Source: an uncultured Candidatus Saccharibacteria bacterium
GTDB lineage: Bacteria > Patescibacteriota > Minisyncoccia > Phycocordibacterales > Zambryskibacteraceae
DNA: 64,000 nt
Assembly (NCBI GenBank): GCA_964651655.1
Contig: CAZYVS010000002.1
Span: forward strand, 29,471 to 93,470
Direction of reading: 5' to 3'
Shown here: piece after piece, positions 1 to 64,000 of the stretch
How the letters are laid out: the number at the start of each line of letters is the position of its first letter
How positions within the stretch are numbered: the first letter of the stretch is position 1
Notes under the pieces: model-generated
Told to the model about the DNA's origin: nothing
The model's input: only the letters and a program-made list of their open reading frames with translations
The model's database searches: none
Made by a program: the position numbers and the translations under genes

Positions 1-924
1 GTCTTTTTCCCGCCTGTAGAGTCCAAACTTTTTGAATCCGATATCCGAGGCAATTTCGAAGGTGTGGGTATGGAAATAGTCGCTCAAGATGGCGCCATTA
101 CTGTTGTCGCTCCTCTCAAAAATTCCCCGGCTGACGAAGCCGGCATCATGGCAGGTGACAGAATTATCAAAATTAACAACAAAGAAACCGTCAGTCTCTC
201 TACCGAAGAAGCTGTGCAGATTATCCGAGGGCCCAAAGGCACAAAAGTGACTTTAACAATATTTAGAAACGGCATAAAAGAACCATTCGAGATAAAGGTG
301 GTCCGCGATGTCATAGATGTCCCGACTATCAATACTAAAGAATTACCGGGAGGAATCTTTGTTATTGAACTTTATAATTTCTCGGCTCAATCTCCTAACT
401 TCTTTCGTCTGGCTCTTCGTGAATTTATCCTTTCAAATAACGATAAGTTGATTCTTGATCTGCGCGGCAATCCGGGAGGATATCTGGAAGCGGCCATAGA
501 TATGGCCAGCTGGTTTCTGCCTTCCAGTAAAATAGTGGTTAAGGAAGATTTTGGCTCGTCAAAAGAAGAGAAAATCTACCGAAGCAAGGGTTATAACGTA
601 TTCAATGATAGTTTAAAAATGGTCATATTGGTAGATGGCGGATCCGCTTCCGCCTCTGAAATATTGGCCGGTGCCCTTTCTGAACACGGAATAGCCACTT
701 TAGTGGGGGATAAGACTTTTGGCAAAGGTTCCGTCCAAGAGCTCGTCAATATTACTTCGGACACATCTCTGAAAGTAACCATAGCCAGATGGCTGACTCC
801 CAATGGTTTGTCCATTTCCCAAAATGGCATTGAACCGGAATTTCTCGTAAAATACAACAGCGACAATAGGGAGGCTGGGCGCGACCCGCAACTTGAAAAG
901 GCGATTGAAATTTTAAAGCAGTGA
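1..924 (+). CDS. ctpA: C-terminal processing (tail-specific) peptidase, S41 family. Partial: the 5' end lies off the window, and the frame is open from nt 1.
   Basis: Contains a PDZ region and the S41 motif [14 protein letters not shown]. No stop occurs in this frame upstream of the ORF-track M at 64. Confidence 0.85.
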
Positions 925-1208
925 AAATAATTTTACTTAAAGATATCAAGGGAATAGGGAAGAGGTTTGAGGAAAAAAATGTTTCTGATGGCTACGCTAA
1001 TAATTTTTTAATCCCTAAGAACCTAGCGGTACCCGTCAGTCCGACTTCTTTAAACATGATTAAACAAATGAAAGAGCGGAGTGAGAAAAACAGAGCGGAA
1101 GAAGAAAAAGAAATAAATGAAAAAATATTAAAACGTAAGGAAAAACATGAGGCGCTTGAAAAGTTTAGACAGGCTAGCCTCGCCGCCGCAGAATTTAGGC
1201 GGGAATAA
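921..1208 (+). CDS. rplI: Ribosomal protein L9 (short form, N-terminal domain plus linker)
   Basis: [36 protein letters not shown] matches the L9 N-terminus. A GTG/ATG start overlaps the ctp stop. Confidence 0.8.
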
Positions 1209-1473
1209 CGTGCATCACCTTCTTTTTGACCACTTTATTGTTAAAATGAATTTTGCGCTTGTAACCAATAGAAACCAGACCGTCTCTAATAGCAAAGAGG
1301 GTGTGATCGCCGCCCATGGAAACATTTTTGCCGGCCAACACATCCGAACCTCGTTGACGCACCAAAACAGACCCGGCTTTGGCAGAACTTCCCGGGGAAA
1401 TCTTGACGCCGAGATATTTCGGGTTGGAATCTCGACCGTTTTTACTTGTACCCGCCGATTTTTTATGTGCCAT
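1195..1473 (-). CDS. rpmA: Ribosomal protein L27
   Basis: [24 protein letters not shown]...GGDHTLFA is the L27 signature. Confidence 0.9.
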
Positions 1474-1484
1474 AATTAAGTCGT

Positions 1485-1928
1485 ATGAGTTTACAGGATA
1501 TCTTAAATAAAATCAAGCCCCAATCTCAAGTCGAGATTGTTGAATTTAATGAGAAAGGGGAGATAGAATCTTTTCCTTTGTTTCGAAAACTTTTTTTATC
1601 CATCGTCATAATTTTGGTAGTCTCATTATCTTTTGGTATCGGACGATTATCGGTGATGGGGAAGAGGGAAGCGGTCAAAATCGAGTATGATCCAGAAATT
1701 TCTAATACCCCGCTCTTAACACCAAAGGAACAAATGGCCTCGGTTGTACAAGCGATATCCAAATCCAACAATGAGGTAATAACTTCTAAGAATGGCACCC
1801 GTTATCATTATTCGCATTGCCCAGGCGCCAAACAAATCAAAGAAGCCAATAAAATCGTTTTTGCAACACCGGCGGCGGCCGAAGCGGCCGGTTATACTCT
1901 GGCGGCCAATTGTTCACCCAAACCCTAA
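1485..1928 (+). CDS. Hypothetical membrane-anchored protein with a C-terminal Ada-like metal-binding motif
   Basis: One TM helix ([17 protein letters not shown]). The C-terminal YHYSHCPG...[11 protein letters not shown] resembles an Ada Zn-binding-like motif. Confidence 0.4.
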
Positions 1929-2192
1929 GGTCTAGGTTATCAATAATATGGCTTAGTAGAGCCATTCTGTAAATATTTCGCCATTTAAATTACTTGACTT
2001 CAAGAGTTGAATATGATAGTCTGTAGAGGAGTCAGCAGGTGCTGGCTTTTCGTTTAGGAGAGCTCTTACAGTTATGGCCACCTAAAATTAGAAATTTAAT
2101 TTACTGTTATTTTACAGCTTACGACCATTAGTCTTCTCTTAAGCTTCTCATCCGGAGCGTTTGCAGTATTACCCGCGATACCATCGCTCGTC

Positions 2193-2600
2193 ATGCCTAC
2201 GATCAGTCCGGAGGTAACGGTAGAGCCGGTGCCTAAAGAAGCCAGGGCCGAAGACTATCAGCCGATTACAGATTCGAGAAACGTCGAGAAATTCATTAAT
2301 GATTATTTCGCCGACATTCCTGTTCTCGCCCAAATTGCCAAATGCGAGTCGCGCTATCGCCAATTTAACTCAAAGGGCGAAGTGCTAAGAGGAGAAAAAA
2401 ACCGCTACGACAGAGGCGTGATGCAGATCAATGTTTTGTACCATGCTCAAACTGCCGAAGAATTGGGGTTGAACCTGCAAAACATAGACGACAACGTCGC
2501 TTATGCCCGTTATCTCTATGAGAGAGAAGGCGCCAAACCTTGGATGTCTTCATCAAAGTGTTGGGCCAAGTTCAATCAATCTGAAATCGCCAGGAGTTAA
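2193..2600 (+). CDS. Lysozyme-like/transglycosylase-like domain protein (start uncertain; the upstream in-frame stretch looks like a signal peptide but has no ATG/GTG)
   Basis: The CESRYRQF...GVMQIN motif resembles SLT/lysozyme-like folds. Confidence 0.4.
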   Translation: MPTISPEVTVEPVPKEARAEDYQPITDSRNVEKFINDYFADIPVLAQIAKCESRYRQFNSKGEVLRGEKNRYDRGVMQINVLYHAQTAEELGLNLQNIDDNVAYARYLYEREGAKPWMSSSKCWAKFNQSEIARS

Positions 2601-2604
2601 TCCT

Positions 2605-2648
2605 CAAACAACCCCCACCATAACCGGCGGGGGTTGTTTGTATTTTAT
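2605..2648 (+). terminator. Rho-independent terminator after the lysozyme-like gene
   Basis: AACAACCCCC...GGGGGTTGTT hairpin followed by TGTATTTTATT. Confidence 0.5.
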
Positions 2649-2932
2649 TGCAGGGTAGGGCACTTTTAGTTTATTGTAGGGTGTCGCACAATATATCTTT
2701 GCGACATTATGATCATCTCCAATAAGCTGAAACTGAACCACATTTATCACATTTATAATGTGCTATAGCATAAGTTAGATGTATCCCCTATCATGTATCA
2801 CACATCTTCACACTACAATTTAAAATCTAATTAAAATTTAAGTAGTAAAATTTTCTTATAAAAAATGACATTAAAAAAATACCCCCTCTCCCCCATTTTG
2901 ACCAATAGGGAAGTTTTAAGATTTTACCTGTG

Positions 2933-3847
2933 TTATGTGTTATGTAAAAAATATTTTAATAAAGCCATACGGACTATAAGTCCATATTTAGCCTGTTTAA
3001 AATACACAGCCTTGGGAGATATATCAACTTCAGAAGTAATTTCATCAATCCTGGGTAATGGATGCATAATGATACTCTTTGATTTCATTTTATTTGCTTC
3101 TTTCATGGTTAAAATATAACTGCCCTTATACTTGTTATACTTCTCAATTGTGTCGAATCTTTCTTTCTGAATTCTTGTCTGATACAAGACATCTATATCC
3201 GACAAAACATCATCGAACCTATTACACTCTCTGAAGGAAATTTTGTGTTTATTTAAATAATCCTTGATGTCATTTCCTATTGAGAGTTCTTGTGGTGAGA
3301 CGAGGAACATTTCTATGTCTTTATATTTACCCAACAAGTATGTTAAAGATCTTACGGTTCTACCGTTCTTAAGATCACCGACAAAAGCGATCTTAATTCC
3401 ATTAATCTTATTTAACTCGCATCTTATCGTGTATAGGTCAAGCAAGGCTTGGGTCGGATGCTGACCAGCCCCATCGCCTGCATTGATGATCGGAATACTT
3501 GAAACTCTAGCGGCTCTTTCTGAAGCGCCTTTTTCAGAATGCCTTAAAACAATAATATCAGCGTAATGATTAACGACTCTAATAGTATCTTCCAGAGTTT
3601 CTCCCTTTGCCGCCGAAGAAAATTCTTGAGCATTGTCGGTAGTGATAACATTACCTCCTAGACGAAGCATGGCTGATTCGAAGGAAAAACGTGTCCGAGT
3701 ACTTGGTTCATAGAAAAGAGAGGCCATAATCTTCCCTTCCAGACCACCTGTTTTATACCCATCATTTTTTAAGAAAGAGTCCGCAATTTTAAAAAGACCA
3801 TTGAGAATCTTGAGTTCAAATTGCTGAGATTCAACTAAATGCCTCAT
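2933..3847 (-). CDS. pyrB: Aspartate carbamoyltransferase catalytic subunit
   Basis: STRTRFSFE and HPTQALLD motifs. Start at MRHLV is likely; an extended -10 (TGGTAGAAT) lies immediately upstream. Confidence 0.85.
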   Translation of the reverse strand: MRHLVESQQFELKILNGLFKIADSFLKNDGYKTGGLEGKIMASLFYEPSTRTRFSFESAMLRLGGNVITTDNAQEFSSAAKGETLEDTIRVVNHYADIIVLRHSEKGASERAARVSSIPIINAGDGAGQHPTQALLDLYTIRCELNKINGIKIAFVGDLKNGRTVRSLTYLLGKYKDIEMFLVSPQELSIGNDIKDYLNKHKISFRECNRFDDVLSDIDVLYQTRIQKERFDTIEKYNKYKGSYILTMKEANKMKSKSIIMHPLPRIDEITSEVDISPKAVYFKQAKYGLIVRMALLKYFLHNT

Positions 3848-4013
3848 GTGGTTTCTGGGCATTCTACCACACAGGTCAATTCTCCCCTATTCTTTTATTT
3901 ATCCAAAAGGCCGGTCCACCATTTGAAAGTAAAGGTCATTAAAAGATAAGCCGGTAAATAAATGGGTATTAAAATGAAAAACAAAATTATTCGCAATGCT
4001 TTCATAAAAATTT

Positions 4014-4247
4014 TCATATAGATTGTCGAGTCGAGAACAATGCTAAAATCATTCGCCAAACATAGAGAGTGGGAATTTTCGCATAGGACCAGGTAACACT
4101 TAGTACGTCTTTTATGTAATTTATAGTATTTCTCCCCTGCTCTGAATTGGCCGCGTCAATAATAGACCAATTAAAAAAATATTTAAGGAGAGCTAGGGCG
4201 ATAACAACAAGTATCAACCAGCTGATAAAACCTTTACTTCTCGGCAT
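4014..4247 (-). CDS. Small hypothetical membrane protein
   Basis: 77-aa ORF with a hydrophobic N-terminus between the M23 peptidase gene and pyrB. Confidence 0.3.
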   Translation of the reverse strand: MPRSKGFISWLILVVIALALLKYFFNWSIIDAANSEQGRNTINYIKDVLSVTWSYAKIPTLYVWRMILALFSTRQSI

Positions 4248-4283
4248 AGTTATATTTTACCTCTCGACAAAGCTCGAGGCAAG

Positions 4284-5567
4284 TTAGAGAAGTGGCAGGT
4301 AGGCAAGAGGATCGAGATATGCGTCCCGGCCTTTTGCAATCGGAACAAAAACTTGCTTGCATCCGATGCTCGTCGTGAATTGTCTAATCTCCACACCTTG
4401 CGAGGCAAGAAGTCCAACATGAAGGTGCGGACCTTTAGAATATCCCGAACCATATGCGCCCGGTACTCCACCCGAATAGCCAATGATTTGTTTCGTTGTC
4501 ACCCTTTGGCCCTTTTGCACGAGCGAGGCGGAGAGATGGGCATAGATACTTGAAAGACCATTATCGTGTTTGACAAGTATCCAGCGTCCATACGAATAAC
4601 ATCCTCGCTGGTCGTCCGTATTGCCGGTACCTTCAACCACTCCGGAGAGCACAGAACGGATAGGAGTACCCATAGAAGCCCTTAAATCCAGACCGTTATG
4701 GAAACAGTCGGCGCCGCCATAAATGTTGCAATCCGACCTACCAAAACGTCCCGTAATAAAGACCTGATCCAAGGGCCAAGCAAGAATCCCCCGTTTGGGT
4801 TCCGGGAAAAGCGAAGGGTCAAGTGTGATACGCAATTCCTGTTCCAGTCTATATAGATCGGTTTCCGATTCTTTCTGCCGCGCCATGTTTTCTTGAATAA
4901 GCTTTTGATAAGCCGCTTCTTTATTTTTGGTCGCGGCCAGAAGCTTTTCTTTCGCTTTCTGATTCTCTTCCACAACCGATTTTTGGCCGCTCAACTGCCC
5001 GCGCAAACTCACTTGTTCTTCTTTAACTTTTTCTTTCTCCGCTTTTTCCTGATTGAGAATTCTGCGAGTTTCGCGCAGAGCGGAAATTTCTTCTTCCAAA
5101 CGAGTATTCAGACCGGCGAGTTGACTCCCGTCTCTCCAAATATCCGAGAGTTTGACGGAAGCCAGTAGTTGAAGTATCAATGGACGAGCGTCATATTCGG
5201 ACAAGGCCAAAATGGTGTCGGCAATGGCGGTTCGATATGTGATAATTTGTTGTTCTTTTTCGCTCATAGAATTCTCAAGCGAACGGATATTCAAATCGGT
5301 GGAAGTAATTTTCGATTGGGTAATGCTGATATCCTTGGCCAATTTCTTTTTGGTGGCGTCAAGCGATTTGACCGCGCTGCCGAGGGTCTGGCTCTCTTTA
5401 TTAATTTCATCCAGCTCGGACTGAAGCTTCTTTTGTTCTTCAACAAGCACTTCCCTATTTCTTCGAACTTTATCTATTTGTTGTTCTAATTCACTCGGAT
5501 TGGCGGCATTTAGAACAAACGGTATGATTAAAAAAATAATAAAAATGCTGATAAATCCCCCGTTCAT
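4284..5567 (-). CDS. M23-family peptidase with N-terminal coiled coil (EnvC-like murein hydrolase activator)
   Basis: Signal/TM segment, a long coiled coil, and a C-terminal LytM/M23 motif GPHLHVGL. Confidence 0.8.
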   Translation of the reverse strand: MNGGFISIFIIFLIIPFVLNAANPSELEQQIDKVRRNREVLVEEQKKLQSELDEINKESQTLGSAVKSLDATKKKLAKDISITQSKITSTDLNIRSLENSMSEKEQQIITYRTAIADTILALSEYDARPLILQLLASVKLSDIWRDGSQLAGLNTRLEEEISALRETRRILNQEKAEKEKVKEEQVSLRGQLSGQKSVVEENQKAKEKLLAATKNKEAAYQKLIQENMARQKESETDLYRLEQELRITLDPSLFPEPKRGILAWPLDQVFITGRFGRSDCNIYGGADCFHNGLDLRASMGTPIRSVLSGVVEGTGNTDDQRGCYSYGRWILVKHDNGLSSIYAHLSASLVQKGQRVTTKQIIGYSGGVPGAYGSGYSKGPHLHVGLLASQGVEIRQFTTSIGCKQVFVPIAKGRDAYLDPLAYLPLL

Positions 5568-6451
5568 TTAGTTCTTATTTTACCAAGATTGAAATGTTTC
5601 CGGTTCACCCAAGCCAGTTTTTTCTCATCAAAAATCGCACCCCCTTTATGAACTCTGGAGAAGTCAAAAACATTTATCAATTCATCAAGAGTAAAAATTT
5701 CCTGTTCCGTGCCGGGATTCCAGCCTAAAAGCGCGAGGTAATTGGTAATGGCTTCCGGCGAGTAGCCTTTACGGCGATAGTGATCAAGCGAAACCGACTC
5801 TCCGTGCTTGCGTTTGGAGAGTTTTGATCTGTCCGGAGCCAAAATCAGAGAGAGATGCGCGTACATTGGCCGCGGCGCGCCAATCGCTTCTTGGATTAAA
5901 ATTTGCCTGGGTGTGTTTGAGATGTGATCTTCGCCGCGAATGACATGTGTAATCCCCGATTCAAAATCATCGACTACAACAGCCAGATGATAAAGCGGTT
6001 CGTTAAGATTTCTGGCAATGATAAAATCTCCCAGTTCAGTGGTGTCAAACTCTACCTGACCACGAACTAAATCTTCAAAAACCACTTGTTTGTTAGGATT
6101 TCTAAAACGCACCACTTCCCTATTTTCACCTTCTATCTCCGTCGAAATATAAGCTTTGTCAGTTTGTATTAATTTATTCAAGTAAGACTTGTAAATGTCC
6201 GTGCGTTCAGACTGGTGCCAAAGCTCGCCATCCCATTCCAATTTAAGCCATTCGAGACTTTCAAAGATATCGCCTTCAAATTCTTTTTTTGATCTGGTCT
6301 TATCTGTGTCTTCCATTCTTAAAATAAATTTTCCATTATTTTTTCTAGCAAATAAAAAATTAAAAAGAGCCGTGCGCGCGCTACCAACGTGAAAACTGCC
6401 CGTCGGCGATGGCGCCATTCTTACTACTACTTTTTGATTATTGCCCGTCAT
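5564..6451 (-). CDS. Glutamyl-tRNA synthetase catalytic-domain paralog lacking the anticodon-binding domain (GluQ-like architecture)
   Basis: RMAPSPTGSFHVGSARTALFN (HIGH region), KLSKRKHG (KMSKS), VVVDDFESGITHVIRGEDH. Only 295 aa; 4-nt overlaps with murG and the M23 gene. Confidence 0.75.
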   Translation of the reverse strand: MTGNNQKVVVRMAPSPTGSFHVGSARTALFNFLFARKNNGKFILRMEDTDKTRSKKEFEGDIFESLEWLKLEWDGELWHQSERTDIYKSYLNKLIQTDKAYISTEIEGENREVVRFRNPNKQVVFEDLVRGQVEFDTTELGDFIIARNLNEPLYHLAVVVDDFESGITHVIRGEDHISNTPRQILIQEAIGAPRPMYAHLSLILAPDRSKLSKRKHGESVSLDHYRRKGYSPEAITNYLALLGWNPGTEQEIFTLDELINVFDFSRVHKGGAIFDEKKLAWVNRKHFNLGKIRTK

Positions 6452-7593
6452 TTCTCTATCTCGTGCTCAAGAGCAATTTTTAGGACCTCTTCGGCAATCA
6501 AGCGCGCGGCGTTGGGCTTATAAAATGCCTTGGCCGCCGCTTTCATTTTTTCCCGCTCCGCCTCATTTGTCATCAGACGTTCAATTTCTGACGCGAGAAT
6601 ATTGGCGGTAAGATTATTTTCTTCTATCACTTCACAAGCCCCGGCGCGAGCGTAGGCAAAAGCGTTAGAATGCTGGTCGCGGCTGACCTTCTCGTTAATC
6701 GGAATGATGATTGACGGCACACCCCAAGCCGCAATCTCAAAAATGGTTGAACCGGCGCGAGAAATGACCAAAGAAGCCACTCCGGCCGCTGTGCGCATGG
6801 TCACGACATTCAAATAATCGATGGCCTTATATCTATCTTTATGGAGTGAATCAAAAAGCACGGCTTCGCTTGTGGCTCTCACTTCAACAATATTATTCTT
6901 GCCGGCTTGATGAATAATATTGTATTTTTTCACTAGATTCTTAAGATCTTCTAAAATAACATCGTTAATTTTTTGAGCTCCTTGCGAGCCGCCAAGCACT
7001 AAAATAACGGGTGTATTTTCTTCAATCTTTAAAAACTCGCGAGCGCCGGAAGTTATCGGTATAGCTATCTCTTGGCGCACCGGCTGTCCGGTATAAGCAA
7101 CCGCATTGGGCGGGAAATATTTAGCCGCCTCCTTATAAGAAACCGCGATGATTTTGGCAAATTTACCGGCCCATAAGTTCACTCTTCCCGGGATAGTATC
7201 GGATTCGTGAATAACCACAGGAATACGCAAAAGACGCGCCGCCATTAATACCGGGAAACTCGCGTATCCTCCCTTGCCAAAAACAACGTCTGGATAAAGC
7301 TTATACACCATATAAAAAGACGAGAGAACGCCCCAGCTCGTTTTTAACAAATCCAAGAAATTCGGAAAAAAAATCAACCAGTTGGCGGAACGGCGAATTT
7401 TGCCGGCGCTATTTTTTTTATAAATAATGCCGTGTTCAAAAAGCACTCCGGGGTTATAGGGCGCGGGAGCTATATAAAAAAGCTCCAGTTCAAGAAGTTT
7501 TTTTTTCTTGGCGAGATTGTTAAGTTCTTCGGCTATGGAAACTATCGGGTAAAAATGTCCCCCGGTACCACCGCCGGTAAATAAAATGCGCAT
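6448..7593 (-). CDS. murG: UDP-GlcNAc:undecaprenyl-PP-MurNAc-pentapeptide GlcNAc transferase
   Basis: N-terminal MRILFTGGGTGGHFYPIVSIAEEL. Confidence 0.9.
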   Translation of the reverse strand: MRILFTGGGTGGHFYPIVSIAEELNNLAKKKKLLELELFYIAPAPYNPGVLFEHGIIYKKNSAGKIRRSANWLIFFPNFLDLLKTSWGVLSSFYMVYKLYPDVVFGKGGYASFPVLMAARLLRIPVVIHESDTIPGRVNLWAGKFAKIIAVSYKEAAKYFPPNAVAYTGQPVRQEIAIPITSGAREFLKIEENTPVILVLGGSQGAQKINDVILEDLKNLVKKYNIIHQAGKNNIVEVRATSEAVLFDSLHKDRYKAIDYLNVVTMRTAAGVASLVISRAGSTIFEIAAWGVPSIIIPINEKVSRDQHSNAFAYARAGACEVIEENNLTANILASEIERLMTNEAEREKMKAAAKAFYKPNAARLIAEEVLKIALEHEIEK

Positions 7594-7599
7594 TGTTTT

Positions 7600-7627
7600 T
7601 TATTTATAGTGAGCTTAGTCGAACTAA
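7600..7627 (-). promoter_or_regulatory. Conserved intercistronic motif, copy a (ftsW stop to murG start)
   Basis: Coding-strand sequence TAGTTCGACTAAGCTCACTATAAATAAAAAACA-ATG. TAG is the ftsW stop codon. Confidence 0.6.
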
Positions 7628-8733
7628 GACCCCTTGTTTTTGGAAATAGAGAGAATAATGCCCACTTCAATCAGAGTGACGAAGAGAGAGGTGCCGCCGT
7701 GACTGACAAAGGGTAAAGTAATGCCTGACAACGGAATGACCCCGAGCATGGCGCCGATATTGACGAATGCTTGGGACGTTATCATTATAACAATTCCGAT
7801 GACCGTGAGTCTAGCAAAAATATTTGTCGTCTCCGACGCAATTTTGAGGCCGCGGGCGGCAAAGAGAACAAACATTAACAGTAAAAAAACCGCGCCGACA
7901 AAACCAAACTCCTCTGCAGCGACAGCAAAAATCGAATCTCCGATCGGCTCGGGCAGATAAGTAAACTTCTGAACACTTTGGCCAAATCCACGGCCAAAGA
8001 GGCCGCCAGAACCAACCGCGATGAGGGCTTGCTGGACTTGATAGCTTGCCCCTTGGGCGTCCACTTGGGTATTTAAATATGTGGTAATGCGTTGCATGAT
8101 ATACGGCCGGGTAAAAGCCAGAAACGCTAAGCCAATACTCCCGGCCAGAATAACCATCCAGACGTAGCGCCATTTTCCCCCCGCTACGATAAACATAGCC
8201 ATGCCGGCAAAGATAATCAGAAGGAAATTATCAGTGTCAGGTTGGTTTAAAAGAAGCAGGGCCGAAATAATCAAGAGAATAAGAAGCGGTAAGAAACCCC
8301 ATCGGAAAGTTTTTATTTTCTCCTTCACTCCGGCAGCCCAAGCCGCAAAATAAATAATAAAAGCCAGCTTTAATATTTCAGAGGTCTGAAAAGAAATACC
8401 GCCAAGCACAATCCAGCGCCGAGCGCCAGCGTGTTCAAAACCGATTTCCGGCACCAATACCAAAATATTGAGGATAATAGCGGCCGCCAGAAGCCAGAAA
8501 GCGGATTTTTTCCAGAACTGAAAGTCTAAACGCGAAACAGTCGTCATCGCTATCGTGCCCAAAAATAAACCAAAAACAGTCTGTGAAAAAACAATGTTTG
8601 AATAGTTTGAATTTTCTTTTGCCAGAAGAGCGAGAGCGGCGGAACTGAAAATAAAAAAACCGGATATTATTAAAATGATGGAAATGAATAAAAACGATTT
8701 ATCAACTTTTCTGCGACTTACCATACTTACCAT
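7624..8733 (-). CDS. ftsW: SEDS-family cell division protein FtsW/RodA
   Basis: Polytopic membrane protein with SEDS motifs, located between mraY and murG. Confidence 0.85.
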   Translation of the reverse strand: MVSMVSRRKVDKSFLFISIILIISGFFIFSSAALALLAKENSNYSNIVFSQTVFGLFLGTIAMTTVSRLDFQFWKKSAFWLLAAAIILNILVLVPEIGFEHAGARRWIVLGGISFQTSEILKLAFIIYFAAWAAGVKEKIKTFRWGFLPLLILLIISALLLLNQPDTDNFLLIIFAGMAMFIVAGGKWRYVWMVILAGSIGLAFLAFTRPYIMQRITTYLNTQVDAQGASYQVQQALIAVGSGGLFGRGFGQSVQKFTYLPEPIGDSIFAVAAEEFGFVGAVFLLLMFVLFAARGLKIASETTNIFARLTVIGIVIMITSQAFVNIGAMLGVIPLSGITLPFVSHGGTSLFVTLIEVGIILSISKNKGS

Positions 8734-8735
8734 AA

Positions 8736-9782
8736 TTAACTAATGAGCGCCAGAATAACACCAGTAATGGCACTAATGACAGAGACTATCCAGTAGCGCA
8801 TCACCACTTTTTCCCTCGGCCAACCCAAAGCCTGAAAGTGGTGATGAAGAGGTGTCACTCTAAAAATTTTTCTCTTAAAAAATTTATAGAAAATGTAAAC
8901 TTGAATAATGACAGAGGCGGAAGTGGCCACCAACGGCAAGGCAATAATGGGCAAAAGAAGCACCGAATCTGTGAGAAAAGCGATGACTGAAAGCGCTACA
9001 GTCAGGGCCATCATCCCCGTCTCCCCCATATAGAAACGCGCCGGCGGCACATTGAACCATAAGAAAGCAAGGATGGCGCCGGCGATGGCGCCGGCAAGAG
9101 CGGAAATATCAATTTGATTATTGACGAAGGCAATAACGGCGAAAGCGGTAAAGACCGAAGCCAGAACTCCGCCGGCCAGGCCGTCAATACCGTCAATCAC
9201 GGAAGTTGAGAAGGTGGCCAGCATAACAATAATAAAGAAAGGTATGAACCAAATCCCTAAATACCAATCGCCGTTAAACGGAATGTGAACGGAATTAAAA
9301 TCAAGTTTATAGTAGAACCACAAACTGATAGCGAGCCCGATACCGATAACTGAAATAGTTTTAATTTTGCGGTAAATCAGAGCATCTTGAGCAAAACGAC
9401 CATGGCCGTAAATATGCACCAGATCGTCTGCCAATCCTATCAAAGCGGCCAAGAAAAAGGCCCCCAACGGCACCAGAGTTTGCGAACGGGAAAAGAAATT
9501 CAGTTTTAAGGTCAAATCGGACGGCATCATTAATGAAAGAAAATAAATGGCGCCAACGGTCAAAAGCACCGCGACCCAAATTATTATTCCGCCCACTTTT
9601 GGGACGCTAAGTTCATGTTCTGTATTATGAATATTTTTAAAAGCCTCGGAAGTGCCGGCGTTCGTCCTGGGCGACTTTTTCCACATTTTGTACCGATAAA
9701 AATATCTGGTAAAAAAAGGAGTAATAAGAACACCTATAAAAAAGGTAAGAACCGTTGGTAAAATGATTTTTAGAATATCCAT
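8736..9782 (-). CDS. mraY: Phospho-N-acetylmuramoyl-pentapeptide transferase
   Basis: GLADDL and IDGIDGLAGG motifs. Confidence 0.9.
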   Translation of the reverse strand: MDILKIILPTVLTFFIGVLITPFFTRYFYRYKMWKKSPRTNAGTSEAFKNIHNTEHELSVPKVGGIIIWVAVLLTVGAIYFLSLMMPSDLTLKLNFFSRSQTLVPLGAFFLAALIGLADDLVHIYGHGRFAQDALIYRKIKTISVIGIGLAISLWFYYKLDFNSVHIPFNGDWYLGIWFIPFFIIVMLATFSTSVIDGIDGLAGGVLASVFTAFAVIAFVNNQIDISALAGAIAGAILAFLWFNVPPARFYMGETGMMALTVALSVIAFLTDSVLLLPIIALPLVATSASVIIQVYIFYKFFKRKIFRVTPLHHHFQALGWPREKVVMRYWIVSVISAITGVILALIS

Positions 9783-11599
9783 TATGGTTTCTGGCCGGCA
9801 ATAAAGACATTGTACCAGATTGCCAACACCAAAAGGAGATAGATTTTCCTCGAATTATCATCGCGGCCGGAGAGATGATGATTGATAAGATTATTTATAT
9901 ACGGGATATTCATATGTTTTTGAATATATGGATTTTCCAGAATGGTATTATAAATGTCTTTGTTATTACCGGTAAACCAATCTCTGACCGGCGTCGGGAA
10001 ACCGAGTTTCTTCCTCCGACGCACCGACTTTGGCAATATTTGTTTGAACGCCTCACGCAAGAGATATTTGGTAACCCCGCGTTTCCATTTAAATCTATCT
10101 GGAAAACTTGAAACCAGGCGCGCCACTTCGATATCCAGAAATGGCACTCTCAATTCAAGCGAATGCGCCATGGTCATTTTGTCCGCTTTAGCCAAAATAT
10201 CTCCCACAAGCCAAGTGTGAATATCAATGTACTGCATCTTGGTAGAATCGCTGAAATATGGCGCTCTGGCGTAGATATCACCGATAGAAAATTTTTTCTC
10301 TAACTTTTCTTTCCAAAGAAATTTAACTTCAGCGTTACTAAAAATAGAAGCGTTGCCGATATACCAGTCTTCAAGTTTCTGACTTGCTCTGGTGGCATAA
10401 TTTTTACCTCTAAAATTAAAAGGTAAATTGCTAATAAATTTCAAAATAATATTGGGTATCCAAGAGATCCATCGACGGGCAAATGGCTCCAGATAAATAT
10501 TGTAACCGCCAAAGAGTTCGTCAGCACCTTCGCCGGAGAGCACCACTTTGACATGTTTGGCCGCTTCTCGAGCCAAAAAATACAATCCGAGAGCTGAAGG
10601 ATCGGCTACAGGCTCATCAAAGTGCCATATCGCCTTGGGTAGATTGACAAAATATTCTTGCGCGCCAATAATAATTTCACGATGGTCGGTATTAAGCCAG
10701 TTGACGGTTTCTAACGCTTCCCTACCCTCGCTTAGAGATTCAAAACCAACGGTAAAAGTTTTAATTTTTTGTCCCGATTTTGTTCTCAAAAGTGTCGTAA
10801 CGATGCTCGAATCTATGCCGCCTGAAAGAAAGGCGCCGACGGGCACATCGGCAATCATATGGTGGGAAACGGAATCCTCCATCGTCTCAAAAATTTTTTT
10901 CTTAGTCTCTTTTTCATTCAATAAATCATTCGGCTGAAATTCAAATTTCCAATATCGTTTTATATCCATCTCGCCGGTCTTGGCGTTTATTTGCATCCAG
11001 TGAGCCGGCGGGAGTTTAAAAATGTTTTTGAAGAAAGTTTCTTCCAAAGGATTATATTGAAACGAAAGATAGTTAAAAATCGCCGCGTCATTTGCTTCCG
11101 GCCTGAAATCAGGCAAGGCAATAAAACTTTTTATTTCTGAAGAGAAAGCGGTGACTTGATTTCCTTTTTTCCAATAATATAGCGGTTTGATGCCAAAGAA
11201 ATCTCGCGCGATAAAAATCTTCTTATCTCTGGTATCGTAGATAGAGAAAGCAAACATACCGCGCAGATGCGGCAAAACCTCTTCTCCCCACTTTAGAAAT
11301 CCGGCTAAAATTACTTCGGTATCGCTATCAGTTTTAAACTTGTAATCGCTCAATGCACTTTTTATCTCCCTGTAATTATAAATTTCTCCATTGAAAATAA
11401 TCACCCACCGGCCATCACTGGAGACAATTGGCTGCCGGCCTCCGGCCAGATCAATGATGGAGAGTCGTCTCATTCCTAAAGCGACATAGTCATCGGAAAA
11501 AAATCCTGCATCATCCGGTCCGCGATGAAAAATGGCCTCGGTCATGTTTTGAATGCGGTCTCTTTCTTTCGGTTTGATTATTCCCGCTATGCCACACAT
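9782..11599 (-). CDS. asnB: Asparagine synthetase (glutamine-hydrolysing) family amidotransferase
   Basis: N-terminal MCGIAGI nucleophile and SGGIDSS PP-loop. Embedded in the peptidoglycan operon. Confidence 0.85.
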   Translation of the reverse strand: MCGIAGIIKPKERDRIQNMTEAIFHRGPDDAGFFSDDYVALGMRRLSIIDLAGGRQPIVSSDGRWVIIFNGEIYNYREIKSALSDYKFKTDSDTEVILAGFLKWGEEVLPHLRGMFAFSIYDTRDKKIFIARDFFGIKPLYYWKKGNQVTAFSSEIKSFIALPDFRPEANDAAIFNYLSFQYNPLEETFFKNIFKLPPAHWMQINAKTGEMDIKRYWKFEFQPNDLLNEKETKKKIFETMEDSVSHHMIADVPVGAFLSGGIDSSIVTTLLRTKSGQKIKTFTVGFESLSEGREALETVNWLNTDHREIIIGAQEYFVNLPKAIWHFDEPVADPSALGLYFLAREAAKHVKVVLSGEGADELFGGYNIYLEPFARRWISWIPNIILKFISNLPFNFRGKNYATRASQKLEDWYIGNASIFSNAEVKFLWKEKLEKKFSIGDIYARAPYFSDSTKMQYIDIHTWLVGDILAKADKMTMAHSLELRVPFLDIEVARLVSSFPDRFKWKRGVTKYLLREAFKQILPKSVRRRKKLGFPTPVRDWFTGNNKDIYNTILENPYIQKHMNIPYINNLINHHLSGRDDNSRKIYLLLVLAIWYNVFIAGQKP

Positions 11600-11603
11600 A
11601 AAT

Positions 11604-12548
11604 TTAGTTGTTTATATACTGCATCACGGCATTAACAATAATGCGCGCATCGTCAAAACGGCCTTCTTCGGTAGAACCAAGGATGGAAACAATTATCAAC
11701 CGACCCAATTCCGGATCAAAAACAAACGCCAAATTGCCGCCGGCCGTATCGGTAAGGCCAGTTTTAGAGGCCATGAGTCCGGGAATTTCGGCAAATGCCA
11801 CATTAGTATTTTTACCAACATGCAAACGATTATCTAAAGATTGAAAAGTGGTGGCGGCCTCTTTTGTGGCTTCAAAAAATTCGGGATAACGTGCCAGAAT
11901 ATATTCCAAGAGGACGCTTATATCCTTAGCCGTGCCGTAAGCGCCACCCTTCATCTTGGATTCGTCCAGTCCGGTTTCATTCCAGAAGTAAGTGTTTTTA
12001 AGGTTTAATTCTCTGGCCTTGTTATTCATTTCTCCGACAAAATCGTTGACAATTTCGTCCGAAGTGGCATTTGCTTTTGATAAGGCGCCAAGCGAAAGAG
12101 CCACGGCGCGCATGCCGTCATTCGACGATGTCAATAAAGAAAAATCAAGAATATCTTTCAGTCTCCATTTTTCGTCTTTGTAAAAACCGCTATTGCCTTC
12201 CGCCTTCAAAGCTTCCTCGTTTATAGTCACAGTGCCATAAAGCGGGCTTAAATCTCTAGCCACTAAGGCCGACATAATCTTGGCCAGAGAAGCAAGCGAT
12301 AGACGAGTATTTTCATTTTTGGCAAATAAGACGGTCCGGGTTCTAACATCATAAACGTAAGCGGCCTTGGCCGTAATTATTATCGGAGGAAAAGAGTTAA
12401 GGACCGCTTCCGTCGGAACCGACTTGTCTTTTCTTTCCACTTTCGAGCTAAAAATAAAAGATATGATAAACAAACCAAAAAGAAATATCGCCAGAATTAG
12501 AAAAAATTTAATTTCAGTATCGCGAAATGCCGGAAGTTGATTACCCAT
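11604..12548 (-). CDS. D-alanyl-D-alanine carboxypeptidase (S11/PBP5 family)
   Basis: SxxK motif (ASLAKIM), SxN motif (TSSNDG), and an N-terminal TM anchor. Confidence 0.75.
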   Translation of the reverse strand: MGNQLPAFRDTEIKFFLILAIFLFGLFIISFIFSSKVERKDKSVPTEAVLNSFPPIIITAKAAYVYDVRTRTVLFAKNENTRLSLASLAKIMSALVARDLSPLYGTVTINEEALKAEGNSGFYKDEKWRLKDILDFSLLTSSNDGMRAVALSLGALSKANATSDEIVNDFVGEMNNKARELNLKNTYFWNETGLDESKMKGGAYGTAKDISVLLEYILARYPEFFEATKEAATTFQSLDNRLHVGKNTNVAFAEIPGLMASKTGLTDTAGGNLAFVFDPELGRLIIVSILGSTEEGRFDDARIIVNAVMQYINN

Positions 12549-13113
12549 TTTGGTTTACTGGTGAAGTGTTTTTAAATTCCTCTATTTTCTTGAAGGCCGT
12601 ATGATAGTCCGGTAAATCTTCACAACTGGTGGCACCTAAATGCTCCAAAAGTCTAATACTGGCTTTGTAACTATAACTTCTTCCTGCTCGGACCACTTCG
12701 TCAGCCGAGTATACCGTATCATCAGGACGTTCTATAAGCCCGCGGATCATTAGCGAGCGTAAAATAAAACTGGAATTAACTCCGCGGATATGATCAATTT
12801 CGCGGCGGGAAATCGGACCTTGATAGAGAATAATGGCGAGAGTTTCCAAACTGGCACGACTAAGTTCTCTGGAAAATTCTTCCTTTGCCACATTTTCAAT
12901 CAACGCGCTGGCATCCGGATGAGTGCCGAAGCTGATGTTTTCTCCGTCTGAAACAATCACAATGCCTCTGGTTTTATAAAATTCTCGGAGACTGCTTATG
13001 GATTTTTCAATCTCATTCTTTTCAGCGTTTAGAGTCCTCGCCAGTTCTTTAACCGAAACCGGTTCGTTTTTGAAAAAAAGTATTGATTCTATTTTAAATT
13101 CTAAACTAGACAT
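12541..13113 (-). CDS. scpB: Segregation and condensation protein B
   Basis: ScpB-like wHTH sequence; overlaps scpA. Confidence 0.8.
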   Translation of the reverse strand: MSSLEFKIESILFFKNEPVSVKELARTLNAEKNEIEKSISSLREFYKTRGIVIVSDGENISFGTHPDASALIENVAKEEFSRELSRASLETLAIILYQGPISRREIDHIRGVNSSFILRSLMIRGLIERPDDTVYSADEVVRAGRSYSYKASIRLLEHLGATSCEDLPDYHTAFKKIEEFKNTSPVNQNG

Positions 13114-13849
13114 AAATTGGGGTATTTACCGATTCGCTTTCTATCTCTAAATCTCCCCTACCTTCCTGCGTGACACGGATGGCACCACGTTTAACAAGTT
13201 CAAGCATCGCAAGAAAGCCAATGATTATTGAAACTTTTTTCTCATAAGTGAGCGCTCCTTTGGCGCCATGAAATTCTTTAAAGTTAAGTTTGCTTGTCTT
13301 GGTAATTTGTGCCGCGAGTTTTTTTATCATTTCTTCAAGACTTATAATTTTTTTGACTACCACTTGCGGCAGTGTTTCTTTCTTCGGCAATGATTCTATC
13401 ACTCTTTCGAGAGCCAGAAAAATATGTTCTGGGTCAGTTTTAGAATCCGGGGAGAAAATTATCATTTGATTTTTAGACGGCATTTTCTCAAAGATAATTC
13501 TTTTACCAAAAATATTTTTGAGAACCAGAGCTAGTTCCTTGACTCTGGCATAAACGGCGAGACGATTTTCCAAATCATGGATACTTTCTTCTTCCTCCTC
13601 TGTCAATCGAATCATCGGCAGGAGCGACCTGGATTTAATGAGCATCAGAGTTGAAGCCACAACAATAAATTCCGCCGACTCTCTTAACGGAAAATCTTCG
13701 TGTTCATCGATATATCGTATAAAATCGTCCGTCACTTGAGACAACGACACGTCATTCACAAAAAGTTTTCTTTTAGTCACCAGTTCAAGAAGAAGGTCCA
13801 GCGGACCTTCAAAAACCTCCGTTTTTACGGTATATGAGTTTCCTATCAC
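13106..13849 (-). CDS. scpA: Segregation and condensation protein A
   Basis: ScpA family (LDLLLELV...). Confidence 0.8.
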   Translation of the reverse strand: MIGNSYTVKTEVFEGPLDLLLELVTKRKLFVNDVSLSQVTDDFIRYIDEHEDFPLRESAEFIVVASTLMLIKSRSLLPMIRLTEEEEESIHDLENRLAVYARVKELALVLKNIFGKRIIFEKMPSKNQMIIFSPDSKTDPEHIFLALERVIESLPKKETLPQVVVKKIISLEEMIKKLAAQITKTSKLNFKEFHGAKGALTYEKKVSIIIGFLAMLELVKRGAIRVTQEGRGDLEIESESVNTPIYV

Positions 13850-13867
13850 CCCATCATTATAGCGTTT

Positions 13868-14452
13868 TCAGGTCTGATATCCAAGCAAAATATTAACTAT
13901 CTCGTCCCATGAATAAACTCTGCGAATAGGTGGTTTAACTTCACCTTGATTCCACGGCGCATCAAGGAGCAAGGCAGGTATACCGACACTAGCCACATCT
14001 TCCACATTATGCAGTGAATCGTCCACAAAAAATTCAATGCCTAAATTTTTACAAACTTCTCCCTTTGAACACTTTGGTCCATCTCCCTGAAAATGATTTG
14101 TAAAACGAACTCCGTCAAACATTTTTGGAAAATGTTTATCCAACCATTCTATTGTTCTGTTTTTCAATTCTTCAGGTTTAGCTGTAATTACATACAAATC
14201 GTGGTACCGTTTTAATTCCTTAATGCTTTCAACCGCTCCGTCTACTGGCAAAGCATTTAAATGTGCAAGGGAGGAGTAAAAATCAGACACTCTTTGTATT
14301 GCCTCTTCTCTTGTACAGCTCCACATTCCTTGTAGTTCATATGATTGTCTATGCCTCCTTTCGTGCTTTGTACCATAATTCATATTATGATAATGAAGAA
14401 GAATATCATTAAAATTTAACAACACATCATCAAGGTCAAAACCGATAGTCAT
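13868..14452 (-). CDS. 5'(3')-deoxyribonucleotidase-like HAD phosphatase
   Basis: N-terminal FDLDDVL (HAD motif I), NT5C-like. Confidence 0.6.
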   Translation of the reverse strand: MTIGFDLDDVLLNFNDILLHYHNMNYGTKHERRHRQSYELQGMWSCTREEAIQRVSDFYSSLAHLNALPVDGAVESIKELKRYHDLYVITAKPEELKNRTIEWLDKHFPKMFDGVRFTNHFQGDGPKCSKGEVCKNLGIEFFVDDSLHNVEDVASVGIPALLLDAPWNQGEVKPPIRRVYSWDEIVNILLGYQT

Positions 14453-15726
14453 GGGTTCAGTCTCTTAACGTCTCTTGGCAAATACGTGGCTTCGCGGACA
14501 TTTGGCAAGTCAATAATTTTCATAATAAAGCGACCTGGCCCAATGCCGGCCCCGCCATGCGGCGGACAGCCATAACGGAAGAAGTTTAAATAATCCTTCA
14601 GCAACTCAAGGTCCATATTTTTCTCTCTGGCCTGTTTTTCCAAAATTTCTACTCGGTGCTCGCGTTGAGCCAGAGTCGTGATTTCAATTCCTCGATAAAG
14701 CAAATCCGCTCTTCGACTTCTATCAGAATCCTCATCTAAACGCATATGGTAGAAAGCACTCTTGGATTTGTGATAATCAGTGATAAAGACAAATTCATGT
14801 TCGTGTTCTTTGAGAATATATTCCGAAATGGCCCGCTCTTCTTCCGGTGAAAGATCGTGCTCATCGGGCGAAGAAATACCAAGACTAGATAAAATCTTTT
14901 TTGTTTCCACTATTGTTATTCTTGGAAATGGTCGGGTTGGTATGGTGATATTTAAATCCGGAAAAGTTTTCAATAATTGTTCAAATCCACTGACAATCAT
15001 CCCCTCTTCTTCATCCATGACATCATAGTGGTCCTTGATGTAGGAAACCTCAAAATCCCAACCGGTAAATTCCGTAAGATGACGAGTGGTGAAAGACGGC
15101 TCGGCGCGAAACACGGGAGACACCATGAAAACCTTTTCGAAACCGGATGCCATAGCCATCTGCTTGTAAAACTGCGGTGACTGCGCCAGATACGCCTTGC
15201 GGTCGAAATAATTGACTTCAAAAACTTCCGCGCCAGATTCCGACGGTACAGACATCAGGGCCGGTGGATAGAGTTGGATGAAATTATTCTCGTCCCAATA
15301 TTTGCGCCAGCCCTTCTCAAATTCCGTCCAGACTTTGAAAATTTTTGCCTTCTCCGGTTTACGCAAATCAAGCCAACGATAATCAAAACGTATAGGCGCT
15401 TCCGTCTCCCCGCCCGAACGTGCCGAACCACGTTCGGTACGGGCGGGTTCTCCACTCTTAACCACAACCGGTATCGGTAATTCCGGTTCCGCCCGGCTCA
15501 ACACCTCAATCTTAATCGGATGCATTTCATGGCCACCGGGCGCCTGCGGAGCATCTATCATTTCCCCGGTCGCTCTGATAACCGACTCAAGTGTCAAATT
15601 CTTAGCGGCTTCAAATTCCGGATTATCCGTCGTCACCACCAGTTGAGTCAGGCCTTGTAAGTTACGAACAATAATAAAAATTATTTTCGATTGAACGCGC
15701 AAAGCATGTATAAACCCTTGAATCAT
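14449..15726 (-). CDS. aspS: Aspartyl-tRNA synthetase, archaeal/eukaryal type (class IIb)
   Basis: Motif 2 FRAEPSFTTRHLTEFTGWDFE matches the FRAEDSNTHRHLTEF type. Motif 3 is GGAGIGPGR. N-terminal OB fold; about 425 aa. Confidence 0.8.
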   Translation of the reverse strand: MIQGFIHALRVQSKIIFIIVRNLQGLTQLVVTTDNPEFEAAKNLTLESVIRATGEMIDAPQAPGGHEMHPIKIEVLSRAEPELPIPVVVKSGEPARTERGSARSGGETEAPIRFDYRWLDLRKPEKAKIFKVWTEFEKGWRKYWDENNFIQLYPPALMSVPSESGAEVFEVNYFDRKAYLAQSPQFYKQMAMASGFEKVFMVSPVFRAEPSFTTRHLTEFTGWDFEVSYIKDHYDVMDEEEGMIVSGFEQLLKTFPDLNITIPTRPFPRITIVETKKILSSLGISSPDEHDLSPEEERAISEYILKEHEHEFVFITDYHKSKSAFYHMRLDEDSDRSRRADLLYRGIEITTLAQREHRVEILEKQAREKNMDLELLKDYLNFFRYGCPPHGGAGIGPGRFIMKIIDLPNVREATYLPRDVKRLNP

Positions 15727-16712
15727 GATATTTTTAATCCAACTTTTTCTCTAATTATTTTCATTTTTTTCTCCGCCCTTTCTCGCGCGACTTGCCCGCC
15801 ATCCCGTAAAACTTCTAATACAATATTCCTATCTTTTTCCAATTGCTGTTTCTTCTCGCGCATAGGCCTGATGAAATTCTTAAGGTCTTCTATGAGCATC
15901 TCTTTCAATATTTTATATTTTCCTTTGTTTTCTTCATATAAATCATTGAGCGACTTTTTATCTTTAAGTAAGGCATGGATAGTATAAACGTTTTCCGGAC
16001 GATCACCTGATGAGTCAGTGACAATACTTATCACCGCCTTCTCTATCTCATCATCGCTCGCAAAAAGCGGAATAGTATTACCGTAACTTTTAGACATTTT
16101 TCTGCCATCCGTACCGCGCACCATCGCTGCTCCCTCCAAGATAAGCGGTTCCGGTAATTTAAAAGTCTCGCTTGCCCCGTCCTTGGCGGGGCCAAATATC
16201 CGATTGAATTTCTCTGCCGTATCGCGCGCAATTTCTACATGCTGTTTCTGGTCCTGTCCAACAGGCACCACATCGGCATCCTGAATAAGAATATCGGCGG
16301 CCATCAGCAATGGATAATCAAATAATCCGACGTTGGGTTCTTTATAGTTAGCTACGGCATCCTTATAAGCATGCGCCCGCATCAGATACGGCACAGTGGT
16401 CAAACAATTAAAAATCCAGCCGAGTTCGGTTACTTGAGGAACATCTGATTGAAGAAACAAAGTGGTTTTGTTTGGGTCTAATCCTATCGCAAGATATGTG
16501 GCGGCAACATCAAAAGTGTTTTCTTCTAAACCCTTCCTCTTTTCACCATCACTTGTTACCGCGTTGGTTAGAGCATGATAATTGGCTACAAAAACATAAC
16601 TCTGGTATTTATCTTGAAGCTCTACAAATTGCTTAAGAGCGCCAAAATAGTTACCTATGTGAGGTTTACCGGTTGGTTTTACTCCAGAGAGTAATATTTG
16701 CGTCGCCAACAT
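15723..16712 (-). CDS. trpS: Tryptophanyl-tRNA synthetase
   Basis: KPTGKPHIGNYFGAL (HIGH) and KMSKS motifs. Confidence 0.9.
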   Translation of the reverse strand: MLATQILLSGVKPTGKPHIGNYFGALKQFVELQDKYQSYVFVANYHALTNAVTSDGEKRKGLEENTFDVAATYLAIGLDPNKTTLFLQSDVPQVTELGWIFNCLTTVPYLMRAHAYKDAVANYKEPNVGLFDYPLLMAADILIQDADVVPVGQDQKQHVEIARDTAEKFNRIFGPAKDGASETFKLPEPLILEGAAMVRGTDGRKMSKSYGNTIPLFASDDEIEKAVISIVTDSSGDRPENVYTIHALLKDKKSLNDLYEENKGKYKILKEMLIEDLKNFIRPMREKKQQLEKDRNIVLEVLRDGGQVARERAEKKMKIIREKVGLKIS

Positions 16713-16727
16713 ATTAGCCCTATGGTA

Positions 16728-18362
16728 TCAGGAATTGACCGGTAATTCCATGAAAAAAGTGGAACCTTTATTTATTCCGGCGGACTCGGCCCAGACACGA
16801 CCATGATGCGCCTCTACAACATCTTTAACAAAAGAAAGACCGAAACCGGTAGAGTTTATATTTACTTTAAGTGAATTGTTATCCCGTCCGCCTTTAGTGA
16901 AAAGTTTAGGTTTGAGTTCATCCGAGATGCCTACTCCGGTATCCATAATCTTCAATAGAACTTTATCTTTGACTTTTGATATTTGAATTTTAACTTCCCC
17001 CTTCGGCGTATAACGAATAGAATTATCAATTAAATTTCTCACGGCTTGTTCCAGTTGAGCCTTGTCACCGTGCATATTATAGTCGCCCTCGTCCACATTA
17101 AATTTAAAAGATAACCCTTTTTCTTCCGCCACTCCTTTTTGCTTCTCTACCACATTCTGAACAAGCATACTCATATCAAACGACTGCATTTCATATTTAT
17201 AAGTCCCCTTCTCAATATTGGACGCGTTGAGAAAATCAGTCACGAAATCAACCCCTTCGGTCAAAGACTTAAATCCTTCATTTATCATCGGTTTAGCGGG
17301 CTCTGATATCGGTCCGTATTCCGGTTCGGTCAAGAGTTCGGAGAAAACGTTTCTTGCCTTGGCCAAATAACCCTTAATTTGATGATTGATAATATGTATC
17401 AAATTCGCCTGCCCCTCGTTAGCCACCTGTAACTCCCCCGCCAATTTTTCAATCTTTTCCTTCGCCTCAATTTCCCGTTTGACACTTCGTACAAGTTGGA
17501 TACCAAGCACTAAAATAATTATTGAAGTCAGAGAGACAATAATTCTTACATTTTCAATAGACCTCACAGCAAGAATTGAAACTACCAATATAAGTAGGGC
17601 ACCAACTAAAGCCTGCGTGCCAATCAACTTAATATTAAATGCCTTAAATTTGACTGTTGCATATACAAGAAACGTCACAAAGATAGGCATTCCAAATAAT
17701 CCAAATTGAGCTACTACCCAGTTGTCGTAATAACTACCGATTAGGTTTCCGTATATAAAAAACAAAAGAAATAGAGATATCCCCAAGCCCATCATTATAG
17801 TTTCCTTCCTTTTTACCGTATCATTTGATTTTCTATAAGTTTCCATTGAAACCACACTTATAACGAGAAGGAAAAGAGCTTCTAATATATAGCTATAATA
17901 TTTAGCAACACCATTTTCAATAGCCGTACAATCATAAAGATAAACTCCGATTAGATTATAATTAGTTGGTATTAAAATGATGAATGGCAACACGCCAATG
18001 AGTATTAAAATGTTTATCCAAAAGGAAGGGACTTTCCCTCTTTGGTAAGAGTAAATAAGATAAAACGAAAATAAAAACACTAAGATCTCAAGAAGTATTT
18101 GCAGAGACCAAAAGAAAATCGTGATATCTGGTCTATTTGTCGCCCATAAAATTAAATCGAAAATGTTCCATAGCGCAAAAAAACCAAAAATGGCTACAAG
18201 GGAATAAGTGCGAATATCGCGTTGGGCATTCAAAAAAACAAAAACACCCCAAAATAGTACTATTAAAAGAGCGGGAATATGAGAGTAATACAATAAGGAC
18301 GGAATATTGCTGGAATACATCCAAAAGTAAGTGGCGCCTTCCCAAGGGCAAAGAATTTCCAT
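16728..18362 (-). CDS. Sensor histidine kinase with a polytopic N-terminal sensor domain
   Basis: About 7 TM segments. C-terminal HATPase_c (NLIDNSIRYTPKGE...DTGVGI). No cognate response regulator adjacent. Confidence 0.75.
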   Translation of the reverse strand: MEILCPWEGATYFWMYSSNIPSLLYYSHIPALLIVLFWGVFVFLNAQRDIRTYSLVAIFGFFALWNIFDLILWATNRPDITIFFWSLQILLEILVFLFSFYLIYSYQRGKVPSFWINILILIGVLPFIILIPTNYNLIGVYLYDCTAIENGVAKYYSYILEALFLLVISVVSMETYRKSNDTVKRKETIMMGLGISLFLLFFIYGNLIGSYYDNWVVAQFGLFGMPIFVTFLVYATVKFKAFNIKLIGTQALVGALLILVVSILAVRSIENVRIIVSLTSIIILVLGIQLVRSVKREIEAKEKIEKLAGELQVANEGQANLIHIINHQIKGYLAKARNVFSELLTEPEYGPISEPAKPMINEGFKSLTEGVDFVTDFLNASNIEKGTYKYEMQSFDMSMLVQNVVEKQKGVAEEKGLSFKFNVDEGDYNMHGDKAQLEQAVRNLIDNSIRYTPKGEVKIQISKVKDKVLLKIMDTGVGISDELKPKLFTKGGRDNNSLKVNINSTGFGLSFVKDVVEAHHGRVWAESAGINKGSTFFMELPVNS

Positions 18363-18440
18363 ACGCCATTAATTATATTGGGGTTCGTTAGAATAGTCTA
18401 GTATATGTATAATTACTCAAAAATCTGCTATAATTTCGGT

Positions 18441-19481
18441 ATGCGAAAATCAAAAACAACAAAGAAATTTCTATCTAGGCCGGTAGAACATATAGATATT
18501 AAAAAACTTGATCTCACGAAGACAGTAAAAGCCATGTCTAAAATGTCCTTTTCTGCGAGAGATGCAGCCAACGCAGCAGAAATGTATGCTCGAATGGTTA
18601 AAGATAATGATTGCGTTAATATTTTAACACTTGCTGGTAGTACCAGTGCAGCTGGTTGTATGCAAATTTATACAGACATGGTAAGACACAAAATGATTGA
18701 TGTGGTCGTAGCCACGGGTGCAAGTATTGTAGATATGGATTTTTTTGAAGCATTAGGATTTAAACATTACCAAGGCAGCCCCATTGTCGACGACAAAATG
18801 TTACGTAGTTTATATATCGACAGAATTTATGACACGTACATCAATGAAAACGATCTGCAGAAATGCGATGCGGCAATTATGGAAATTGCTAACGGCCTGA
18901 AAACACATCCTTATTCATCACAAGAATTTATAAGAGAAATGGGCAGATATTTGACAAAACGTTCAAAAAAAGACGACTCTCTTATACAAGCCGCGTTCGA
19001 AATGGGTGTTCCAATATTTTGCCCGGCGTTCTCAGACAGCAGTGCCGGTTTTGGTCTCGTAATGCATCAAGTAAAAAATCCGAGAGACCATGTTTCTATT
19101 GATTCGGTCAAAGATTTCTATCAGCTGACCCAAATAAAAATCAAAGCTAAAAATACAGGTTTGCTCATGATAGGTGGAGGAGTGCCCAAAAACTTCGCTC
19201 AAGATACTGTGGTGTGCGCTGAAGTGTTGGGACACAATGTTCCCATGCATAAGTACGCTATACAAATAACTGTTGCCGATGTCAGAGATGGCGCATGTTC
19301 TAGTTCCACCTTAAGAGAAGCTAACTCCTGGGGTAAGGTTGATAGCTTATCAGAACAAATGGTGTATGCGGAAGCGACTACAGTATTACCAATGATTGCC
19401 AGTTATGTATATCACCAAAAAGATTGGAAAAGGCGAACAAAAAAAGATTTTAACTCTGTATTAATAAAATTGTCCAGTTAA
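18441..19481 (+). CDS. Deoxyhypusine synthase-like (DHS family) protein
   Basis: VVATGASIVDMDFFEALGFKHYQG matches the DHS family core. An extended -10 (TGCTATAAT) sits 6 nt before the ATG (leaderless). Confidence 0.6.
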   Translation: MRKSKTTKKFLSRPVEHIDIKKLDLTKTVKAMSKMSFSARDAANAAEMYARMVKDNDCVNILTLAGSTSAAGCMQIYTDMVRHKMIDVVVATGASIVDMDFFEALGFKHYQGSPIVDDKMLRSLYIDRIYDTYINENDLQKCDAAIMEIANGLKTHPYSSQEFIREMGRYLTKRSKKDDSLIQAAFEMGVPIFCPAFSDSSAGFGLVMHQVKNPRDHVSIDSVKDFYQLTQIKIKAKNTGLLMIGGGVPKNFAQDTVVCAEVLGHNVPMHKYAIQITVADVRDGACSSSTLREANSWGKVDSLSEQMVYAEATTVLPMIASYVYHQKDWKRRTKKDFNSVLIKLSS

Positions 19482-19489
19482 ATTTAAAT

Positions 19490-19615
19490 TTAATAGGGCT
19501 CTTCTTCGGAAACAATAGTAAAGTCCTTGGCTATGAAAGCCCTCTGATAAGTCAAATATATTGAAAAAATAGTAACTAAAAATATCAGTACAAAAACTAC
19601 AGTTGTTGATTTCAT
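19490..19615 (-). CDS. Possible 41-aa single-TM peptide
   Basis: MKSTTVVFVLIFLVTIFSIYLTY...; short ORF downstream of the transporter gene. Confidence 0.2.
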   Translation of the reverse strand: MKSTTVVFVLIFLVTIFSIYLTYQRAFIAKDFTIVSEEEPY

Positions 19616-19626
19616 ATAGCTATAAA

Positions 19627-20547
19627 TTAATAGTAGACGAATATGCTTCCAATTGCAATGACCGCAATTGCGAGAATTTTATGTACTAAATGTTGACCAG
19701 ATATTTTTTCAGTAGCTATTTTAGGAAAATATCTAGTGAGAAATATTCCCATAAGAAAAACAAATGCCGGTTGATATGCGTCAACCAGTAACACAAGAGC
19801 AATGGGTGCTAACAAAATGGCATAACTAAAAGAGAGAGTGGCTATTGTTTGCAAGAATTCATTAAACACATTGATGGATATAAATCTTTGACCATTTTCT
19901 TTTATTGTATTTATAAATCCGACCCTAAATTTTTTAATCAATAACAAGGTGGTGATTCCAAATACTCCATACCCAACCAGATTCCAGAATATGGACACTT
20001 TATATGAACCCTCTGATAAGGTTGTACTTTTGAAAATAACATCATTGAGCGCCAGAAGTAAACTCGCGGCAATCATTAGCAAGGTTGGTTTAAGTTTAAA
20101 ACGTAGACCAGCCTCCTCTTCAAACTCAAAAGATAAAATTGTGGCCCCTAGTATAACCACTAGACCTGCCAATATTTTAATTATTTCAATATTTTCTTTT
20201 AATATAGCCACGCCCAAGAAATAGCCAAAGATCGGGATCAACTGAAACATAGGCACAATTACCGATGTTTCTTCCTCTTCTAAAGCATAAAAATAAAATA
20301 CAAGAGAAAGAGCGCTCATTATTCCTGTTACAATTAAAATAAAAACATGCTCACTTGATATTGATATTAGATTACTCCTAATAAAAATTAAGAAAAATAC
20401 AACAACAATCAACGGGAAGAGAGTTGAAAACAAAACAAGAGATCCAACACCACCATGTTTAGAAAATTTATCTAAAAGAAATTTATCCGTATGATGAATA
20501 ATACTACACACAAACGGACTTATAAGCGCTATAAAAAACCAGTTCAT
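19627..20547 (-). CDS. EamA/DMT-superfamily transporter
   Basis: About 10 TM helices; duplicated EamA-like halves. Confidence 0.6.
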   Translation of the reverse strand: MNWFFIALISPFVCSIIHHTDKFLLDKFSKHGGVGSLVLFSTLFPLIVVVFFLIFIRSNLISISSEHVFILIVTGIMSALSLVFYFYALEEEETSVIVPMFQLIPIFGYFLGVAILKENIEIIKILAGLVVILGATILSFEFEEEAGLRFKLKPTLLMIAASLLLALNDVIFKSTTLSEGSYKVSIFWNLVGYGVFGITTLLLIKKFRVGFINTIKENGQRFISINVFNEFLQTIATLSFSYAILLAPIALVLLVDAYQPAFVFLMGIFLTRYFPKIATEKISGQHLVHKILAIAVIAIGSIFVYY

Positions 20548-20597
20548 TGTGTGATTATACGTTATATCTTATTGGAAAAAATCTCAATCTACAACTT

Positions 20598-20648
20598 CAA
20601 TAAAAATAAAAACAGGGGTAACCATCATATAAAACGATGGTTACCCCT
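20598..20648 (-). terminator. Rho-independent terminator after the lipoprotein gene
   Basis: 13-bp stem AGGGGTAACCATC/GATGGTTACCCCT followed on the minus strand by GTTTTTATTTTTATT. Confidence 0.6.
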
Positions 20649-20666
20649 CTTGGCCTCGGTTATTGT

Positions 20667-21152
20667 TTAGTTAACGCCGGCGGTTTTTTGCGCGCCGCAG
20701 TTATCTGCATGGTAGCCAGACGCCTGACTACCGCACACTCTCGTCTCCTCGAGAGTGTGCATGATATACCGACCACGGGGGTCAAACTGAACCATCAGCG
20801 TCTGAGATACCTTCTCCTGTTGAGTAAAGGCTCCCATAAGTCCAAACCATCCCACCGCGTGTTCCGAGCGATGTTGACTACCATCGTTGTAGGCATAGAC
20901 TGCTACACTTCCCCCGTCACTCATGGTGGTGGTCGTTACCGGAGACTTCTGCAGAAGCAGACTGACCTCGTTCTTAGTCATTCCTGACCTCAATCGGGTC
21001 AACTGATCACCGTCGATCTTTTTCGGTTTGGAAGCAAGAGAACTTTCCATTCCGGCGATGCCAGTCTCTATACCAGAAATGGCAAGTGACATGGCAAGTT
21101 GAGCACAACCCGGGAGAAAAACCGCCAATAGAACAAGAAGCAAAATATACAT
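20667..21152 (-). CDS. Lipoprotein with SmpA/OmlA (BamE)-like domain; higher GC than the surroundings
   Basis: Lipobox LPGC in the signal peptide. LTRLRSGMTKNEVSLLLQKSP resembles the SmpA/OmlA motif. Strong SD (AAAGGAGAG) upstream. Confidence 0.5.
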   Translation of the reverse strand: MYILLLVLLAVFLPGCAQLAMSLAISGIETGIAGMESSLASKPKKIDGDQLTRLRSGMTKNEVSLLLQKSPVTTTTMSDGGSVAVYAYNDGSQHRSEHAVGWFGLMGAFTQQEKVSQTLMVQFDPRGRYIMHTLEETRVCGSQASGYHADNCGAQKTAGVN

Positions 21153-21321
21153 AACACTCTCCTTTCACGGTTGGTGTAAAAAAACAGACTTTAAGAAACA
21201 TTGTCTAACATATATTATGCACAAATTATTCTATAAATCAATATGTGCAATACGGAGGCAACGCCTCCGTTACGTAATTGAGCAATCACAGAAATTAGAT
21301 AGTCCCGTGGCTTATCAAAAT

Positions 21322-21720
21322 TTAATCGTTAGCTATAGCTAAAACTCTCTTAAGGTAATTACCCTTTAAGTGGTGATCACCCTTAACTTCTAAATATTCA
21401 GCTCTTAATTTTTTGGCCATTTGTTTTGCATATTTTTTCATATGTGTATGTTCTCGATTACCATTTAAGACAAAGATATGACCCTTAGGTTGTTTATATC
21501 TTTGAACTATAGGTGGCGGAGAACATAGAATTAGTTTTTTTATAGGAGACTTATATGCTATCAAATAAGCTAAAACAGCTCCAATAGAAAACCCTATCAA
21601 GACAGAATCTTTAGGTAATTTAGGTAAATTAAAAACATCATCAATAGTAAGATGAAGATAGTACACATATTTAGGGAGTTTATATTTCTTCTCTCCCAAG
21701 CCGGGAATAATGTAAATCAT
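21322..21720 (-). CDS. Alpha/beta-hydrolase-like fragment (probably truncated)
   Basis: GFSIGA (GxSxG) and a C-terminal DHH. The likely start MIYIIPG sits directly after a terminator hairpin. Confidence 0.35.
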   Translation of the reverse strand: MIYIIPGLGEKKYKLPKYVYYLHLTIDDVFNLPKLPKDSVLIGFSIGAVLAYLIAYKSPIKKLILCSPPPIVQRYKQPKGHIFVLNGNREHTHMKKYAKQMAKKLRAEYLEVKGDHHLKGNYLKRVLAIAND

Positions 21721-21724
21721 ATTT

Positions 21725-21760
21725 GTAAAGAAAAGGAGGGGCTTTGTAGAGCCCCTCCCT
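21725..21760 (-). terminator. Terminator hairpin after the DUF397-like gene
   Basis: GGAGGGGC-N8-GCCCCTCC followed on the minus strand by TTTTCTTT. Confidence 0.5.
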
Positions 21761-21766
21761 TCCGCC

Positions 21767-21988
21767 TCACGTGAGACGTATGTCGACAGGGCCAATGGGG
21801 TTAAATTCTCCTTTCTTTACCCCATTAAGGAACGCTTGCCATTCATTGTTGTTGAAATGAAGAGTTGGACCATTAGGATCTTTGGAAGATCTAACAGCCA
21901 CGCCATTTTCATTGCGAGCAACCGCCACGCACCAGCAGCCCCATTTTTGGCTGTCATCTGCAACGTGGAAATCCTTATCTTCGAACAT
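21767..21988 (-). CDS. DUF397-like small protein
   Basis: WGCWCVAVA...VAVRSSKDPNGPTLHFNNNEWQAFLNGVKKGEF matches the DUF397 pattern (actinobacterial family). SD AGGAGGTGA lies 9 nt before the ATG. Confidence 0.6.
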   Translation of the reverse strand: MFEDKDFHVADDSQKWGCWCVAVARNENGVAVRSSKDPNGPTLHFNNNEWQAFLNGVKKGEFNPIGPVDIRLT

Positions 21989-22129
21989 ATTTTCTCACCT
22001 CCTTTCTGTTCTGAAGTCTAATCTTAATTTATACGAAACAGCTTAGATGTCAAGCCCACTTTTTCTTGAGATTAAAATAGCGTATATTCAATGAAACTTT
22101 ACCGAGGGGAGGACTCTACTACACAAGCA

Positions 22130-22235
22130 ATATACAAGCAAGAACGGTTCTTGCTTAAACTGTATTACATAATGAAATACGGAGGCATTGCCTCCGTTAC
22201 ACCAATGAAATACAGGGGGTGTTGCCCCTGTTATA
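22130..22235. repeat. Cluster of three short hairpin repeats (plus a fourth related copy at 21252-21270)
   Basis: AAGCAAGAAC/GTTCTTGCTT, ACGGAGGC-att-GCCTCCGT and ACAGGGGG-tgtt-GCCCCTGT share flanks (aatgaaatac ... gtta) and have compensatory stem changes. Confidence 0.5.
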
Positions 22236-22238
22236 TAA

Positions 22239-22568
22239 TTACTTTTTATCTAGCGATTTCAAATATTCAACAATTCCCTGTCGAATAAACCATGTGAAAT
22301 AAGTACTGAAATAAAAAAGCTCATTTTTTCTCTCCATCATCAGCTCTGCTCTTTCTTTGTACTTTTTTAAAGCAAAATCAAAATGAGCCCAACCTGCTTC
22401 AATTAATTTTTTCTTTGATACTCTCCTTGCCTTTTTATTTTTATAATATGCCTCGGCTATAGCTTCCACTAATGGTTTCAGATATTCTTTAAATTCATCT
22501 TTACTCTGCTCATCTTGCAAAGCATTTTCAATCATTTCTAATTCTTTTTCAAATCTTTTTCCAAGCAT
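22239..22568 (-). pseudogene. Truncated sigma-70 family fragment (regions 1.2 to 2.2 only)
   Basis: LIEAG...FYFSTYFTWFIRQGI matches sigma-70 region 2.1/2.2 (FSTYATWWIRQAI). The ORF stops where the hairpin repeat cluster begins. Confidence 0.5.
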
Positions 22569-22637
22569 AATTTTTATTTTTTAAGGGGCTAGCGAGAAAA
22601 CTCGCTAGCCCCTTAGTCTTTAACCCACATGTAGGCG

Positions 22638-22820
22638 CTACTCGAGTGGATCTTTGCTGGTCTCGACGGCTTCGTTGACATAGTCTAGCTCTGCTTGATT
22701 CTCACCGGATGAACCGCGAGATTCAGCCTGTCCCCGCTCGACATCGCGACCAGCCTGTTCATTGCTCGGAGGGCCAAATATGTCACCAAAAAACTCACCA
22801 AAGAACGATTTGCCGCCCAT
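22638..22820 (-). CDS. Small hypothetical acidic protein (60 aa)
   Basis: MGGKSFFGEFFGDIFG.... SD AGGAGGTGA lies 8 nt before the ATG. The 5'UTR/promoter is near-identical to that of the DUF397-like gene. Confidence 0.45.
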   Translation of the reverse strand: MGGKSFFGEFFGDIFGPPSNEQAGRDVERGQAESRGSSGENQAELDYVNEAVETSKDPLE

Positions 22821-22911
22821 ATTTCTCACCTCCTTTCTATGCTAAAGTCCGACCACAATATAGTACAAGTAACACTCCCATGTCAATCGATCACATTTAA
22901 GAATTTTGTCG

Positions 22912-22949
22912 ATACGTTAATGTAATGCGGTCGCATTAAAGTAACGTAT
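22912..22949. promoter_or_regulatory. 38-bp palindromic operator-like element, copy A
   Basis: ATACGTTAATGTAATGCG-GT-CGCATTAAAGTAACGTAT. Related to the copies at 34594-34631 and 35227-35264. Confidence 0.5.
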
Positions 22950-22994
22950 GTCTATAAACACTATGTTTGTGTTATAGTAGCAACGTTATTGACA

Positions 22995-23067
22995 GGGCTC
23001 ATAGTAAAGTGGTATTACACGGCATTCGCATTGCCGAGTCCCGGGTTCAATCCCCGGTGAGTCCACC
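22995..23067 (+). tRNA. tRNA-Ala (anticodon CGC)
   Basis: Manual fold: acceptor GGGCTCA/TGAGTCC with G3:U70, D stem GTAA/TTAC, anticodon stem CGGCA/TGCCG, loop TTCGCAT, T arm CCGGG-TTCAATC-CCCGG, discriminator A. Confidence 0.85.
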
Positions 23068-23114
23068 GACAGAACCGTCGATGATAAAATGTTCTCCAAA
23101 GCGCATTAAGAACA

Positions 23115-23978
23115 TTATAATCCCAACTTCTTTAATTCTTCAACAAATTTATACGCCTCTTTGGAAAGTTTTTCCGGAATCTGCACGGCGATGCGAATAT
23201 AAAGATCGCCGCGACCTCTGGCGCTAGTGCCATGAGGCACGCCCCGGCCTTTCACCCGCAGAATACTGCCGTGCTTGGTACCGGCCGAAATCTTTAGAGT
23301 AATTTCTCCGTCAAGAGTATGAATGACTTTTTCCGCGCCGAGAAGCGCTTCGGTCAATTTGACATCCAAATCCATTATCAAATTGTATCCTTCCTTGCGC
23401 AGATAGGGATGTTTCCTGACATGCACTTTGACATAAAGATCGCCGGGCACACCGCCTTCAAGAATCTCGCCTTGACCGTTCAGACGGATCATTTGACCAT
23501 CATCAATGCCGGGCGGCACACCGATTGATACTTCTTTTTGTTTGACAAATTTTGAATTGATCACTACCTTTCTCTCCGCGCCGAAAATTGATTCTTGGAA
23601 AGAAAGTTCAATATCCACCGCAATGTCGCGTCCGCGCCTAACTCTGCGTCCACCAAAGATGCTTGAGAGTATATCTCCCAAGTCTCCTGTATCAAAACCG
23701 GCAGAGTTGAAACCGGAGAAATCAAAACCGAAACCAGATGGGTCGAATCCTGCTTGTCCCGAGCCTGTCGAAGGGCCCGCCCCGAACGTATCATATTGAG
23801 CGCGCTTCTTTTTATCCGAGAGCACGGCGTAGGCCTCGCTCGCCTCTTTAAACTTTGCTTCGTTACCGCCGGATTTGTCCGGATGATGAACATGCGCCAG
23901 TTTGCGGAAGGCTTTTTTTATTTCCTCCTCGCTCGCGTTCTTATTGACCCCTAATATTTTATAGTAATCTTTACTCAT
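23115..23978 (-). CDS. dnaJ: DnaJ-family co-chaperone (J domain plus G/F region, no zinc finger; CbpA-like)
   Basis: [32 protein letters not shown] domain, then a Gly/Phe-rich linker. Confidence 0.8.
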
Positions 23979-25879
23979 TATTTAGTTTCAGCGTCTTTGA
24001 TATCTGGATTTTCCGGCGGTTTTTGTTGTTGATCGTCAGTTGTTTGTTGTTTATTAAGATATTCTCCGATTTTTTGTATTTCTGTCGAAAGAGCTTCGGT
24101 GGCAGACTTGATCGAATCAATTGTACCACTCTCTTTTTCTTTCTTGAGCCCCGTTATTTTCTCGTTGATCAGAGTCTTGATATCGTCCGGCACATTGGCG
24201 TTGTCTTTCAGAGATTTCTCGGCGGTATAGATGAGTTGTTCTGCCATATTTTTCGCATCAACCAAATCTTTTTTTTTCTGATCTTCCGCGGCGTTGGCTT
24301 CCGCGTCCTTTTGCATCTTTTCAATTTCGCCCTTCGATAGACCGGAGCTGGCTTCTATTCTGATGGATTGTTCTTTGCCTGTAGTTTTATCTTTCGCCTT
24401 CACATTCAAGATACCATTGGCGTCAACGTCAAAGGTCACTTCTATCTGCGGCATACCGCGCGGCGCGGGCGGTATGCCATCCAGAATGAATCGGCCAAGC
24501 GATTTGTTGTCGGCGGCCATGGCTCGTTCGCCTTGGACAATATGAATTTCCACAGAAGTTTGACTGTCGGCCGCGGTTGAAAATATCTGCGATTTCGCCG
24601 AAGGAATGGTGGTATTTTTCTCAATCAACTTGGTGGCCACTCCACCCATGGTTTCAATACCAAGCGAAAGCGGAATGACATCAAGCAAAAGCACGTCCTT
24701 AACATCACCGGCCAAAATTCCTCCTTGAATGGCGGCGCCGAGAGCCACCACTTCATCCGGGTTAATAGACTTGTTTGGTTCTTTGCCAAAAAATTTCTTA
24801 ACTGATTCCACTATCGCCGGCATGCGCGTCTGACCTCCCACCAAAATCACTTCATGCAAATCGCCAACTTTAAAAGGAGACGCTCCCATAGCGCGCTTGG
24901 TAATTTCCATCGCTCGGCTTAGAAATTCATTAGAAAGTTCTTCAAGCTTGGCTCTGGAAAGTTTCAAAAGCAGATGTCTGGGGCCGGATGCATCTGAGGT
25001 AATAAAAGGTATGTTAATTTCAGTTTCTGTCGCCGTGGAGAGCTCGATCTTGGCTTTCTCCGCGGCCTCATCGAGTCTTTGGAGCGCCAAGGCATCCGTC
25101 CTAACGTCAATGCCGGACTCCTTTTTAAATTCTTCCGCGATATAATTGAGAACTTTTTGATCTATATCTTTGCCTCCCAAATGCGAATCGCCATCGGTTG
25201 ACTTTACTTCAACCACATCATCCCCCACTTCAAGGATTGAGATATCAAAGGTGCCGCCGCCAAAGTCAAAGACGGCAATTTTTTCATTCTTCTTTTTATT
25301 AAAACCGTAAGCCAGAGCGGCGGCGGTCGGCTCATTGATAATGCGCTTAACATCCAAGCCGGCAATCTGACCGGCATCTTTGGTGGCCTGACGTTGAGAG
25401 TCGTTAAAGTAAGCCGGCACGGTAATAATGGCTTCCGTAATTTTTTCGCCCAACTTGGTTTCGGCATCTGTTTTCAATTTTTGAAGAATCATGGCGGAAA
25501 TTTCTTCGGGACGATAATCCTTATCAGACATCTTCACCAACACTCCGCCGGTAACGCCGGCCTTGACTTCAAAGGGCACGGTAGCTTTATCTTTTTGAAC
25601 CGCCGGGTCGGAGAAAGTGTGGCCTATAAATCGTTTAATGCCAAAAATCGTGTTTTTAGGATTAGTGACGGCCTGACGCTTGGCTAAAAGCCCCACTAGA
25701 CGATCGCCTGTTTTAGACACCGCAACAATGGAAGGTGTGGTACGCGCCCCTTCGGCATTTTCTATAATTCTCGGCTGGCCCGCTTCCATCACCGCTACCG
25801 CGGAGTTTGTAGTGCCAAGATCAATACCAATTATTTTTGCCATATATTTATGTAAATTAATTTGTAATAAACGCCCCAA
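23978..25879 (-). CDS. dnaK: Hsp70 chaperone DnaK
   Basis: [18 protein letters not shown]; full-length Hsp70. Confidence 0.95.
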
Positions 25880-26387
25880 CTTTCACTTTCGCCGGACGAA
25901 CTACTTTACCATTCAATTTATACCCTTTCTGTAAAACTTCCAAGACTTTATGATCCGTCTCGTCCGTATCTACGGGAATAGCGGCTAACGCCTCGTGTTC
26001 ATGTGGACTGAAAGTTTCATTTAGAGAATCTATCTCCTCCAGACCATTGGCCTTAAGCACCGCGAATAACTGATTGTATAAAGGCTCAAAGTCTTTATGG
26101 CCCTGGCTCAAGGCTATATTAAAACTATCAAGCACGGGAATCAATGCCTCAATCAGAGAGAGCTCGGCAAATTTGATAAACTCCGATTTTGCTTCTTCAT
26201 CGCGTCGGCGGAAATTGGCAAAATCCGCTTGCGCTCTTTGCCAACCATCAAGATACTCTTTGGCCTTGGCCTCCGCCTCCTTCAGACGTTCTCGGAGTTT
26301 CTTTATTAATATTTGAGCTGATTCTTCCTCTACTACGGAATCATCTAAATCAGACTTATCTATTTCAATATTATCTTCTTCTTTCAT
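25857..26387 (-). CDS. grpE: Nucleotide exchange factor GrpE
   Basis: GrpE coiled-coil and dimerisation region ([16 protein letters not shown]). Confidence 0.85.
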
Positions 26388-26396
26388 ACCAATTAC

Positions 26397-26795
26397 TTAA
26401 CGCTTACTCCACTTTGGGGCCTTGCGGGCTTTCTTGAGGCCGAATTTTCTGCGTTCTTTGGCGCGAGGGTCGCGTTTTAGAAATCCTTTAATCTTAAGCT
26501 TGGCACGCAGATCGGGATCAAAAGAAACAAGCGCTCGACCCAGACCATGCTTCAAGGCTTCAGCTTGCGAAGAAATACCCCCACCATTAAGTCTGGCCGT
26601 TACCTGGAACTTGTTTTCCGTGTTATCAAAAATAGATAAAACGGTTCTTTGGAGCATCGGTGTAGGAAAATATTTCTCCAAGTCTTTGCCATTTACAGAG
26701 ATGGAAACTTTTGAAGCGGGAGTCATACGTACTCTGGCCACAGAGGTCTTTCGTCTGCCAACCGCTTCGGTATATTTTTCTTTTTTTTCCATCAT
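26397..26795 (-). CDS. rpsI: Ribosomal protein S9
   Basis: GGGISSQAEALKHGLGRAL; C-terminal ...KARKAPKWSKR. Confidence 0.9.
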   Translation of the reverse strand: MMEKKEKYTEAVGRRKTSVARVRMTPASKVSISVNGKDLEKYFPTPMLQRTVLSIFDNTENKFQVTARLNGGGISSQAEALKHGLGRALVSFDPDLRAKLKIKGFLKRDPRAKERRKFGLKKARKAPKWSKR

Positions 26796-26796
26796 A

Positions 26797-26822
26797 TTAT
26801 TTATAGTGAGTTTGTCGAACTA
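26797..26822 (-). promoter_or_regulatory. Conserved intercistronic motif, copy b (rplM stop to rpsI start)
   Basis: Coding-strand TAGTTCGACAAACTCACTATAAATAAT-ATG. Confidence 0.6.
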
Positions 26823-27167
26823 GGCTTTTATGTTCAAATTCTTCATCATTTTGGCGCGTAATTTATTTTTCGGAAGCATACCGTATATTGCCCGACGCAA
26901 TACTTCTTGGGGCCCTTTCGTTTTGACTATATACTCTTGAGATCGTCTTTTGAGATTTCCTGGAAAACCGGAGTGACTGAAATAGCTTTTAGCTTTTAGC
27001 TTCTTAGCTTCTAGCTTCATGGATCCGGTATTCATAACTTCAACCAAGATATCTGGAATACGGTTTCTGGCGAAATCTGTTCTATTTTTACCCATCAGAA
27101 ACACGGCCGCTTCCGTTGCGACCCGGCCCGGCACTCTGCCTTTTGCGTCTATAATATGTTTTTTCAT
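26820..27167 (-). CDS. rplM: Ribosomal protein L13
   Basis: L13 family sequence. Confidence 0.9.
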   Translation of the reverse strand: MKKHIIDAKGRVPGRVATEAAVFLMGKNRTDFARNRIPDILVEVMNTGSMKLEAKKLKAKSYFSHSGFPGNLKRRSQEYIVKTKGPQEVLRRAIYGMLPKNKLRAKMMKNLNIKA

Positions 27168-27189
27168 TTATAGTGAGTTTATCGAACTA
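27166..27189 (-). promoter_or_regulatory. Conserved intercistronic motif, copy c (rplQ stop to rplM start; overlaps the ATG)
   Basis: Coding-strand TAGTTCGATAAACTCACTATAAATG. Confidence 0.6.
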
Positions 27190-27534
27190 TACAAATTCTA
27201 TAATCGCCATGGGACTGGCATCCGTCATCCGCGGTCCCATTTTAATGATACGAGTATAACCTCCGGTTCTATCTTTATACGCCACGGAGAGTTTCTCTGC
27301 AATCTTTTTTGCCGCCGCCGGGCCAATTCGACTTTCCAGAAGACGGCGAGAGGCGATAGTCTGCTTTTTACCCAAAGTAATAAGTTTCTCCATAAAAGGA
27401 CGAAGCGATTGGGCCTTGGGTTCTGTGGTTTTAATTTTATCCTTTAGAGTCAGCGAGCGAGCCAAAGATTTGAGCAAAGCATTTCTTTGATTTTTTTCAC
27501 GGCCAAATTTTCTATTAGCATTATGATGTCGCAT
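27187..27534 (-). CDS. rplQ: Ribosomal protein L17
   Basis: L17 family sequence. Confidence 0.9.
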   Translation of the reverse strand: MRHHNANRKFGREKNQRNALLKSLARSLTLKDKIKTTEPKAQSLRPFMEKLITLGKKQTIASRRLLESRIGPAAAKKIAEKLSVAYKDRTGGYTRIIKMGPRMTDASPMAIIEFV

Positions 27535-27544
27535 AATTTCCGAG

Positions 27545-28522
27545 TTATTTCAACGTAATGCCAAATTCTCCGAGCGCTTTCTTGATTTCTTGTATACCCT
27601 TGGCTCCAAGACCGTCAATATCAAGCAAATCTTTTTCTTTTTTGCGAGCCAAGCCTCCTACAGTGCGAATATTAGCCATAGAAAGCGCGCTTCGAGTACG
27701 AGAGGAAACGTCCAGAGATTCCACACGCGTCTTTAGAATTTCCGGGTCAACGGCCGATTTGACAACCGGGCCATGACTTTCGCGCACGCTCTTGTTTTCA
27801 GTCACGGGCTCGTCTTCTTTGAAACCGACAATGGCCTTGAGCTGATCTATCATAATGCCAATGGCGGCAGAGAGGGCGGCGGAAGGAGAAATGGTGCCGT
27901 CTGTTTCAATAAACATTTTCAGTTTATTGAAATCTGTTCTGTCTCCGACGCGCATGTTTTCAACTTCATAACTGGCTCGACGAATGGGAGTAAAAATGCC
28001 GTCGAGAGCCATAGTCCCGATATCAACGCGGGATTTTTCAATCATTTCTTTCGGCATAAAGCCGAGGCCCTTCTCCGCTTTAATTTCCATATCAAGCACG
28101 GTATTTTTCCCGATGATTGTGGCAATCACTTCATCGGGAGTGAGAATCTCCACCTGTCCGGGAACTTCCAAGTCGGAAGCCCGAACCACCTTCTCGCCTG
28201 CCTGCGTGGCCAAACCCTTAACCTTTAGGTAAAGAATTTGAGGTTCATCAGTGGTAAAACGCATACGAATTCTTTTAAGATTAAGCAGGATAGTAACCAC
28301 ATCTTCCTTTACCCCCTCTAAAACGGTAAACTCATGGTTAACACCGGCAATCTTGACCGAGGTAATGGCCACCCCGGGCAAAGAAGAGAGTATGATGCGG
28401 CGAAGACTGTTACCAAGGGTGTGTCCATATCCGGGATACAAACCTTCAATTTCAAAGACACCGCTTTCTCCTTCTTCAGATATTACTTTTGGTTGTGAGG
28501 GTAAAAGTATTGTGTAATCAGC
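27545..28522 (-). CDS. rpoA: DNA-directed RNA polymerase alpha subunit
   Basis: MADYTILLPSQPKVI...GNSLRRILLSS-type N-terminal domain plus alpha-CTD. Confidence 0.9.
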   Translation of the reverse strand, partial: ADYTILLPSQPKVISEEGESGVFEIEGLYPGYGHTLGNSLRRIILSSLPGVAITSVKIAGVNHEFTVLEGVKEDVVTILLNLKRIRMRFTTDEPQILYLKVKGLATQAGEKVVRASDLEVPGQVEILTPDEVIATIIGKNTVLDMEIKAEKGLGFMPKEMIEKSRVDIGTMALDGIFTPIRRASYEVENMRVGDRTDFNKLKMFIETDGTISPSAALSAAIGIMIDQLKAIVGFKEDEPVTENKSVRESHGPVVKSAVDPEILKTRVESLDVSSRTRSALSMANIRTVGGLARKKEKDLLDIDGLGAKGIQEIKKALGEFGITLK

Positions 28523-28557
28523 CATAAAAATATAAAAATTAAGGTTAAATTGTAACA

Positions 28558-29163
28558 CTATCTGTTATAGAATTCAATCACCACCCCGAGATCAAAGATA
28601 TTTTCCTTTGCTGCATAGACCGCTTGGCCCAAGACGGTGACTTGTCTCTTCTCCGGATCCGCTTTCAACCACACAGGCATAGCGATAGTTTTCATTCTCT
28701 CTTCAACCTCTCCAAAAAGAGGACTTGAAGCGGAACCGGCGCGCAGACCGACAACATCGCCTTTTGAGAGAAGGATAGAGGGTATGGTGACACGGGCATT
28801 ATTGACTATGATATGTCCATGGCTGGCGGCTTGACGGGCCTGCGCGCGTGTTTTGGCCAAACCGGAGCGATAGACGATATTATCCAACCGGCTCTCCAGA
28901 ATACTAAAAAGTTTTTGAATCGGATCTGAAGCGCGTAAAGCTTTGGCGACGTAGGTTCTAAATTGAGCTTCGCTTAAGCCATAGCTGTAACGAGTTTTTT
29001 GTTTTTCTATCAGTTCCTGGCCGAATTCACTTTTTGGCTTTCGGTGACCTTTATCATTTTTCTCCTTGCGCGCCAATGAAAGCACATACTTCGGGGTTTG
29101 AGTTTTTTCAAAAACTGGAGCCCCCAGACGCCTGGCTATTTTATATTTTGGTCCTATTCGCAT
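28558..29163 (-). CDS. rpsD: Ribosomal protein S4
   Basis: S4 family sequence. Confidence 0.9.
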   Translation of the reverse strand: MRIGPKYKIARRLGAPVFEKTQTPKYVLSLARKEKNDKGHRKPKSEFGQELIEKQKTRYSYGLSEAQFRTYVAKALRASDPIQKLFSILESRLDNIVYRSGLAKTRAQARQAASHGHIIVNNARVTIPSILLSKGDVVGLRAGSASSPLFGEVEERMKTIAMPVWLKADPEKRQVTVLGQAVYAAKENIFDLGVVIEFYNR

Positions 29164-29168
29164 AAAAA

Positions 29169-29195
29169 TTATTTATAGTGAGCATGGTCGAACTA
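29169..29195 (-). promoter_or_regulatory. Conserved intercistronic motif, copy d (rpsK stop to rpsD start)
   Basis: Coding-strand TAGTTCGACCATGCTCACTATAAATAATTTTT-ATG. Confidence 0.6.
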
Positions 29196-29633
29196 TGTTC
29201 TCCTTGGTTTGGGCGGTTTTGGTCCGTTGTGAGGCACGGCGGTTTTATCTTGAATAGCGGTTAAATTTATACCTTTGGAAATAAAGCCTCTGATAGCCGA
29301 TTCTCGGCCGGAACCAACGCCTTTAATGGCCACCTTGACTTCTTTGACGCCCAAGGCCTGCGCTTTAAGCGCTAAAGTCTCGCCTACCTTGGCAGCCGCA
29401 AACGGCGTACCTTTCTTGGCTCCTTTGAAGCCAAGACTGCCGCTTGAAGACCAGGCTAAAGTATTACCTTTGTTATCAGCCAACATTAGTTTAGTATTGT
29501 TATATGTAGACTCAACATAAAGAACACCCGAGTCGATACGCCTCTTACTTGATTTCTGTTCCTTAGCCGCCTCGGTGTCTGCCGATTTTTCTTCTATTTT
29601 GTCTCTGATTGTAGCTATTTTTTTCTTTCCCAT
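29193..29633 (-). CDS. rpsK: Ribosomal protein S11
   Basis: S11 C-terminal signature; start at MGKKKIATIR. Confidence 0.9.
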   Translation of the reverse strand: MGKKKIATIRDKIEEKSADTEAAKEQKSSKRRIDSGVLYVESTYNNTKLMLADNKGNTLAWSSSGSLGFKGAKKGTPFAAAKVGETLALKAQALGVKEVKVAIKGVGSGRESAIRGFISKGINLTAIQDKTAVPHNGPKPPKPRRT

Positions 29634-29640
29634 TGGATAA

Positions 29641-30018
29641 TTATTTCTTCTCGGCCACCTTGCGTCCCGTACCCATGGTTTTCCTCGCTCCTCGTTTTGT
29701 TCGGGCATTGGATTTGGTGCGCTGACCGTATACCGGAAGATTGCGCATATGGCGCAAGCCCTTATAAGACCTTATCTCTTTCAGTCGTTTAATATTGCCG
29801 GCCACTTCTCTCTTCAAATCACCCTCCAGGGTTAGGCCTTCAATAGCGGAACGAATTTTATTTTCCTCTTCTATGCTGACTTCTTTGGGCTTTTTCCCAA
29901 AAGGCACGCCCGCTTTTTCAAGAATAATTCTGGCTCTTGGACGGCCAATGCCAAAAAGCGTAGTCAGACCGATTTCAAGACGCTTTTCTTCCGGAAGAGT
30001 GATGCCGAGTATTCTCAT
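29641..30018 (-). CDS. rpsM: Ribosomal protein S13
   Basis: MRILGITLPEEKRLEIGLTTLFGIG. Confidence 0.9.
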   Translation of the reverse strand: MRILGITLPEEKRLEIGLTTLFGIGRPRARIILEKAGVPFGKKPKEVSIEEENKIRSAIEGLTLEGDLKREVAGNIKRLKEIRSYKGLRHMRNLPVYGQRTKSNARTKRGARKTMGTGRKVAEKK

Positions 30019-30135
30019 TTAACCTTGTCTTTGTTTATGTCGCGGGTTGGCTTTGCAAGTGACGTAAACATAGCCCCTTCTGCGGACTATCTGGCACTTA
30101 GCGCATAATTTTCTGACCGCCGCCTTGACTTTCAT
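30019..30135 (-). CDS. rpmJ: Ribosomal protein L36 (38 aa; not in the ORF track)
   Basis: Manual translation gives [38 protein letters not shown]. Confidence 0.8.
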
Positions 30136-30201
30136 AACAAGACTGCATTCTAACTCAACTCTGTTTTTCTGTCTACCCCACCAGACCCCGTCTGATTGGG
30201 T

Positions 30202-30423
30202 TTAGAGTCGTTTGATGATGCGGGCCTTGCCGCCATAAGGCTCCAGTTCTAAAAGCACTTTGTCCCCCACCAAAACTCTGATGCGATGTAGGCGCATTTT
30301 ACCAGAGAGATAAGAGAGAATTTCCTCCTCCGTTTGGTCAAGTTTAACGCGAAACATAATATTGGGTAGAGATTCAATCACAATTCCCGTTCTTTCCAAA
30401 TCAGAGGATTTACTTTGCGGCAT
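30202..30423 (-). CDS. infA: Translation initiation factor IF-1
   Basis: S1-like IF-1 sequence. Confidence 0.9.
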   Translation of the reverse strand: MPQSKSSDLERTGIVIESLPNIMFRVKLDQTEEEILSYLSGKMRLHRIRVLVGDKVLLELEPYGGKARIIKRL

Positions 30424-30426
30424 ATA

Positions 30427-31755
30427 TCATTTGACGGGAAGTTTCTTCAAGAAGATATCGGCGCCATTCTCGGGAAAAGAACTTTTCCAAAATGGTCTGA
30501 TGGTGGCGGTCGCCTTAGCAACAGTCGGATAATTATTAAGAATGGAAGGAAGATCCTGTTTACTTCTCCCCAATAAATCGGCTTTTAGGGCCACCTCGTC
30601 CACATTCCATTCTATCGTCGTCTCACCCCTAACGGAAAAACTGATTTTGTTTGAAGACAGCGGATTAATTGACGCGTTGTTTGTCAAAGCAAATTCAAGC
30701 GAGTCGAGTTTATCGATATTCAGCGATTCACCGGCCGCTAAAGTGACTTTGTCAACAACCAATTCACGAGACAGATCGCTTCTTTTGAACATAACTCCGG
30801 CCAAGTCAGCAGACATATTTATCATCACCCCTTCCCCGTTGGTTGGAACCGATTGAGGCAACTCTTTAAAAGTGACCGAGGAAAGAGACGGCAACAAGAT
30901 AAAGTCTTCCGGCACTTGAGCTTTGGCTTCGGAAATTAATCCTTCTTTGAGCGCGGTTTCAAGTTGCTCTCTGACTCGCGCCCCATCTTCACTTTTGATT
31001 ATCTTTTCCGTACCGGAAAAGCCGCCGGACATTTCGGTCTTAGAACGAGCATACACGGAGGCAAACAGCGAAGTGCCCTTAAGCCCGGGAAGAGTAAAAT
31101 CGGCAAACCCGATATTGAATCCTTGGCCGGGACGTTCGGCATAGACCACCACTTCCAGAGCGCCCAATTTTTCTTCACCGTTGACCAGTTTCTTGCCGGG
31201 AATAACAATGGCATCCGGGACTTGATAAATTTTACCGTCCGGGGTTTCAAAACGCGTCGTGGCCCTCAACCTCTGTTCAACGATACTGGCATTATAGACA
31301 ACAATGGTGCCGCTAGCTTTTCTTTCTACTTCCTGTTCTCCGGATGTGGACACTTCTTGACCTTTCTCCATAGAAAGTTTAACAATGCTAAAAAGAAGTC
31401 CGCTCTCGCCCTCCTTGCGCGCCTCATACAAGCCACCGTCAAAAGACACTGCTTGAGATTTAGGCACATAGGCCAACGTGGCGCCGCCAAATACGGAAAG
31501 TATAGGAAAAATGAGTATCAGGACGGCGATGCCGATTGCTATCCACTTGCGTCTGCCCCGGCTATTGGCGGAACTACCGCCGTTTGGCGGAAAATTGAAA
31601 CTATTATCAGGCGATGAATCATTAAACGAATAATTTTCTTTTGAAGTTTGGGGCATTTCGCGACGCTCGATTCTGCGACGTCCCTCGGGAATAGGAATGT
31701 CCCGAATGCTTCTTTTTCTCTCTGGCACGACTATGTCTTCAATATGTTTCGGCAT
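30427..31755 (-). CDS. Hypothetical membrane-anchored protein (442 aa) at the position usually held by secY/adk/map
   Basis: Basic N-terminus, one TM helix, and a large extracytoplasmic domain with no recognisable motifs. Confidence 0.5.
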   Translation of the reverse strand: MPKHIEDIVVPERKRSIRDIPIPEGRRRIERREMPQTSKENYSFNDSSPDNSFNFPPNGGSSANSRGRRKWIAIGIAVLILIFPILSVFGGATLAYVPKSQAVSFDGGLYEARKEGESGLLFSIVKLSMEKGQEVSTSGEQEVERKASGTIVVYNASIVEQRLRATTRFETPDGKIYQVPDAIVIPGKKLVNGEEKLGALEVVVYAERPGQGFNIGFADFTLPGLKGTSLFASVYARSKTEMSGGFSGTEKIIKSEDGARVREQLETALKEGLISEAKAQVPEDFILLPSLSSVTFKELPQSVPTNGEGVMINMSADLAGVMFKRSDLSRELVVDKVTLAAGESLNIDKLDSLEFALTNNASINPLSSNKISFSVRGETTIEWNVDEVALKADLLGRSKQDLPSILNNYPTVAKATATIRPFWKSSFPENGADIFLKKLPVK

Positions 31756-31770
31756 GTCAAAAATTATAAC

Positions 31771-31796
31771 TTATTTATAGTGAGCTTGTCGAATTA
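31771..31796 (-). promoter_or_regulatory. Conserved intercistronic motif, copy e (alaS stop to the hypothetical gene)
   Basis: Coding-strand TAATTCGACAAGCTCACTATAAATAA, then a second TTATAAT 7 nt before the ATG. Confidence 0.55.
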
Positions 31797-33068
31797 TTTT
31801 TTAAATTTACGCCTTCCACCGGAACGCGAGATAGTTTGGTGTTTGCTCATTTCTTTGTCAAAAGCGGCGCGGTCGATTTTTATGCCCTTCTCCCCGGCCA
31901 GCTCTTCAGTCAATTCTATCGGGAAACCATAACTTGTGAAGAGGATAAAAGGATCAACCCCCTTATCAAACTGTTTGAGGCCTGATTCCAAAGTTTTGCC
32001 GAATTTTTCAATTTCCGTTGAGATAATATCCGCTATCGCCGGATTAAAGACATAAAGTCCCTTATAACTTTCATGATTAGAAACGGCTTTTGCCAGAGAA
32101 TTTATTGTTTTTAGATCACCTCCTATTTTTCTAACATGAACATAAGCGCGGCGAAGAAGCCGTCGTAAAATGTAACCCCGGCCGGTATTTGACGGTAAAA
32201 CACCGTCGCTTAGCGCAAAGACCGATGTTCGTATATGGTCGGCGATAATTCGTTTAGATCGGGTGAGAACGGAATCAAAACCATCAAACACCGAAATAAG
32301 CGGCGCAAACAGATCGGTGTCAAAAATATTATTTTTATTTTGAAGCGCCATAGTTAAACGCTCCAGCCCGGCGCCCGTATCAACATTTTTTTGTGATAAT
32401 TTATTTGTAATTTTTCCGTCTTTCTTCTCATATTCCATAAAGACATCGTTCCAAACTTCTACTACTTTCTGTTCTTTATCGGCCCTTTCATATTCTTGTT
32501 TGGTTAAATTTCCCAAGCCTTCGAGAGTAACGTCATAAAACATTTCCGTGTCCGGTCCGCACGGTCCGCTTTCTCCCGCGCTCCACCAATTTGATTTGGC
32601 TCCCAAAAAAAAGATTCTGTTCTTCGGCATATACTTCTGCCAAATTTTAAAAGCTTCTTCATCTTTCGGGGCATTTTCATCTCCCTCAAACACAGTAACG
32701 TAGAGTCGTTTAGGATCCAGGCCAAATCCTTCCTCTTTGTTTGTCAATAATTCATAACTCCACTGAATTGCTTCTTCTTTAAAGTAATCACCTAGAGACC
32801 AGTTACCAAGCATCTCAAAAAAAGTATCGTGAGTATTATCACCGACTTCGTTAATATCTTGGGTGCGTACACACTTCTGAATATTTACCAAACGTCTGCC
32901 TTGCGGATGTTTCTTACCCATAAGATATGGCACTAGAGGTTGCATCCCGGCGGTGGTGAATAGAACTGAAGAGTCATTCTCCGGCACGAGCGAGGCCGAC
33001 GGGATAACTGTGTGTCCCCGGTTCTCGAAAAAAGTCAGGAATCGCCGCCGAATTTCTTCAGATTGCAT
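31794..33068 (-). CDS. alaS: Alanyl-tRNA synthetase, N-terminal catalytic plus tRNA-recognition domains only (no editing or C-Ala domains)
   Basis: EIRRRFLTFFENRGHTVIPSASLVPENDSSVLFTTAGM and ADHIRTSVFALSDGVLPSNTGRGYILRRLLRR align to AlaRS residues 1 to about 455. The ORF ends there. Confidence 0.8.
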   Translation of the reverse strand: MQSEEIRRRFLTFFENRGHTVIPSASLVPENDSSVLFTTAGMQPLVPYLMGKKHPQGRRLVNIQKCVRTQDINEVGDNTHDTFFEMLGNWSLGDYFKEEAIQWSYELLTNKEEGFGLDPKRLYVTVFEGDENAPKDEEAFKIWQKYMPKNRIFFLGAKSNWWSAGESGPCGPDTEMFYDVTLEGLGNLTKQEYERADKEQKVVEVWNDVFMEYEKKDGKITNKLSQKNVDTGAGLERLTMALQNKNNIFDTDLFAPLISVFDGFDSVLTRSKRIIADHIRTSVFALSDGVLPSNTGRGYILRRLLRRAYVHVRKIGGDLKTINSLAKAVSNHESYKGLYVFNPAIADIISTEIEKFGKTLESGLKQFDKGVDPFILFTSYGFPIELTEELAGEKGIKIDRAAFDKEMSKHQTISRSGGRRKFKK

Positions 33069-33086
33069 TAGATGAATATAACACAA

Positions 33087-33668
33087 TTAAACGAGAGTCT
33101 TAAGCACTTTGAAATCTTCTTTAAGAGTCTCGAGAAGATGCTGGTTATAAATGGCCGCCGCCGGATGATAGAAAGGCGTAAATTTAAAATCCTTCGCCTG
33201 AAATACTTTGCCATGTAGAGCGCTGATGGATGAAAGCTCATTTTCAAGACCGTAACGATTCATGACGTATTGCATGGAAAACCGGCCAAGCGTGGCTATA
33301 ACTTTCGGTTTAATGATTCCAATTTGACGATCCAGAAACGGGGCGTAAATCTCTATCTCGTCCGGATAGGGATCACGGTTTCCGGGCGGGCGGTCTTTGA
33401 CAACATTGGTTACGTAGACGTTTTTTCTTTCTATACCGACGTGAGCCAGAAGCAGATCAAGCACCTTCCCCGCCCGCCCGCAAAACGGCCTGCCGGTTTT
33501 GGCCTCATTTTCTCCCGGTGCCTCGCCGATAAACATCACTATCGCCGAATGATTGCCTTCCCCTATTACCGGGAAATATTTATTTTGCACCCGCTCGGCA
33601 TAAAGCGGCGAAGCCTTGAGGGCGACAACCTCATTCTTAATTTTTTTTAATTCCTCATCACAATTCAT
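33087..33668 (-). CDS. Uracil-DNA glycosylase, family 4
   Basis: GEAPGENEAKTGRPFCGRAGKVL motif. Confidence 0.8.
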   Translation of the reverse strand: MNCDEELKKIKNEVVALKASPLYAERVQNKYFPVIGEGNHSAIVMFIGEAPGENEAKTGRPFCGRAGKVLDLLLAHVGIERKNVYVTNVVKDRPPGNRDPYPDEIEIYAPFLDRQIGIIKPKVIATLGRFSMQYVMNRYGLENELSSISALHGKVFQAKDFKFTPFYHPAAAIYNQHLLETLKEDFKVLKTLV

Positions 33669-34497
33669 TTATTTCGTTCATGACCGGTTCAATATTAAAA
33701 TTCTTACCAAGAAATTCATTCAATAATTTAGGATGCTTCTTAACATCCGAACAGAGAACAATCCTCTTCTCAAGAAGCGTCTTCTTATCGGCAGTCGAAA
33801 GCGAAACCAGGCAAGTCACGGGATGAAGCGCTTCGTTTTCAATCATCTCTTGCAAACCGGCATTTTCCGGATAATTCCATCCTATCATGGTTAAATTATT
33901 ACAAAGACCATAATGAATGGCCGTACTTGAAAATTTGGTATTGGTGACAAGCCAGCAATCGGTAACGTGCCTATTAGAACCGCCATAATCAAAAACGTTG
34001 CCGCGTAAATCGTCAAACCTTGCCTTGATATAAAGAACCACTTTCAAATCGGACTTTGTACCCAGACCATTATGAAATTTTGCTTCAATCATAATAAGTT
34101 CTTTTTCATTGTAGGCCACCACGTCTACTTCGTGCGCCACACATTCGCCAAGCACGGTTTGACGAGTCTGACACTTATAACCTTTGGCTTCAAGCACTCT
34201 GGCGATAAAATCTTCAAACGGAAAGCCTGAAGGTCCGAGATCCATCACCGCCCGACGAAGAGAATAACTTCTGGCAATCGGCTTGCTTATTTTTTGCAGA
34301 ATGGAAAAGGCGTGTCTGTAGATATCATTGGTTGTCATGTCGTCATGGAGTTCCGGCAAAATATGAGACATCACCTGCTCTACAGCTTCCTCCGTTGCGC
34401 CGGCATGAAAAAGAGAGTATCGGAGTTTTTCTTCATCAAAAATTTCCCGCTCTCCATTTGCCTTGAGAATTGTTACTTGTTTGGTTAGTTGCACCAT
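33658..34497 (-). CDS. ATP-cone domain fused to a PD-(D/E)xK (Mrr-like) restriction-endonuclease-fold domain
   Basis: The N-terminus ILKANGEREIFDEEKLRYSL is ATP-cone-like. The central FEDFIARVLEAKGY...VDVVAY...IMIEAKF has a D...ExK core. TATAAT lies 6 nt before the ATG. Confidence 0.55.
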   Translation of the reverse strand: MVQLTKQVTILKANGEREIFDEEKLRYSLFHAGATEEAVEQVMSHILPELHDDMTTNDIYRHAFSILQKISKPIARSYSLRRAVMDLGPSGFPFEDFIARVLEAKGYKCQTRQTVLGECVAHEVDVVAYNEKELIMIEAKFHNGLGTKSDLKVVLYIKARFDDLRGNVFDYGGSNRHVTDCWLVTNTKFSSTAIHYGLCNNLTMIGWNYPENAGLQEMIENEALHPVTCLVSLSTADKKTLLEKRIVLCSDVKKHPKLLNEFLGKNFNIEPVMNEINEL

Positions 34498-34593
34498 TCT
34501 AGTATTATACCTCACGACAATATCTCATTCATCACTCCGCCACTGAAACAGATTTTTTCACACACTCACCCTCGTTCATAGTTAAAATATCAT

Positions 34594-34631
34594 ATACGTT
34601 ACTTTTATGCGACCGCATTATTTTAACGTAT
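34594..34631. promoter_or_regulatory. 38-bp palindromic operator-like element, copy B (upstream of the ATP-cone nuclease gene)
   Basis: ATACGTTACTTTTATGCG-AC-CGCATTATTTTAACGTAT. Confidence 0.5.
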
Positions 34632-34661
34632 ATGTAAATAGAAATGGCATAGGAATTTTAA

Positions 34662-35228
34662 TTAAATTAATCCGAACTCTTCTCGCAGATGTTTATCGTT
34701 TTCCAGTTCATCAACAATCATGTATAAAAGATACTTACCTATTCTGAAATCAGTTTTGAGTAGAGTAATAATGTCTTCACAATCATAAGGATATATCCAA
34801 ACACTGTTTTGAAGACGTCGAATACCGGTCTGTCTAAAGAGTATGGTTAAATCATCTCTTGCCTTCTTTTTCTTTTCTGGAATATCAAAAATAATCACTC
34901 TCCATTTCTTATCCCATCTTTTGGGTTTTTGCAATTGGAAATCAGCGAATTGCCAACGGCGCAAGAGACTTTCCCCTTTTAAAGTCAGTTGATATCTCTT
35001 GCCGTCGTAGAAAAGTAATCCACGCTTAACAAGTTTACTGGCCGAGGAACCAATATACTCTTTTTGTCTCTTGTTTGGAAGAATGCCAAGCTTGGCAAGC
35101 GCTCCTATGACATTTGGAGCAACCAGAGCCACACTCAACATGCCCGCGACTGCCACAGTTTGCAAAATTACGTGTTGCAAATTTTTACGCTTTGATTTCT
35201 TACGGCTTTTATTCTCTAATTTACCCAT
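34662..35228 (-). CDS. wHTH plus Cas2/VapD-like fold protein (PaaX-like architecture); putative regulator
   Basis: The C-terminal half WRVIIFDIPEKKKKARDDLTILFRQTGIRRLQNSVWIYP resembles Cas2 or the PaaX C-terminus. The N-terminal half is wHTH-like. The gene is flanked by palindromic elements. Confidence 0.5.
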   Translation of the reverse strand: MGKLENKSRKKSKRKNLQHVILQTVAVAGMLSVALVAPNVIGALAKLGILPNKRQKEYIGSSASKLVKRGLLFYDGKRYQLTLKGESLLRRWQFADFQLQKPKRWDKKWRVIIFDIPEKKKKARDDLTILFRQTGIRRLQNSVWIYPYDCEDIITLLKTDFRIGKYLLYMIVDELENDKHLREEFGLI

Positions 35229-35264
35229 ACGTCACTTTTATGCGACCGCTTTATTATAACGTAT
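35227..35264. promoter_or_regulatory. 38-bp palindromic operator-like element, copy C (abuts the regulator's start codon and contains TATAAT)
   Basis: ATACGTCACTTTTATGCG-AC-CGCTTTATTATAACGTAT. Confidence 0.5.
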
Positions 35265-35289
35265 TATCCATAATTCTATTTACAGAGTT

Positions 35290-36417
35290 TTATTCCAAAA
35301 CCTTATCCATCACTCCGCCACCGAGACATGTCTCGGCATCATAAAATACTATTGATTGACCGAGTGAGAGTCCGCGTATCGGTTTCTTGAACTTCACCTC
35401 CACCCTGTTAAACACTCGGTGTTTAACATTTATGGGAAGTTTTTCACCTCGATGTCGTATCCGAGCAAACAATCGGGTTGTCTTTGGTTTGTTGATCCAA
35501 TTCACACTCTTGACCATAATTCGTGTTGGCGAATGTGATATTATCTCCGGTTTTTCATTTGAAACAGTAATAGTATTTGCCTTAATATCTTTGGACAAGA
35601 CATAAAAAGCTTTATCTTTCGGTAATTTCTTAGTGATTTCAAAACCGTGCCTTTCCCCTATGGTATATAGAAGAGCACCCTTGTGAGTACCTACAATGTT
35701 ACCGTGGGTATTTAATACTTTGCCTGGTTTGGTTGAAATAAAATGGGAAAGAAATTCATCCATCGGCACTTCGCCGATAAAACAGATTCCCTGGCTATCT
35801 TTCTTCTCAGAAACCGGCAAACGGTATTGGCGCGCCAACCTTCGCACCTCGCTCTTTTTCAAATCACCAATAGGAAAAATGGCATGGGAGAGATCATTTT
35901 GAGTTAGAGTCCATAGAAAATAGCTTTGATCTTTTTCTTTATCTTTTCCCTCCAACAACCGATAGCACAGAGGTTTAACCTTTGTAGATTCCCGAAGGTT
36001 AAACCTCTGTGCTGAAGCATAATGCCCAGTAGCAATATAATCCGCTCCCATTTTCTCGGCCTCTCTCCAGAACGTACCAAATTTAATTTCTCTATTGCAA
36101 AGCACATCTGGATTTGGTGTCCGGCCAAACTTGTATTCTGATATCATTTTATCTACTACACCACTCTTATACTCAGCTTCGAAATCAAAAAAGAGAAACG
36201 GGATGTCCAGTGCAATTGCCACTTTCATCGCATCGCGTCTTTCGTCTCTCCAACTGCAAGGTAAAAAATCCGGTTGCCAGACCTTTATAAATACACCCGT
36301 CACATCATGGCCAGTCTTTTTCAAAAGCGCGGCGCTCACCGCGGAATCCACTCCCCCAGAAAGACCAACAAAAACTTTGCGACTAGAGATATTGGGCGAT
36401 ATTTTTTTTATGTTCAT
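35290..36417 (-). CDS. mnmA: tRNA-specific 2-thiouridylase
   Basis: VFVGLSGGVDSAVSAALL PP-loop and MnmA family sequence throughout. Confidence 0.85.
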   Translation of the reverse strand: MNIKKISPNISSRKVFVGLSGGVDSAVSAALLKKTGHDVTGVFIKVWQPDFLPCSWRDERRDAMKVAIALDIPFLFFDFEAEYKSGVVDKMISEYKFGRTPNPDVLCNREIKFGTFWREAEKMGADYIATGHYASAQRFNLRESTKVKPLCYRLLEGKDKEKDQSYFLWTLTQNDLSHAIFPIGDLKKSEVRRLARQYRLPVSEKKDSQGICFIGEVPMDEFLSHFISTKPGKVLNTHGNIVGTHKGALLYTIGERHGFEITKKLPKDKAFYVLSKDIKANTITVSNEKPEIISHSPTRIMVKSVNWINKPKTTRLFARIRHRGEKLPINVKHRVFNRVEVKFKKPIRGLSLGQSIVFYDAETCLGGGVMDKVLE

Positions 36418-37243
36418 CAAAGGTTTTGGCATAATGCATTTTTCCATCCTTGCCTGTCAAGAAATACAAATAGGGTGTCGGGGTCGGATGAAGCGCCGCT
36501 TTAATCGAGACTAATCCGGGATTGTTGATGGGATTTTTGGGCAGACCGACAAATTTGTAAGTGCTGGTTTCCGAATCCACCTGCAAGGGCATCCCCATGT
36601 CAAGCCGTTTCCAGAGAATATCCGAGGCCATTTCCCGATCCTCTTTAGTTTGGGTTTCCGCTTCAAGAAGCGAGGCGATGATAATAATTTCTTCCAGGAT
36701 CCGACCCGAAGATTTTATTTCGGGCAAAGTTGAAGAAATTTTGCGAGTAAAATTATCGTTCATCAATTTAATGGTCGAAGAAGCCGTGGCGGTCACGGGT
36801 ATAAAGTAAGTATCGGGGAAAAGATACCCTTCCGGGGCCAAGGCCACAAAATTCTCGCGATCAAAGAATTTAAATCTATCGTCAAAAAGTGAAGAAATTT
36901 TTAGAACGTTGAAACCTTCCGGAATAGTTAGTTTAATTGTCTCCACATCATAATCTCCGCGGAAAATCCGCCAAGCAATGGTAAAAACGTTTTGCGGGCC
37001 AGACATTAAATATTGACCAGCTTTCATGGCGCGTTCGCCGCCGAGCAGAATCGCCGTTGCTCGAAACCAGAATGGAGAACGTATCGCTCTTTCCTCCCGT
37101 AATTTCTCCGCGAGAGAATAAAGTTCGGTCCCTTCCGGAACGGTAATCATGGCGCCTGAAGGAAATGCCAGGGGAGGAGTAGTAAAGAATGAGGCGACAA
37201 TAAACAGTATTATTCCCGCTAAAAGAGAAAGAATCTTTAGCAT
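36383..37243 (-). CDS. mltG: Endolytic murein transglycosylase (YceG-like)
   Basis: N-terminal TM and the PEGYLFPDTYF signature. Confidence 0.8.
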   Translation of the reverse strand: MLKILSLLAGIILFIVASFFTTPPLAFPSGAMITVPEGTELYSLAEKLREERAIRSPFWFRATAILLGGERAMKAGQYLMSGPQNVFTIAWRIFRGDYDVETIKLTIPEGFNVLKISSLFDDRFKFFDRENFVALAPEGYLFPDTYFIPVTATASSTIKLMNDNFTRKISSTLPEIKSSGRILEEIIIIASLLEAETQTKEDREMASDILWKRLDMGMPLQVDSETSTYKFVGLPKNPINNPGLVSIKAALHPTPTPYLYFLTGKDGKMHYAKTFDEHKKNIAQYL

Positions 37244-38508
37244 TAGACCGGTAAATTTGACGGCGCTTCCGCTTTCTTGGAAGACACGCGAACCAGAGTC
37301 GGAGTGGTGGCAGTGGCACCCGGGAAATGAAAGATGGTGGCCAATTCCTCGGTCGTTAAGACGTACGGTTTGCCGAAAACATTTTTGAATGGAGGATTGA
37401 AGACAGAACGTCTTTTATACGCTTCAAGCAACGTTTTTTGCCTATATATTCTCTTGATATCAAAAACGTCTTCCCAGGGATAAACAATGCCCGGAATAAA
37501 TCTGTGTGGCCGAATGCCGTTTAGAAGCGTTCTCGAACCTAGTTGACGCATGGCGCCAATTATTCCAACAGTTCTACTCACTGATATTTCTTTAGGAGCT
37601 ACATAGACCATTCTGAACATAGTATTAAATGCCAGCTTGGCCGCGTTTCGCTCGATTGCATTAATCGTCTCATTTTGAGTTTTAGTAAGGTTTAAGAGAC
37701 TGGGAGGTTTACCTTTTTCGGCTTCAATAAAACTTTCCTTTTTAATGAATTTTTCTATTTCATCCTTGATATTTTCCTTCCAGTCAGGTTTAGTAAATAA
37801 ACGAATATCTTGAAAACTTTCTTTGCGATGACCTTGAATCAAAATCTGAATCCATTGATTTTCTCCCGGCTTGAGAGTGCCAAGATATTCAAGAATGGGA
37901 GTAAGCGGATCAATTATCTGTTCTTGCTCTTTGTCTGTCTTATCAAGACCGAAATCAACATAGGTTTTTATCGGGTAGATATCCGGTTTCGTTAATCGGG
38001 TCGTTATGCCGGATAAATTCATTGTCTTGGGGTCAAAGATAATTTTAGTGGCATAGTCTTCCGCTTCTACCACTTCAGCGCCCGGATAGTGATTATAAAT
38101 TCTCGACTCAATGACATGTTTCCATTTAGGAAAGGCCCAAATAAAGAATTTTACTTGCCCGCCAATCGATGCTATCTCAAGAGAAAAAACATCTCTCGCA
38201 TGGCCGTATAAATATGCTCCGGTAATAGAACTTATGACATCTTCCCAAATACCGTCAAGCACCATCTCCATGGCGGCAGGCGATTTCTCCGTATTTTGAG
38301 GAATTCTGATTTCTAAAAGAATATAGCCGGTCTTCTTTAACCAGTCGCGCCTCTTATAATTAATCCAGGTATGCATAAAAAGCCAAAGAAAAAACATTGG
38401 CGACCAAAGAGGCCAAGTTGAAGCGACAATCCGCCAGACTTCTCGATAGAAATCCGTTTGGAAAAGAGAAAGAAAATCACTGATAATCATGACCTTAATT
38501 CTACACAA
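37243..38508 (-). CDS. Hypothetical protein (421 aa)
   Basis: Intact ORF packed tightly with its neighbours; no recognisable motifs. Confidence 0.5.
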   Translation of the reverse strand: MCRIKVMIISDFLSLFQTDFYREVWRIVASTWPLWSPMFFLWLFMHTWINYKRRDWLKKTGYILLEIRIPQNTEKSPAAMEMVLDGIWEDVISSITGAYLYGHARDVFSLEIASIGGQVKFFIWAFPKWKHVIESRIYNHYPGAEVVEAEDYATKIIFDPKTMNLSGITTRLTKPDIYPIKTYVDFGLDKTDKEQEQIIDPLTPILEYLGTLKPGENQWIQILIQGHRKESFQDIRLFTKPDWKENIKDEIEKFIKKESFIEAEKGKPPSLLNLTKTQNETINAIERNAAKLAFNTMFRMVYVAPKEISVSRTVGIIGAMRQLGSRTLLNGIRPHRFIPGIVYPWEDVFDIKRIYRQKTLLEAYKRRSVFNPPFKNVFGKPYVLTTEELATIFHFPGATATTPTLVRVSSKKAEAPSNLPV

Positions 38509-38511
38509 AAT

Positions 38512-39570
38512 TTAGACGTTGTGGTAGCGGCCGGAAGAGTCTTTCTTAAAGTATTTCGGATTCTGAAGGTTCACTAAGATAGTATTCTCTTTAACGTAAC
38601 GCTCTTTGAGCACTTTCTCTATAATTTTATCTTTTGCCAGAGGGCCTTCCTTTTCTAAAATTTTTTTGATGACATCTTTAACCACACCGGATATATATCC
38701 CCATTCGGAGAGAGCGTAAAGGCCGCGCCCCACCAAAACGAATCTTGGGTCCTTGATCAGCTCATTGTGCGTGGTGGCCACATGCGCCTTTTTATTGAAG
38801 TACAGAGTGATCGCCTTTGCCACTTCTTTGAAATGGATTGGAGAACCATGCTTTCTAATGACTAAAAAGGCGTAGTCACGCATGCCTTTCGCATTGACAT
38901 TCGAGGAAGAGGCGCGACCCCATTCGCCCAAAGGATTCTTGCCGATTTTGTGAGAGATGGAAAACCAACGTTTGACCACTTCTTCATTCTTATATTTCTC
39001 GTTTAAATCTTTGACTTCTTCAAGAAAAGAACTAATAAGATCACTCTCAATTACGAGTTCATCATCAGACAACGAGGCGTATAGTTTGCGAAGCGCGGAT
39101 TTAATCTTATCCGCTAACTCCCGATCCACATGCCAGTGATGTTTAAATTCTTCATCGGCCTGCTCGCGTTTAAATTCCTCACCGATAATCAATAAAAAAT
39201 AGAAATGGTTCTGAACGCTTGGATCCTTGCTTAAATGTCTTAACAAATCCTTCTCAGATAGAATACCTCCCAGACCAAGAATAATTTCTTTCAATTCAAT
39301 AAAAACGGACTCAAGATCTTTGTAAATCTTTGATTTGCGAACAGTCAAAAGGGAATGATTTTCTATTTGACGCACTCGCTCTCTGGTAATGCCGTATTTT
39401 TTGCCGATAGCATCTAGGGTAAACTTGGCAGCTTTGGACCCCAGTCCGTATCGACTAACGATAATATCCTGACCGCGTTTGGTTAAAACTGATAATAACC
39501 GTTTGGTGACCTCTTTGGGCTTAAAACTTATAGCAATCTTCTCACTCATGGTTTCTCTTATTTGTATCAC
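38512..39570 (-). CDS. Protein with an N-terminal sigma-70 region-4-like HTH
   Basis: DIIVSRYGLGSKAAKFTLDAIGKKYGITRERVRQIENHSL resembles sigma70_r4. The rest is unassigned. Confidence 0.5.
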   Translation of the reverse strand: MIQIRETMSEKIAISFKPKEVTKRLLSVLTKRGQDIIVSRYGLGSKAAKFTLDAIGKKYGITRERVRQIENHSLLTVRKSKIYKDLESVFIELKEIILGLGGILSEKDLLRHLSKDPSVQNHFYFLLIIGEEFKREQADEEFKHHWHVDRELADKIKSALRKLYASLSDDELVIESDLISSFLEEVKDLNEKYKNEEVVKRWFSISHKIGKNPLGEWGRASSSNVNAKGMRDYAFLVIRKHGSPIHFKEVAKAITLYFNKKAHVATTHNELIKDPRFVLVGRGLYALSEWGYISGVVKDVIKKILEKEGPLAKDKIIEKVLKERYVKENTILVNLQNPKYFKKDSSGRYHNV

Positions 39571-39602
39571 CCGAACAAAGAAGTGTCAAGACGAGCTAAA
39601 AA

Positions 39603-41810
39603 TCAAGTAGCAATGCTGATAATCTTATTGGGCACAATAATTATTTTTTTAGGCTCTTTGTTTTTCAACCATTTTTGAACTTCCGGCAGAGCCAGAGCGT
39701 TCGTTTTAATTTCTTCCTCACTCTGACCACGAATAACAAGTAAATCGGCTCTTACTCTGCCATCAATTTGAATAGCTACAGTGATTTCATTTTTGACCAA
39801 TCGTTTTGAATCGTAAGTCGGCCAACTTTGAATATGAACGGAGTCCTTGTGTCCAAGAGAAGCCCACAATTCTTCGGTAATATGCGGAGCAAGAGGCGCA
39901 AGAAGCAAAATTAGAGTCTCAAATTCTTTTTGGGAAATTTCTTTTTGTTTATCCAGAGTGTTGACATAAATCATCAGGGCGGATACGGCAGTGTTGAATC
40001 CCATGGTTTCTATATCATCAGATACTTTCTTTATTGTCTGATACATCAAAGTCTCGCTCTTTAAGGTCTGACCTTTCAAAACCTTGGATTGTAACCTCCA
40101 CACTTTTTCCAAAAACCGGCGCGGCCCAACAAGCGCGTCCTCGCTCCAGGCGATAGTGTGTTCAAAGGGCCCCATAAACATCTCGTAGAGCCGCAGGGTG
40201 TCCGCGCCAAAACGTTCTACTATCGTATCGGGGTTAATGACATTACCCCTTGATTTGCTCATCTTCTCTCCCCCTTCGGCCAGAATCAGTCCGTGTGAAG
40301 TGCGCTTTTTATACGGTTCGCTTGTGGAAACAAGTTTCAAATCGTAGAGAAATTTATTCCAAAACCGCGAATATAATAGATGGAGCACGGTGTGCTCCAT
40401 ACCACCGTTATACCAGTCGACAGGCATAAAATGCTTGAAATTTTCAATTTGTAATTTCCAATTTTCAATAGAAACGGAATGTATAAATCCTACCTTATCA
40501 AAAAGATACGCGAGAAAATACCAAGAAGAGCCGGCCCAATTGGGCATAACATCAGTTTCTCTTTTAGCTCTTCCACCACACTTTGGACATATCACATTCA
40601 CCCATGCATCAATGTTCGCTAACGGTGATTCCCCATCCTCTCTCGGTTGATATTTTTCAACTTGAGGCAGTTCTACCGGCAAATCTTTCTCCGGCACCGG
40701 CACCACGCCGCATTTACCGCAATGAATGACCGGTATCGGTTCACCCCAATAACGCTGACGTGAAAAAATCCAATCACGTAGTTTGTATTTGGTGACTCTT
40801 TTACCAAAATCTTCAAATCCGGCTCTTTTGTATTCATCGATAATTGATAGATTGTGCTTTTTGGCAAACACCATATCGCGTTCGTCATCAGCTGGCACAC
40901 CCATAATCGCGCCAGTACCATAATCGGACATCACATATTCTGCTTCCCAAACCGGAATTTTTTCTTTCGTGGCAGGATTAATGGCATATTCTCCAGTGAA
41001 TTTGTCCTCCTTACCCGCCTTAACTAAGAAAGTAGCTCCGAAAATAGTGTCGGGTCGTGTGGTAAACACTTTTATAGGTTCAAGCTGTAAGCTGTTAGCT
41101 GAAAGCTGAAAGCTGATTTCTACTCCTTCGCTTCTACCGATCCAATTTTTCTGTTGAGTTTTGACCCGTTCCGGATAATCTACATCGTCTAAATCTTTTT
41201 CAAGTCTTTCCGCATATTTGGTAATGGCAAGCATCCATTGTTCTTTCTCTTTTTGCTCAACAGATGCGCCACAGCGTTCGCACCCATTGTCAATTACTTC
41301 TTCGTTGGCTAAACCAATTTTACAGTTCGAACACCAATTGATAGGAATCTTGGCCTTGTACGCCAAACCATTTTCAAGAAATTTTAAAAATATCCATTGC
41401 GTCCATTTATAATACTTTGGATCGGTTGTATTTATTTCCCGTGACCAATCAAAAGAAAGCCCGAGAGACTGAATTTGTCGGCGAAAAGTATCCGTATTTT
41501 CTTTTGTCACTACTTTAGGGTCCTTGCCGGTCTTGAGAGCATAATTTTCCGTCGGCAAACCAAAGGCATCCCAACCGATGGGATATAAAACATTAAACCC
41601 TTCCATTCGGCGTTTGCGAGAGACAATATCCATCGCTGTATAACTCCTGATATGCCCGACATGCAGACCGTCTCCGGATGGATAAGGAAATTCTATTAGC
41701 GTGTAATATTTTGGTTTCTTAGAAGAATCCTGTGCTTGGTAGACGCCAGATTTCTCCCACTCCTTTTGCCATTTCCCTTCAATTTCTTTAGGATTGTACT
41801 CCTTAGCCAT
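39603..41810 (-). CDS. leuS: Leucyl-tRNA synthetase lacking most of the CP1 editing domain
   Basis: HVGHIRSYTAMD (HIGH) and KMSKS. Only about 60 aa separate TTRPDT from GTGAIMGVPADDERD, versus about 180 in canonical LeuRS. The protein is 735 aa in total. Confidence 0.9.
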   Translation of the reverse strand: MAKEYNPKEIEGKWQKEWEKSGVYQAQDSSKKPKYYTLIEFPYPSGDGLHVGHIRSYTAMDIVSRKRRMEGFNVLYPIGWDAFGLPTENYALKTGKDPKVVTKENTDTFRRQIQSLGLSFDWSREINTTDPKYYKWTQWIFLKFLENGLAYKAKIPINWCSNCKIGLANEEVIDNGCERCGASVEQKEKEQWMLAITKYAERLEKDLDDVDYPERVKTQQKNWIGRSEGVEISFQLSANSLQLEPIKVFTTRPDTIFGATFLVKAGKEDKFTGEYAINPATKEKIPVWEAEYVMSDYGTGAIMGVPADDERDMVFAKKHNLSIIDEYKRAGFEDFGKRVTKYKLRDWIFSRQRYWGEPIPVIHCGKCGVVPVPEKDLPVELPQVEKYQPREDGESPLANIDAWVNVICPKCGGRAKRETDVMPNWAGSSWYFLAYLFDKVGFIHSVSIENWKLQIENFKHFMPVDWYNGGMEHTVLHLLYSRFWNKFLYDLKLVSTSEPYKKRTSHGLILAEGGEKMSKSRGNVINPDTIVERFGADTLRLYEMFMGPFEHTIAWSEDALVGPRRFLEKVWRLQSKVLKGQTLKSETLMYQTIKKVSDDIETMGFNTAVSALMIYVNTLDKQKEISQKEFETLILLLAPLAPHITEELWASLGHKDSVHIQSWPTYDSKRLVKNEITVAIQIDGRVRADLLVIRGQSEEEIKTNALALPEVQKWLKNKEPKKIIIVPNKIISIAT

Positions 41811-41832
41811 ATTGGCTAGTATACCAAAAAGT

Positions 41833-42783
41833 CTATTGTTTCAGTCTTACAGGATAAAGTTCTGGATCAATGGTACGAGAGAAACACTGACGACCGGTTT
41901 CGTGTTGCCAATTTTCATTAATTTTACCCATCGGTTCTGGATAAATTATTCGTGCCGTAGATTCAACATTATTTTGCGACGCCTTATTGAATTCCGCACA
42001 AAGATTGAAGGATAAGGCTCCAGTCCTCTCATATTCATAAGAATTCTTTGTCTGCGGATCAACCGGAGTAATAAATCCGGATATTGGATCTTCCAAGTCA
42101 GCAAGCGTCGCGGGTAGTGTCTCCTTTTGTTGCCAGTAATTCACAATCTGCCACTGAATATTTTGTAAATCAGAAATTTTTTGCGAATCATAACGAAGCA
42201 TGCGTTGACTCTGCGGAGTTCCCAACACGCCAAAACCGGCGGCAATAGAACCGATGACAAGAACCGTTCCCACCAACCTCCAGATATTTCTGCGAGCGCC
42301 TGCCAACCTATCCTTCAAGTCGTCCATAAAGTAACCAAAGATGCATCCGGCCACTATCAAGACGGAAAGGATTTTTAAAAGAAACGCAGTTGTCATCTCT
42401 TGGCCATCAAGGAAGTAGTAGAGAAGAGTTACTAAATCGCCAGCCAACACTCCTCCGGCCAGAAAGAGAGTGATATAGATAAGCCATTTGCGGACAGGAT
42501 AGTCCTTGCGACTCGGATCTTCCGCATATCCTTTTCGAACTATATTTGTCAAAAAAAGAAAAAGTGGAAAGACCACAATAAGCGCTGCCACCGGCAAAGA
42601 AATAAAGGTGGAACTGTAATAAGTATATTGATTGACCTGCGGAAAAGCGGCGTTGATGACACGAAACAAAATGTTTAATAAGGCCACTGTGCCTGCGTAC
42701 AAAAGCGCAATGATAGCAATGTGTAAAAAGAAATCCTTGGCGGTGATTTTGGTATTCATAGTTTTAATTATATCAAATATCAA
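41833..42783 (-). CDS. Polytopic membrane protein with a C-terminal pseudopilin (GspG)-like domain
   Basis: C-terminal LQNIQWQIVNYWQQKETLPATLADL...PVDPQTKNSYEY resembles the T2SS/T4P pilin globular domain. Confidence 0.4.
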   Translation of the reverse strand: MIFDIIKTMNTKITAKDFFLHIAIIALLYAGTVALLNILFRVINAAFPQVNQYTYYSSTFISLPVAALIVVFPLFLFLTNIVRKGYAEDPSRKDYPVRKWLIYITLFLAGGVLAGDLVTLLYYFLDGQEMTTAFLLKILSVLIVAGCIFGYFMDDLKDRLAGARRNIWRLVGTVLVIGSIAAGFGVLGTPQSQRMLRYDSQKISDLQNIQWQIVNYWQQKETLPATLADLEDPISGFITPVDPQTKNSYEYERTGALSFNLCAEFNKASQNNVESTARIIYPEPMGKINENWQHETGRQCFSRTIDPELYPVRLKQ

Positions 42784-42875
42784 ACTCTAAAACATCTGTC
42801 TTTATATTACCAAATTATTATGATAATCTAATAGCAGACCTTAAACTCACTAACTGACAGAAAAAGGGGGTTAAT

Positions 42876-43145
42876 ATGAGTACACCACAGGCTGTGGCGG
42901 ATTTGATTCCGTCCGCTTATGGCTGGTCGAAGCCTAAATTTGCATTCATCGATCACGGCTCGGTTTTCTACAAAACCAGCGCATCGAGCAATGCAGGTGG
43001 GAGCTCACATACTGTATGCTTCCCCGTTAATGTTAACGAAAGGACTCTGCGTGCTGAGGAATCGTGGGAAAGCTTAACGGACGATGTGGTACTGGCCATC
43101 CGGAGTGGAAAGATTCGTTGCGGTGGATTCACTAGTGACCACTAG
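42876..43145 (+). CDS. Small hypothetical protein (89 aa), GC-richer, with a strong SD
   Basis: AAAGGGGG lies 7 nt before the ATG, and a terminator follows immediately downstream. Confidence 0.45.
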   Translation: MSTPQAVADLIPSAYGWSKPKFAFIDHGSVFYKTSASSNAGGSSHTVCFPVNVNERTLRAEESWESLTDDVVLAIRSGKIRCGGFTSDH

Positions 43146-43177
43146 GCCACCAAACAGCTTCTATTTGTCACGCGATA

Positions 43178-43209
43178 AGCCCCGTTGAAAGCGGGGTTTA
43201 TTTTCATTT
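43178..43209 (+). terminator. Rho-independent terminator
   Basis: AAGCCCCG-ttgaaa-GCGGGGTTT followed by a T-tract. Confidence 0.6.
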
Positions 43210-44039
43210 CAAATCAAAAACTCAATAACATCTCCGTCTTGGACTACATATTCTTTACCCTCGGTTCGGAGCCAACCCTTCTCACGCGCTTTTGCCAGAG
43301 AACCAGCTTCCATAAGTTTGTCATAATGAATCACTTCGGCCCGAATAAATTTTTCTTGGAAATCGGAGTGGATTGATTTGCCCGCCTCCGGTGCCTTCGC
43401 GTTTCGGCGCGTTGTCCAAGCTCGAGACTCGTCTTCCCCAGTTGTAAAGAAAGTTATGAGATCTAGTAACTTATAAGCCTCCACGATAAGCTTATCTAAA
43501 CCTGTGCCGAAGATGGGATCAACCTCGAGATATGGTCCGGGAAAAGGTTCGACCTTAGATTTTGATTCCCAAGGTCGAACCTTGGGGAGGGCTTCCGAAG
43601 TATTCAAAACATAAAGTGTCGGCTTCTTAATTCCCGCGGCTTCAAGTTCCATATTTATAATCTCAATATCAAAGAGCGGATCAACTTTTTCGTGCACATG
43701 AACGATATCAGGGTCTTCAAAAGTTCGTACCACTTCGATAATAGCATCCACTTCGCGAATATGAGAAAGGAATTTGTTACCAAGTCCTTCCCCTTCCGAG
43801 GCGCCTTTCACAAGTCCGGCAATATCTACAAACTCAACAACAGCTGGAATAGTTTTTTTTGATTTAGACAGGGTAGAAAGTTTCTCCAATCGTTCGTCCG
43901 GCACAGGCACAATACCAACCGAAGGGTCAATGGTGCAGAAAGGATAATTTTCCGCTGGTACAGCCTGCTTCGTCAACGCGTTAAAAAGCGTGGATTTACC
44001 CACATTCGGCAGACCCACGATACCGATTTTTAAGGACAT
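43209..44039 (-). CDS. ychF: Ribosome-binding ATPase YchF (short form)
   Basis: GIVGLPNVGKSTLFNALT G1 motif and a C-terminal TGS domain (GKEYVVQDGDVIEF). Confidence 0.85.
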   Translation of the reverse strand: MSLKIGIVGLPNVGKSTLFNALTKQAVPAENYPFCTIDPSVGIVPVPDERLEKLSTLSKSKKTIPAVVEFVDIAGLVKGASEGEGLGNKFLSHIREVDAIIEVVRTFEDPDIVHVHEKVDPLFDIEIINMELEAAGIKKPTLYVLNTSEALPKVRPWESKSKVEPFPGPYLEVDPIFGTGLDKLIVEAYKLLDLITFFTTGEDESRAWTTRRNAKAPEAGKSIHSDFQEKFIRAEVIHYDKLMEAGSLAKAREKGWLRTEGKEYVVQDGDVIEFLI

Positions 44040-44148
44040 GGCGTTACATTATCACAGACTTTCTAAAAAGACTTTTTGTTGACATATTATTATTTGAGAG
44101 TAATTTAAATGGCGGAAAGAATTGAAAGTAAAAAGAAAGGAGTCGAAA

Positions 44149-44379
44149 ATGCTTTTCGAGAATGTGACTGCGTCTTGGGCAGGATATCAACATGTGGAGG
44201 GATTCCCTCTCTTGCCAAAAATTCTTCCCACCCAGAGTTCCTACAAGAACGGTGGAGTTCAAATCACTAAAACTAAGTGGTTGAAAACAGTAAGGTGGGC
44301 TCGTGTATGGCGAAGAGTAGGTCGAGATTCAGCAGGAAAACACATCTGGAAATGGAAGGATGCATACTGGATTGAATAA
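44149..44379 (+). CDS. Small hypothetical basic, Trp-rich protein (76 aa)
   Basis: AAAGGAG SD before the ATG; a terminator follows. Confidence 0.4.
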   Translation: MLFENVTASWAGYQHVEGFPLLPKILPTQSSYKNGGVQITKTKWLKTVRWARVWRRVGRDSAGKHIWKWKDAYWIE

Positions 44380-44400
44380 CGGTTAAATACACACGAGTCT

Positions 44401-44442
44401 GGGGTCAGGCTAACTACCTGACCCTTTTCGTTTTATTTTTTT
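44401..44442 (+). terminator. Rho-independent terminator
   Basis: GGGGTCAGG-ctaactac-CTGACCC followed by TTTTCGTTTTATTTTTTT. Confidence 0.65.
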
Positions 44443-44475
44443 AAATAACTTTATAGATTTTTTGAAATTACTTTC

Positions 44476-45903
44476 TTAGATATATGTTTCTATTATTTCC
44501 CTTAAATAAGCCAGAAACACATCAATATTCATACTCCACCTTAAATAAGTGCCTCTTAGAAAACCGTATTTCTTTTCTTTAATTGGTTGTGAATAATTAA
44601 AAGTTTTGACGCCAAAACCGCCAAAATATTTTCGGACGTAATAATTTAATCCGGCCTCCACTCTGTATTTATATTTAAAGTAATACGGCAATTTCTCCCA
44701 CACTTCCCGTGTCAGTGCGCGCTCCCCGGAATTTATGGCAAATAAATGCACGGTTTTTTGCATTATATTTCCACGCAATCCTATAAACATAGAAAACTTG
44801 CCGTCTATTACTGGTGTAATTATGTCTTGAATAATTTCCTTGGTTATATTTATCAAATCAGCATCGCAAAAAAAGAGGATACTAGCATTAGTCGATCGGA
44901 CTCCCCTTTCCATTGATTCCGCCTTGCCGATATTTTTGTCGTTGCGTAAATATTTTACATCTTTGAATTTTTTGACTATTTCTTCCGTACTATCAATCGA
45001 CCCATCATCCACAACTATAATCTCATCTATAACATTTACTTTTGTGATAACTTCAAGAACATTTCCAATCCGTGGCGCTTCATTGTAAGAAGGAACGATG
45101 GCGACAACTCTTTTCGGCTGTTGGATTAGATTGGAAAAAAGACTGTTAGATTCGACAAAATTTATTATTTCTTCATAGATCTCGCTTTCCGCTTCGGAGA
45201 AAAAAATATTATGCGAAAGAAAATTATGTTGCCTGGTGGAAAATCGTCTCTTCTTCTTTATGATTGAACCCAGATTATTATGCAAAATATCCAAAGAATC
45301 CCGACGGCTTATACTATCGGTGTTTGAACTGATTGAAATTGTCGGGCAGATAACATTAGATATATTCTTTTGCAATTCATTACTTGCTCGTTTTAAAATA
45401 CTTAGCCCATTTCCATGTATGTATGAGTAACTAAATAATCCCTCGCGCATCTCTCTTTTTCTCGCGGATATATTTAATTTTTTCCAATACTTAATATGTT
45501 TTCCCGCCAGAGCCAGCCCTTTTGAATTAAAAGGAAACTTGAGTACATATGGAGAATATATGTTAAAAAGACCATTCACTGAATATTTTGAAGCTAGTAG
45601 TAAAGCAAAAAGTCCTCCCAAACTGACACCGCCTATCACTATCTCGCGTCCCAGTTTTATATCTTTTTCCAATTCTACAGTAAGTGCATTAATCAGGTCT
45701 TCATACGTCACATCATCCAGATCTTCAACTTTTGTCCCATGTCCGGGTAATAATATTATTCGCACGTTAGCATCAAACTTTTGATTTAAGAGATAAGGCA
45801 ATTTCTTAAAATCGGTTGGACTTCCCGTATAACCATGAACTAAAAAGAATTCTCTGTTTGAATCCGTTTTTAATTCGATTGAGGTGATGTTTTTTGTAAC
45901 CAT
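44476..45903 (-). CDS. Alpha/beta-hydrolase fused to a family-2 glycosyltransferase
   Basis: The N-terminus has HGYTGSPTDF...GGVSLGG (a/b hydrolase). The C-terminus has VAIVPSYNEAPRIGNVLE...VVDDGSIDST (GT2, DPM1-like). Confidence 0.7.
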   Translation of the reverse strand: MVTKNITSIELKTDSNREFFLVHGYTGSPTDFKKLPYLLNQKFDANVRIILLPGHGTKVEDLDDVTYEDLINALTVELEKDIKLGREIVIGGVSLGGLFALLLASKYSVNGLFNIYSPYVLKFPFNSKGLALAGKHIKYWKKLNISARKREMREGLFSYSYIHGNGLSILKRASNELQKNISNVICPTISISSNTDSISRRDSLDILHNNLGSIIKKKRRFSTRQHNFLSHNIFFSEAESEIYEEIINFVESNSLFSNLIQQPKRVVAIVPSYNEAPRIGNVLEVITKVNVIDEIIVVDDGSIDSTEEIVKKFKDVKYLRNDKNIGKAESMERGVRSTNASILFFCDADLINITKEIIQDIITPVIDGKFSMFIGLRGNIMQKTVHLFAINSGERALTREVWEKLPYYFKYKYRVEAGLNYYVRKYFGGFGVKTFNYSQPIKEKKYGFLRGTYLRWSMNIDVFLAYLREIIETYI

Positions 45904-46490
45904 TTTTTGACTCGTATCGATGCCACTCTCATTATGACCATAAACAGAACCAGAACAACACCGACCAAAAAAACTTCTAGAGTAATATTGCCAGAAAAAT
46001 AAGTAACGGTCTTTATACCCTTGCCCGTGGCCCACCCTAACGCTGAAATAAAGCCGACCCAAACAAAATTAGAAAGTAACGAGTATTTGAAGAAATCTCT
46101 AAAAGATAAACGCTCTCTGGCTAGATACATGATGGTCGCTATTCGAAAGCCATAAAAAAATTTTGTCATAAAAAGAGCCTGAAAATCATTTTTCCGCGTG
46201 GTGACATCCAATAATCTCCCCCAATGTTCGTAAGCTGAAGAAATAAATTTTAACCTTATCAACCAAGCAAAGATTCTGGACTTACCAAGCATATACCAAA
46301 GCGTATCTGAAACCATAATACCTAAGTAAAAAAATATTAAGATGTATGCTAAATTTAAAGTACCTGCCACAGAATATATAGAAAGTAACACCAGAACCTC
46401 TTCACCGCCAATAATTGCACCTAAAAAAGAAACAATGGGCGTATTCTCGCCGAAAAAAATTAATAACCGAGAGACCAGATCCATACTCAT
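45870..46490 (-). CDS. DedA/SNARE-associated family membrane protein
   Basis: DedA-like topology and motifs. Confidence 0.7.
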   Translation of the reverse strand: MSMDLVSRLLIFFGENTPIVSFLGAIIGGEEVLVLLSIYSVAGTLNLAYILIFFYLGIMVSDTLWYMLGKSRIFAWLIRLKFISSAYEHWGRLLDVTTRKNDFQALFMTKFFYGFRIATIMYLARERLSFRDFFKYSLLSNFVWVGFISALGWATGKGIKTVTYFSGNITLEVFLVGVVLVLFMVIMRVASIRVKKWLQKTSPQSN

Positions 46491-46526
46491 ATACAGTATC
46501 AGATTCTATCTGCTTTGTATCAAATA

Positions 46527-47123
46527 TTATTTTGCCCTTCGGCCGAGATTGTAAACCTTGCGTTTGATGCGTTCGCGACGAGCAATAGAGCCGAAGTGTT
46601 TAAGATAACCAAATTTGCGAACATAAATAGGTCCAAATCCCGCAAACCATAAAATCCCCTTCCTTAATTCGTTAGTGGTATCGCCGAAAATGAGTCGCTG
46701 GGCAAAGGGAATGGTATCGGAAGTCACGAACATGGTAGCGCTTCTGCCTTTCAAAAGTTTTGCCCAAGAGAACTCACTGGTAAATTTATAGGCAAAATTT
46801 GGCAACCACGCTCTGTCAAAAACACCTTTCAAAAGAGCCGGCATAGTGGACCACCATGAGGGATAAAAAATAACAAAATGGTCGCACCAGCGTACGTTAT
46901 CTTGAAAGGCAAGCAAATCCGGTTCAAGTTCTTGCTTTAATCTGTAGCCGTGATGTAACACCGGGTCAAATTGCATTTCATCAATATTGATACGACGCAC
47001 CTCATGCATAGCCTCTTCCGCTCCCCTCTGATATTCGTCCGCTAAAGTGCAATTGAAACTATCTTTGTCCGGATGACCAACTAGAATAAAAATTTTTTTC
47101 TTCTTATTTCCAAATACAGACAT
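46527..47123 (-). CDS. Flavodoxin-like-fold NAD(P)H dehydrogenase (quinone) family protein
   Basis: KIFILVGHPDKDSFNCTLADEY...FVIFYPSWWSTMPALLKGVFDR. Confidence 0.6.
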   Translation of the reverse strand: MSVFGNKKKKIFILVGHPDKDSFNCTLADEYQRGAEEAMHEVRRINIDEMQFDPVLHHGYRLKQELEPDLLAFQDNVRWCDHFVIFYPSWWSTMPALLKGVFDRAWLPNFAYKFTSEFSWAKLLKGRSATMFVTSDTIPFAQRLIFGDTTNELRKGILWFAGFGPIYVRKFGYLKHFGSIARRERIKRKVYNLGRRAK

Positions 47124-47147
47124 TTTATTTATAATAAGTTTATTGAA

Positions 47148-47396
47148 TTATTTCATTAATTTCTGTAATTCAGCCTGATACTCGCGCATCACCACCATAG
47201 TAGCCGCCATCTCACTCTGACCGGCTTCCACTCTTTTTTGCACCTCGTCTCCAATTTTCTTAAAAAAGTCCGGATGTTTCTCCATAAGTCCAAGAATAAG
47301 ATCGCGTTCCGCTGCCGGCGCATCTTTCATTTTCGCCTTCATGGCTTGCCGGAGAAAAAAGTTTTTGATCTTTCCCATACAGTTTAAGTATACCAA
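47148..47396 (-). CDS. Hypothetical small protein (82 aa)
   Basis: Intact ORF between the flavodoxin-like and metalloprotease genes. Confidence 0.3.
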   Translation of the reverse strand: MVYLNCMGKIKNFFLRQAMKAKMKDAPAAERDLILGLMEKHPDFFKKIGDEVQKRVEAGQSEMAATMVVMREYQAELQKLMK

Positions 47397-47405
47397 ATTA
47401 ATCCG

Positions 47406-48320
47406 TTACTTGATGCCACAGAGTGTTTGTAATTTAACAAGTTCGGTTTTTGATAAGATTCCGGCTTCGCTTTCATTCAAGCGATACATTATGGCCTCCG
47501 AATCATCGACGTGCTCAAGGCCGAGAGCATGTCCGAATTCGTGCGCCAAGACTCGCACCAATTTATCCCGACTACTGAACTCGTAAACGTTAATTTCCTG
47601 CGCCCTTTCATCACTATGATAGATTCCTCCGACAAATGTCTCGCCGCGCGAGGCGCCGATCGTGTTATAAGTTTCCACGTTTAGATTGAGCGAGCGGGCC
47701 AGATTATTGAGCGTTTCCACGAGAGGATTGATCTCCCCGACCAGTTCGTTAAGTTGCGCTTCTAGGGATTTTAATTCTAATATTTCCCGCTCGAGAGCCG
47801 TTCTTTGCGCCTCCAACTGGTCAAATTGTTTCCGAGAAGTTCTCTGTCCCTTATTCCAAGATTCAACCTGTTTTTGATAGACTGCGTTTTTTTCGTTTAA
47901 CGTCTCAACGCGCGCATCATAGATATTTTTAGTATTATTGTATTTTTCTTTCAGGTCAAGATATTTCGCTCGCAATATTTGATACGCTGTCTCATTTTTT
48001 GCCACAACATTCTCAAGATTAGAAAGGGTGCCTGTTGTTTCTTGCCTGTAATCATAGACAAGATTGACTGCCAACTCGCTGTTTTCCGGAGAGTATACGA
48101 AAAGCTCTTTTCCAATTGGCTTTTCCCAAATTGCTTCGGCTTCTGTAAGCGCACTCAAAAAAGTTTGATACGAGATACCAAATTTTCTGTCAAAAGTACC
48201 AACGTTGTAGGCAATCGGTTTTTCACACGCGAGAAAAACTTCAATGGACCTTGGATAACTCCACACGATTATGCCAATTCCGAAAACAAGAATCACAAGC
48301 GCCGCCATTTTAAAGTTCAT
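47406..48320 (-). CDS. Membrane-anchored metzincin (matrixin-like) zinc metalloprotease with a coiled-coil region
   Basis: HEFGHALGLEHVDDSEAIMY (HExxHxxGxxH plus Met-turn) and an N-terminal TM. Confidence 0.7.
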   Translation of the reverse strand: MNFKMAALVILVFGIGIIVWSYPRSIEVFLACEKPIAYNVGTFDRKFGISYQTFLSALTEAEAIWEKPIGKELFVYSPENSELAVNLVYDYRQETTGTLSNLENVVAKNETAYQILRAKYLDLKEKYNNTKNIYDARVETLNEKNAVYQKQVESWNKGQRTSRKQFDQLEAQRTALEREILELKSLEAQLNELVGEINPLVETLNNLARSLNLNVETYNTIGASRGETFVGGIYHSDERAQEINVYEFSSRDKLVRVLAHEFGHALGLEHVDDSEAIMYRLNESEAGILSKTELVKLQTLCGIK

Positions 48321-48324
48321 AAAT

Positions 48325-48897
48325 TTATTTTACTGAATTTTTCAATTCTTTATAGCGAAAGCAGGATTGAATATGGTCGTTAATCATGCCAACCGCCTGC
48401 ATGTGCGCGTAAATAACAGTCGGACCGAGAAATTTGAAACCGCGTTTCTTCAAATCCTTGGCCAGCGCGATCGACTCTTTGGTGATGGCTGGCAAATCTT
48501 CCGAACTTCGGCATTTACCGTCTAGCGGTTGGCCTTTTACAAAACTCCACATATATTTGCTGAAAGTGCCAAACTCCTTTTGCACTTCCAGAAATCTTCC
48601 GGCATTATTAATGGCCGCTTCAATCTTTAATCGGTTTCTGACAATGTTGGCGTTTTTGATGAGTTTAACAATTTTTCCAGCGTCAAACTGCGCCACTAGG
48701 CGCGGTTCAAAACCAGCGAAAGCCTGCCGGTAACCTTCTCTTTTATTCAAGATTGTGAGCCAAGAGAGCCCGGCTTGCGCGCTCTCAAGAATCAGAAACT
48801 CAAAAATCTTTCTGTCGCTCTTCACCGGTTTGCCCCACTCTTGGTCGTGGTATCTTACCATCAAAGGATTGCCCTTTGGCCACGAACAAGTGCCCAC
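48325..48897 (-). CDS. tag: DNA-3-methyladenine glycosylase I
   Basis: CSWPKGNPLMVRYHDQEWGKPV...LESAQAGLSW. Confidence 0.85.
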   Translation of the reverse strand: MGTCSWPKGNPLMVRYHDQEWGKPVKSDRKIFEFLILESAQAGLSWLTILNKREGYRQAFAGFEPRLVAQFDAGKIVKLIKNANIVRNRLKIEAAINNAGRFLEVQKEFGTFSKYMWSFVKGQPLDGKCRSSEDLPAITKESIALAKDLKKRGFKFLGPTVIYAHMQAVGMINDHIQSCFRYKELKNSVK

Positions 48898-48901
48898 GGA
48901 G

Positions 48902-49081
48902 TTATTTCTTATTATCTGTTTTTTTATTTTTACCGGGAAGAATACGGTACATACCCGTACCGCAAACTGGGCACTTGCCCTTGGCGGCCGGACGGCCGGG
49001 TTTTATCTCAACTTTCTTCGCATCCTTCATCTCGCGCTTTGTTTTACACTTCACACAATATCCAATGACTTTTTCGTCCAT
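48902..49081 (-). CDS. Small zinc-ribbon protein (59 aa; not in the ORF track)
   Basis: Manual translation gives MDEKVIGYCVKCKTKREMKDAKKVEIKPGRPAAKGKCPVCGTGMYRILPGKNKKTDNKK, with CxxC...CxxC. Confidence 0.5.
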   Translation of the reverse strand: MDEKVIGYCVKCKTKREMKDAKKVEIKPGRPAAKGKCPVCGTGMYRILPGKNKKTDNKK

Positions 49082-49128
49082 AAATTATATATAAATGATT
49101 AAATATGGTACCGGTTGTTATTATATCA

Positions 49129-49179
49129 TAGGAAAAGCCCCGCGCCACGACCTGTAAAGACAGGTCCGGCGCGGGGCTT
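49129..49179 (-). terminator. Strong Rho-independent terminator after the REC gene
   Basis: AAGCCCCGCGCC...GGCGCGGGGCTT long stem followed on the minus strand by TTTTCC. Confidence 0.65.
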
Positions 49180-49184
49180 ATAGA

Positions 49185-49571
49185 CTAGGAACTGCCGGCA
49201 TCCGAGAGCAGAGCGACTAGACCGTTCACCGAGAACGGCTTTGACAAAAAGCATGCATCATACTTGACGCACATTTCCTCCAGCTCTTCTTGGCCACCCC
49301 CACTCATGAGAATGAACGGGGTTTGAGCAATGGGTCTAGGGTCGTTACGGATGTTAAGCAACAACCCAATTCCATTCATCTCCGGCATGTTGTAGTCCGA
49401 GATGATGATGTCAAACTTCTCTCCTCGATTAAGAAGTTCCCACGCCTCTTTGCCGTCGCTGGCTGTTACAACATCGTAACAGCCATCGTCTAGTATGGTC
49501 GCGATCGACACCAAGACACTCTCGGTGTCATCCACCACCAAAATTCTTGTCTTAGCTTTCATAGCTTTCAT
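49185..49571 (-). CDS. Stand-alone response-regulator receiver (CheY-like) protein
   Basis: RILVVDDTESV...DIIISDYNMPEMNG...LMSGGG. Confidence 0.8.
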   Translation of the reverse strand: MKAMKAKTRILVVDDTESVLVSIATILDDGCYDVVTASDGKEAWELLNRGEKFDIIISDYNMPEMNGIGLLLNIRNDPRPIAQTPFILMSGGGQEELEEMCVKYDACFLSKPFSVNGLVALLSDAGSS

Positions 49572-49641
49572 ACGGCCTCCATTTCTGTTGTTAGACTAAA
49601 ACTCTGTCTAGTGATGAGATTACCACGGTTATATAAGAAAG

Positions 49642-50115
49642 TCAAATAGATGAAAATAAGGTGATTATTCCCATAGTCGTCAGAACCACTATCACTCCGG
49701 CTATTACCACACCGAGAAATATCAGAGGAACCGCCTTACGAAAGGGGATGCCAAATACATACGCCACGAGAGAAGCCGTCCAGACGCCGGTAAATGGCAG
49801 GGGTATTGCCACCAGTACCACAAGAGTAAATTCTTTTAATCTTGCAAATTTCTGTTCATGATTATTTCTAGTTCTACTTAAAAAGGAGGAGAAAGTTTTT
49901 CTAAATAAATCAGATTTTTCTGAAAGAAAATCGCCGATCGCGCCGATTAGCGGCACTAGAAAAAAAGCCGGGACCATATTACCGATAACCGCTACGAAAA
50001 AAGCCATCCAAGCAGAAAAGCCGTAAACCGTCATGGCAACAGGAATCGCTCCTCTAAGTTCCACGACCGGCAACATGGAGATGATGAGAATATATATTAT
50101 CTCGGATATCATCAT
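49642..50115 (-). CDS. Small multidrug-export-like membrane protein (PF06695-like)
   Basis: ELRGAIP signature near the N-terminus and 4 TM segments. Confidence 0.6.
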   Translation of the reverse strand: MMISEIIYILIISMLPVVELRGAIPVAMTVYGFSAWMAFFVAVIGNMVPAFFLVPLIGAIGDFLSEKSDLFRKTFSSFLSRTRNNHEQKFARLKEFTLVVLVAIPLPFTGVWTASLVAYVFGIPFRKAVPLIFLGVVIAGVIVVLTTMGIITLFSSI

Positions 50116-50237
50116 GTTATCTTATCAGATTTAAATTATTACCCCTATTTATTAATTTACAATGATATTATTTTTTTATACATAATAATAACGCTATAGC
50201 TTTTTTATTATGTATATTGGATATGTATCTTATTAAA

Positions 50238-50279
50238 TTTTATAAAAAAGAAGGCGGCGCGATCGGAAGATCGCGCCGC
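50238..50279 (-). terminator. Rho-independent terminator after the hypothetical gene 50310-50909
   Basis: GCGGCGCGATC-gga-GATCGCGCCGC followed on the minus strand by TTCTTTTTTATAAAATTT. Confidence 0.65.
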
Positions 50280-50309
50280 TACATTCGCAACCAACGGGGA
50301 GGAATGAGC

Positions 50310-50909
50310 TTATCCCGTTGCCAGCATGGCGGGATGTGCATATGGCATCTCACTCGCACACGGCAAACTCTTGATTGCTCTCAAGAGTTTGCCGAGTTGA
50401 TCCGATTCATATATCTCGGGCACCCCCACACAGACCTTGAGAAATCCGTTGTCAGCCAAATGGACGAGAATCGCCCAATTTGGGCCGAAGGTTGAGCGAG
50501 GGGTTGAAGTCGGCGCTTCGGTAATCAGGTATTTCTCCCGACTGCCATCCCATTGTGATTTAATAGGACTTAACACCCAATTACCTATCACATTCCACAA
50601 TGGTTCATGTTCTAAAAAATGCATCCTTATGATACCCCTCGACCACCCTTTACTGATGAGAATCTTGATAATCGGATCAAGTGTTGGATCATCCTTGCCC
50701 ATGGATTTGGCACACACATTGAGATCATAAGCACCAAAACCTCTGTATTTGTAAGAAACTACAACTAAACCTTCTGTCAATGCTATATGCCACGGGGCAC
50801 CGAGATTATCGACACAAAGTACATACTGACCACGATCCCATTGTTCAGCCACCATTACAAAACTAGGTTCGCGAAAATGATGATGAACAGCTTTCACATT
50901 TATTAACAT
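50310..50909 (-). CDS. Hypothetical protein (199 aa), GC-richer, with a strong SD (GGGAGG)
   Basis: Intact ORF with a strong RBS and its own terminator; no recognisable motifs. Confidence 0.45.
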   Translation of the reverse strand: MLINVKAVHHHFREPSFVMVAEQWDRGQYVLCVDNLGAPWHIALTEGLVVVSYKYRGFGAYDLNVCAKSMGKDDPTLDPIIKILISKGWSRGIIRMHFLEHEPLWNVIGNWVLSPIKSQWDGSREKYLITEAPTSTPRSTFGPNWAILVHLADNGFLKVCVGVPEIYESDQLGKLLRAIKSLPCASEMPYAHPAMLATG

Positions 50910-51040
50910 AGAAACCTCCCATAATTAGGTTCATTTATTTGTCCAATCTAAAGAACTTAATATCATAAAATAACACAAATCACAAATCACAAATCCAGGA
51001 TGTATTAAATTTGTCTCATAAAATGGCAGTTCAAGCACTT

Positions 51041-51116
51041 TGGTGGACCGTGGGAGATTCGAACTCCCGACCTCCACATTGCAAATGTGGCGCTCTACCA
51101 ACTAAGCTAACGGCCC
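51041..51116 (-). tRNA. tRNA-Ala (anticodon TGC), with CCA encoded
   Basis: Reverse complement: GGGCCGT-TA-GCTTAGTTGGTAGAGC-G-CCACA-TTTGCAA-TGTGG-AGGTC-GGGAG-TTCGAAT-CTCCC-ACGGTCC-A-CCA, with G3:U70. Confidence 0.85.
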
Positions 51117-51194
51117 ACCGCAATGCTCGATAATTTTCAATTCGCAATAATACTAGACAAACCACCTAAAATCAATCAAAATAATGAAAAACTT

Positions 51195-51267
51195 GGGCCT
51201 GTAGCTCAATTGGTAGAGCGCAGCTATGGCATAGCTGAGGTAAGGGGATCGTAGCCCCTCAGGTCCA
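51195..51267 (+). tRNA. tRNA-Ala (anticodon GGC) with an atypical T-loop
   Basis: GGGCCTG-TA-GCTCAATTGGTAGAGC-G-CAGCT-ATGGCAT-AGCTG-AGGTA-AGGGG-ATCGTAG-CCCCT-CAGGTCC-A, with G3:U70. The T-loop has A54/T58 where T54/A58 is usual. Confidence 0.7.
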
Positions 51268-51268
51268 C

Positions 51269-51916
51269 ATGAAAATGAATACGAGTAACCTTTCGCATCT
51301 CATCGCCACGATTCTCTCCATTGTCGGTTTATCTTCGCTGGTAACATTGGCCGCTATCAAAGCAACAACAATTTACGTAGTAGCATTTTCTGTTTTTGGT
51401 GCAGGTCTTATTCTGTTATATCTCGCAAGCACGATCTACCATTTCATTCCTCACGAACACCCCCGCAAAGATTTTTTCAAAATACTTGATCGTTCAATGA
51501 TTTACGTTCTTATCGCCGGTTCATATACTCCTCTAGCGCTTCTTGTTCTTCCTCCGGCGTGGGGATGGAGCATCTTTGGCACAATCTGGGGACTCGCGGT
51601 TATCGGCATATCTTTGAAAATTTTTCGCGTGCGAACACCGAGATGGTTACCAACGTTTATGTATCTTCTCATGGGTTGGCTGATCGTTATCGCCTTAGCA
51701 CCGCTTCGCGCATTGCTCCCTGCGACTGGAATGTTTTGGCTTGTGGCAGGTGGAATTTTTTATACTATCGGAACTATATTCTTTGCCATTTCCTCTCATA
51801 AAAACTACCAACCGAGATATAAGTGGTTCACATTCCATGACGCCTTTCATGTGCTGGCGATGGGCGGTAGCATAAGCCATTTCTGGCTTATGTTTCATTT
51901 CATACTACCAGGATAG
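51269..51916 (+). CDS. Hemolysin-III/PAQR family membrane protein
   Basis: 7-TM protein with the ...HDAFHVLAMGGSISHF motif. Confidence 0.8.
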   Translation: MKMNTSNLSHLIATILSIVGLSSLVTLAAIKATTIYVVAFSVFGAGLILLYLASTIYHFIPHEHPRKDFFKILDRSMIYVLIAGSYTPLALLVLPPAWGWSIFGTIWGLAVIGISLKIFRVRTPRWLPTFMYLLMGWLIVIALAPLRALLPATGMFWLVAGGIFYTIGTIFFAISSHKNYQPRYKWFTFHDAFHVLAMGGSISHFWLMFHFILPG

Positions 51917-52001
51917 AAAATTATGATTGACACACAGTCGTATTAATGCCAGTATACTGTCCAGACTTAATCGAATTGTTGGGGTAGAAAGGAGAATACC
52001 G

Positions 52002-52451
52002 ATGCAGAGAGAACATAAGCAGACAAAACTAGGAAGGATTTTTCGAGCACGTAGAAAAGAACTCGGCCTCACGCTTGAAAGATGTGCCGAGAAATTAGGT
52101 TTCAGTTCTAGACAAGCAATAAGTCAGATGGAGTTGGGATTAAATCGGTTCGGTAATAACCAAAGACTCGAATGTCTCGCCCAATTTCTCGGACTCAATG
52201 TTGATAGTCTACGAGCTGTTAGGCCTAAAAGAAGACTATGTCAGAAAAAGAGAGGGACTCCGTTGGGTGATTTCCTAACAAAACAACGGCTGAAAAACCA
52301 TCTCACTCAAGAGAAGGTGGTTAAAAGGGCCGGGATCGGAAAATTTTTATCGGATATAGAGCGGGGAAAAGCGCATCCAAAGCGTTCAACCCTACAGAAA
52401 GTTGCCTGGGCTCTGGAATGTAAAATTCCAGAGAAACTCATGACCAGATGA
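52002..52451 (+). CDS. XRE-family transcriptional regulator with two HTH_3 domains
   Basis: LGRIFRARRKELGLTLERCAEKLGFSSRQAISQMELG and LGDFLTKQRLKNHLTQEKVVKRAGI...IERGK. SD AAAGGAG upstream. Confidence 0.7.
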   Translation: MQREHKQTKLGRIFRARRKELGLTLERCAEKLGFSSRQAISQMELGLNRFGNNQRLECLAQFLGLNVDSLRAVRPKRRLCQKKRGTPLGDFLTKQRLKNHLTQEKVVKRAGIGKFLSDIERGKAHPKRSTLQKVAWALECKIPEKLMTR

Positions 52452-52459
52452 AATTTTGA

Positions 52460-52500
52460 GGGCCCGCAACTCCTTCGGGGTTGCGGGCCCCTTTTGTTTT
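52460..52500 (+). terminator. Rho-independent terminator
   Basis: GGGCCCGCAACCCC-ttcg-GGGGTTGCGGGCCC followed by CTTTTGTTTT. Confidence 0.7.
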
Positions 52501-52504
52501 CCTA

Positions 52505-53407
52505 TCACATCGCGAGTTTAATAACATGGTCAACAAAATCGCGAGAACGCCAACCGGTGGCGCGCAGCGAATGATACATCAAAGAGTCTCCGTGTAGCGC
52601 CGGCAACGGATCGGTCTTTAGTATATAGATTTTCTTCTTGGGTGAAATGATAAAATCGGAACTGGAGTAATGAGAAAGTCCCAATATTTCGTGCGCCCGC
52701 TTCGCCATCTTTTCTATTTCCTTGCTTAGCGATCCGTCTAGGCGGCGGGTCGGCGAAGCGGGTAAAAGCGCGTAGATTTTTTCCCCTCTGGCATTTTCTA
52801 TTATCGTGCAATTCGCATCTTCGCCCTTGATAAATTCTTCAACCAGTACTCGCGGTGAAAAAGTAAAGGCTTTTTTAATTGATTCTTTAAGTTCGTTGAA
52901 CGTATACGCCAAAGAGATTTCATGAACATGGCGAACCGGTTTGACTACTATTGGCGGGAGCTGGTTTCTAAAAATATTAATCAATTTGGTGTCATTTAAA
53001 GTGTTTTCGGTGAGAAGTTCATGCGCTGGAGTAAGCAGAGAATATTTTCTGTACAAATGTTTAGCCATATCTCGATTCATAGCAAGAGATGAAGTTACAG
53101 CGCTTGAACCAGTGAATGGAATCCTAAGTCTGTCAAAAATTTTTTGCACTTGATTGCCCGCTTCGTAGAAACCATGAAGCGCATTCCAAACGACATCAAC
53201 ATATCGGAGCGCGCGATGCGGTTCATAAACTAATCCTTCGCGATGCCATTCACCGTCTTTGGAAATAAAAACATCCAGCGGTTCATAGGTTTCCGACATG
53301 TCCCGTAATGCCGAAAGAATGTGTTCGCCCATCTTTAGAGAAGCATCATATCCATCCGACAAACCGCCGCGCAAGACAGCCACTCTAATCTTAGAAGAAA
53401 GATTCAT
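52505..53407 (-). CDS. ddl: D-alanine--D-alanine ligase (ATP-grasp)
   Basis: IRVAVLRGGLSDGYDASLKMG at the N-terminus and an ATP-grasp C-terminus; about 300 aa. Confidence 0.7.
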   Translation of the reverse strand: MNLSSKIRVAVLRGGLSDGYDASLKMGEHILSALRDMSETYEPLDVFISKDGEWHREGLVYEPHRALRYVDVVWNALHGFYEAGNQVQKIFDRLRIPFTGSSAVTSSLAMNRDMAKHLYRKYSLLTPAHELLTENTLNDTKLINIFRNQLPPIVVKPVRHVHEISLAYTFNELKESIKKAFTFSPRVLVEEFIKGEDANCTIIENARGEKIYALLPASPTRRLDGSLSKEIEKMAKRAHEILGLSHYSSSDFIISPKKKIYILKTDPLPALHGDSLMYHSLRATGWRSRDFVDHVIKLAM

Positions 53408-53415
53408 GAGTTAAA

Positions 53416-54621
53416 TTATACCCCAAATTTTTTTCCGCGTAATTTTCTATGATAACCGATGGCAAATCGATGCGCTTCGGCATTAGCAAGTAAAATCAAC
53501 TTGGTCAAAGCTCGGCTTTGACCATTTCCAAGAATTTCTCGGGCTTTGTGTCTTTCATCTTTGATTACGGACACTACGTGTATGTCTAAGTTGGCCTTTT
53601 TTATCACTTTTTGGGCGATATTTATCTGACTCTTTCCGCCATCTACCACAATTAGATTGGGTAATGGCCACTCTTGATGAGCAAGTCTCCTTGTTAGTAA
53701 TTCCTTCAGATTGGCAATATCATTATTACTGTCTAGTCGAATTTTAAATTTTCTATACTGATTTTTATTTAACTCGCCATCTTCCACTACCGTCATCGCT
53801 CCCACCGTATGTGTGCCGGAGATATGCGCGATATCGTAGGCTTCGATCCTGAATTTGGTTGTTGGTTGTTTGTTGTTAGTTGTTAAGTTTTGTTTTATAA
53901 GCGCAATATCCTGAATGTGTTGAAGGGCAAAAATTTGTTTCTTTACTTTCCCCGCTTTTTCAAATTTGTGTTCTTTGGCCAAAATTTTCATCTCCCTTTC
54001 CAGCGACCTTATGAGCTTAAGTTTCTTGCCTTCAAAGAAAAGTTTAATATGTCTGATAATTTTCCGATACTCCGTTTCGGAAACCGAACCGGCACAGACG
54101 CCCGGGCATAGGCCGAGTTGGGCATTAAAACACGGTTTATTCCGCCCGGGTTTGCATTTATCTCTGTATGGAAAAATTTTTCTAACAATCTTAAGCGCCT
54201 CTTTTAATTCTCCCCCATAAGGAAAAGGGCCATAATGACCAGAGCCACGAGTAATAACTACTTTTGGAAAATCTTCTTTAGTAAAGGTGATGTAGTTGTA
54301 ACTCTTATCATCTTTTGCTTTAGAATTGTAGATTGGCTGATGTTTTTTAATCTCACTTGCCTCTAGAATTAACGCCTCAAGTACCGAATCTGTCTTAATA
54401 AATTCAATTTTTTTAGCTTCTTCAAGCATCTTAATAATAAGCGGTCCCCGAGTGTCAAAGATCGTCTTTGACATATAGCTTTTGACTCTATCTTTGAGAC
54501 TTGTCGCCTTACCAATATAGAGAATGTTTCGGTCGCCTCCGCTTAGCTTCGGCGTACCAAGGAAAAAATATACTCCGGGAGAGTCGGGTAATTTATATTT
54601 CTTGATATCTATACTTTTCAT
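53416..54621 (-). CDS. uvrC: Excinuclease ABC subunit C (short; no C-terminal HhH domain)
   Basis: GIY-YIG (GVYFFLG...ILYIGKATSLKDRVKSY), a UVR motif, and the RNase-H-like VVDGGKSQ region. Confidence 0.8.
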   Translation of the reverse strand: MKSIDIKKYKLPDSPGVYFFLGTPKLSGGDRNILYIGKATSLKDRVKSYMSKTIFDTRGPLIIKMLEEAKKIEFIKTDSVLEALILEASEIKKHQPIYNSKAKDDKSYNYITFTKEDFPKVVITRGSGHYGPFPYGGELKEALKIVRKIFPYRDKCKPGRNKPCFNAQLGLCPGVCAGSVSETEYRKIIRHIKLFFEGKKLKLIRSLEREMKILAKEHKFEKAGKVKKQIFALQHIQDIALIKQNLTTNNKQPTTKFRIEAYDIAHISGTHTVGAMTVVEDGELNKNQYRKFKIRLDSNNDIANLKELLTRRLAHQEWPLPNLIVVDGGKSQINIAQKVIKKANLDIHVVSVIKDERHKAREILGNGQSRALTKLILLANAEAHRFAIGYHRKLRGKKFGV

Positions 54622-54622
54622 T

Positions 54623-57202
54623 TTATTTTTTGCGTAGAACTTTGCGCAAATATTTCCCCGTATGCGTATCGGTATTCGCTACTTCTTCCGGAGTACCTTG
54701 AGCCACTAGTTGGCCTCCTTCATCGCCAGCCTCCGGACCAATATCGAGAATATGGTCTGCGCTTTTTATGAAGTCGAGGTTGTGCTCGATCACCACGACA
54801 GTATGACCTTTGTCCACTAGCTTCTGGAGAATTTCTATCAACTTTTTAACATCTTCATAATGAAGACCGATGGTCGGCTCATCAAGAAGATAAATTGTTT
54901 TTTGCAAATGCGGACGATAAAGTTCTGAAGCAATTTTGACCCTTTGCGCTTCCCCGCCGGAAAGTGTGGTGGCGGACTGGCCGAGACACAGATAACCTAA
55001 ACCGACATCATTTAGACTTTTAAGTCTATCGTAAATCGCCGGAATATCTTCAAAAAACGCAAGCGCTTCCTCTATAGTCATTTCAAGAATATCGTAGATA
55101 TTTTTGTGTTTATATTTCACTTCCAGAGTTTCTTTCATGAAGCGTTTACCGTTACAAACATCGCACGGCACATAAACAGTCGGTAGAAAATGCATTTCCA
55201 CTTCAATCATACCGTTACCCTGACAAGTCTCGCATCTACCCCCTTTCACGTTGAAAGAAAATCTATTGGCTCTCCAGCCGCGTGCGCGAGCTTCCACAGT
55301 TTCAGCAAAAAGTTCACGGATAAAAGTAAAAGCCCCAGTGTAGGTGGCCGGATTTGAACGCGGGGTTCGGCCAATTGGTGATTGATCTATTAATATTGAA
55401 CGACCTAAATATTCTGCACCCTCAAAGGATTGGCAGTTATACGTATCGGTGCTTCGATAACGCCGGTCAAATCGAGCTTGGAGATTTTTGTGGAGAATCT
55501 CGTAGACAAAAGAAGATTTACCGGAACCCGAAACACCAGTCACCGCTATCAGTCGGCCAAGCGGAATATCAACATTGAGATGCTTGATATTAAATATAGC
55601 ACCGGCGCGAATGGACAGTTTGCCCTTCTCCGCCTTTCTGCGTTTATCCGGAATTTCAATACTTTTTTCGCTACGTAAATAGGAAAGAGTTAAGGATTGG
55701 CTTTCATTTTTCCCCGCCTGCCGGGCCTGGCGGGCAGGTTTGCTAAAAAGTAAATCTTCTAGGTATCCAGATGCAACAATATGCCCGCCGTGAATACCAG
55801 CCCCAGGACCGATATCCACCAGAAAGTCGGATGAATAAATGGTCTCTTCGTCATGTTCAACCACAATAATAGTATTGCCTAGGTCACGTAAATTCAGAAG
55901 TGTTTTGATTAAACGAGCATTGTCGCGAGCATGAAGACCGATAGTCGGCTCATCAAGCACATAAAGCGCGCCAACGAGACCAGAACCGAGTTGCGAAGCG
56001 AGGCGGATACGCTGAGCTTCCCCGCCGGAGAGTGTGTGAGCTCTGCGATCAAGCGAGAGGTACTCAATACCGACATTAAGCATGAAAGAGAGACGCGCTT
56101 CTATTTCTTTCGTCACTACTTTGGAGATATTTTTTTCGCGGATAGTCAGTTTCAGTTTTTTGAAAAATTCATCGCAATCTTTGATAGACAAAGAGGTTAG
56201 TTCCACGACATTTTTGCCTCCCACCAAAACACTCAATGCTTCCTTTCGAAGCCGCTTACCAAAACAGACTTCACACGGTTCGGTACCAAAAAAATATTTA
56301 GTACCGAGACCGTTGCATTCCGGACACGCGCCATAGGGAGAGTTGAAAGAAAATAACCGCGGTTCTATTTCTGGGAAGGAAAAGCCGTCTCTCGGACAAG
56401 CCCATTTTGCTGACATAAGAAATTCCTCGTCTTTAAATTTAGCAACAAGCAGTTCATCCGATTCGTCGAGCGCTTTTTCTATAGCCTCTACCAAGCGTTC
56501 GTTGACATTTTTCTCATCTGTTTGAAATTCAGACAGTTTTATAGTGTCTATCAGAACGGAGATTTCGTGTTTCTTGGTCTTAGTCAAAATAATTCTTTCT
56601 CGAAGTGATTTTTTGACACCATCAACCAAAACCTCGCTATAACCCTTGCCCAACAAATCATAGAGAAGCTGGTAATATTCTCCTTTCCTCCCTCGAACTA
56701 CGGGAGAAAAGATTTCGATCTGGCTTTTGGGATAATTTTCTTGCTTTTCGTCAATCTTTTCCAAAACAAAGTTCTTGATCTCTTCATTCGAAAGTTTTTT
56801 TATTTCATGGCCACAAACCAAACAATGCGGTCTGCCAATACGCGCGTAGAGAATGCGCAGATAATCATAAATTTCCGTGATAGTTGCCACTGTTGAACGC
56901 GGATTATTAGAGCGAGATTTCTGGTCAATCGAGATGGCCGGCGAAAGACCGGAGATTTCATCAACATCGGGCTTTTGCATCTGGCGCAGAAATTGTCTGG
57001 CATAAGAAGAAAGCGATTCCACATAACGTCTCTGTCCTTCGGCAAAAATAGTGTCGAAAGCAAGCGAAGACTTGCCTGAACCGGAAAGACCGGTAAAAAC
57101 GATCATCTTGTTGCGCGGCATCTCCACAGTAATGTTTTTTAAATTATGCGTCCGCGCGCCCCTAACAATGATTAAATCTTCTTTTGAATGTTTTTTATCC
57201 AT
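54623..57202 (-). CDS. uvrA: Excinuclease ABC subunit A
   Basis: Tandem ABC ATPase domains with zinc fingers (GLSGSGKSSLAFDT...). Confidence 0.9.
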   Translation of the reverse strand: MDKKHSKEDLIIVRGARTHNLKNITVEMPRNKMIVFTGLSGSGKSSLAFDTIFAEGQRRYVESLSSYARQFLRQMQKPDVDEISGLSPAISIDQKSRSNNPRSTVATITEIYDYLRILYARIGRPHCLVCGHEIKKLSNEEIKNFVLEKIDEKQENYPKSQIEIFSPVVRGRKGEYYQLLYDLLGKGYSEVLVDGVKKSLRERIILTKTKKHEISVLIDTIKLSEFQTDEKNVNERLVEAIEKALDESDELLVAKFKDEEFLMSAKWACPRDGFSFPEIEPRLFSFNSPYGACPECNGLGTKYFFGTEPCEVCFGKRLRKEALSVLVGGKNVVELTSLSIKDCDEFFKKLKLTIREKNISKVVTKEIEARLSFMLNVGIEYLSLDRRAHTLSGGEAQRIRLASQLGSGLVGALYVLDEPTIGLHARDNARLIKTLLNLRDLGNTIIVVEHDEETIYSSDFLVDIGPGAGIHGGHIVASGYLEDLLFSKPARQARQAGKNESQSLTLSYLRSEKSIEIPDKRRKAEKGKLSIRAGAIFNIKHLNVDIPLGRLIAVTGVSGSGKSSFVYEILHKNLQARFDRRYRSTDTYNCQSFEGAEYLGRSILIDQSPIGRTPRSNPATYTGAFTFIRELFAETVEARARGWRANRFSFNVKGGRCETCQGNGMIEVEMHFLPTVYVPCDVCNGKRFMKETLEVKYKHKNIYDILEMTIEEALAFFEDIPAIYDRLKSLNDVGLGYLCLGQSATTLSGGEAQRVKIASELYRPHLQKTIYLLDEPTIGLHYEDVKKLIEILQKLVDKGHTVVVIEHNLDFIKSADHILDIGPEAGDEGGQLVAQGTPEEVANTDTHTGKYLRKVLRKK

Positions 57203-57310
57203 AATAAATAAATAGAAAGACGCCCTAAGTTGACCCATAGGGTGAAGATACCCATGCTATCACATCCAGAAGTGCTCTCCAAACTCAAAATCTAAAAATT
57301 AATAATTAAT

Positions 57311-57342
57311 AACATAACATACGATATATCGTATGTTATGTT
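57311..57342. promoter_or_regulatory. Perfect 32-bp palindrome between uvrA and the TrpR-like gene
   Basis: AACATAACATACGATAT|ATATCGTATGTTATGTT. A half-site-like copy (ATATCGTATGTTAT) lies at 57775-57788, upstream of the TrpR-like gene. Confidence 0.55.
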
Positions 57343-57767
57343 TTGAGTAATTTTTGGTCGTAAATCAACTTGTCAAATTTCCTCCAACGTTTGCCGCCTA
57401 CCCTAGGCGGTATGAATCCACCGATAGTTAAAATGTCGTTCACAATTTCCCAAATATCTTTTATACCCAAAGCATACTTGATAATGGCCTTATATTTGCC
57501 ACGTTCATATTTTAGAAACATTCTTTCAACAGTTGACGGGCTCATATGAAGCGCGTCGGCTATCGTGTAATTTGAAACACCGCGAGAAAGCATGGCTATC
57601 ACTGTCAAACGCTTAGCCAGCATTGCTCGTTCGGTGTAGGTAAAAAATTCATAAAACACCGGTTTGGTCTCACTTTTTTTAAATGATCTTTCCAGAGATC
57701 TAATAAGTTCCAACACTAGCTTATTGAAATATTTCTTACTTAACTTTCGTTTAGAAATATGGGGCAT
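57336..57767 (-). CDS. TrpR/YerC-YecD family DNA-binding protein
   Basis: LAKRLTVIAMLSRGVSNYTIADALHMSPSTVER helix-turn-helix. TATATAAT lies 5 nt before the ATG. Confidence 0.6.
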   Translation of the reverse strand: MPHISKRKLSKKYFNKLVLELIRSLERSFKKSETKPVFYEFFTYTERAMLAKRLTVIAMLSRGVSNYTIADALHMSPSTVERMFLKYERGKYKAIIKYALGIKDIWEIVNDILTIGGFIPPRVGGKRWRKFDKLIYDQKLLKT

Positions 57768-57878
57768 AACTTATTATATATCGTATGTTATTAGTTGTAT
57801 ACGCACTTGACGGTCTATAATTATTTAAGTATCCTGTCAAGAGATAGAAGCATAAATATAAAAGAAAGGAGGCCACAC

Positions 57879-58193
57879 ATGTCTAATGAAATCGTCGTGG
57901 TAGAACCGGTAGTTGGCATGCCTGTCACTTGGATTGACCCATCTTCAGACCCGATAAATAAGCGTTTTATTGAAACGTGTCAAATCAAAGAATATGGTAA
58001 GGAAGGGCTCAAAATCAGATCAATCAAAGACCATGGAGAGGGGTTTAACGGAAAGGATCGTTGGCTAGTCACATTGGAAAGAGGGGGTCAACCACTCATG
58101 CACCAATGGAATCAAGAGCTGGGTCCCATGCCAAGAAGCTTTGAGCCATCAGTCCTTCAATTCTCATGGCATTATCTTCGGCCCCTGAGTTGA
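57879..58193 (+). CDS. Small hypothetical protein (104 aa), GC-richer, with a strong SD
   Basis: AAAGGAGG lies 6 nt before the ATG, and a terminator hairpin follows. Confidence 0.45.
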   Translation: MSNEIVVVEPVVGMPVTWIDPSSDPINKRFIETCQIKEYGKEGLKIRSIKDHGEGFNGKDRWLVTLERGGQPLMHQWNQELGPMPRSFEPSVLQFSWHYLRPLS

Positions 58194-58215
58194 TACCGTC
58201 ATCGAGAGAACTCCT

Positions 58216-58256
58216 CGGCGACCACCTCTGTGTGGTCGCCGAACTATTTATTTTTA
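58216..58256 (+). terminator. Rho-independent terminator (convergent with the uvrB 3' end)
   Basis: CGGCGACCAC-ctctgt-GTGGTCGCCG followed by AACTATTTATTTTTAT. Confidence 0.6.
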
Positions 58257-60259
58257 TGGCCTTCTAATATTTTTATTTCGTCGCGGAGAATAGCGGCAGT
58301 TTCAAAATCGAGATTTTTGACGGCTTCTTCCATTTCTTTCTTTTTGCCTTTAATAAGTTTCTTGGGACTTTTGACAAAAAGTTTCTCGTCTGTCTCAAGC
58401 AACAAATCAACCGCGGAGCGATGTGCGCGTTCGAGCGTGTCGGTAATGTCTTTTATTTTTTTGATAATTGTTTTAGGGGTAATCCCGTGTTTTTCGTTGT
58501 AGGCTACTTGAATCGCGCGCCGACGAGCAGTCTCGCCTAACGCTTTTTCCATCGAACCGGTCATGGTATCGGCATAGAGAATTACTCGACCCGAAACATT
58601 TCTGGCCGCCCGCCCGATAATCTGAATGAGTGAAGTATCACTCCGCAAAAAACCTTCCTTGTCGGCATCTAAAACTCCGATAAGAGTCACCTCCGGCAAA
58701 TCCAACCCTTCCCTCAAGAGATTAACTCCTACCACACAATCAAATTCTCCCCGACGAAAAGCGGTAAGTATTTCAATCCTTTCAATAGTCTTGATCTCGC
58801 TGTGTAAATATCGAGCATTAATATTTTTCCCTTTTAAAAACTCGGACAGATCTTCCGCCATCTTTTTGGTCAAAGTGGTGGCAAGCACTCGTCCGCCCCT
58901 TTCAATTGCTCTTGTCGCTTCTTCTATAAAATCGTAAACCTGCCCCTTGTATTGTCCTTTGGATTGAATCGGTTTAACTGAAACTTCAGGATCAACTAAC
59001 CCCGTTGGCCGTATAACTTGTTCCACTACTTGCAAACTGTGTTCTTTTTCATAATGTGCGGGGGTGGCGCTGGTAAAAATAATTTGTCCGACTTTCGTTT
59101 CAAATTCTTCAAACTTTAACGGTCGATTATCTCGAGCGCTTGGCAGACGAAAACCGTGCTCAATCAAGACATCCTTGCGTGATTTGTCCCCGGCATACAT
59201 GCCACCTATCTGCGGTACAGTGACGTGTGATTCATCTATAATAGTTAAGAAATCGTGGGTTCCGTCAGATTTCTTGGGAAAATAATCAAGGAGTGTAAAC
59301 GGCGCCTCGCCGGGCAACTTACCGGAGAAATGTCTGGAATAATTCTCAATACCGTTGGTATAACCCACTTCTCTGATCATCGCCAAATCATAAGTCGTGC
59401 GTCTCTTTAATCTTTCGGCTTCCAATAATTTCCCTTCCTTCTGAAATTTTGCCAATTGTTCATTAAGTTCCTGTTTAATATTCACAAGCGCGCGTTTCGA
59501 ATCTTCGTCGGCGGTGATAAAATGTTTGGCGGGGAAAAGATAGAAAGCTTCCATCTCTTTGAGGATAATTCGAGAAACCGCGTCTATTTTAAAAATCTTT
59601 CCGACCCTTTCGCCGTCTATCTCTATCCTATAAATGGTGCGTTCCGAAACCGGCATAATTTCAATCGCGTTGCCGAGCGCGCGAAATGTCCCTGACTTCA
59701 CATCGGAATTGGTGCGAGAATAGTGGATGTTGATAAGCGCGCGGATGAAATCCGCGCGCGCAATATTCTGCCCTCTTTCTACTTTAATGTTTACCTTTTC
59801 ATACTCCTCCGGATTACCAAGACCGTAGATACAGGAAACGGAAGCCACAATAATTACATCTTTTCTGGTCAGAAGTGCTTGGGTAGAAGCATGACGCAGA
59901 CGTTCAATTTCTTCGTTAATCATCGCTTCCTTTTCAATATAAGTATCCGTGACCGGCAAATAAGCTTCCGGCTGATAATAGTCGTAGTAGGAAACAAAAT
60001 AGTGAACGGCGTTGTCGGGAAAAAATTCCCTATACTCTTGCGCTAATTGTGCCGCTAGAGTTTTGTTGTGAGCAATAACCAAGGTTGGTTTCCCTATCTT
60101 TTCTATAACATTGGCAACGGTGAAAGTCTTCCCCGATCCAGTCACGCCTAAAAGGGTCTGATATCTTAAGTTTTGCTTGATCCCGTTTATCAGCTCTTTA
60201 ATAGCCTTAGGTTGATCCCCCGCCGGCTTGAACTCTCTGTGTATTTTAAAAACTGACAT
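58244..60259 (-). CDS. uvrB: Excinuclease ABC subunit B
   Basis: UvrB helicase motifs and a C-terminal UVR domain. Confidence 0.9.
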   Translation of the reverse strand: MSVFKIHREFKPAGDQPKAIKELINGIKQNLRYQTLLGVTGSGKTFTVANVIEKIGKPTLVIAHNKTLAAQLAQEYREFFPDNAVHYFVSYYDYYQPEAYLPVTDTYIEKEAMINEEIERLRHASTQALLTRKDVIIVASVSCIYGLGNPEEYEKVNIKVERGQNIARADFIRALINIHYSRTNSDVKSGTFRALGNAIEIMPVSERTIYRIEIDGERVGKIFKIDAVSRIILKEMEAFYLFPAKHFITADEDSKRALVNIKQELNEQLAKFQKEGKLLEAERLKRRTTYDLAMIREVGYTNGIENYSRHFSGKLPGEAPFTLLDYFPKKSDGTHDFLTIIDESHVTVPQIGGMYAGDKSRKDVLIEHGFRLPSARDNRPLKFEEFETKVGQIIFTSATPAHYEKEHSLQVVEQVIRPTGLVDPEVSVKPIQSKGQYKGQVYDFIEEATRAIERGGRVLATTLTKKMAEDLSEFLKGKNINARYLHSEIKTIERIEILTAFRRGEFDCVVGVNLLREGLDLPEVTLIGVLDADKEGFLRSDTSLIQIIGRAARNVSGRVILYADTMTGSMEKALGETARRRAIQVAYNEKHGITPKTIIKKIKDITDTLERAHRSAVDLLLETDEKLFVKSPKKLIKGKKKEMEEAVKNLDFETAAILRDEIKILEGHKNK

Positions 60260-61498
60260 CTAGCTATGATACTCCTTTAGAAATTCTTTTTTAAATGCGA
60301 GAAAAGTGTCATTTAAAATACCCTCACGCATACGTTTGACCAAATTAATGATGAAGTAGAGATTGTGCATCGAACCGAGCGTGCCGCCGAGCATTTCGTG
60401 CGCCCGGTAAAGATGACAAAGATAAGCACGCGAATAATTTTTACACACTTCACATTCACATTTTGAATCAAGTGGCCCCATATCTTCTCTAAATTCTGCG
60501 TTTCTGATATTTATTTTACCTTTAGACGTGTAGAGAGTGCCGCCGCGACCATTGCGGGTCGGCGCCACACAATCAAAGAGGTCCACGCCATTCTCTACCC
60601 CCATAAACAAATCCTCCGGTTCGCCTATTCCCAAAAGATGCCTCGGCTTCTCTTTCGGTAAAATTTCATTGACCCACTTGACCGCAGTTTCCATATCTTT
60701 TTTGGCAAACGAACCGCCGATGCCAAAACCGTCAAAATCAAGCTTACCGATAAACTCCGCCGATTTTTTGCGAAGCGCTTCTTCCCTGCCTCCTTGCACA
60801 ATGCCAAACAAAGCCGGCACAGAGGCTAAACCTTTGGAATGTTTAAGGTTTAACCTCTGATGATATGCCAAACTTCTTTCGGCCCAACGATGAGTACGTG
60901 CCAATGCTTCTTCTTGATATTGATAATCCTCCGCCGGAGAAGTACACTCGTCGAAGGCAAAAATTATATCGGCGCCGAGGTCATGTTGAATCTCGATAGA
61001 CTTCTCCGGTGTAATGTAATGAAGAGAACCGTCAATGTGGGAACGAAAGGAAACTCCATCTTCGGATATTTTAACTAAAAAGGGAGTAGTATCAAAAAAA
61101 TCCTCGTCGCGTCGGAGCCCGCCACTTGCGGGTAAAGCGCGAGGATTTTTTTGATCTGCAACCTTAGAAATTCCCTTACCATACGCCGCCCCGAGGGAAA
61201 AAACTTGAAAACCGCCGGAATCGGTCATCAAGGGTCCGGACCAATTCATAAACTTGTGTAACCCGCCGAAACTTTTGACACGTTCCGCACCCGGTTCAAG
61301 ATAAAGATGATAAGTGTTTGCTAAAACCACTTCGGCGCCAATAGATTTGACCTGCTCCGGCATCAGCGCTTTGACTGTGGCTTTTGTCCCTACCGACACA
61401 AAAGCGGGCGTGTGAATGATTCCATGCGAAGTTTCCAAAATCCCCGCCCGTCCCAGCCTTTTCTCAAGTCTCTTTTCTTTAGAAAATTTTATAGCCAC
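60260..61498 (-). CDS. tgt: Queuine/preQ1 tRNA-ribosyltransferase
   Basis: VLANTYHLYLEPG and the zinc site CECEVCKNYSRAYLCHL. Confidence 0.9.
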   Translation of the reverse strand: MAIKFSKEKRLEKRLGRAGILETSHGIIHTPAFVSVGTKATVKALMPEQVKSIGAEVVLANTYHLYLEPGAERVKSFGGLHKFMNWSGPLMTDSGGFQVFSLGAAYGKGISKVADQKNPRALPASGGLRRDEDFFDTTPFLVKISEDGVSFRSHIDGSLHYITPEKSIEIQHDLGADIIFAFDECTSPAEDYQYQEEALARTHRWAERSLAYHQRLNLKHSKGLASVPALFGIVQGGREEALRKKSAEFIGKLDFDGFGIGGSFAKKDMETAVKWVNEILPKEKPRHLLGIGEPEDLFMGVENGVDLFDCVAPTRNGRGGTLYTSKGKINIRNAEFREDMGPLDSKCECEVCKNYSRAYLCHLYRAHEMLGGTLGSMHNLYFIINLVKRMREGILNDTFLAFKKEFLKEYHS

Positions 61499-62499
61499 TA
61501 TCTCTTAGTAATAATAGATTTTTTGTAAACATCGAGATGCTCTAACGCCACACCGGTGCCTTTGGCGACGCAGAAATACGCGTCCTTAGCCATGACGGCC
61601 TTCACACCGGTACGACGAAACATCAGTTCGGGAAAATTTCGCAGTTGAGAAGAACCGCCGGTCATAATAATGCCGCGGTCGATAATGTCGGAAGAAAGTT
61701 CCGGCGGAGTATCTTGCAAAACTTCTTTGACTGCCTTGACCATCTCACGCAATTCTTTTGAAATGGCTCTGACTATTTCATTGGTCTTTATCTCAACGGT
61801 GCGCGGCAAACCGAGCACGAAATCTCGCCCCTTTACCATCATCGATAATTCTTCATCAAGCGGTATGGCCGAACCGATAGTGATCTTGATATCTTCGGCC
61901 GTTTTGTCTCCGATGACCAAGTTATAATTCTTTTTAATATAATCGGCGATAGCGGTATCAATCTTGTTTCCTGCCACCTTGACCGAAGTGGAAGCTACAA
62001 TACCCCCAAGAGAAATAACCGCCACATCAGTAGTGCCACCGCCGATATCAACAATCATGTGGCCGGCCGCTTCTTGAATAGGAATGCCGGCGCCGATGGC
62101 GGCCAGAATCGGCTCCTTGACAACATAAGCATTTTTAGCCCCGGCCTTGATGGCCGCTTCTATCACGGCTCGCCGTTCGGTGGAAGTGACACCGGCCGGC
62201 ACCGAGATCAAGACATCCGGCTTGAAAAAATTCCATTTGCCAAGCGCCTTGTCTATATAGTAGCGAAGCATCGCTTCCGTCACCCGATAATCCGCGATGA
62301 CGCCATCTTTCATCGGCCGATAAGCAATAATGCTCTCCGGCGTCCGCCCGATCATATTTTTTGCCTCCGTGCCAATGGCAAGAATTTTATTATCTTCAGA
62401 AACCGCCACTACCGACGGTTCATTAAGCGTAATACCTTTGCCCGGTACGAAAACCAGAATGTTGGTGGTGCCAAGATCAATGCCGAGCTTATTTGCCAT
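61498..62499 (-). CDS. mreB: Rod-shape-determining protein MreB
   Basis: [18 protein letters not shown]...; actin-like ATPase. Confidence 0.9.
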   Translation of the reverse strand: MANKLGIDLGTTNILVFVPGKGITLNEPSVVAVSEDNKILAIGTEAKNMIGRTPESIIAYRPMKDGVIADYRVTEAMLRYYIDKALGKWNFFKPDVLISVPAGVTSTERRAVIEAAIKAGAKNAYVVKEPILAAIGAGIPIQEAAGHMIVDIGGGTTDVAVISLGGIVASTSVKVAGNKIDTAIADYIKKNYNLVIGDKTAEDIKITIGSAIPLDEELSMMVKGRDFVLGLPRTVEIKTNEIVRAISKELREMVKAVKEVLQDTPPELSSDIIDRGIIMTGGSSQLRNFPELMFRRTGVKAVMAKDAYFCVAKGTGVALEHLDVYKKSIITKR

Positions 62500-62826
62500 A
62501 ATGAAAGATGAAAAGTATGCTTTCAGCACGTATGATACTATAATTCCATAATAGGATGAAATCTCTGAATGAAAGTTTAAACAGCCGTAACCTCAAAGAG
62601 TTTCTCAAACATCCGCGCTTGAAAATGCTTGATGAATTCCACAAACGTATAAACGCCGAAAGAAAAGCCTCTGACATGAAAGCGTTACCCGTCAGGGCAA
62701 TAGCGGTCAAAACATCTCATCTGTCCGTTGAGGACTTGGCGTATTTGTTGAAAAAGTGTTCCCAGAGTTCCAATTTTTCTCGCTGTTTTTTTGGTATGCT
62801 AAAAGTTCGAATAGATAAATAATCGA

Positions 62827-63207
62827 ATGCAACGAATAACTACAAATAAGAATGTGATTTATTCAGAACTATCATACAAAATTACAGGTATTTTATTTGA
62901 AATACATAATGAATTAGGAAGATTTGCTAGAGAAAAACAATATGGTGATTTATTAGAAAAAAGACTGAAGGCAGAAAATATTAAATATCAAAGAGAGCAT
63001 CGCATCGGTGATTATGGCAACATTATAGATTTCTTAATAGAAGGAGATGAGGAAATACTGCTAGAATTAAAGACGGTTAGATTTTTAACCAGAGACCACT
63101 TCCGCCAGATGCAGAACTATTTACAGCAAACTCGGATAAAACTAGGTCTTCTTATAAATTTCAGCGATAAGTACCTTAGTCCCAAGAGAGTCCTTCTTAT
63201 AAAATGA
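62827..63207 (+). CDS. GxxExxY family (PD-(D/E)xK-like) protein
   Basis: [18 protein letters not shown] matches the GxxExxY motif. Confidence 0.65.
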
Positions 63208-63386
63208 AGTATCCTGGTGACCAAAAAGAATACACCGTAATTCCAATAAAAGAAGCCCTTGAATTAATGCGACACGAGAATCCTAATACTAGAGCTATAC
63301 AGCTAGAGAATTGTAATCATGATTTTGAGAATTGCGAAGAAAAATTGTCTGACATAGTATTGGGATTCATTCGTAGTAATTCGTAG
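63204..63386 (+). CDS. Small hypothetical protein (60 aa), ATGA-coupled to the upstream gene
   Basis: 4-nt overlap with the GxxExxY gene. Confidence 0.3.
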
Positions 63387-63414
63387 ATTCGTATACAATG
63401 GCCTATTCGCACTT

Positions 63415-64000
63415 ATGACTGAAATTCTACAAAAAGACGCTTCGGTGCTTAGAAAACGCGCTCTGGACGTGTCGATTAAAAGTATCGGTTCCAAGAAAAT
63501 TCGGACTATTTTAAACAGAATGAAAAAGGCGTTGAACGCCGAAGAAGACGGCGTGGCTATCGCCGCGCCGCAGATCGGAGAAAGTCTCCGAATTTTCATA
63601 GTCTCCGGCAAAGTGTTAAATCTCATTAAGAAACCGAAAGAGGCGGACGCGGGCAAGGTGCCCAAAGATATTATTTTCATTAATCCGGAGATAATCAAAT
63701 TTTCTAAAAAGATGAAAAAAAAAGAGGAAGGATGTCTGTCTATACGTTACCTCTATGGACAAGTCAAGAGAAGTGACAAGGTAATCATCCGGGCTTATGA
63801 CGAAACTGGCAAATTCTTTGAGCGAGGAGCGTCCGGACTTCTGGCTCAAATTTTTCAACATGAAACAGACCATTTAAACGGCATTCTTTTTATCGATAAG
63901 GCGGAAAATATCAGAGATATGCCACCTGCGAAGAAAATAAAATTTGTTTTTTTTGGTTCCTCTCAGATCTCTCATTATGTACTAGAGGAATTGGAAAAGA
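63415..64000 (+). CDS. def: Peptide deformylase continuing in frame into a methionyl-tRNA formyltransferase-like N-terminus (3' partial; runs off the window)
   Basis: GVAIAAPQIGESLRIF, EGCLS and QHETDHLNGILF are the Def motifs. No stop follows. The last 25 codons read KKIKFVFFGSSQISHYVLEELEK, an Fmt N-terminal signature. Confidence 0.8.
   Translation, partial: MTEILQKDASVLRKRALDVSIKSIGSKKIRTILNRMKKALNAEEDGVAIAAPQIGESLRIFIVSGKVLNLIKKPKEADAGKVPKDIIFINPEIIKFSKKMKKKEEGCLSIRYLYGQVKRSDKVIIRAYDETGKFFERGASGLLAQIFQHETDHLNGILFIDKAENIRDMPPAKKIKFVFFGSSQISHYVLEELEK

Follow-up and report, generated by a model that had tools for sequence, protein, structure and literature searches.

To our knowledge, almost nothing is known about the control of transcription in CPR/Patescibacteria. 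In the 64-kb stretch of DNA analysed here (the window), a 38-bp palindrome recurs around a gene for a 188-aa protein, raising the question of which factor recognizes it and to what effect. A sequence-only reading had placed copies at 22912-22949, 34594-34631 and 35227-35264 and had proposed that the protein is a dimeric HTH regulator binding its own operator and two other promoters, thereby linking an ATP-cone nuclease gene and a 60-aa islet gene in one regulon. The three positions proved correct, and 0 matches to the consensus were expected by chance (100 shuffles). Against the degenerate consensus of that reading, the 22912 copy has 1-2 mismatches, the 34594 copy 0 and the 35227 copy 3, and a looser pattern (3 mismatches) found no further copy of the same type in the 64 kb. 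The element has the structure ATACGTTA-N5-ATGCG-GT-CGCAT-N5-TAACGTAT, in which only the outer blocks (8 nt) and the inner blocks (5 nt) are symmetric. Although they lack symmetry, the centre and the N5 blocks are conserved from copy to copy, and the element therefore has an orientation: the 34594 and 35227 copies run in the same direction as the minus-strand genes, and the 22912 copy is flipped, toward a tRNA gene. No terminator-like site was called at the copies, no repeat array was found in the window, and a replication origin, terminus or fork trap was rejected because the window has no GC-skew switch.

The 188-aa gene lies on the minus strand (34662..35228) among mnmA, the ATP-cone nuclease gene, UDG, alaS and ribosomal genes, in a locus that is syntenic across Zambryskibacteria. 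No second paralogue was found within the window, and no paa (phenylacetate) genes lie beside it. As had been read from the sequence, the copy at 35227..35264 (minus strand) abuts the start codon, ending in ..ACGTATG with the AT of that codon as its last two bases, and it embeds a TATAAT on the strand of the gene (35253..35258, minus strand; element positions 7-12, in the left arm). This hexamer would act as a -10 box, and transcription is predicted to start near the palindrome centre. Judged by its position, the 5' copy is very probably placed to serve as the auto-operator of the 188-aa gene.

The copy at 34594..34631 (minus strand) lies 30 nt past the stop codon of the regulator, with no T-tract after it. 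It had been assigned to the promoter of the nuclease gene, but about 85 nt beyond the copy the nuclease gene has a conserved promoter of its own, TATAAT-N6-ATG. A comparison of about 90 related loci gave this copy another place. Almost all relatives, as far out as 36% identity, have the gene standing between two copies of a lineage-specific palindrome. The upstream palindrome was found in 71 of 78 loci and the downstream one in 73 of 75; 65 of 73 loci had both, as against 8 of 195 control windows. The bracket is kept at 36-44% identity although the outer arms are entirely different. The 5' copy in relatives carries a TATAAT box and, among the closer ones, ends in the start codon; a perfect TATAAT occupies the -10 place in 36/59 upstream copies versus 6/59 downstream copies. 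The 3' copy follows the regulator's stop codon at 0-40 nt (up to about 90 nt in distant lineages) whatever lies downstream, the next gene being convergent in 37 of 65 loci. Because related loci show this two-copy bracket, the 34594 copy is the 3' bracket of the regulator rather than a nuclease operator. The ATP-cone/Mrr nuclease was rejected both as the binding factor and as a regulated partner: it adjoins the regulator in no lineage but Zambryskibacteria, and its own promoter, a leaderless one, stands at varying distances from the palindrome. The 3' copy is thus conserved like the 5' copy, and an ordinary autorepressor needs no second site at the 3' end.

The third copy (22912..22949, plus strand) is solitary. 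Its position next to tRNA-Ala was confirmed: it lies 46 nt upstream of the tRNA gene with anticodon CGC (22995..23067, plus strand), and relative to the predicted tRNA promoter its edge falls at about -36, likewise in another species (L015), where the putative extended -10 of that promoter (TGtTATAGT, 22970..22978, plus strand) is also conserved. The same copy does lie upstream of the 60-aa gene, as had been claimed, at -62 to -99 of a sigma70-like promoter, but this tie is not conserved. In L015 the copy, tRNA-Ala(cgc) and the sequence downstream are kept and the divergent neighbour is a different gene, so the 60-aa gene was discarded as a conserved target. Since the 34594 copy belongs to the regulator and the 22912 copy to tRNA-Ala, neither the nuclease gene nor the islet gene is the conserved partner of its copy, and a regulon joining them is unsupported.

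A search for REP-like dispersal found the copies to be few and strictly intergenic. Across 821 kb, 166 such palindromes were counted versus 0.2 in shuffles, and only 6 of the 166 fell within long open frames, which make up 86% of that sequence. Under a strict pattern, GTDB representative genomes hold at most 5 per genome. Solitary sites occur roughly once per 50-60 kb, about 10 of them in the protein-anchored loci, and are placed ahead of core promoters, with the edge at about -36 to -60, without overlapping them, a placement that makes repression there not obvious. They were found near tRNA, rRNA-proximal, rpoB, S20, SMC and RNase Y regions, a set that suggests a role in controlling the growth machinery. 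The window also holds a fourth 38-bp palindrome, missed in the earlier reading, of the same architecture and another sequence type (ATACATAATAATAACGCTATAGCTTTTTTATTATGTAT, 50178..50215, no strand assigned; 17/19 pairs), between the terminator of a 199-aa gene and a 157-aa membrane-protein gene. This type flanks or is near a paralogue of the regulator in one relative (L068) and occurs in another (L013), and paralogues on one contig differ in palindrome core (L032, L043). The 50178 copy is presumed to be the site of a paralogue encoded outside the window.

The protein is a truncated PaaX-type protein, with a winged helix and a Cas2-like middle domain and without the PaaX C-terminal domain. In profile searches it matched PaaX_M (PF20803) at 65.6 bits, with a cut-off of 24, as did all 71 diverse family members examined (71/71 matching). 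The winged-helix profile PF07848 was reached by 1 of the 71, and matches to HTH_45 and PadR were weak. The full-length PaaX model TIGR02277 aligned residues 57-159 with E = 2e-6, far below its cut-off. Cas2 profiles gave 21.2 bits for the 188-aa protein, just under their cut-off of 24.5, and matched 51/71 members. No PaaX_C match was found in the protein, which stops at residue 188 right after the Cas2-like domain, or in the 71 members, whose matches comprise only PaaX_M, Cas2 and wHTH profiles, with no HUH/Y1 transposase-like domain. The winged helix (residues ~17-95) and the Cas2-like second half (~103-176) had been recognized correctly from sequence; the likeness of that half to the PaaX C-terminal domain did not hold, the half being the PaaX middle domain.

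Structure prediction supported a DNA-binding fold. An AF2 model built from a more diverse alignment (pLDDT 78, with the first 50 residues at low confidence; 58 with a shallow alignment) comprises a wHTH (H-H-H plus beta wing) followed by a beta-alpha-beta-beta-alpha-beta domain. Its best fold matches were E. coli PaaX (8A39, 3.6e-5, over 139 columns) and Rv0674, then Cas2 and VapD, with Lrp/AsnC regulators as weak matches; a PDB sequence search returned only a marginal match, again Rv0674. A hydrophobic stretch near the N-terminus was considered as a membrane anchor, an idea that was set aside because the stretch is helical in the model and corresponds in alignment to helices 1 and 2 of the PaaX-type winged helix. 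D115, which occupies the place of the Cas2 catalytic Asp, does not vary among members down to 35% identity, although it is not conserved in Rv0674; a pure dimerisation role does not require this invariance. The family comprises about 1,600 clusters (50% identity, E <= 1e-10) and, in the data examined, occurs only in Paceibacteria/CPR metagenomes.

The half-site states of the palindrome differ between genomes but agree between the two copies of one genome: for each variable pair, 60-63 of 63 genomes have the same state in both copies. These states track the protein. The outer-arm position 5/34 (G:C or A:T) follows residue 58 at the start of the recognition helix, where Y occurs with G at position 5 in 45 of 46 cases and I/V/S with A in 22 of 22, both changing three times on the tree. 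The core position 16/23 follows residue 121, a K/R in the Cas2-like domain (helix a1). Within pairs sharing at least 75% identity, a symmetric 16/23 change was accompanied by a residue 121 change in 89%, vs 1% when the DNA was unchanged. The statistics for both positions are corrected only in part for shared ancestry. The palindrome and the protein change together over hundreds of lineages, which makes the palindrome very probably the binding site of this protein; the covariation also suggests residues 58 and 121 as determinants of specificity. The part of the earlier proposal in which the protein binds its own operator is very probably right; its action on the two other promoters is not supported.

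The palindromes might instead act in RNA, as transcript hairpins (an attenuator, a terminator or a binding site for the RRM-like Cas2 domain), the 5' hairpin hiding the start codon and the 3' hairpin ending or stabilising the mRNA. The copies fold at a predicted -8 to -14 kcal/mol with the start codon in the outer stem, some 3' copies are perfect palindromes over their full length (L058, L060, L110), and the Cas2 and VapD relatives include RNases. We nevertheless consider both the hairpin function and this division of labour improbable. The sense-strand wobble bias of an RNA hairpin is absent, G.U-type mismatches showing no excess over A.C-type mismatches (70 vs 46, 69 vs 58), and the N5 blocks are mostly unpaired. 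A terminator role was rejected for lack of T-tracts, which follow only 9 of 57 3' copies, and of terminator calls. Moreover, the -10 box within the 5' copy implies that no more than half of the copy is transcribed, the flipped orientation fits better for 10 of 59 3' copies, and solitary copies often lie past a terminator and ahead of a promoter. Base identities, not mere pairing, shift jointly in both copies and track protein residues.

The gene and its repeats could also form a mobile or self-maintaining module, like REP/RAYT or a CRISPR spacer-integration duplication, in which an active Cas2-type nuclease is aimed by the winged helix at palindromes and solitary copies are targets or scars. 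The gene is bracketed precisely by direct copies, with stop and start codons sometimes inside them; the Cas2-type Asp is invariant in a family with frequent Cas2 profile matches; same-type cassettes with 91% identical proteins stand beside different genes (MBL-fold or MurB); and paralogous cassettes occur within one genome. Neither the aimed nuclease nor the module seems likely to us, given that the protein is more conserved (85%) than the housekeeping neighbours MnmA (67%) and AlaRS (54%), that its locus is syntenic and solitary sites are sparse, and that no transposase, Cas1 or CRISPR-like array was found near the examined loci. IMG/VR viral contigs hold no relatives, on which ground a phage origin of the family was also rejected. 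The copies, too, differ systematically, with the -10 box in the 5' one, as functional sites would and unlike fresh duplications. A bolder variant, and an improbable one, is that the Cas2-like domain does more than dimerise: it would read the core, as residue 121 tracks position 16, and keep an active Cas2-type Asp, so that the protein would be a sequence-targeted nuclease or nickase. It is just as improbable that the repeat-gene-repeat unit is a self-propagating or self-guarding module whose bracket was born like a CRISPR spacer-integration duplication. If true, this protein would represent, in organisms mostly without CRISPR, a free-living relative of the CRISPR adaptation machinery.

That the palindromes are sites of another factor or generic intergenic punctuation, with the PaaX-like gene merely a conserved target, is very improbable: binding by the PaaX-like protein is predicted from sequence and sites also precede many unrelated housekeeping genes, but this gene is their sole constant neighbour across lineages with otherwise differing neighbours, site variants follow its specific residues, and the adjacent nuclease is lineage-limited.

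In our judgement, this mini-PaaX probably represses its own gene and has a few intergenic sites, binding to the 38-bp palindromes in dimeric form. Its winged helices would read the outer TAC(G/A)TTA arms, about 30 bp apart, and the Cas2-like domains would sit on the dyad, over the GC-N4-GC core. With the -10 box, the likely transcription start and the start codon all in the 5' copy, binding there would switch off the protein's own synthesis, in the manner of E. coli PaaX at Px. Most likely the same protein also binds the 3' copy as a second operator, which could loop to the 5' copy or block transcription into or out of the gene, insulating a tightly self-controlled gene. The few further copies between a terminator and the promoter of housekeeping genes (tRNA-Ala here) would form a small regulon, and paralogues with other core specificities may use their own palindrome types, sometimes side by side.

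The binding site of a large, highly conserved CPR family would thus be readable straight from genomes, offering a rare, testable way into gene regulation of the uncultured, ultra-small CPR bacteria. Matched protein and site variants would provide a ready-made recognition code, and the covariation would assign a DNA-reading role to a Cas2-like domain. A conserved site at the 3' end of a regulator's own gene is an unusual design, of which our literature searches found no description; they likewise found nothing on PaaX-like proteins in CPR or on a wHTH-Cas2 protein with palindromes.

Among known systems, Lrp/AsnC regulators share an HTH with a ferredoxin-like oligomerisation domain. They are unrelated in sequence to mini-PaaX, which has a ferredoxin-like domain of Cas2 type, and they bind adjacent sites in arrays rather than 38-bp palindromes. 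REP/RAYT resembles the present case in a gene flanked by palindromes that its product is thought to recognise, with more copies in intergenic regions; mini-PaaX, however, is not an HUH transposase, its palindromes are of low copy number (4 in 64 kb), its gene is under strong purifying selection, and the 5' copy doubles as a promoter. Mini-PaaX has in common with Cas2 and VapD a beta-alpha-beta-beta-alpha-beta domain of ferredoxin-like fold, the Q-SVW motif and the conserved beta1 motif FDI(P)E with its Asp. In Cas1-Cas2 complexes, the Cas2 dimer is seated on duplex DNA. Mini-PaaX differs in its fusion to a winged helix and in scoring below the Cas2 family cut-offs, and no cas1 or CRISPR array was found in the L001-L004 neighbourhoods. 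In phage lambda, the CI gene lies between the OR and OL operators, whose cooperation through a loop tightens autoregulation. The mini-PaaX gene likewise lies between its own putative operators; there is one 38-bp site per side, about 0.6 kb apart, between which looping would occur, and the gene is chromosomal and core, not part of a prophage. The closest counterpart is E. coli PaaX (8A39; TIGR02277), which represses phenylacetate catabolism and is the best structural match, in which an N-terminal winged helix is likewise followed by a Cas2-like middle domain. Its operator is TGATTC-N27-GAATCA, 39 bp long, from which it represses its own promoter by occlusion (PMC9493321); the 38-bp element is similarly long with widely spaced inverted repeats, and its placement and covariation fit a predicted operator over the gene's own promoter. 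Mini-PaaX differs in lacking the phenylacetyl-CoA effector domain (188 aa vs ~305 aa) and nearby paa genes, in its invariant Cas2-type Asp, and in a gene bracketed by two operator copies, with many paralogues each of its own specificity.

A 38-bp palindrome occurs three times in the window, at 22912-22949 (copy 1), 34594-34631 (copy 2) and 35227-35264 (copy 3), just where the sequence-only reading had placed it; shuffled sequence would be expected to contain none. When the whole window was searched with a looser pattern, three mismatches being allowed, no more copies of this type turned up. These 38-mers are of the GCGGTCGC type and have the anatomy ATACGTTA-N5-ATGCG-GT-CGCAT-N5-TAACGTAT, in which symmetry is confined to the 8-nt outer blocks and the 5-nt inner blocks. 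Both the central GT and the N5 blocks lack symmetry yet are kept from copy to copy, which gives the element an orientation: copies 2 and 3 run with the minus-strand genes, and copy 1 faces the plus-strand tRNA-Ala(cgc).

Copies 3 and 2 precisely bracket the gene for a 188-aa protein, here called mini-PaaX (34662-35228, minus strand). As had been claimed, copy 3 terminates in the gene's start codon (..ACGTATG) and contains a TATAAT (35253-35258, element positions 7-12); copy 2 begins 30 nt past the stop codon. The upstream neighbour is mnmA, and downstream is a gene for an ATP-cone and Mrr-type nuclease, whose own TATAAT (34504-34509) lies six bases before the ATG at 34497, about 85 nt beyond copy 2. 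The TATAAT-six bases-ATG layout of the nuclease gene is conserved (window 34495-34509; about 11333-11347 and 10673-10688 in the related loci L001 and L002, respectively), which suggests a leaderless mRNA, and TATAAT-N6/7-ATG is also seen at SMC (locus L014) and at a distant PaaX-like gene (locus L110). Further along, the alanyl-tRNA synthetase ORF (31794-33086, minus strand) encodes only 430 aa, compared with 531 aa in L002 and 393 aa in L001. Its conservation falls well below that of its neighbours (54%, window versus L001), and the enzyme may be truncated or split. The window carries three tRNA-Ala genes.

The C-terminal half of the protein had been likened to Cas2 or to the PaaX C-terminal domain. 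Its Cas2-like character held, as residues 103-176 matched Pfam PaaX_M, which represents the middle, Cas2-like domain of PaaX, with 65.6 bits (cut-off 24 bits), but the PaaX C-terminal domain was absent in the profile search. Weak winged-helix (wHTH) and Cas2 profile matches were also obtained. An AF2 model built from a diverse alignment (pLDDT 78) showed helices at 3-31, 40-46 and 53-68 and a beta wing at 72-81, followed by a beta-alpha-beta-beta-alpha-beta domain, consistent with the predicted order of a wHTH and then a Cas2-like fold. Its top PDB match was E. coli PaaX (8A39, E = 3.6e-5, 139 columns), followed by Rv0674 (3KFW) and then numerous Cas2 and VapD structures. A word-indexed search gave 1,849 family matches, whose sources are named Zambryskibacteria, Paceibacterota or Parcubacteria. 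Grouped at 50% identity, the family forms 3,018 clusters, of which 1,611 have E <= 1e-10, and nearly all are of 185-195 aa. D115, which occupies the place of the catalytic Asp of Cas2 within an FDIPE motif, shows no variation down to 35% identity. Our literature search found no paper on this family or its palindromic sites.

In relatives 78-85% identical to mini-PaaX, the order mnmA, mini-PaaX gene, ATP-cone nuclease, UDG and alaS is retained, with both palindrome copies at equivalent places. A protein-anchored metagenome scan yielded 80 loci at 54-88% identity, in which a palindrome was present at the gene start in 71/78, after the stop codon in 73/75 and at both ends in 65/73, compared to 8/195 control windows. 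In these loci the 5' copy terminates in the start codon and the 3' copy begins -9 to +40 nt relative to the stop codon, in some cases sharing bases with it (TAATACGT, TGATACGT). Five more distant members (36-44% identity) are likewise bracketed, with wholly different outer arms (ATCCTATT..AATAGGAT, ACTTGTTTATAAA.., ACCTAGCTATTTT..) and a similar core (CGACCG, CTATAG or CGATCG). The 3' copy is conserved to the same degree as the 5' copy and, because the downstream gene is convergent in 37/65 loci, is assigned to the regulator gene rather than to the neighbour's promoter.

Such a repeat-gene-repeat unit might instead be a selfish or DNA-transaction cassette that is mobile or self-maintaining. 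Same-type cassettes with proteins 91% identical do lie beside different genes (for an MBL-fold protein or MurB), indicating that the bracketed unit as a whole has been relocated or duplicated in the past, and the conserved Asp may have a role in DNA transactions. However, the neighbours are less conserved than mini-PaaX (85%, versus 67% for MnmA, 59% for a DUF8128 protein and 54% for AlaRS, window versus L001), the locus is syntenic within Zambryskibacteria, and neither relatives of mini-PaaX in IMG/VR nor a CRISPR-like array in the window was found, which makes a cassette of this kind very unlikely.

Palindrome and protein change together. Across lineages, positions 2-4 and 35-37 (TAC/GTA) and C17/G22 are near-invariant, and pairs 5-8 and 14-16 are variable; at each variable pair, the two copies within a genome agreed in 60-63 of 63 genomes. 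In paralogues on one contig (L032 and L043), the outer arm is common and the core differs. At pair 5/34, 46 lineages have G:C and 22 have A:T. Of all protein columns, residue 58, early in helix 53-68, shares the most mutual information with this pair, being Y with G (45/46) and I, V or S with A (22/22); on a neighbour-joining tree, the pair and the residue each change three times. Furthermore, when two proteins were at least 75% identical and their sites differed symmetrically at core pair 16/23, residue 121 (K or R, in helix a1, residues 118-134, of the Cas2-like domain) differed too in 89% of pairs, versus 1% when the DNA was unchanged. The window protein has Y58 and K121 together with a TACG arm and a GC..GC core, in line with this rule. 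Because the pairs are not phylogenetically independent, the covariation is circumstantial evidence and not proof, but strong circumstantial evidence, of a trans-acting reader of base identity, in which the winged helix would contact the outer arm and the Cas2-like domain the core at the dimer dyad.

Among the 5' copies, 36/59 carry a perfect TATAAT in the left arm, versus only 6/59 of the 3' copies, and in more distant lineages the -10 box is just past the palindrome or in its right arm, retaining the overlap with the core promoter. Transcription therefore probably starts inside the 5' palindrome, so that the mRNA would include just one half. Recognition as RNA, through hairpins in the transcript, is highly improbable, since this probably half-transcribed 5' copy is joined by only a bare excess of sense-strand G.U-type (70 + 69) over A.C-type (46 + 58) mismatches, by many non-complementary N5-block pairs, by T-tracts after only 9/57 3' copies and by 10/59 3' copies that fit better when flipped. 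We favour, on these mismatch, T-tract, flip and -10 placement data, double-stranded DNA recognition and autorepression by occlusion.

Copies away from the regulator gene are few. A pattern scan of GTDB representative genomes gave 22 stretches, no genome having more than five copies; apart from one chance match, all are in Zambryskibacteria-like MAGs. When 38-mers of the generic form TAC..GTA were sought, 821 kb contained 166, versus 0.2 in shuffles, and only 6 of the 166 were within long open frames although such frames make up 86% of the sequence. Solitary copies, often directly after an intrinsic terminator, were found upstream of rpoB, S20, SMC, RNase Y, a sigma-like factor and DoxX, adjoining gltX and hisS, and upstream of tRNA-Ala(cgc) in both the window and the related locus L015, with conserved downstream sequence. 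In contig L005, a solitary palindrome (2520-2557) and the 16S rRNA gene (3326-4447) are about 0.8 kb apart with a 96-aa ORF between them. Although the genomes are AT-rich, some solitary palindromes are followed by unusually G-rich stretches (e.g. GGGGGAGGTGCAGGAGGGGGTGGGG; L011 4841-4950, L019 2249-2290, L014 4409-4470), with no Rfam match at the gathering threshold.

In the window, copy 1 is placed between the near-consensus sigma70-like promoter of a 60-aa islet ORF (22886-22857, 11/12 matches; copy 1 at about -62 to -99) and a predicted extended -10 of tRNA-Ala (TGtTATAGT, 22970-22978). The ORF (22638-22820, minus strand) is probably a real small gene, because it has this promoter and a strong Shine-Dalgarno (AAAGGAGGTGA); no family match was found for it. 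An inverted repeat, CTATAAACAC..GTGTTATAG (22952-22978), lies between copy 1 and tRNA-Ala, overlaps the predicted extended -10 and is conserved at the same position in L015, and hence in two species.

Different palindrome types also abut, two to four head to tail, with a period of exactly 36 bp (37 bp in one case) and a common GTA|TAC junction, in contigs L019 (three types; 2141-2248, +2286), L006 (2405-2515), L011 (4767-4840), L012 (3776-3849), L013 (3013-3086), L016 (1143-1217) and L074 (1162-1235); it looks as if several paralogues dock there side by side. The generic search uncovered a fourth window palindrome (50178-50215, 38 bp, 17/19 pairs) with the same architecture and another sequence type (ACATAAT arms, GCTATAGC core), located between the intrinsic terminator of a 199-aa gene (about 50245-50280) and a 157-aa membrane-protein gene. 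Its type is that of sites in the L068 paralogue lineage and no second paralogue is encoded inside the window, so one is probably encoded elsewhere in the genome.

The proposal that a dimeric regulator binds an operator of its own is supported and greatly extended by the bracket in relatives and the covariation of the copies with the protein. The suggested regulon linking the nuclease and islet genes is not, as the 3' copy goes with the regulator and the 60-aa gene is not kept beside the palindrome in L015. Most likely, the 5' copy would mediate autorepression of the regulator gene, the 3' copy would act as a second operator, by a loop or as a roadblock, and a small set of intergenic sites would serve housekeeping promoters. 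E. coli PaaX likewise autorepresses through occlusion at Px, and its operator, TGATTC-N27-GAATCA, has a span nearly equal to that of the 38-bp palindrome (PMC9493321).

Follow-up and report, generated by a model that had tools for sequence, protein, structure and literature searches.

A minimal alanyl-tRNA synthetase ending at the editing-domain junction in a Zambryskibacteria-type Parcubacterium and its relatives

The alaS gene of a Zambryskibacteria-type Parcubacterium, an ultra-small CPR bacterium from groundwater, stops at the point where the proofreading domain of alanyl-tRNA synthetase (AlaRS) would begin, which raises the question of whether so short a protein can serve as the AlaRS of a cell and what then becomes of editing. 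AlaRS editing is regarded as near-indispensable, the domain responsible is said to be conserved in all of life, and even small editing defects lead to disease in both mice and humans. The gene was analysed within a stretch of 64 kb, referred to here as the window (Table 1). The ATG start, giving 424 aa, agrees with the starts of homologues (MQSEEIR), and an alternative upstream TTG at 33086 would give 430 aa. Pfam revealed tRNA-synt_2c as the only domain (residues 5–418 against profile positions 1–432 of 552, E 2e-126) and no tRNA_SAD, and the protein ends in KFKK; a previous reading from the sequence only, which had described both the editing domain and C-Ala as absent, was thus correct on this point. 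Among PDB sequences, catalytic fragments of AlaRS matched best (E-values between 5e-85 and 5e-82), and an AlphaFold model (pLDDT 84) gave a TM-score of 0.82 to the E. coli fragment 3hxu.

Table 1. Position of the short alaS, its domains, its neighbours and the tRNA-Ala genes in the 64-kb window
Feature	Coordinates	Strand	Basis
Mini-alaS CDS, 424 aa plus TAA stop at 31794-31796	31794..33068	-	ORF, sequence
Class II catalytic domain, residues 1 to ~245, boundary approximate	32334..33068	-	Alignment to Methylomonas AlaRS429 (9jc7) and E. coli 3hxu
Helical tRNA-recognition (ATL) domain, residues ~246-424, approximate	31797..32333	-	Secondary structure of the model
Spacer of 38 nt from alaS stop to next gene, contains GTTATAAT	31756..31793	-	Sequence
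442-aa single-pass membrane protein, downstream, not part of AlaRS	30427..31755	-	Hydrophobic segment WIAIGIAVLILIFPILSVFGG
Uracil-DNA glycosylase (UDG) family gene, upstream, marks the conserved locus	33087..33668	-	Pfam UDG, E 3e-30
tRNA-Ala(CGC), G3:U70, CCA not encoded	22995-23067	+	ARAGORN, Rfam 62.9 bits, acceptor stem read
tRNA-Ala(UGC), G3:U70, CCA encoded	51041-51116	-	ARAGORN, Rfam 73.1 bits, sequence
tRNA-Ala(GGC), G3:U70, CCA not encoded	51195-51268	+	ARAGORN, Rfam 54.4 bits, sequence

The catalytic domain contains R68, V209, L224 and the motif 3 region D230-T-G-A-G-L-E-R, with R68 and D230-T-G232 being equivalent to E. coli R69 and D235-x-G237, and V209, L224 and D230 corresponding to Methylomonas V204, L219 and D225 (the last one being E. 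coli D235). In the model, a long helix at residues 400–423 with the tail ...SRSGGRRKFKK closes the ATL domain, and the TAA stop follows immediately after ...RRKFKK. Alignment paired this tail with ...SRAGAEQKFK/GGLAGHS of long forms, the slash marking the junction with the editing domain. Residue 415 aligned with chain residue 436 of the E. coli AlaRS 1–441 crystal fragment, placing the C-terminal end at about E. coli residue 446, and based on both alignment and model the tRNA-recognition domain is complete up to there. The stop had formerly been put at about residue 430, or E. coli residue 455; the protein is indeed that short, and its end lies slightly earlier in E. coli terms.

AlaRS in this phylum is normally a small-AlaRS of 575–600 aa, already devoid of C-Ala and the beta-barrel (Alvarez-Carreno et al., bioRxiv 10.1101/2023.05.29.542759; NCBIfam NF002436/PRK01584, 595-aa model), and the N-terminal 420 aa of the mini-AlaRS are 65–76% identical to such proteins. 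The two share lineage and locus as well as the absence of the cradle-loop barrel and C-Ala, but the small-AlaRS is defined with an editing domain (tRNA_SAD, HxxxH...CxxxH), and the mini-AlaRS stops exactly where this domain would begin. While the sequence-only reading took E. coli AlaRS as its baseline and was right that the editing domain is lost, C-Ala is already absent from the small-AlaRS, so that only the editing domain of about 155 aa is missing here.

Short forms of 396–435 aa made up 26 of the 120 best homologues, and all 26 ended just after KFK or MFK, i.e., at the KFK/GGLA junction; two more short homologues (P0049 and P0100) ended in ...MFKGGLAN and are ambiguous. Short forms were found in roughly a fifth of close relatives and in at least three lineages of a neighbour-joining tree, and in two cases (P0059 and P0031) the short gene was confirmed to lie mid-contig with no tRNA_SAD gene adjoining. 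R68, V209, L224 and D230-T-G232 were invariant in 24 short forms. A search for compensatory active-site changes yielded five clade-typical substitutions, none of them in the pocket. Comparison with the short alaS of locus L006 resulted in a dN/dS of about 0.09 and 79% protein identity, the flanking housekeeping genes being 75–88% identical; the mini-AlaRS is conserved under purifying selection. Judged from these comparisons, the short AlaRS is a conserved architecture of many related genomes and not a one-off.

In regard to the genomic neighbourhood, the 442-aa protein downstream had no Pfam or NCBIfam match and a single strong hydrophobic segment, which agrees with its earlier description as an unrelated membrane protein. 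In relatives, a homologue of it comes after alaS of either length, and the order alaS, ~440-aa membrane protein, infA, rpsM, rpsK, rpsD and rpoA is common to short (window, L006, L008) and long (L016) genes. An insertion of the 442-aa gene that destroyed the editing domain was rejected, since the same gene follows the long-form alaS in L016. On the other side, UDG precedes alaS wherever the upstream flank was covered, both at short-form loci and at loci L018, L019, L023, L070 and L079, which carry the divergent type B of alaS. The short gene thus occupies a syntenic position. GTTATAAT is also located directly after the alaS stop in L006 and L008, and the spacer showed no editing-domain coding potential in any frame with an HMM of 206 editing domains. 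An Rfam scan near alaS for a leader RNA resulted in three tRNAs only.

We favour, with moderate confidence, the reading that mini-alaS encodes a working AlaRS, stands at the ancestral alaS locus and arose from a small-AlaRS gene whose editing domain was cleanly deleted in place. The ancestor would have been the 575–600-aa protein with a catalytic, a tRNA-recognition and an editing domain, and the deletion would have left a stop one to about ten codons past the KFK motif, which normally leads into GGLAGHS...HxxxH...CGGPH of the editing domain. As the native editing domain is apparently not kept as a separate gene, this would be domain loss rather than gene fission. By analogy with engineered AlaRS fragments and the mini-AlaRS of Tupanvirus, the protein presumably charges tRNA-Ala, acting as a C-Ala-less monomer via the acceptor stem with its G3:U70 pair. 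It would be unable to edit in cis and should form some Ser- and Gly-tRNA-Ala, because the amino-acid pocket is canonical and permissive for serine and glycine. On balance, we expect the cell just to tolerate mischarged tRNA-Ala, as other bacteria with a reduced genome and faulty editing do, and regard the handling of such tRNA by an unrelated trans-acting factor encoded elsewhere in the genome as rather unlikely.

G3:U70 is present in essentially all tRNA-Ala. Direct reading of the three tRNA-Ala genes of the window gave G3 opposite T70 in each case, as had been noted before. As to the further claim that a minimal AlaRS still reads this pair, one of the two residues that read it, the Asn reading U70, is retained (N294, E. 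coli N303); the other, the Asp at E. coli D400, is replaced by T378. This Thr, at a position where E. coli has an Asp in contact with G3, counts against the favoured reading. So does the conservation of editing in the long forms: their editing domain is 54–75% identical across distant lineages and is kept even where the N-domain has been replaced (type B), which suggests that editing matters in this phylum. Since long forms and type B retain so conserved a domain, its loss should need compensation.

Such compensation might come from editing in trans by a free-standing AlaX-type protein whose gene lies beyond the window and which is either a fission product that has moved or an AlaX-S, -M or -L of unrelated origin. 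AlaX would clear Ser-tRNA-Ala and DTD possibly Gly-tRNA-Ala, and loss of the cis domain would therefore be neutral. Among the rivals this one fares best, although we still consider it unlikely. Free-standing AlaX proteins, duplicates of the AlaRS editing domain, are present in each of the three domains of life (PMC12143591). A trans factor that existed beforehand would explain at least three losses of the cis domain, and free-standing tRNA_SAD proteins close to the small-AlaRS editing domain exist in other lineages; one of them, P0167 (175 aa, 19 contigs read), is genuine and was set aside owing to its Firmicutes-like context. Furthermore, our local searches covered 64 kb, a minor part of the genome, probably well under a fifth at the 0.5–1 Mb or so expected for this group. 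Against this, neither tblastn with four editing domains nor the 206-sequence HMM (--max), both in six frames, detected an editing domain in the window, and a Pfam scan of 64 window ORFs revealed no tRNA_SAD, DTD or YbaK. A tblastn match with an E-value of 0.01 (49882-50106, plus strand) was rejected as it runs antisense to a membrane-protein gene. Likewise, no editing domain was found within 10 kb of the short alaS in L006, L008 and L098, and the P0031 gene list held no tRNA_SAD near it.

We also scanned GTDB species genomes with exact peptide patterns derived from one query; the matches listed included no contig of the source genome (JACPNM). In the best 80 loci among the matches listed, the editing domain was fused to the N-domain in 78 and cut by contig ends in two, so that none of the 78 informative loci among these best matches carried a free-standing native editing domain. 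With the short form in roughly a fifth of close relatives, a conserved fission product would be expected to surface as free-standing copies. In addition, the top 120 editing-domain matches included no short protein on the 96, 110, 217, 118 and 61 kb contigs that bear a short alaS. Short editing-domain proteins in the protein database turned out to be contig-end fragments, frameshift artefacts or proteins of another lineage: P0141 and P0154 came from a frameshift-ridden assembly, P0161 was a fragmented gene on a contig at 4x coverage, and P0239 lay at a contig edge adjoining a partial upstream ORF. A literature search on AlaRS and AlaX in CPR bacteria returned the small-AlaRS preprint only and no link between AlaX and these bacteria. 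The Nanoarchaeum-like split that had been offered earlier as an option appears unlikely because of the best GTDB loci, 78 of 80 being fused and the other two cut by contig ends, and the complete tRNA-recognition domain likewise speaks against it.

A further rival holds that the short protein is an accessory paralogue and that a complete AlaRS, either a type A small-AlaRS or type B, does the housekeeping from elsewhere in the genome. Two very different alaS types (A and B, N-domains 39–46% identical) do occur among closely related genomes. Moreover, the mini-AlaRS falls below the NCBIfam equivalog cut-offs (467.9 bits versus 529 for NF002436, 430 versus 457 for TIGR00344), which also counts against the favoured reading; the long form P0011 clears the former with 699.9 bits, and the shortfall stems from the missing C-terminal third. 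It is due to such scores that PGAP names the relatives 'alanine--tRNA ligase-related protein', a label that fits a paralogue as well. However, the short gene sits at the exact locus of the single alaS, whether type A long or type B, of relatives, so that the forms look like alternatives and not additions. Its catalytic residues are invariant, its dN/dS is low, the window holds no second alaS, and small CPR genomes rarely retain duplicate synthetases. Both the paralogue reading and the existence of a second, complete alaS in this genome are therefore improbable in our view.

Finally, an artefact or pseudogene, whether due to an assembly or sequencing frameshift, to a truncation that recently inactivated the gene or to a stop that is read through, is effectively refuted, although frameshifted and fragmented alaS genes are known from some assemblies (e.g., ERZ1286166, and in another case a contig at 4x coverage). 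Five separate assemblies, namely GCA_016185455.1 and four Logan runs, encode the identical 424-aa protein on six contigs in total, so that the frameshift considered in the sequence-only reading is rejected. Moreover, the 26 diverged homologues end at the same point, purifying selection is strong, no editing-domain remnant follows in any frame, and the stop codon, TAA in L006 and L008 as in the window but TGA in L098, is followed each time by the start of the next gene.

The closest precedent of the CPR mini-AlaRS is the mini-AlaRS of Tupanvirus (TuAlaRS, 461 aa; Antika et al. 2023, PMC10036535), which was described in 2023 as the only natural synthetase with the aminoacylation domain alone and has similar counterparts in Terrestrivirus (464 aa) and Yasminevirus (513 aa). 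Both consist of catalytic and tRNA-recognition parts only, are predicted to finish in a long C-terminal helix, have Thr at the position of E. coli D400 (T416 in TuAlaRS) and have cognate tRNA-Ala that retain G3:U70, while the U70-reading Asn kept in the CPR protein is Pro in TuAlaRS (P321). Comparison of our model with the giant-virus proteins resulted in an E-value of 1e-33, a TM-score of 0.76 and about 31% identity. A shared origin with the AlaRS of giant viruses or their eukaryotic hosts is not supported, the nearest relatives being the CPR small-AlaRS proteins; TuAlaRS derives from the AlaRS of its eukaryotic host, whereas the CPR mini-AlaRS is bacterial. The latter is also encoded in the genome of a cell, where it occupies the housekeeping alaS locus and has no host AlaRS as backup, unlike that of the virus. 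Activity has been demonstrated for TuAlaRS and is presumed for the CPR protein.

The split AlaRS of N. equitans is broken inside the tRNA-recognition domain; specificity for G3:U70 requires its beta subunit, which has its gene elsewhere and comprises the rest of that domain, the editing domain and C-Ala (PMC10036535). Like its alpha subunit, the mini-AlaRS is an aminoacylation polypeptide without editing domain and C-Ala; it differs in having the whole tRNA-recognition domain, and the searches of the window, the flanks of the short genes and the best GTDB loci detected no partner. Engineered fragments (E. coli 1–441/461, A. aeolicus N453, Methylomonas AlaRS429; PDB 3hxu, 1riq, 9jc7) activate Ala and Ser or charge minihelices (PMC10036535, PMC12143591). 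Their boundaries are approximately the same, with mini-AlaRS residues 1–420 aligning with 1–431 of the 435-residue Methylomonas chain and TM-scores of 0.8–0.86 to our model, but they are laboratory truncations, and the CPR protein is natural and evolutionarily maintained. For Mycoplasma and further bacteria with reduced genomes, synthetases with defective editing were reportedly described by Li et al. in PNAS in 2011. The cases known concern LeuRS, PheRS and ThrRS and are mostly due to point degeneration. As in these cases, a reduced-genome bacterium here is without a synthetase proofreading function. We know of no report of whole AlaRS editing-domain loss in a cellular organism.

Our literature search likewise found no report of a cellular mini-AlaRS, and an AlaRS without proofreading domain has to date been described from giant viruses alone. 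That several lineages of Parcubacteria rely on a minimal AlaRS as their sole AlaRS, without cis editing or AlaX and following repeated independent loss, seems possible to us though somewhat doubtful. If true, no cellular life lacking all AlaRS proofreading would have been known before them, with a serine-permissive site left unchanged. Lineages without cis editing would be a natural experiment on the serine-mischarging paradox and a cellular test case for tRNA recognition by the acceptor stem only, the "operational RNA code", and would bear on the tolerance of ultra-small symbionts to mistranslation. It was asked in 2025 why a fidelity-raising change such as L219M has never been selected (PMC12143591), and the short-form lineages still have Leu at this position. 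A general loss of editing in this organism, judged from LeuRS, was unsupported: its CP1 domain is short but keeps the TTRPDT and GTG...D motifs. As for annotation, the PGAP label mentioned above probably hides the real AlaRS of short-form genomes.

The only Pfam match of the alaS product is tRNA-synt_2c (residues 5-418 against profile positions 1-432 of 552; E 2e-126), and an alternative upstream TTG start at 33086 would add six residues. Its top matches among solved structures were N-terminal catalytic fragments of bacterial AlaRS, namely Methylomonas AlaRS429 (9jc7/9jdn; E 5e-85, residues 1-420 against 1-431), A. aeolicus (1riq), and E. coli 1-441 (3hxu). Open reading frame, lone domain match, and structure alignments thus agree with the sequence-only reading of a truncated AlaRS without editing domain, but its end, placed there at about E. 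coli residue 455, lies at about residue 446, since residue 415 is paired with residue 436 of the E. coli chain. An AlphaFold model with 24 short homologues as input (mean pLDDT 84, pTM 0.83) superposed on the E. coli fragment with a TM of 0.82 and is closed by a predicted long C-terminal helix (residues 400-423). A frameshift or assembly error is ruled out as the cause, since the identical protein was found on six contigs in five assemblies, i.e., NCBI GCA_016185455.1 (MBI2674073.1, Candidatus Zambryskibacteria) and four Logan assemblies. The short AlaRS is therefore no artefact.

Features of the window and of compared loci (window positions unless a locus is named)
Feature	Position	Strand	Details
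alaS	33068 (ATG) to TAA stop 31794-31796	minus	424 aa
Gene downstream of alaS	start 38 nt past alaS stop		442 aa; one strongly hydrophobic segment
-10-like element	31756-31793		GTTATAAT
ATP-cone/Mrr gene	33658-34515	minus	285 aa; ATP-cone plus Mrr-like restriction-endonuclease core
tRNA-Ala genes CGC, UGC, GGC	22995-23067, 51041-51116, 51195-51268		
GluRS-like gene	5564-6451	minus	295 aa; catalytic domain only; second truncated synthetase
LeuRS gene	39603-41810	minus	735 aa only; shortened CP1 editing domain
AspRS gene	14449-15726	minus	
TrpRS gene	15723-16712	minus	
Glutamine-dependent asparagine synthase gene	9782-11599	minus	
Deoxyhypusine synthase homologue	18405-19481	plus	
TGT gene	60260-61498		
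Type-B alaS	about 1350-2983 of each locus		L018, L019, L023: 544-549 aa; related forms L070: 511 aa, L079: 530 aa
Free-standing tRNA_SAD gene (P0167)	4001-4528 of L012, L013		175 aa

The 120 best homologues split into two length classes, a longer one of about 575-612 aa with tRNA-synt_2c plus tRNA_SAD and a shorter one of about 396-435 aa with tRNA-synt_2c only. The long class is the small-AlaRS of CPR, DPANN, and other groups (Alvarez-Carreno et al.; NCBIfam NF002436, 595 aa), which comprises catalytic, helical tRNA-recognition (ATL), and editing domains and lacks the cradle-loop barrel and the C-terminal C-Ala domain. Both domains named earlier as lost, editing and C-Ala, are indeed absent, but since C-Ala is gone from the whole lineage, the editing domain of about 155 aa alone is specifically missing here. 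Among the 29 hits below 500 aa, 26 were truly short and stopped one to about ten residues past a KFK/MFK motif (with tails such as ...HKFKK, ...NKFKN, and ...MFKL before the stop), two were ambiguous (P0049 and P0100, ending ...MFKGGLAN, a few residues beyond the junction), and one was cut within the editing domain (P0039, 497 aa). This motif is the exact point at which the long forms run on as KFKGGLAGHS...HTATHLLH...CGGPH. About a fifth of the close relatives carry the short form.

Gene order at the short-form loci was MnmA ... ATP-cone/Mrr, UDG, alaS, a membrane protein of about 440 aa, infA, (rpmJ), rpsM, rpsK, rpsD, and rpoA, and the long-form locus L016, whose sequence starts just upstream of alaS, revealed the same order from alaS onward, so that the short form arose by in-place deletion. 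When the N-domains were arranged in a neighbour-joining tree, one large group comprised 23 of the short forms, with a long form (P0007) nested within it, while the short forms P0031/P0050 and P0059 branched apart, among long forms. P0059 (GCA_039739955.1) and P0031 lie mid-contig on 61-kb and 15-kb contigs, respectively, with no tRNA_SAD gene nearby, which, together with the separate branches in this neighbour-joining tree, indicates that the editing domain was probably lost at least three times. Catalytic residues were invariant in 24 short forms, and comparison with the short alaS of locus L006 gave a dN/dS of about 0.09 (dS being close to saturation) at 79% protein identity, comparable to that of the flanking housekeeping genes (75-88%). 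The gene is a real, selected, and recurrent bacterial mini-AlaRS. As read earlier, the downstream gene encodes an unrelated membrane protein with no family match in Pfam or NCBIfam; the -10-like element ahead of it, directly past the alaS stop, is conserved in L006 and the further locus L008. In every relative examined, the ATP-cone/Mrr gene is conserved as the second gene upstream of alaS.

Across all reading frames of the window, neither tblastn queries of four editing domains nor an unfiltered search with a profile HMM built from 206 such domains detected an editing-domain remnant, and a Pfam scan of 64 window ORFs revealed no tRNA_SAD, DTD, or YbaK. Nor was an editing domain present in the flanking regions (as much as 10 kb on either side) of the short alaS genes at L001-L009 and L098. 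In a database search queried with the nearest long form's editing domain and restricted to listed proteins below 280 aa, the hits examined were contig-end fragments, frameshift products of a poor assembly (P0141 and P0154), a fragmented gene of low coverage (P0161), a borderline case at the edge of a contig (P0239), and P0167. The latter, read on 19 contigs, is a genuine free-standing tRNA_SAD protein that shares 60% identity with the CPR-type editing domain; its genomic surroundings are Firmicutes-like and include SpoVT and sortases. A small-AlaRS-type gene was also seen in many Clostridia MAGs (e.g., loci L037, L072, and L080). When GTDB was scanned with the same query, using one genome per species, 78 of the best 80 loci carried an AlaRS N-domain fused directly upstream, the other two being cut by contig ends; the window's genome was not evident among those scanned. 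As about a fifth of the relatives are short, a conserved fission product would be expected among these 80 loci, and its absence argues against a Nanoarchaeum-style split. Of the three options offered earlier for the missing half (split gene, AlaX-like editing in trans, or no editing), the first is thus disfavoured.

The module retained here is the same as in A. aeolicus N453 and the Tupanvirus mini-AlaRS TuAlaRS (PMC10036535) and in Methylomonas AlaRS429 (PMC12143591), for which alanine activation and charging of tRNA-Ala or acceptor-stem helices were shown; by analogy, the window AlaRS would catalyze both. All three tRNA-Ala genes, the only tRNA genes of the window, have G3 opposite U70, as already noticed from the sequence. 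Regarding the residues reading this pair, E. coli Asn303 is kept as N294 and Asp400 is replaced by Thr378; at the latter position, the examined long and type-B forms have Thr, Ser, Gln, or Asn, and TuAlaRS, with Thr there, is still G3:U70-specific (PMC10036535). The UGC and GGC genes are divergent neighbours, 78 nt apart, and CCA is encoded by the UGC gene only. The GGC gene had the lowest Rfam score of the three (54 bits), and its T-loop is apparently unusual (ATCGTAG, i.e., A54 and U58 in place of T54 and A58).

Residues involved in serine misactivation are unchanged (D230 for E. coli D235; V209 and L224 for Methylomonas V204 and L219) and no pocket substitution specific to the short clade was found, so that some Ser- and Gly-tRNA-Ala is to be expected, which the enzyme would form without clearing it by its own means. 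Simple tolerance of this mischarging is the most likely situation, and we favour it with caution. An unrelated trans factor, such as a distant AlaX, encoded outside the 64 kb of the window and handling mischarged tRNA-Ala ranks second and appears rather unlikely, while a second alaS elsewhere in the genome, ranked third, is improbable. Short-form organisms may lack AlaRS editing altogether, which would be the key point of the finding.

The window AlaRS matches the Tupanvirus mini-AlaRS in architecture but differs in ancestry, which is that of the bacterial small-AlaRS; a fold search also recovered giant-virus proteins of Terrestrivirus (464 aa) and Yasminevirus (513 aa). Having no editing domain, it falls outside the definition of small-AlaRS, and with a complete recognition domain and no partner found in the searches above, it also differs from the split AlaRS of N. 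equitans. TuAlaRS was called the only natural synthetase consisting of the aminoacylation domain alone (2023; PMC10036535), and our literature searches brought up no account of either a mini-AlaRS in a cellular organism or AlaX in CPR bacteria.

The closest GTDB genomes by flanking genes include L018, L019, and L023, which have an identical gene order (UDG 70-82%, infA 84-90%, and RpsM 79-83% identical to the window's) and carry type-B alaS at this locus, where L070 and L079 have related forms. Its N-domain is merely 39-44% identical to the window protein (NFSFGGYWK in type B vs. NWSLGDYFK in type A), while its editing domain shares 57-74% identity with the one in P0007, a long form of type A (72-74% in L018 and L019), on par with other type-A editing domains. 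A diverged N-domain next to a similar editing domain shows that the two gene halves, joined at the KFKGGLA junction, differ in their histories. Type-B lineages exchanged the N-domain and kept the native editing domain; the window lineage dropped the latter.

The GluRS-like protein passed NCBIfam gltX_bact (387 bits, cut-off 290; match reaching model position 317 of 470) and stayed below the cut-offs of the GluQRS models; it may be either a minimal GluRS or an enzyme resembling GluQRS. Most of its 120 best homologues (75) have 276-311 aa, the other 45 having 393-458 aa with an anticodon-binding domain, and all seven short homologues examined end in ...KKLAWVNRKHFN plus a few residues, at the boundary of that domain. 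We take the homologue P0242 (292 aa, 84% identical) to lie on the same contig as the short AlaRS P0004 (longest contig of 109,819 bp for both), and the long-form P0347 to lie on the L018 contig (264,961 bp, the same length as the longest contig of P0347), alongside a type-B AlaRS with editing domain. LeuRS revealed a partial Pfam editing-domain match, with the best stretch at profile positions 79-137 of 185, and keeps the TTRPDT and GTGAIMGVPADDERD motifs. An archaeal-type non-discriminating AspRS, scoring above the NCBIfam cut-off for aspartate--tRNA(Asn) ligase (412 bits vs. 353), is encoded adjoining TrpRS and close to the asparagine synthase. This bacterial genome also encodes a homologue of deoxyhypusine synthase (Pfam DS, E 2e-94), whose gene is oriented against most of its neighbours.

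What the first reader, a model, noticed from the sequence alone, without database searches (positions are those of the whole stretch)
33658..34497. ATP-cone domain fused to a PD-(D/E)xK nuclease, under the palindromic operator: possible nucleotide-sensing nuclease or defence module
ATP-cone domains are allosteric nucleotide sensors in NrdR and ribonucleotide reductases. Here an ATP-cone-like N-terminus is fused to an Mrr-like restriction-endonuclease fold. The candidate catalytic residues are D in HEVDVV and E-x-K in IEAKF. The gene sits downstream of a family-4 UDG. The Cas2-like/wHTH regulator lies upstream. It has a leaderless TATAAT start and shares the operator family with the regulator. 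An ATP- or dATP-gated nuclease could be a defence or abortive-infection effector, or a DNA-repair nuclease.
Basis: partly seen in the sequence, partly recalled or inferred. Interest (0 to 1): 0.55.

Follow-up and report, generated by a model that had tools for sequence, protein, structure and literature searches.

The report
ATP-cone-gated DNA nuclease, housekeeping not defence
The gene really encodes a nucleotide-sensor domain fused to a DNA-cutting enzyme. It belongs to a large, uncharacterised, vertically inherited family whose neighbours point to DNA repair and nucleic-acid recycling, not to anti-phage defence.

Summary
The minus-strand ORF 34497→33658 (279 aa) has three domains: an ATP-cone, an AF1548/Mrr-type PD-(D/E)xK nuclease and an AF1548-like C-terminal domain. 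D125, E138 and K140 are invariant in 71 and 105 diverse homologues. The residues that contact adenine and phosphate in E. coli NrdR are kept. The AlphaFold model (pLDDT 93) matches PDB 1Y88 and the ATP-cones of NrdR and ribonucleotide reductase (RNR).

The family is large: at least 6,400 clusters at 90% identity and at least 595 species genomes. It is absent from phage records and found on only 2 of 72,556 plasmids.

In about 70 Patescibacteria loci the gene sits just after mnmA. It opens an operon holding a variable cassette of MgtC, a Cas4-like nuclease, MGMT, PCMT, an HD 5'-deoxynucleotidase and UDG4. A TATAAT box about 6 nt before the start codon is conserved, which supports a leaderless start.

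In Bacteroidota and Chlamydiota the gene heads a module of nuclease, β-CASP hydrolase, AMP-phosphorylase-like enzyme and PRPP-synthetase-like enzyme. In a Nitrososphaera genome it abuts a true AMP phosphorylase.

The PaaX-like regulator and its palindromes are a lineage-specific insertion into the 3' end of mnmA.

Best reading: an adenine-nucleotide-gated DNA nuclease that ties DNA cleavage to nucleotide pools. Defence is not supported.

The parts
33658..34497 (-). Gene for the 279-aa ATP-cone / PD-(D/E)xK / AF1548-like_C protein ('NUC')
   Evidence: ORF; Pfam; identical public protein P0001; AF2 model pLDDT 93
34249..34473 (-). ATP-cone domain (residues 9-83). K12, E18, F20, K24, L25, T56 and I59 align with E. 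coli NrdR K53, E59, F61, K65, L66, S105 and I108
   Evidence: Pfam PF03477; profile alignment to NrdR chains; NrdR ligand contacts from bioRxiv 10.1101/2025.03.28.645925; Foldseek matches to NrdR and RNR
34213..34239 (-). Junction motif L-G-P-S-G-F-P-F-E (residues 87-95) between the last ATP-cone helices and the first nuclease helix. G88, P89, G91, F94 and E95 are invariant. Candidate allosteric relay (inference)
   Evidence: Alignments A1-A3; secondary structure of the model
33883..34227 (-). PD-(D/E)xK nuclease core (residues ~91-205). Codons: D125 = 34123-34125, E138 = 34084-34086, K140 = 34078-34080. H122, E123, R160, D163 and T185-N186-T187 are also invariant
   Evidence: Pfam Mrr_cat; 1Y88 match; invariance; AF1548 catalytic prediction in PMC1821046
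33661..33834 (-). AF1548-like C-terminal helical domain (residues ~222-279), probably a helix-hairpin-helix-type DNA-binding module
   Evidence: PF22357 hits in homologues; aligned to the 1Y88 C-terminus; domain model pLDDT 88, whose best PDB matches are Hel308 domain 5, RNAP alpha-CTD, RadA/Rad51 N-terminal domain, BAF and Pol iota, all weak (E 0.5-4)
34504..34509 (-). TATAAT -10 box 6 nt upstream of the ATG (GGTATAAT-ACTAGA-ATG): conserved promoter for a leaderless transcript
   Evidence: Sequence; alignment with relatives; 49/78 loci have >=5/6 TATAAT against 6% at random, and 19 are perfect against 0.2%
34512..34560 (-). Relic copy of the 3' end of mnmA (reads CFSGGVMNEILS*). It keeps the ancestral 14-nt spacer to the NUC start codon
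   Evidence: Direct repeat D2 against 35296-35328; alignment with mnmA ends of relatives
34594..34631 (.). 38-nt palindromic element (copy 1), between the PaaX-like gene and the mnmA relic. It carries a TAAAAT hexamer on the minus strand
35227..35264 (.). 38-nt palindromic element (copy 2). It overlaps the TATAAT and the start codon of the PaaX-like gene, so it is probably an autoregulatory operator
34662..35228 (-). PaaX_M (Cas2-like) plus winged-helix protein, 188 aa. Lineage-specific inserted cassette, not part of the conserved system
   Evidence: Pfam PF20803 E 4.4e-18; absent at this position in all other loci
33087..33668 (-). Family-4 uracil-DNA glycosylase. Its start overlaps the NUC stop by 11 nt, so it is the downstream gene of the same operon
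   Evidence: Pfam UDG E 3e-30 and TIGR00758 181.8 bits; UDG4 lies in the downstream cassette in 31 loci
35290..36447 (-). mnmA (tRNA 2-thiouridylase), the conserved upstream neighbour of NUC in Patescibacteria

Best explanation
The gene encodes a chromosomal, vertically inherited, single-polypeptide DNA nuclease whose activity is set by adenine nucleotides. The N-terminal ATP-cone binds ATP, dATP or a related adenylate. By analogy with RNR and NrdR it would change the oligomeric or conformational state of the protein. An invariant LGPxGFPFE junction leads straight into the first nuclease helix, which carries the invariant E95. That switch would turn the Mg2+-dependent E95/D125/E138/K140 active site on or off. 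The C-terminal helix-hairpin-helix-like domain would hold the DNA. Biologically the protein couples DNA cleavage to the state of the nucleotide pool. In Patescibacteria it is the first, leaderless gene of an operon with DNA-damage and deoxynucleotide-handling genes; here that gene is UDG4, and elsewhere they include MGMT, a Cas4-like nuclease and a YfbR-like 5'-deoxynucleotidase. In Bacteroidota, Chlamydiota and a Nitrososphaera genome it heads or abuts genes that break nucleic acid down through nucleoside monophosphates (NMPs) to ribose phosphates. Shown here: domain identities, invariant catalytic and ligand-contact residues, conserved promoter, genomic contexts, and absence from phage and defence contexts. 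Inferred: which nucleotide is bound, the direction of the switch, the substrate, and the physiological role.
For: Domains and fold. Invariant D125/E138/K140 plus E95, H122, E123, R160 and D163. The ATP-cone keeps the NrdR inner-site contacts, K12/E18/F20/K24/L25/T56/I59 against E. coli NrdR K53/E59/F61/K65/L66/S105/I108. Sensor-plus-PD-(D/E)xK architecture resembles the ligand-gated nucleases VC1899, Can2 and Cdn1. The C-terminal domain resembles HhH DNA-binding modules. Family size and uniform ~280-aa architecture. Conserved Patescibacteria block LeuRS-sigma70-DUF8128-YceG-MnmA-NUC-[MgtC/Cas4-like/MGMT/PCMT/HD/UDG4]-AlaRS in ~70 loci. Conserved NUC/beta-CASP/TP-family (AMP-phosphorylase-like)/Prs module in Bacteroidota metagenomes (beta-CASP in 42 of 70 loci; AMPpase-like plus Prs in 23) and in RefSeq plasmids of Pontibacter and Criblamydia with overlapping genes. 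A true AMP phosphorylase (595 bits, cut-off 535) lies 51 nt upstream in Nitrososphaera. Conserved leaderless -10 box. Housekeeping-like divergence. No phage hits and only 2 plasmids.
Against: There is no biochemical evidence for this family. No paper on an ATP-cone/nuclease fusion was found. The Pfam ATP-cone score is marginal, and profile E-values against NrdR are only 0.1-0.2, so the call rests on structure prediction and motif conservation. The nearest solved relative, AF1548, has no ATP-cone, so the nuclease can exist without the sensor. The Patescibacteria synteny could largely reflect shared ancestry rather than functional coupling. The AMP-phosphorylase, beta-CASP and Prs genes are absent from the window and from all Patescibacteria loci examined, so the catabolic-pathway link is transferred from other phyla. 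The HhH assignment has non-significant Foldseek E-values and no Pfam HhH hit. Neighbour analysis used crude ORF calling and single-linkage clustering, on the 80 loci most similar to each query.
Confidence: 0.55

Rival explanations
1. A dedicated DNA-repair endonuclease. It would be a structure- or lesion-specific nuclease working with the co-transcribed UDG4, MGMT or Cas4-like proteins, for example processing abasic or nicked intermediates. ATP-cone gating would restrict cutting to cells with enough ATP or dNTPs to complete repair.
For: UDG4 overlaps the NUC stop codon in this window. UDG4 (31 loci), a Cas4-like PDDEXK_1 nuclease (23) and the MGMT DNA-binding domain (18) recur in the cassette directly downstream in Patescibacteria. 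The nuclease plus HhH-like arrangement recalls XPF/Mus81-type structure-specific nucleases (recalled from memory, not tested).
Against: The cassette is variable, and it also holds non-DNA genes (MgtC, PCMT). Outside Patescibacteria the conserved partners are beta-CASP, AMP-phosphorylase-like and Prs genes plus glycolytic and stress genes, not repair genes. No XPF or Mus81 entry appeared among the 50 best of 607 Foldseek matches.
Confidence: 0.25
2. An anti-phage defence or abortive-infection effector: a nuclease released when infection disturbs the ATP/dATP pool.
For: Sensor-plus-PD-(D/E)xK is a common defence architecture. Foldseek finds Can2, Cdn1, VC1899, MspJI and AspBHI. Weak PADLOC similarities exist: PDC-S02 at E 5e-4 and CARF_PDDEXK at E 4e-3. 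Phage infection is known to perturb dNTP pools (general knowledge).
Against: No defence genes are among the conserved neighbours in about 150 loci. Synteny with mnmA, alaS and ribosomal genes is fixed. Divergence equals that of housekeeping neighbours. The family is absent from 50,697 phage records and present on 2 of 72,556 plasmids. BFVD has no full-length viral counterpart. The PADLOC hits cover only part of the nuclease fold and fall well short of the scores of the real domain matches.
Confidence: 0.06
3. A nucleotide-sensing DNA-binding regulator, functionally like NrdR. The nuclease fold and C-terminal domain would serve only to bind DNA, and the protein would repress or activate the downstream operon.
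For: NrdR is the closest structural match for the N-terminal domain. The gene sits at the head of operons. Some PD-(D/E)xK folds have become DNA-binding modules (general knowledge).
Against: The full catalytic set E95/D125/E138/K140 is invariant across the family, which is not expected for a purely DNA-binding role. No conserved operator was found next to the gene in relatives. The only palindrome belongs to the inserted PaaX-like cassette.
Confidence: 0.06
4. The local regulatory reading: in this genome the nuclease is controlled by the PaaX-like/Cas2-like protein through the shared 38-nt palindrome.
For: Palindrome copies lie upstream of both genes at 92% identity. The copy at the regulator gene overlaps its TATAAT and start codon. 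The copy upstream of NUC carries TAAAAT.
Against: The conserved leaderless -10 box of NUC lies about 105 nt downstream of the palindrome centre and is separated from it by the mnmA relic. The cassette is absent from every other locus, including an 89%-identical relative. A third copy precedes tRNA-Ala, and the operon continues into the alaS-like gene, so the real target may be alanine-tRNA supply rather than the nuclease.
Confidence: 0.3

Closest known systems
AF1548 of Archaeoglobus fulgidus (PDB 1Y88; Pfam Mrr_cat + PF22357 AF1548-like_C)
   Same: Homologous over the nuclease core and the C-terminal domain: E 4.5e-25 for the single sequence, 7.8e-48 for the profile, Foldseek E 2.6e-14. The same D/E/K catalytic triad was predicted for AF1548.
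   Different: AF1548 has no ATP-cone and lacks the LGPxGFPFE junction. It is a structural-genomics protein with no known function.
ATP-cone of NrdR and of ribonucleotide reductases (PF03477)
   Same: Same fold (rmsd 1.9 A over 81-87 columns to E. coli NrdR 9GEX). The lid Lys/Glu, the Phe/Leu/Ile pocket, the helix-1 Lys and the Ser/Thr phosphate contact are conserved. It is N-terminal, as in RNR catalytic subunits.
   Different: The effector is a nuclease, not a radical enzyme or a Zn-ribbon. Sequence similarity is marginal (26.6 bits). Ligand, second-site occupancy and oligomerisation are untested.
Ligand-gated PD-(D/E)xK nucleases Can2 / Card1 / VC1899 / Cdn1 (CARF sensor + nuclease)
   Same: An N-terminal nucleotide-sensor domain is followed by a PD-(D/E)xK effector. 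Foldseek E values are 3e-4 to 3e-3. This is the likely working analogy: ligand binding switches the nuclease.
   Different: The sensor is an ATP-cone, not CARF. No CRISPR or cyclic-oligoadenylate synthase lies nearby. The family is housekeeping-like and vertically inherited.
Mrr / MspJI / AspBHI type IV restriction endonucleases
   Same: Mrr_cat catalytic core.
   Different: There is no modified-DNA reader domain (SRA or winged helix). The contexts are not restriction-modification or defence, and there are no phage or plasmid associations.
Archaeal NMP-degradation (pentose bisphosphate) pathway: AMP phosphorylase, ribose-1,5-bisphosphate isomerase, type III RuBisCO (recalled from the literature, not read here)
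   Same: The NUC gene abuts a bona fide AMP phosphorylase, RuBisCO and e2b2 cluster in Nitrososphaera. It heads a beta-CASP, AMP-phosphorylase-like and Prs module in Bacteroidota and Chlamydiota.
   Different: To my knowledge no nuclease has been assigned to that pathway. The bacterial TP-family proteins score just under the AMP_phos equivalog cut-off (472-506 bits against 535). The window's genome segment has none of these genes.

Membership tests
ATP-cone domain (PF03477) | Profile match above the curated threshold | tested here: met
   26.6 bits against a cut-off of 25.8 for the window protein; 29.8-33.7 bits for homologues P0301 and P0275
ATP-cone domain (PF03477) | Four-helix cone with a beta-hairpin lid | tested here: met
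   The AF2 model has E9-11/E17-19 followed by helices 22-31, 36-49, 56-70 and 72-85. Foldseek matches NrdR 9GEX at rmsd 1.9 A and RNR ATP-cones
ATP-cone domain (PF03477) | Conserved nucleotide-contact residues (lid Lys/Glu, helix-1 Lys, hydrophobic adenine pocket, Ser/Thr phosphate contact) | tested here: met
   K12 invariant; F20 and K24 >=90% conserved; T56 invariant. They align with NrdR K53/F61/K65/S105
ATP-cone domain (PF03477) | Binds ATP/dATP and switches activity through oligomerisation | not testable with these tools
   Needs ITC, SEC-MALS and activity assays
PD-(D/E)xK nuclease, Mrr_cat / AF1548 family | Profile match and homology to a solved member | tested here: met
   Mrr_cat 25.5 bits against a cut-off of 21; 1Y88 at E 4.5e-25 and 7.8e-48
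PD-(D/E)xK nuclease, Mrr_cat / AF1548 family | Catalytic D ... (D/E)-x-K on adjacent beta-strands, plus an acidic residue on helix 1 | tested here: met
   D125 (strand 121-129), E138-x-K140 (strand 134-140) and E95 (start of helix 94-104) are all invariant
PD-(D/E)xK nuclease, Mrr_cat / AF1548 family | Mg2+-dependent phosphodiester cleavage | not testable with these tools
   No biochemical data for any family member were found
AF1548-like_C (PF22357) | Profile match in the C-terminal ~55 residues | tested here: inconclusive
   The window protein gives no Pfam hit at E<=10 for residues 215-279. Homologues P0301 and P0340 pass (25.6-28.8 bits against 23.9). The region aligns with the 1Y88 C-terminus in the profile search
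Anti-phage defence system (PADLOC families, defence islands) | Match to a known defence protein model | tested here: not met
   The best hits are PDC-S02 (E 5e-4, 17 bits, 60 residues) and CARF_PDDEXK (E 4e-3)
Anti-phage defence system (PADLOC families, defence islands) | Patchy distribution, location in variable or mobile regions, defence-gene neighbours | tested here: not met
   Fixed synteny in ~70 Patescibacteria loci and a conserved metabolic module elsewhere. Divergence equals that of housekeeping neighbours. No phage records and 2 plasmids
Type IV (Mrr-like) restriction enzyme | DNA-modification reader domain fused to Mrr_cat | tested here: not met
   The N-terminal domain is an ATP-cone, not a winged helix or SRA
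NrdR-type repressor | Zn-ribbon DNA-binding domain N-terminal to the ATP-cone; NrdR boxes at nrd promoters | tested here: not met
   There is no Zn-ribbon. TIGR00244 scores 18.3 bits against a cut-off of 124.65, covering only the cone

The most novel reading that the evidence does not exclude
The ATP-cone nuclease is the gated entry enzyme of a nucleic-acid-to-energy or salvage route. When the adenylate or dATP signal falls, the cone releases the nuclease. DNA, and RNA with the beta-CASP partner, is then cut to NMPs and dNMPs. An AMP-phosphorylase-like enzyme and a Prs-like enzyme feed the ribose phosphates into glycolysis or phosphoketolase fermentation. In Patescibacteria, which are widely reported to lack de novo nucleotide synthesis, the same switch would govern scavenging of DNA for deoxynucleotides. 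That would make it the salvage-side counterpart of ATP-cone control of ribonucleotide reductase.
Probability: 0.3. Interest if true: 0.8.

Novelty: new variant of a known kind. Interest (0 to 1): 0.58.

Why it matters
ATP-cones have been studied in mechanistic detail only in ribonucleotide reductases and NrdR. This family holds thousands of members in Patescibacteria, Bacteroidota, Chlamydiota and Nitrososphaera, and in it the same sensor is wired to a DNA nuclease. If the cone really gates the nuclease, this would be a third functional class of ATP-cone proteins. It would also be a simple way to tie DNA cleavage to the ATP/dATP pool. The conserved operon with a beta-CASP hydrolase, an AMP-phosphorylase-like enzyme and a PRPP-synthetase-like enzyme offers a candidate for a missing step: how polymeric nucleic acid enters the NMP-degradation (pentose bisphosphate) route. 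The proteins are small and soluble-looking, and cultivable Flavobacterium and Pontibacter strains carry them, so the idea can be tested directly. For annotation, 'restriction endonuclease' and 'ATPase' are misleading names for this family, and it should not be counted as a defence gene.

Tried and rejected
- **Defence reading rejected.** PADLOC gave only weak partial hits. Phage and plasmid searches were essentially empty. BFVD matches cover single domains only.
- **PaaX-like regulator and palindrome as a family feature rejected.** They are absent from all other loci. The 174-aa ORF in the same slot of an 89%-identical relative is unrelated.
- **Alternative GTG start at 34515 rejected.** Homologues and the identical public protein begin at the ATG. 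The GTG would place the conserved TATAAT inside the coding sequence.
- **Literature search found nothing.** Six searches combining ATP-cone with nuclease, endonuclease, Mrr or AMP phosphorylase, plus one on AF1548, found no characterisation. The only relevant text is the 2007 prediction that AF1548 is a restriction-endonuclease-fold protein.
- **First genome scan failed.** The scan with the 71-sequence alignment failed because it had no conserved 7-10-column stretch. It was repeated with 12 sequences.
- **First gene calling dropped.** Greedy gene calling missed short genes. It was replaced by all-ORF clustering.
- **Search for catabolic genes in the window was negative.** AMP-phosphorylase, beta-CASP, Prs and Usp genes were not found in the window or in Patescibacteria loci.
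- **Pfam HhH match for the C-terminal domain: none**.
- **Conserved cysteines left unresolved.** I could not check whether C119, C199, C229 and C249 cluster in space, because model coordinates are not exposed.
Full report
**1. What is in the sequence**

The finding's coordinates hold a minus-strand ORF, ATG 34497-34495 to stop 33660-33658, 279 aa. A longer GTG-initiated version from 34515 is not used. An identical 279-aa protein is called on public contigs, and every homologue starts at the ATG position.

Pfam reports an ATP-cone at residues 9-83 (26.6 bits, cut-off 25.8) and Mrr_cat at residues 91-197 (25.5 bits, cut-off 21). These scores are marginal, so I looked for independent evidence.
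- The nuclease core and C-terminal part are clearly homologous to the structural-genomics protein AF1548 (PDB 1Y88). The match is E 4.5e-25 with the single sequence and 7.8e-48 with a family profile, covering residues 94-278.
- An AlphaFold2 model built on 105 homologues is confident throughout (mean pLDDT 93, pTM 0.86).
- Foldseek returns 1Y88 first (E 2.6e-14).
- It then returns E. coli and Streptomyces NrdR and many ribonucleotide reductase (RNR) ATP-cones. The best superposition is rmsd 1.9 A over 81-87 columns on NrdR 9GEX.
- It also returns the sensor-plus-PD-(D/E)xK nucleases VC1899, Can2 and Cdn1, and MspJI and AspBHI.

The domain fusion is therefore real.

**2. Catalytic and ligand-binding residues**

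I aligned 71 representatives of 50%-identity clusters (34-48% identical to the query), and separately 105 further homologues.
- D125 (HEVDVV), E138 and K140 (IEAKF) are invariant in both alignments.
- They equal the D38/E51/K53 predicted for AF1548 by Yooseph et al. 2007, PMC1821046.
- E95, H122, E123, R160, D163 and T185-N186-T187 are also invariant or nearly so.

For the cone I used the HMMER alignment of the family profile to E. coli NrdR, together with the published description of NrdR's inner nucleotide site (bioRxiv 10.1101/2025.03.28.645925). The correspondences, window protein to NrdR, are:
- K12 to K53 and E18 to E59 (lid)
- F20 to F61, L25 to L66 and I59 to I108 (adenine pocket)
- K24 to K65
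- T56 to S105 (gamma-phosphate contact)

K12 and T56 are invariant. F20 and K24 are at least 90% conserved. The pocket looks functional for an adenine nucleotide.

An invariant motif, L-G-P-x-G-F-P-F-E (residues 87-95), joins the last cone helices to the first nuclease helix, which starts with E95. I propose it as the relay between sensor and active site. That is inference.

**3. The C-terminal domain**

Residues ~222-279 correspond to Pfam PF22357 (AF1548-like_C). The model is matched by homologues but not by the window protein itself.

A separate model of this domain (pLDDT 88) gives only weak Foldseek matches (E 0.5-4). All of the best ones are helix-hairpin-helix-type DNA-binding modules: Hel308 domain 5, RNAP alpha-CTD, the RadA/Rad51 N-terminal domain, BAF and the Pol iota thumb. 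This suggests DNA as the substrate, but it is not proof.

**4. The family**

- The three-domain, ~280-aa architecture is uniform.
- 432 clusters at 50% identity score E<1e-30.
- 6,422 clusters at 90% identity match the family profile.
- Members come from Patescibacteria (the window is closest to Candidatus Zambryskibacteria), Bacteroidota, Chlamydiota and Nitrososphaera.
- Source annotations vary: 'ATP cone domain-containing protein', 'restriction endonuclease', 'ATPase' and 'YraN family'.
- I found no experimental paper.

**5. Genomic context in Patescibacteria**

I clustered all ORFs from 86 loci and checked representatives against Pfam. About 70 loci share one block:

LeuRS - sigma70 - DUF8128 - YceG - MnmA - NUC - [variable cassette] - AlaRS

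The cassette genes are all on the same strand and tightly packed.

| Cassette gene | Loci |
|---|---|
| UDG4 | 31 |
| MgtC | 27 |
| Cas4-like PDDEXK_1 nuclease | 23 |
| MGMT DNA-binding domain | 18 |
| YfbR-like HD 5'-deoxynucleotidase | 10 |
| PCMT | recurrent, not counted |

In the window the cassette is UDG4 alone, and its start overlaps the NUC stop by 11 nt. So UDG is downstream of the nuclease, not upstream as the finding says.

NUC identity to relatives tracks that of MnmA, LeuRS and AlaRS. Against L003 it is 71% compared with 71% and 73%. Against L017 it is 52% compared with 55% and 48%. This is vertical, housekeeping-rate evolution.

**6. The leaderless promoter**

In relatives the mnmA stop codon is followed by GGTATAAT, then 5-7 nt, then the NUC start codon.
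- Across 78 loci, 49 have at least 5 of 6 TATAAT bases ending 3-11 nt before the start (mode 6-7 nt). The rate at random positions in the same loci is 6%.
- 19 loci are perfect, against 0.2% at random.
- Many carry an upstream TG, as in extended -10 boxes.
- The non-Patescibacteria loci lack the box.

NUC is the first gene of its own transcription unit.

**7. The palindrome and the PaaX-like gene**

The 38-nt palindrome is present at 34594-34631 and at 35227-35264 (92% identical). A third copy lies at 22914-22947. Chance expectation is zero.

No other locus has either the PaaX-like gene or the palindrome, apart from contigs of the same species. A relative with 89%-identical NUC has an unrelated 174-aa ORF in that slot.

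The stretch 34512-34560 is a decayed duplicate of the mnmA 3' end (CFSGGVMNEILS*, against CLGGGVMDKVLE* in the real gene). It keeps the ancestral 14-nt spacer, the TATAAT and the ATG. The regulator cassette was therefore inserted into the end of mnmA, with a duplication of about 35 nt.

The copy at the regulator gene overlaps that gene's own TATAAT and start codon, which fits autoregulation. The copy upstream of NUC is centred about 105 nt from the conserved -10 box. The third copy lies about 50 nt upstream of tRNA-Ala(CGC), and the NUC-UDG operon runs into the alaS-like gene. The regulator's real business may therefore be alanine-tRNA supply. Control of the nuclease by this operator is possible but unproven, and it is not a property of the family.

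**8. Context outside Patescibacteria**

This was the most informative result. In 70 Bacteroidota-type metagenomic loci the gene lies in a same-strand cluster.
- Upstream: archaeal-type GAPDH, class I aldolase, PFK, MgtC-DUF4010, 2-hydroxyacid dehydrogenase, and either tandem Usp (directly upstream in 21 loci) or a P-type cation ATPase (adjacent in 11-13 loci).
- Then NUC.
- Then an 84-aa ORF in 18 loci.
- Then a beta-CASP metallo-beta-lactamase in 42 loci.
- Then a ~500-aa thymidine-phosphorylase-family protein in 23 loci.
- Then a ribose-phosphate diphosphokinase-like protein in 23 loci.

NCBIfam places the phosphorylase in the archaeal PRK04350/ARCH_P_rylase subfamily. It scores 472-506 bits on the AMP-phosphorylase equivalog, just under the cut-off of 535.

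RefSeq annotation shows the same four overlapping genes on a Pontibacter actiniarum megaplasmid and on a Criblamydia sequanensis plasmid. They are named ATP cone protein, MBL fold metallo-hydrolase, thymidine phosphorylase family protein and ribose-phosphate pyrophosphokinase. In Criblamydia they are flanked by a P-type ATPase, phosphoketolase, glycogen phosphorylase and acetate kinase.

In a Nitrososphaera genome NUC lies 51 nt downstream of a bona fide AMP phosphorylase (595 bits), which follows RuBisCO and an IF-2B-family gene, presumably the ribose-1,5-bisphosphate isomerase.

None of these genes occur in the window or in the Patescibacteria loci.

**9. Interpretation**

Everything is consistent with a nuclease whose activity is set by an adenine nucleotide. 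It is used in chromosomal, core or stress-type programmes that handle damaged DNA and deoxynucleotides in Patescibacteria. In Bacteroidota, Chlamydiota and Thaumarchaeota those programmes degrade nucleic acid through NMPs to ribose phosphates.

The working analogy is twofold.
- The ATP-cone acts as a master switch through nucleotide-dependent oligomerisation, as in RNR and NrdR.
- A sensor-plus-PD-(D/E)xK effector, as in Can2 and Card1.

The ligand bound, the direction of the switch and the substrate are all inferred.

The defence reading fails every test I could run:
- no significant PADLOC match
- no defence neighbours
- no phage records and almost no plasmids
- only single-domain matches in BFVD
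- housekeeping-rate divergence

A dedicated repair role remains the main rival. It is supported by the UDG, MGMT and Cas4-like cassette and weakened by the contexts outside Patescibacteria.

**10. Limits**

- ORF calling was crude: all ORFs of at least 70-80 aa, clustered by single linkage.
- Each scan kept only the 80 loci most similar to the query.
- Patescibacteria synteny may partly reflect common descent.
- The ATP-cone assignment rests on a predicted structure and on motif conservation.
- The literature library lacks most subscription journals. In particular I could not read Aravind, Wolf and Koonin 2000, which defined the ATP-cone and may already list this fusion.

**11. Verdict**

The gene is a typical member of a very large, catalogued but uncharacterised family. 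As a system, an ATP-cone-gated nuclease is a new variant of known kinds. Interest is moderate to fairly high, because the conserved operons make a concrete and cheap biochemical hypothesis testable.

Noticed in passing
window 34512-35330 (relic 34512-34560; cassette 34594-35264; true mnmA end 35290-35330): The PaaX_M/Cas2-like gene and its two flanking 38-nt palindromes form an insertion into the 3' end of mnmA. A ~35-nt duplication lets mnmA keep an intact C-terminus and leaves a decayed copy (CFSGGVMNEILS*) in front of the nuclease gene. The layout is duplication, palindrome, gene, palindrome, duplication, which resembles a mobile cassette with a target duplication.
   Followed up: partly
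L091:3368-3892 (relative with 89%-identical nuclease): The same mnmA-to-nuclease slot holds an unrelated 174-aa ORF with no Pfam hit. Most relatives have nothing there. The slot appears to be an insertion hotspot.
   Followed up: partly
window 22914-22947 and 22995-23067: A third copy of the palindrome (3 mismatches) lies about 50 nt upstream of tRNA-Ala(CGC). The nuclease-UDG operon continues into an alaS-like gene (31794-33086). The PaaX-like protein may therefore coordinate tRNA-Ala and AlaRS expression.
   Followed up: partly
window 31794-33086 (-): The AlaRS-like ORF is only ~424-430 aa. Relatives range from 381 to 544 aa, and only some have the tRNA_SAD domain. This suggests truncated or split alanyl-tRNA synthetases in this lineage.
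   Followed up: no
nuclease protein residues C119, C199, C229, C249 (window codons within 33751-34143): Four cysteines are invariant or at least 90% conserved across the family. AF1548 keeps three of them. They could form a metal or Fe-S site linking the nuclease core and the C-terminal domain. Their spatial proximity could not be checked.
   Followed up: no
L001:5837-6259, L005:5859-6308, 27 Patescibacteria loci; L155:2864-4132; L007:3390-6011; L177:1-1845: Mg2+ and cation-homeostasis genes recur next to the nuclease gene in three phyla: MgtC directly downstream, MgtC-DUF4010, and P-type cation ATPases that are adjacent or overlapping. No explanation was found. One possible link runs through Mg2+-ATP levels.
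   Followed up: partly
L108:4390-4644 and 17 other Bacteroidota-type loci: A conserved 84-aa ORF ending in CCGGH sits between the nuclease and beta-CASP genes. It has no Pfam or NCBIfam match.
   Followed up: no
L096-L175 (e.g. L121, L128, L138, L155): Marine Bacteroidota carry a long same-strand cluster. It holds archaeal-type GAPDH, class I aldolase, PFK, a 2-hydroxyacid dehydrogenase, tandem Usp, the nuclease, a beta-CASP hydrolase, an AMP-phosphorylase-like protein, Prs and two unknown ORFs. It looks like an energy- or oxygen-starvation regulon, and I found no description of it.
   Followed up: partly
window 36383-36447: The yceG (mltG-like) and mnmA ORFs overlap by about 60 nt as called from the longest starts. 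The same overlap appears in relatives (for example L003 3787-3830).
   Followed up: no
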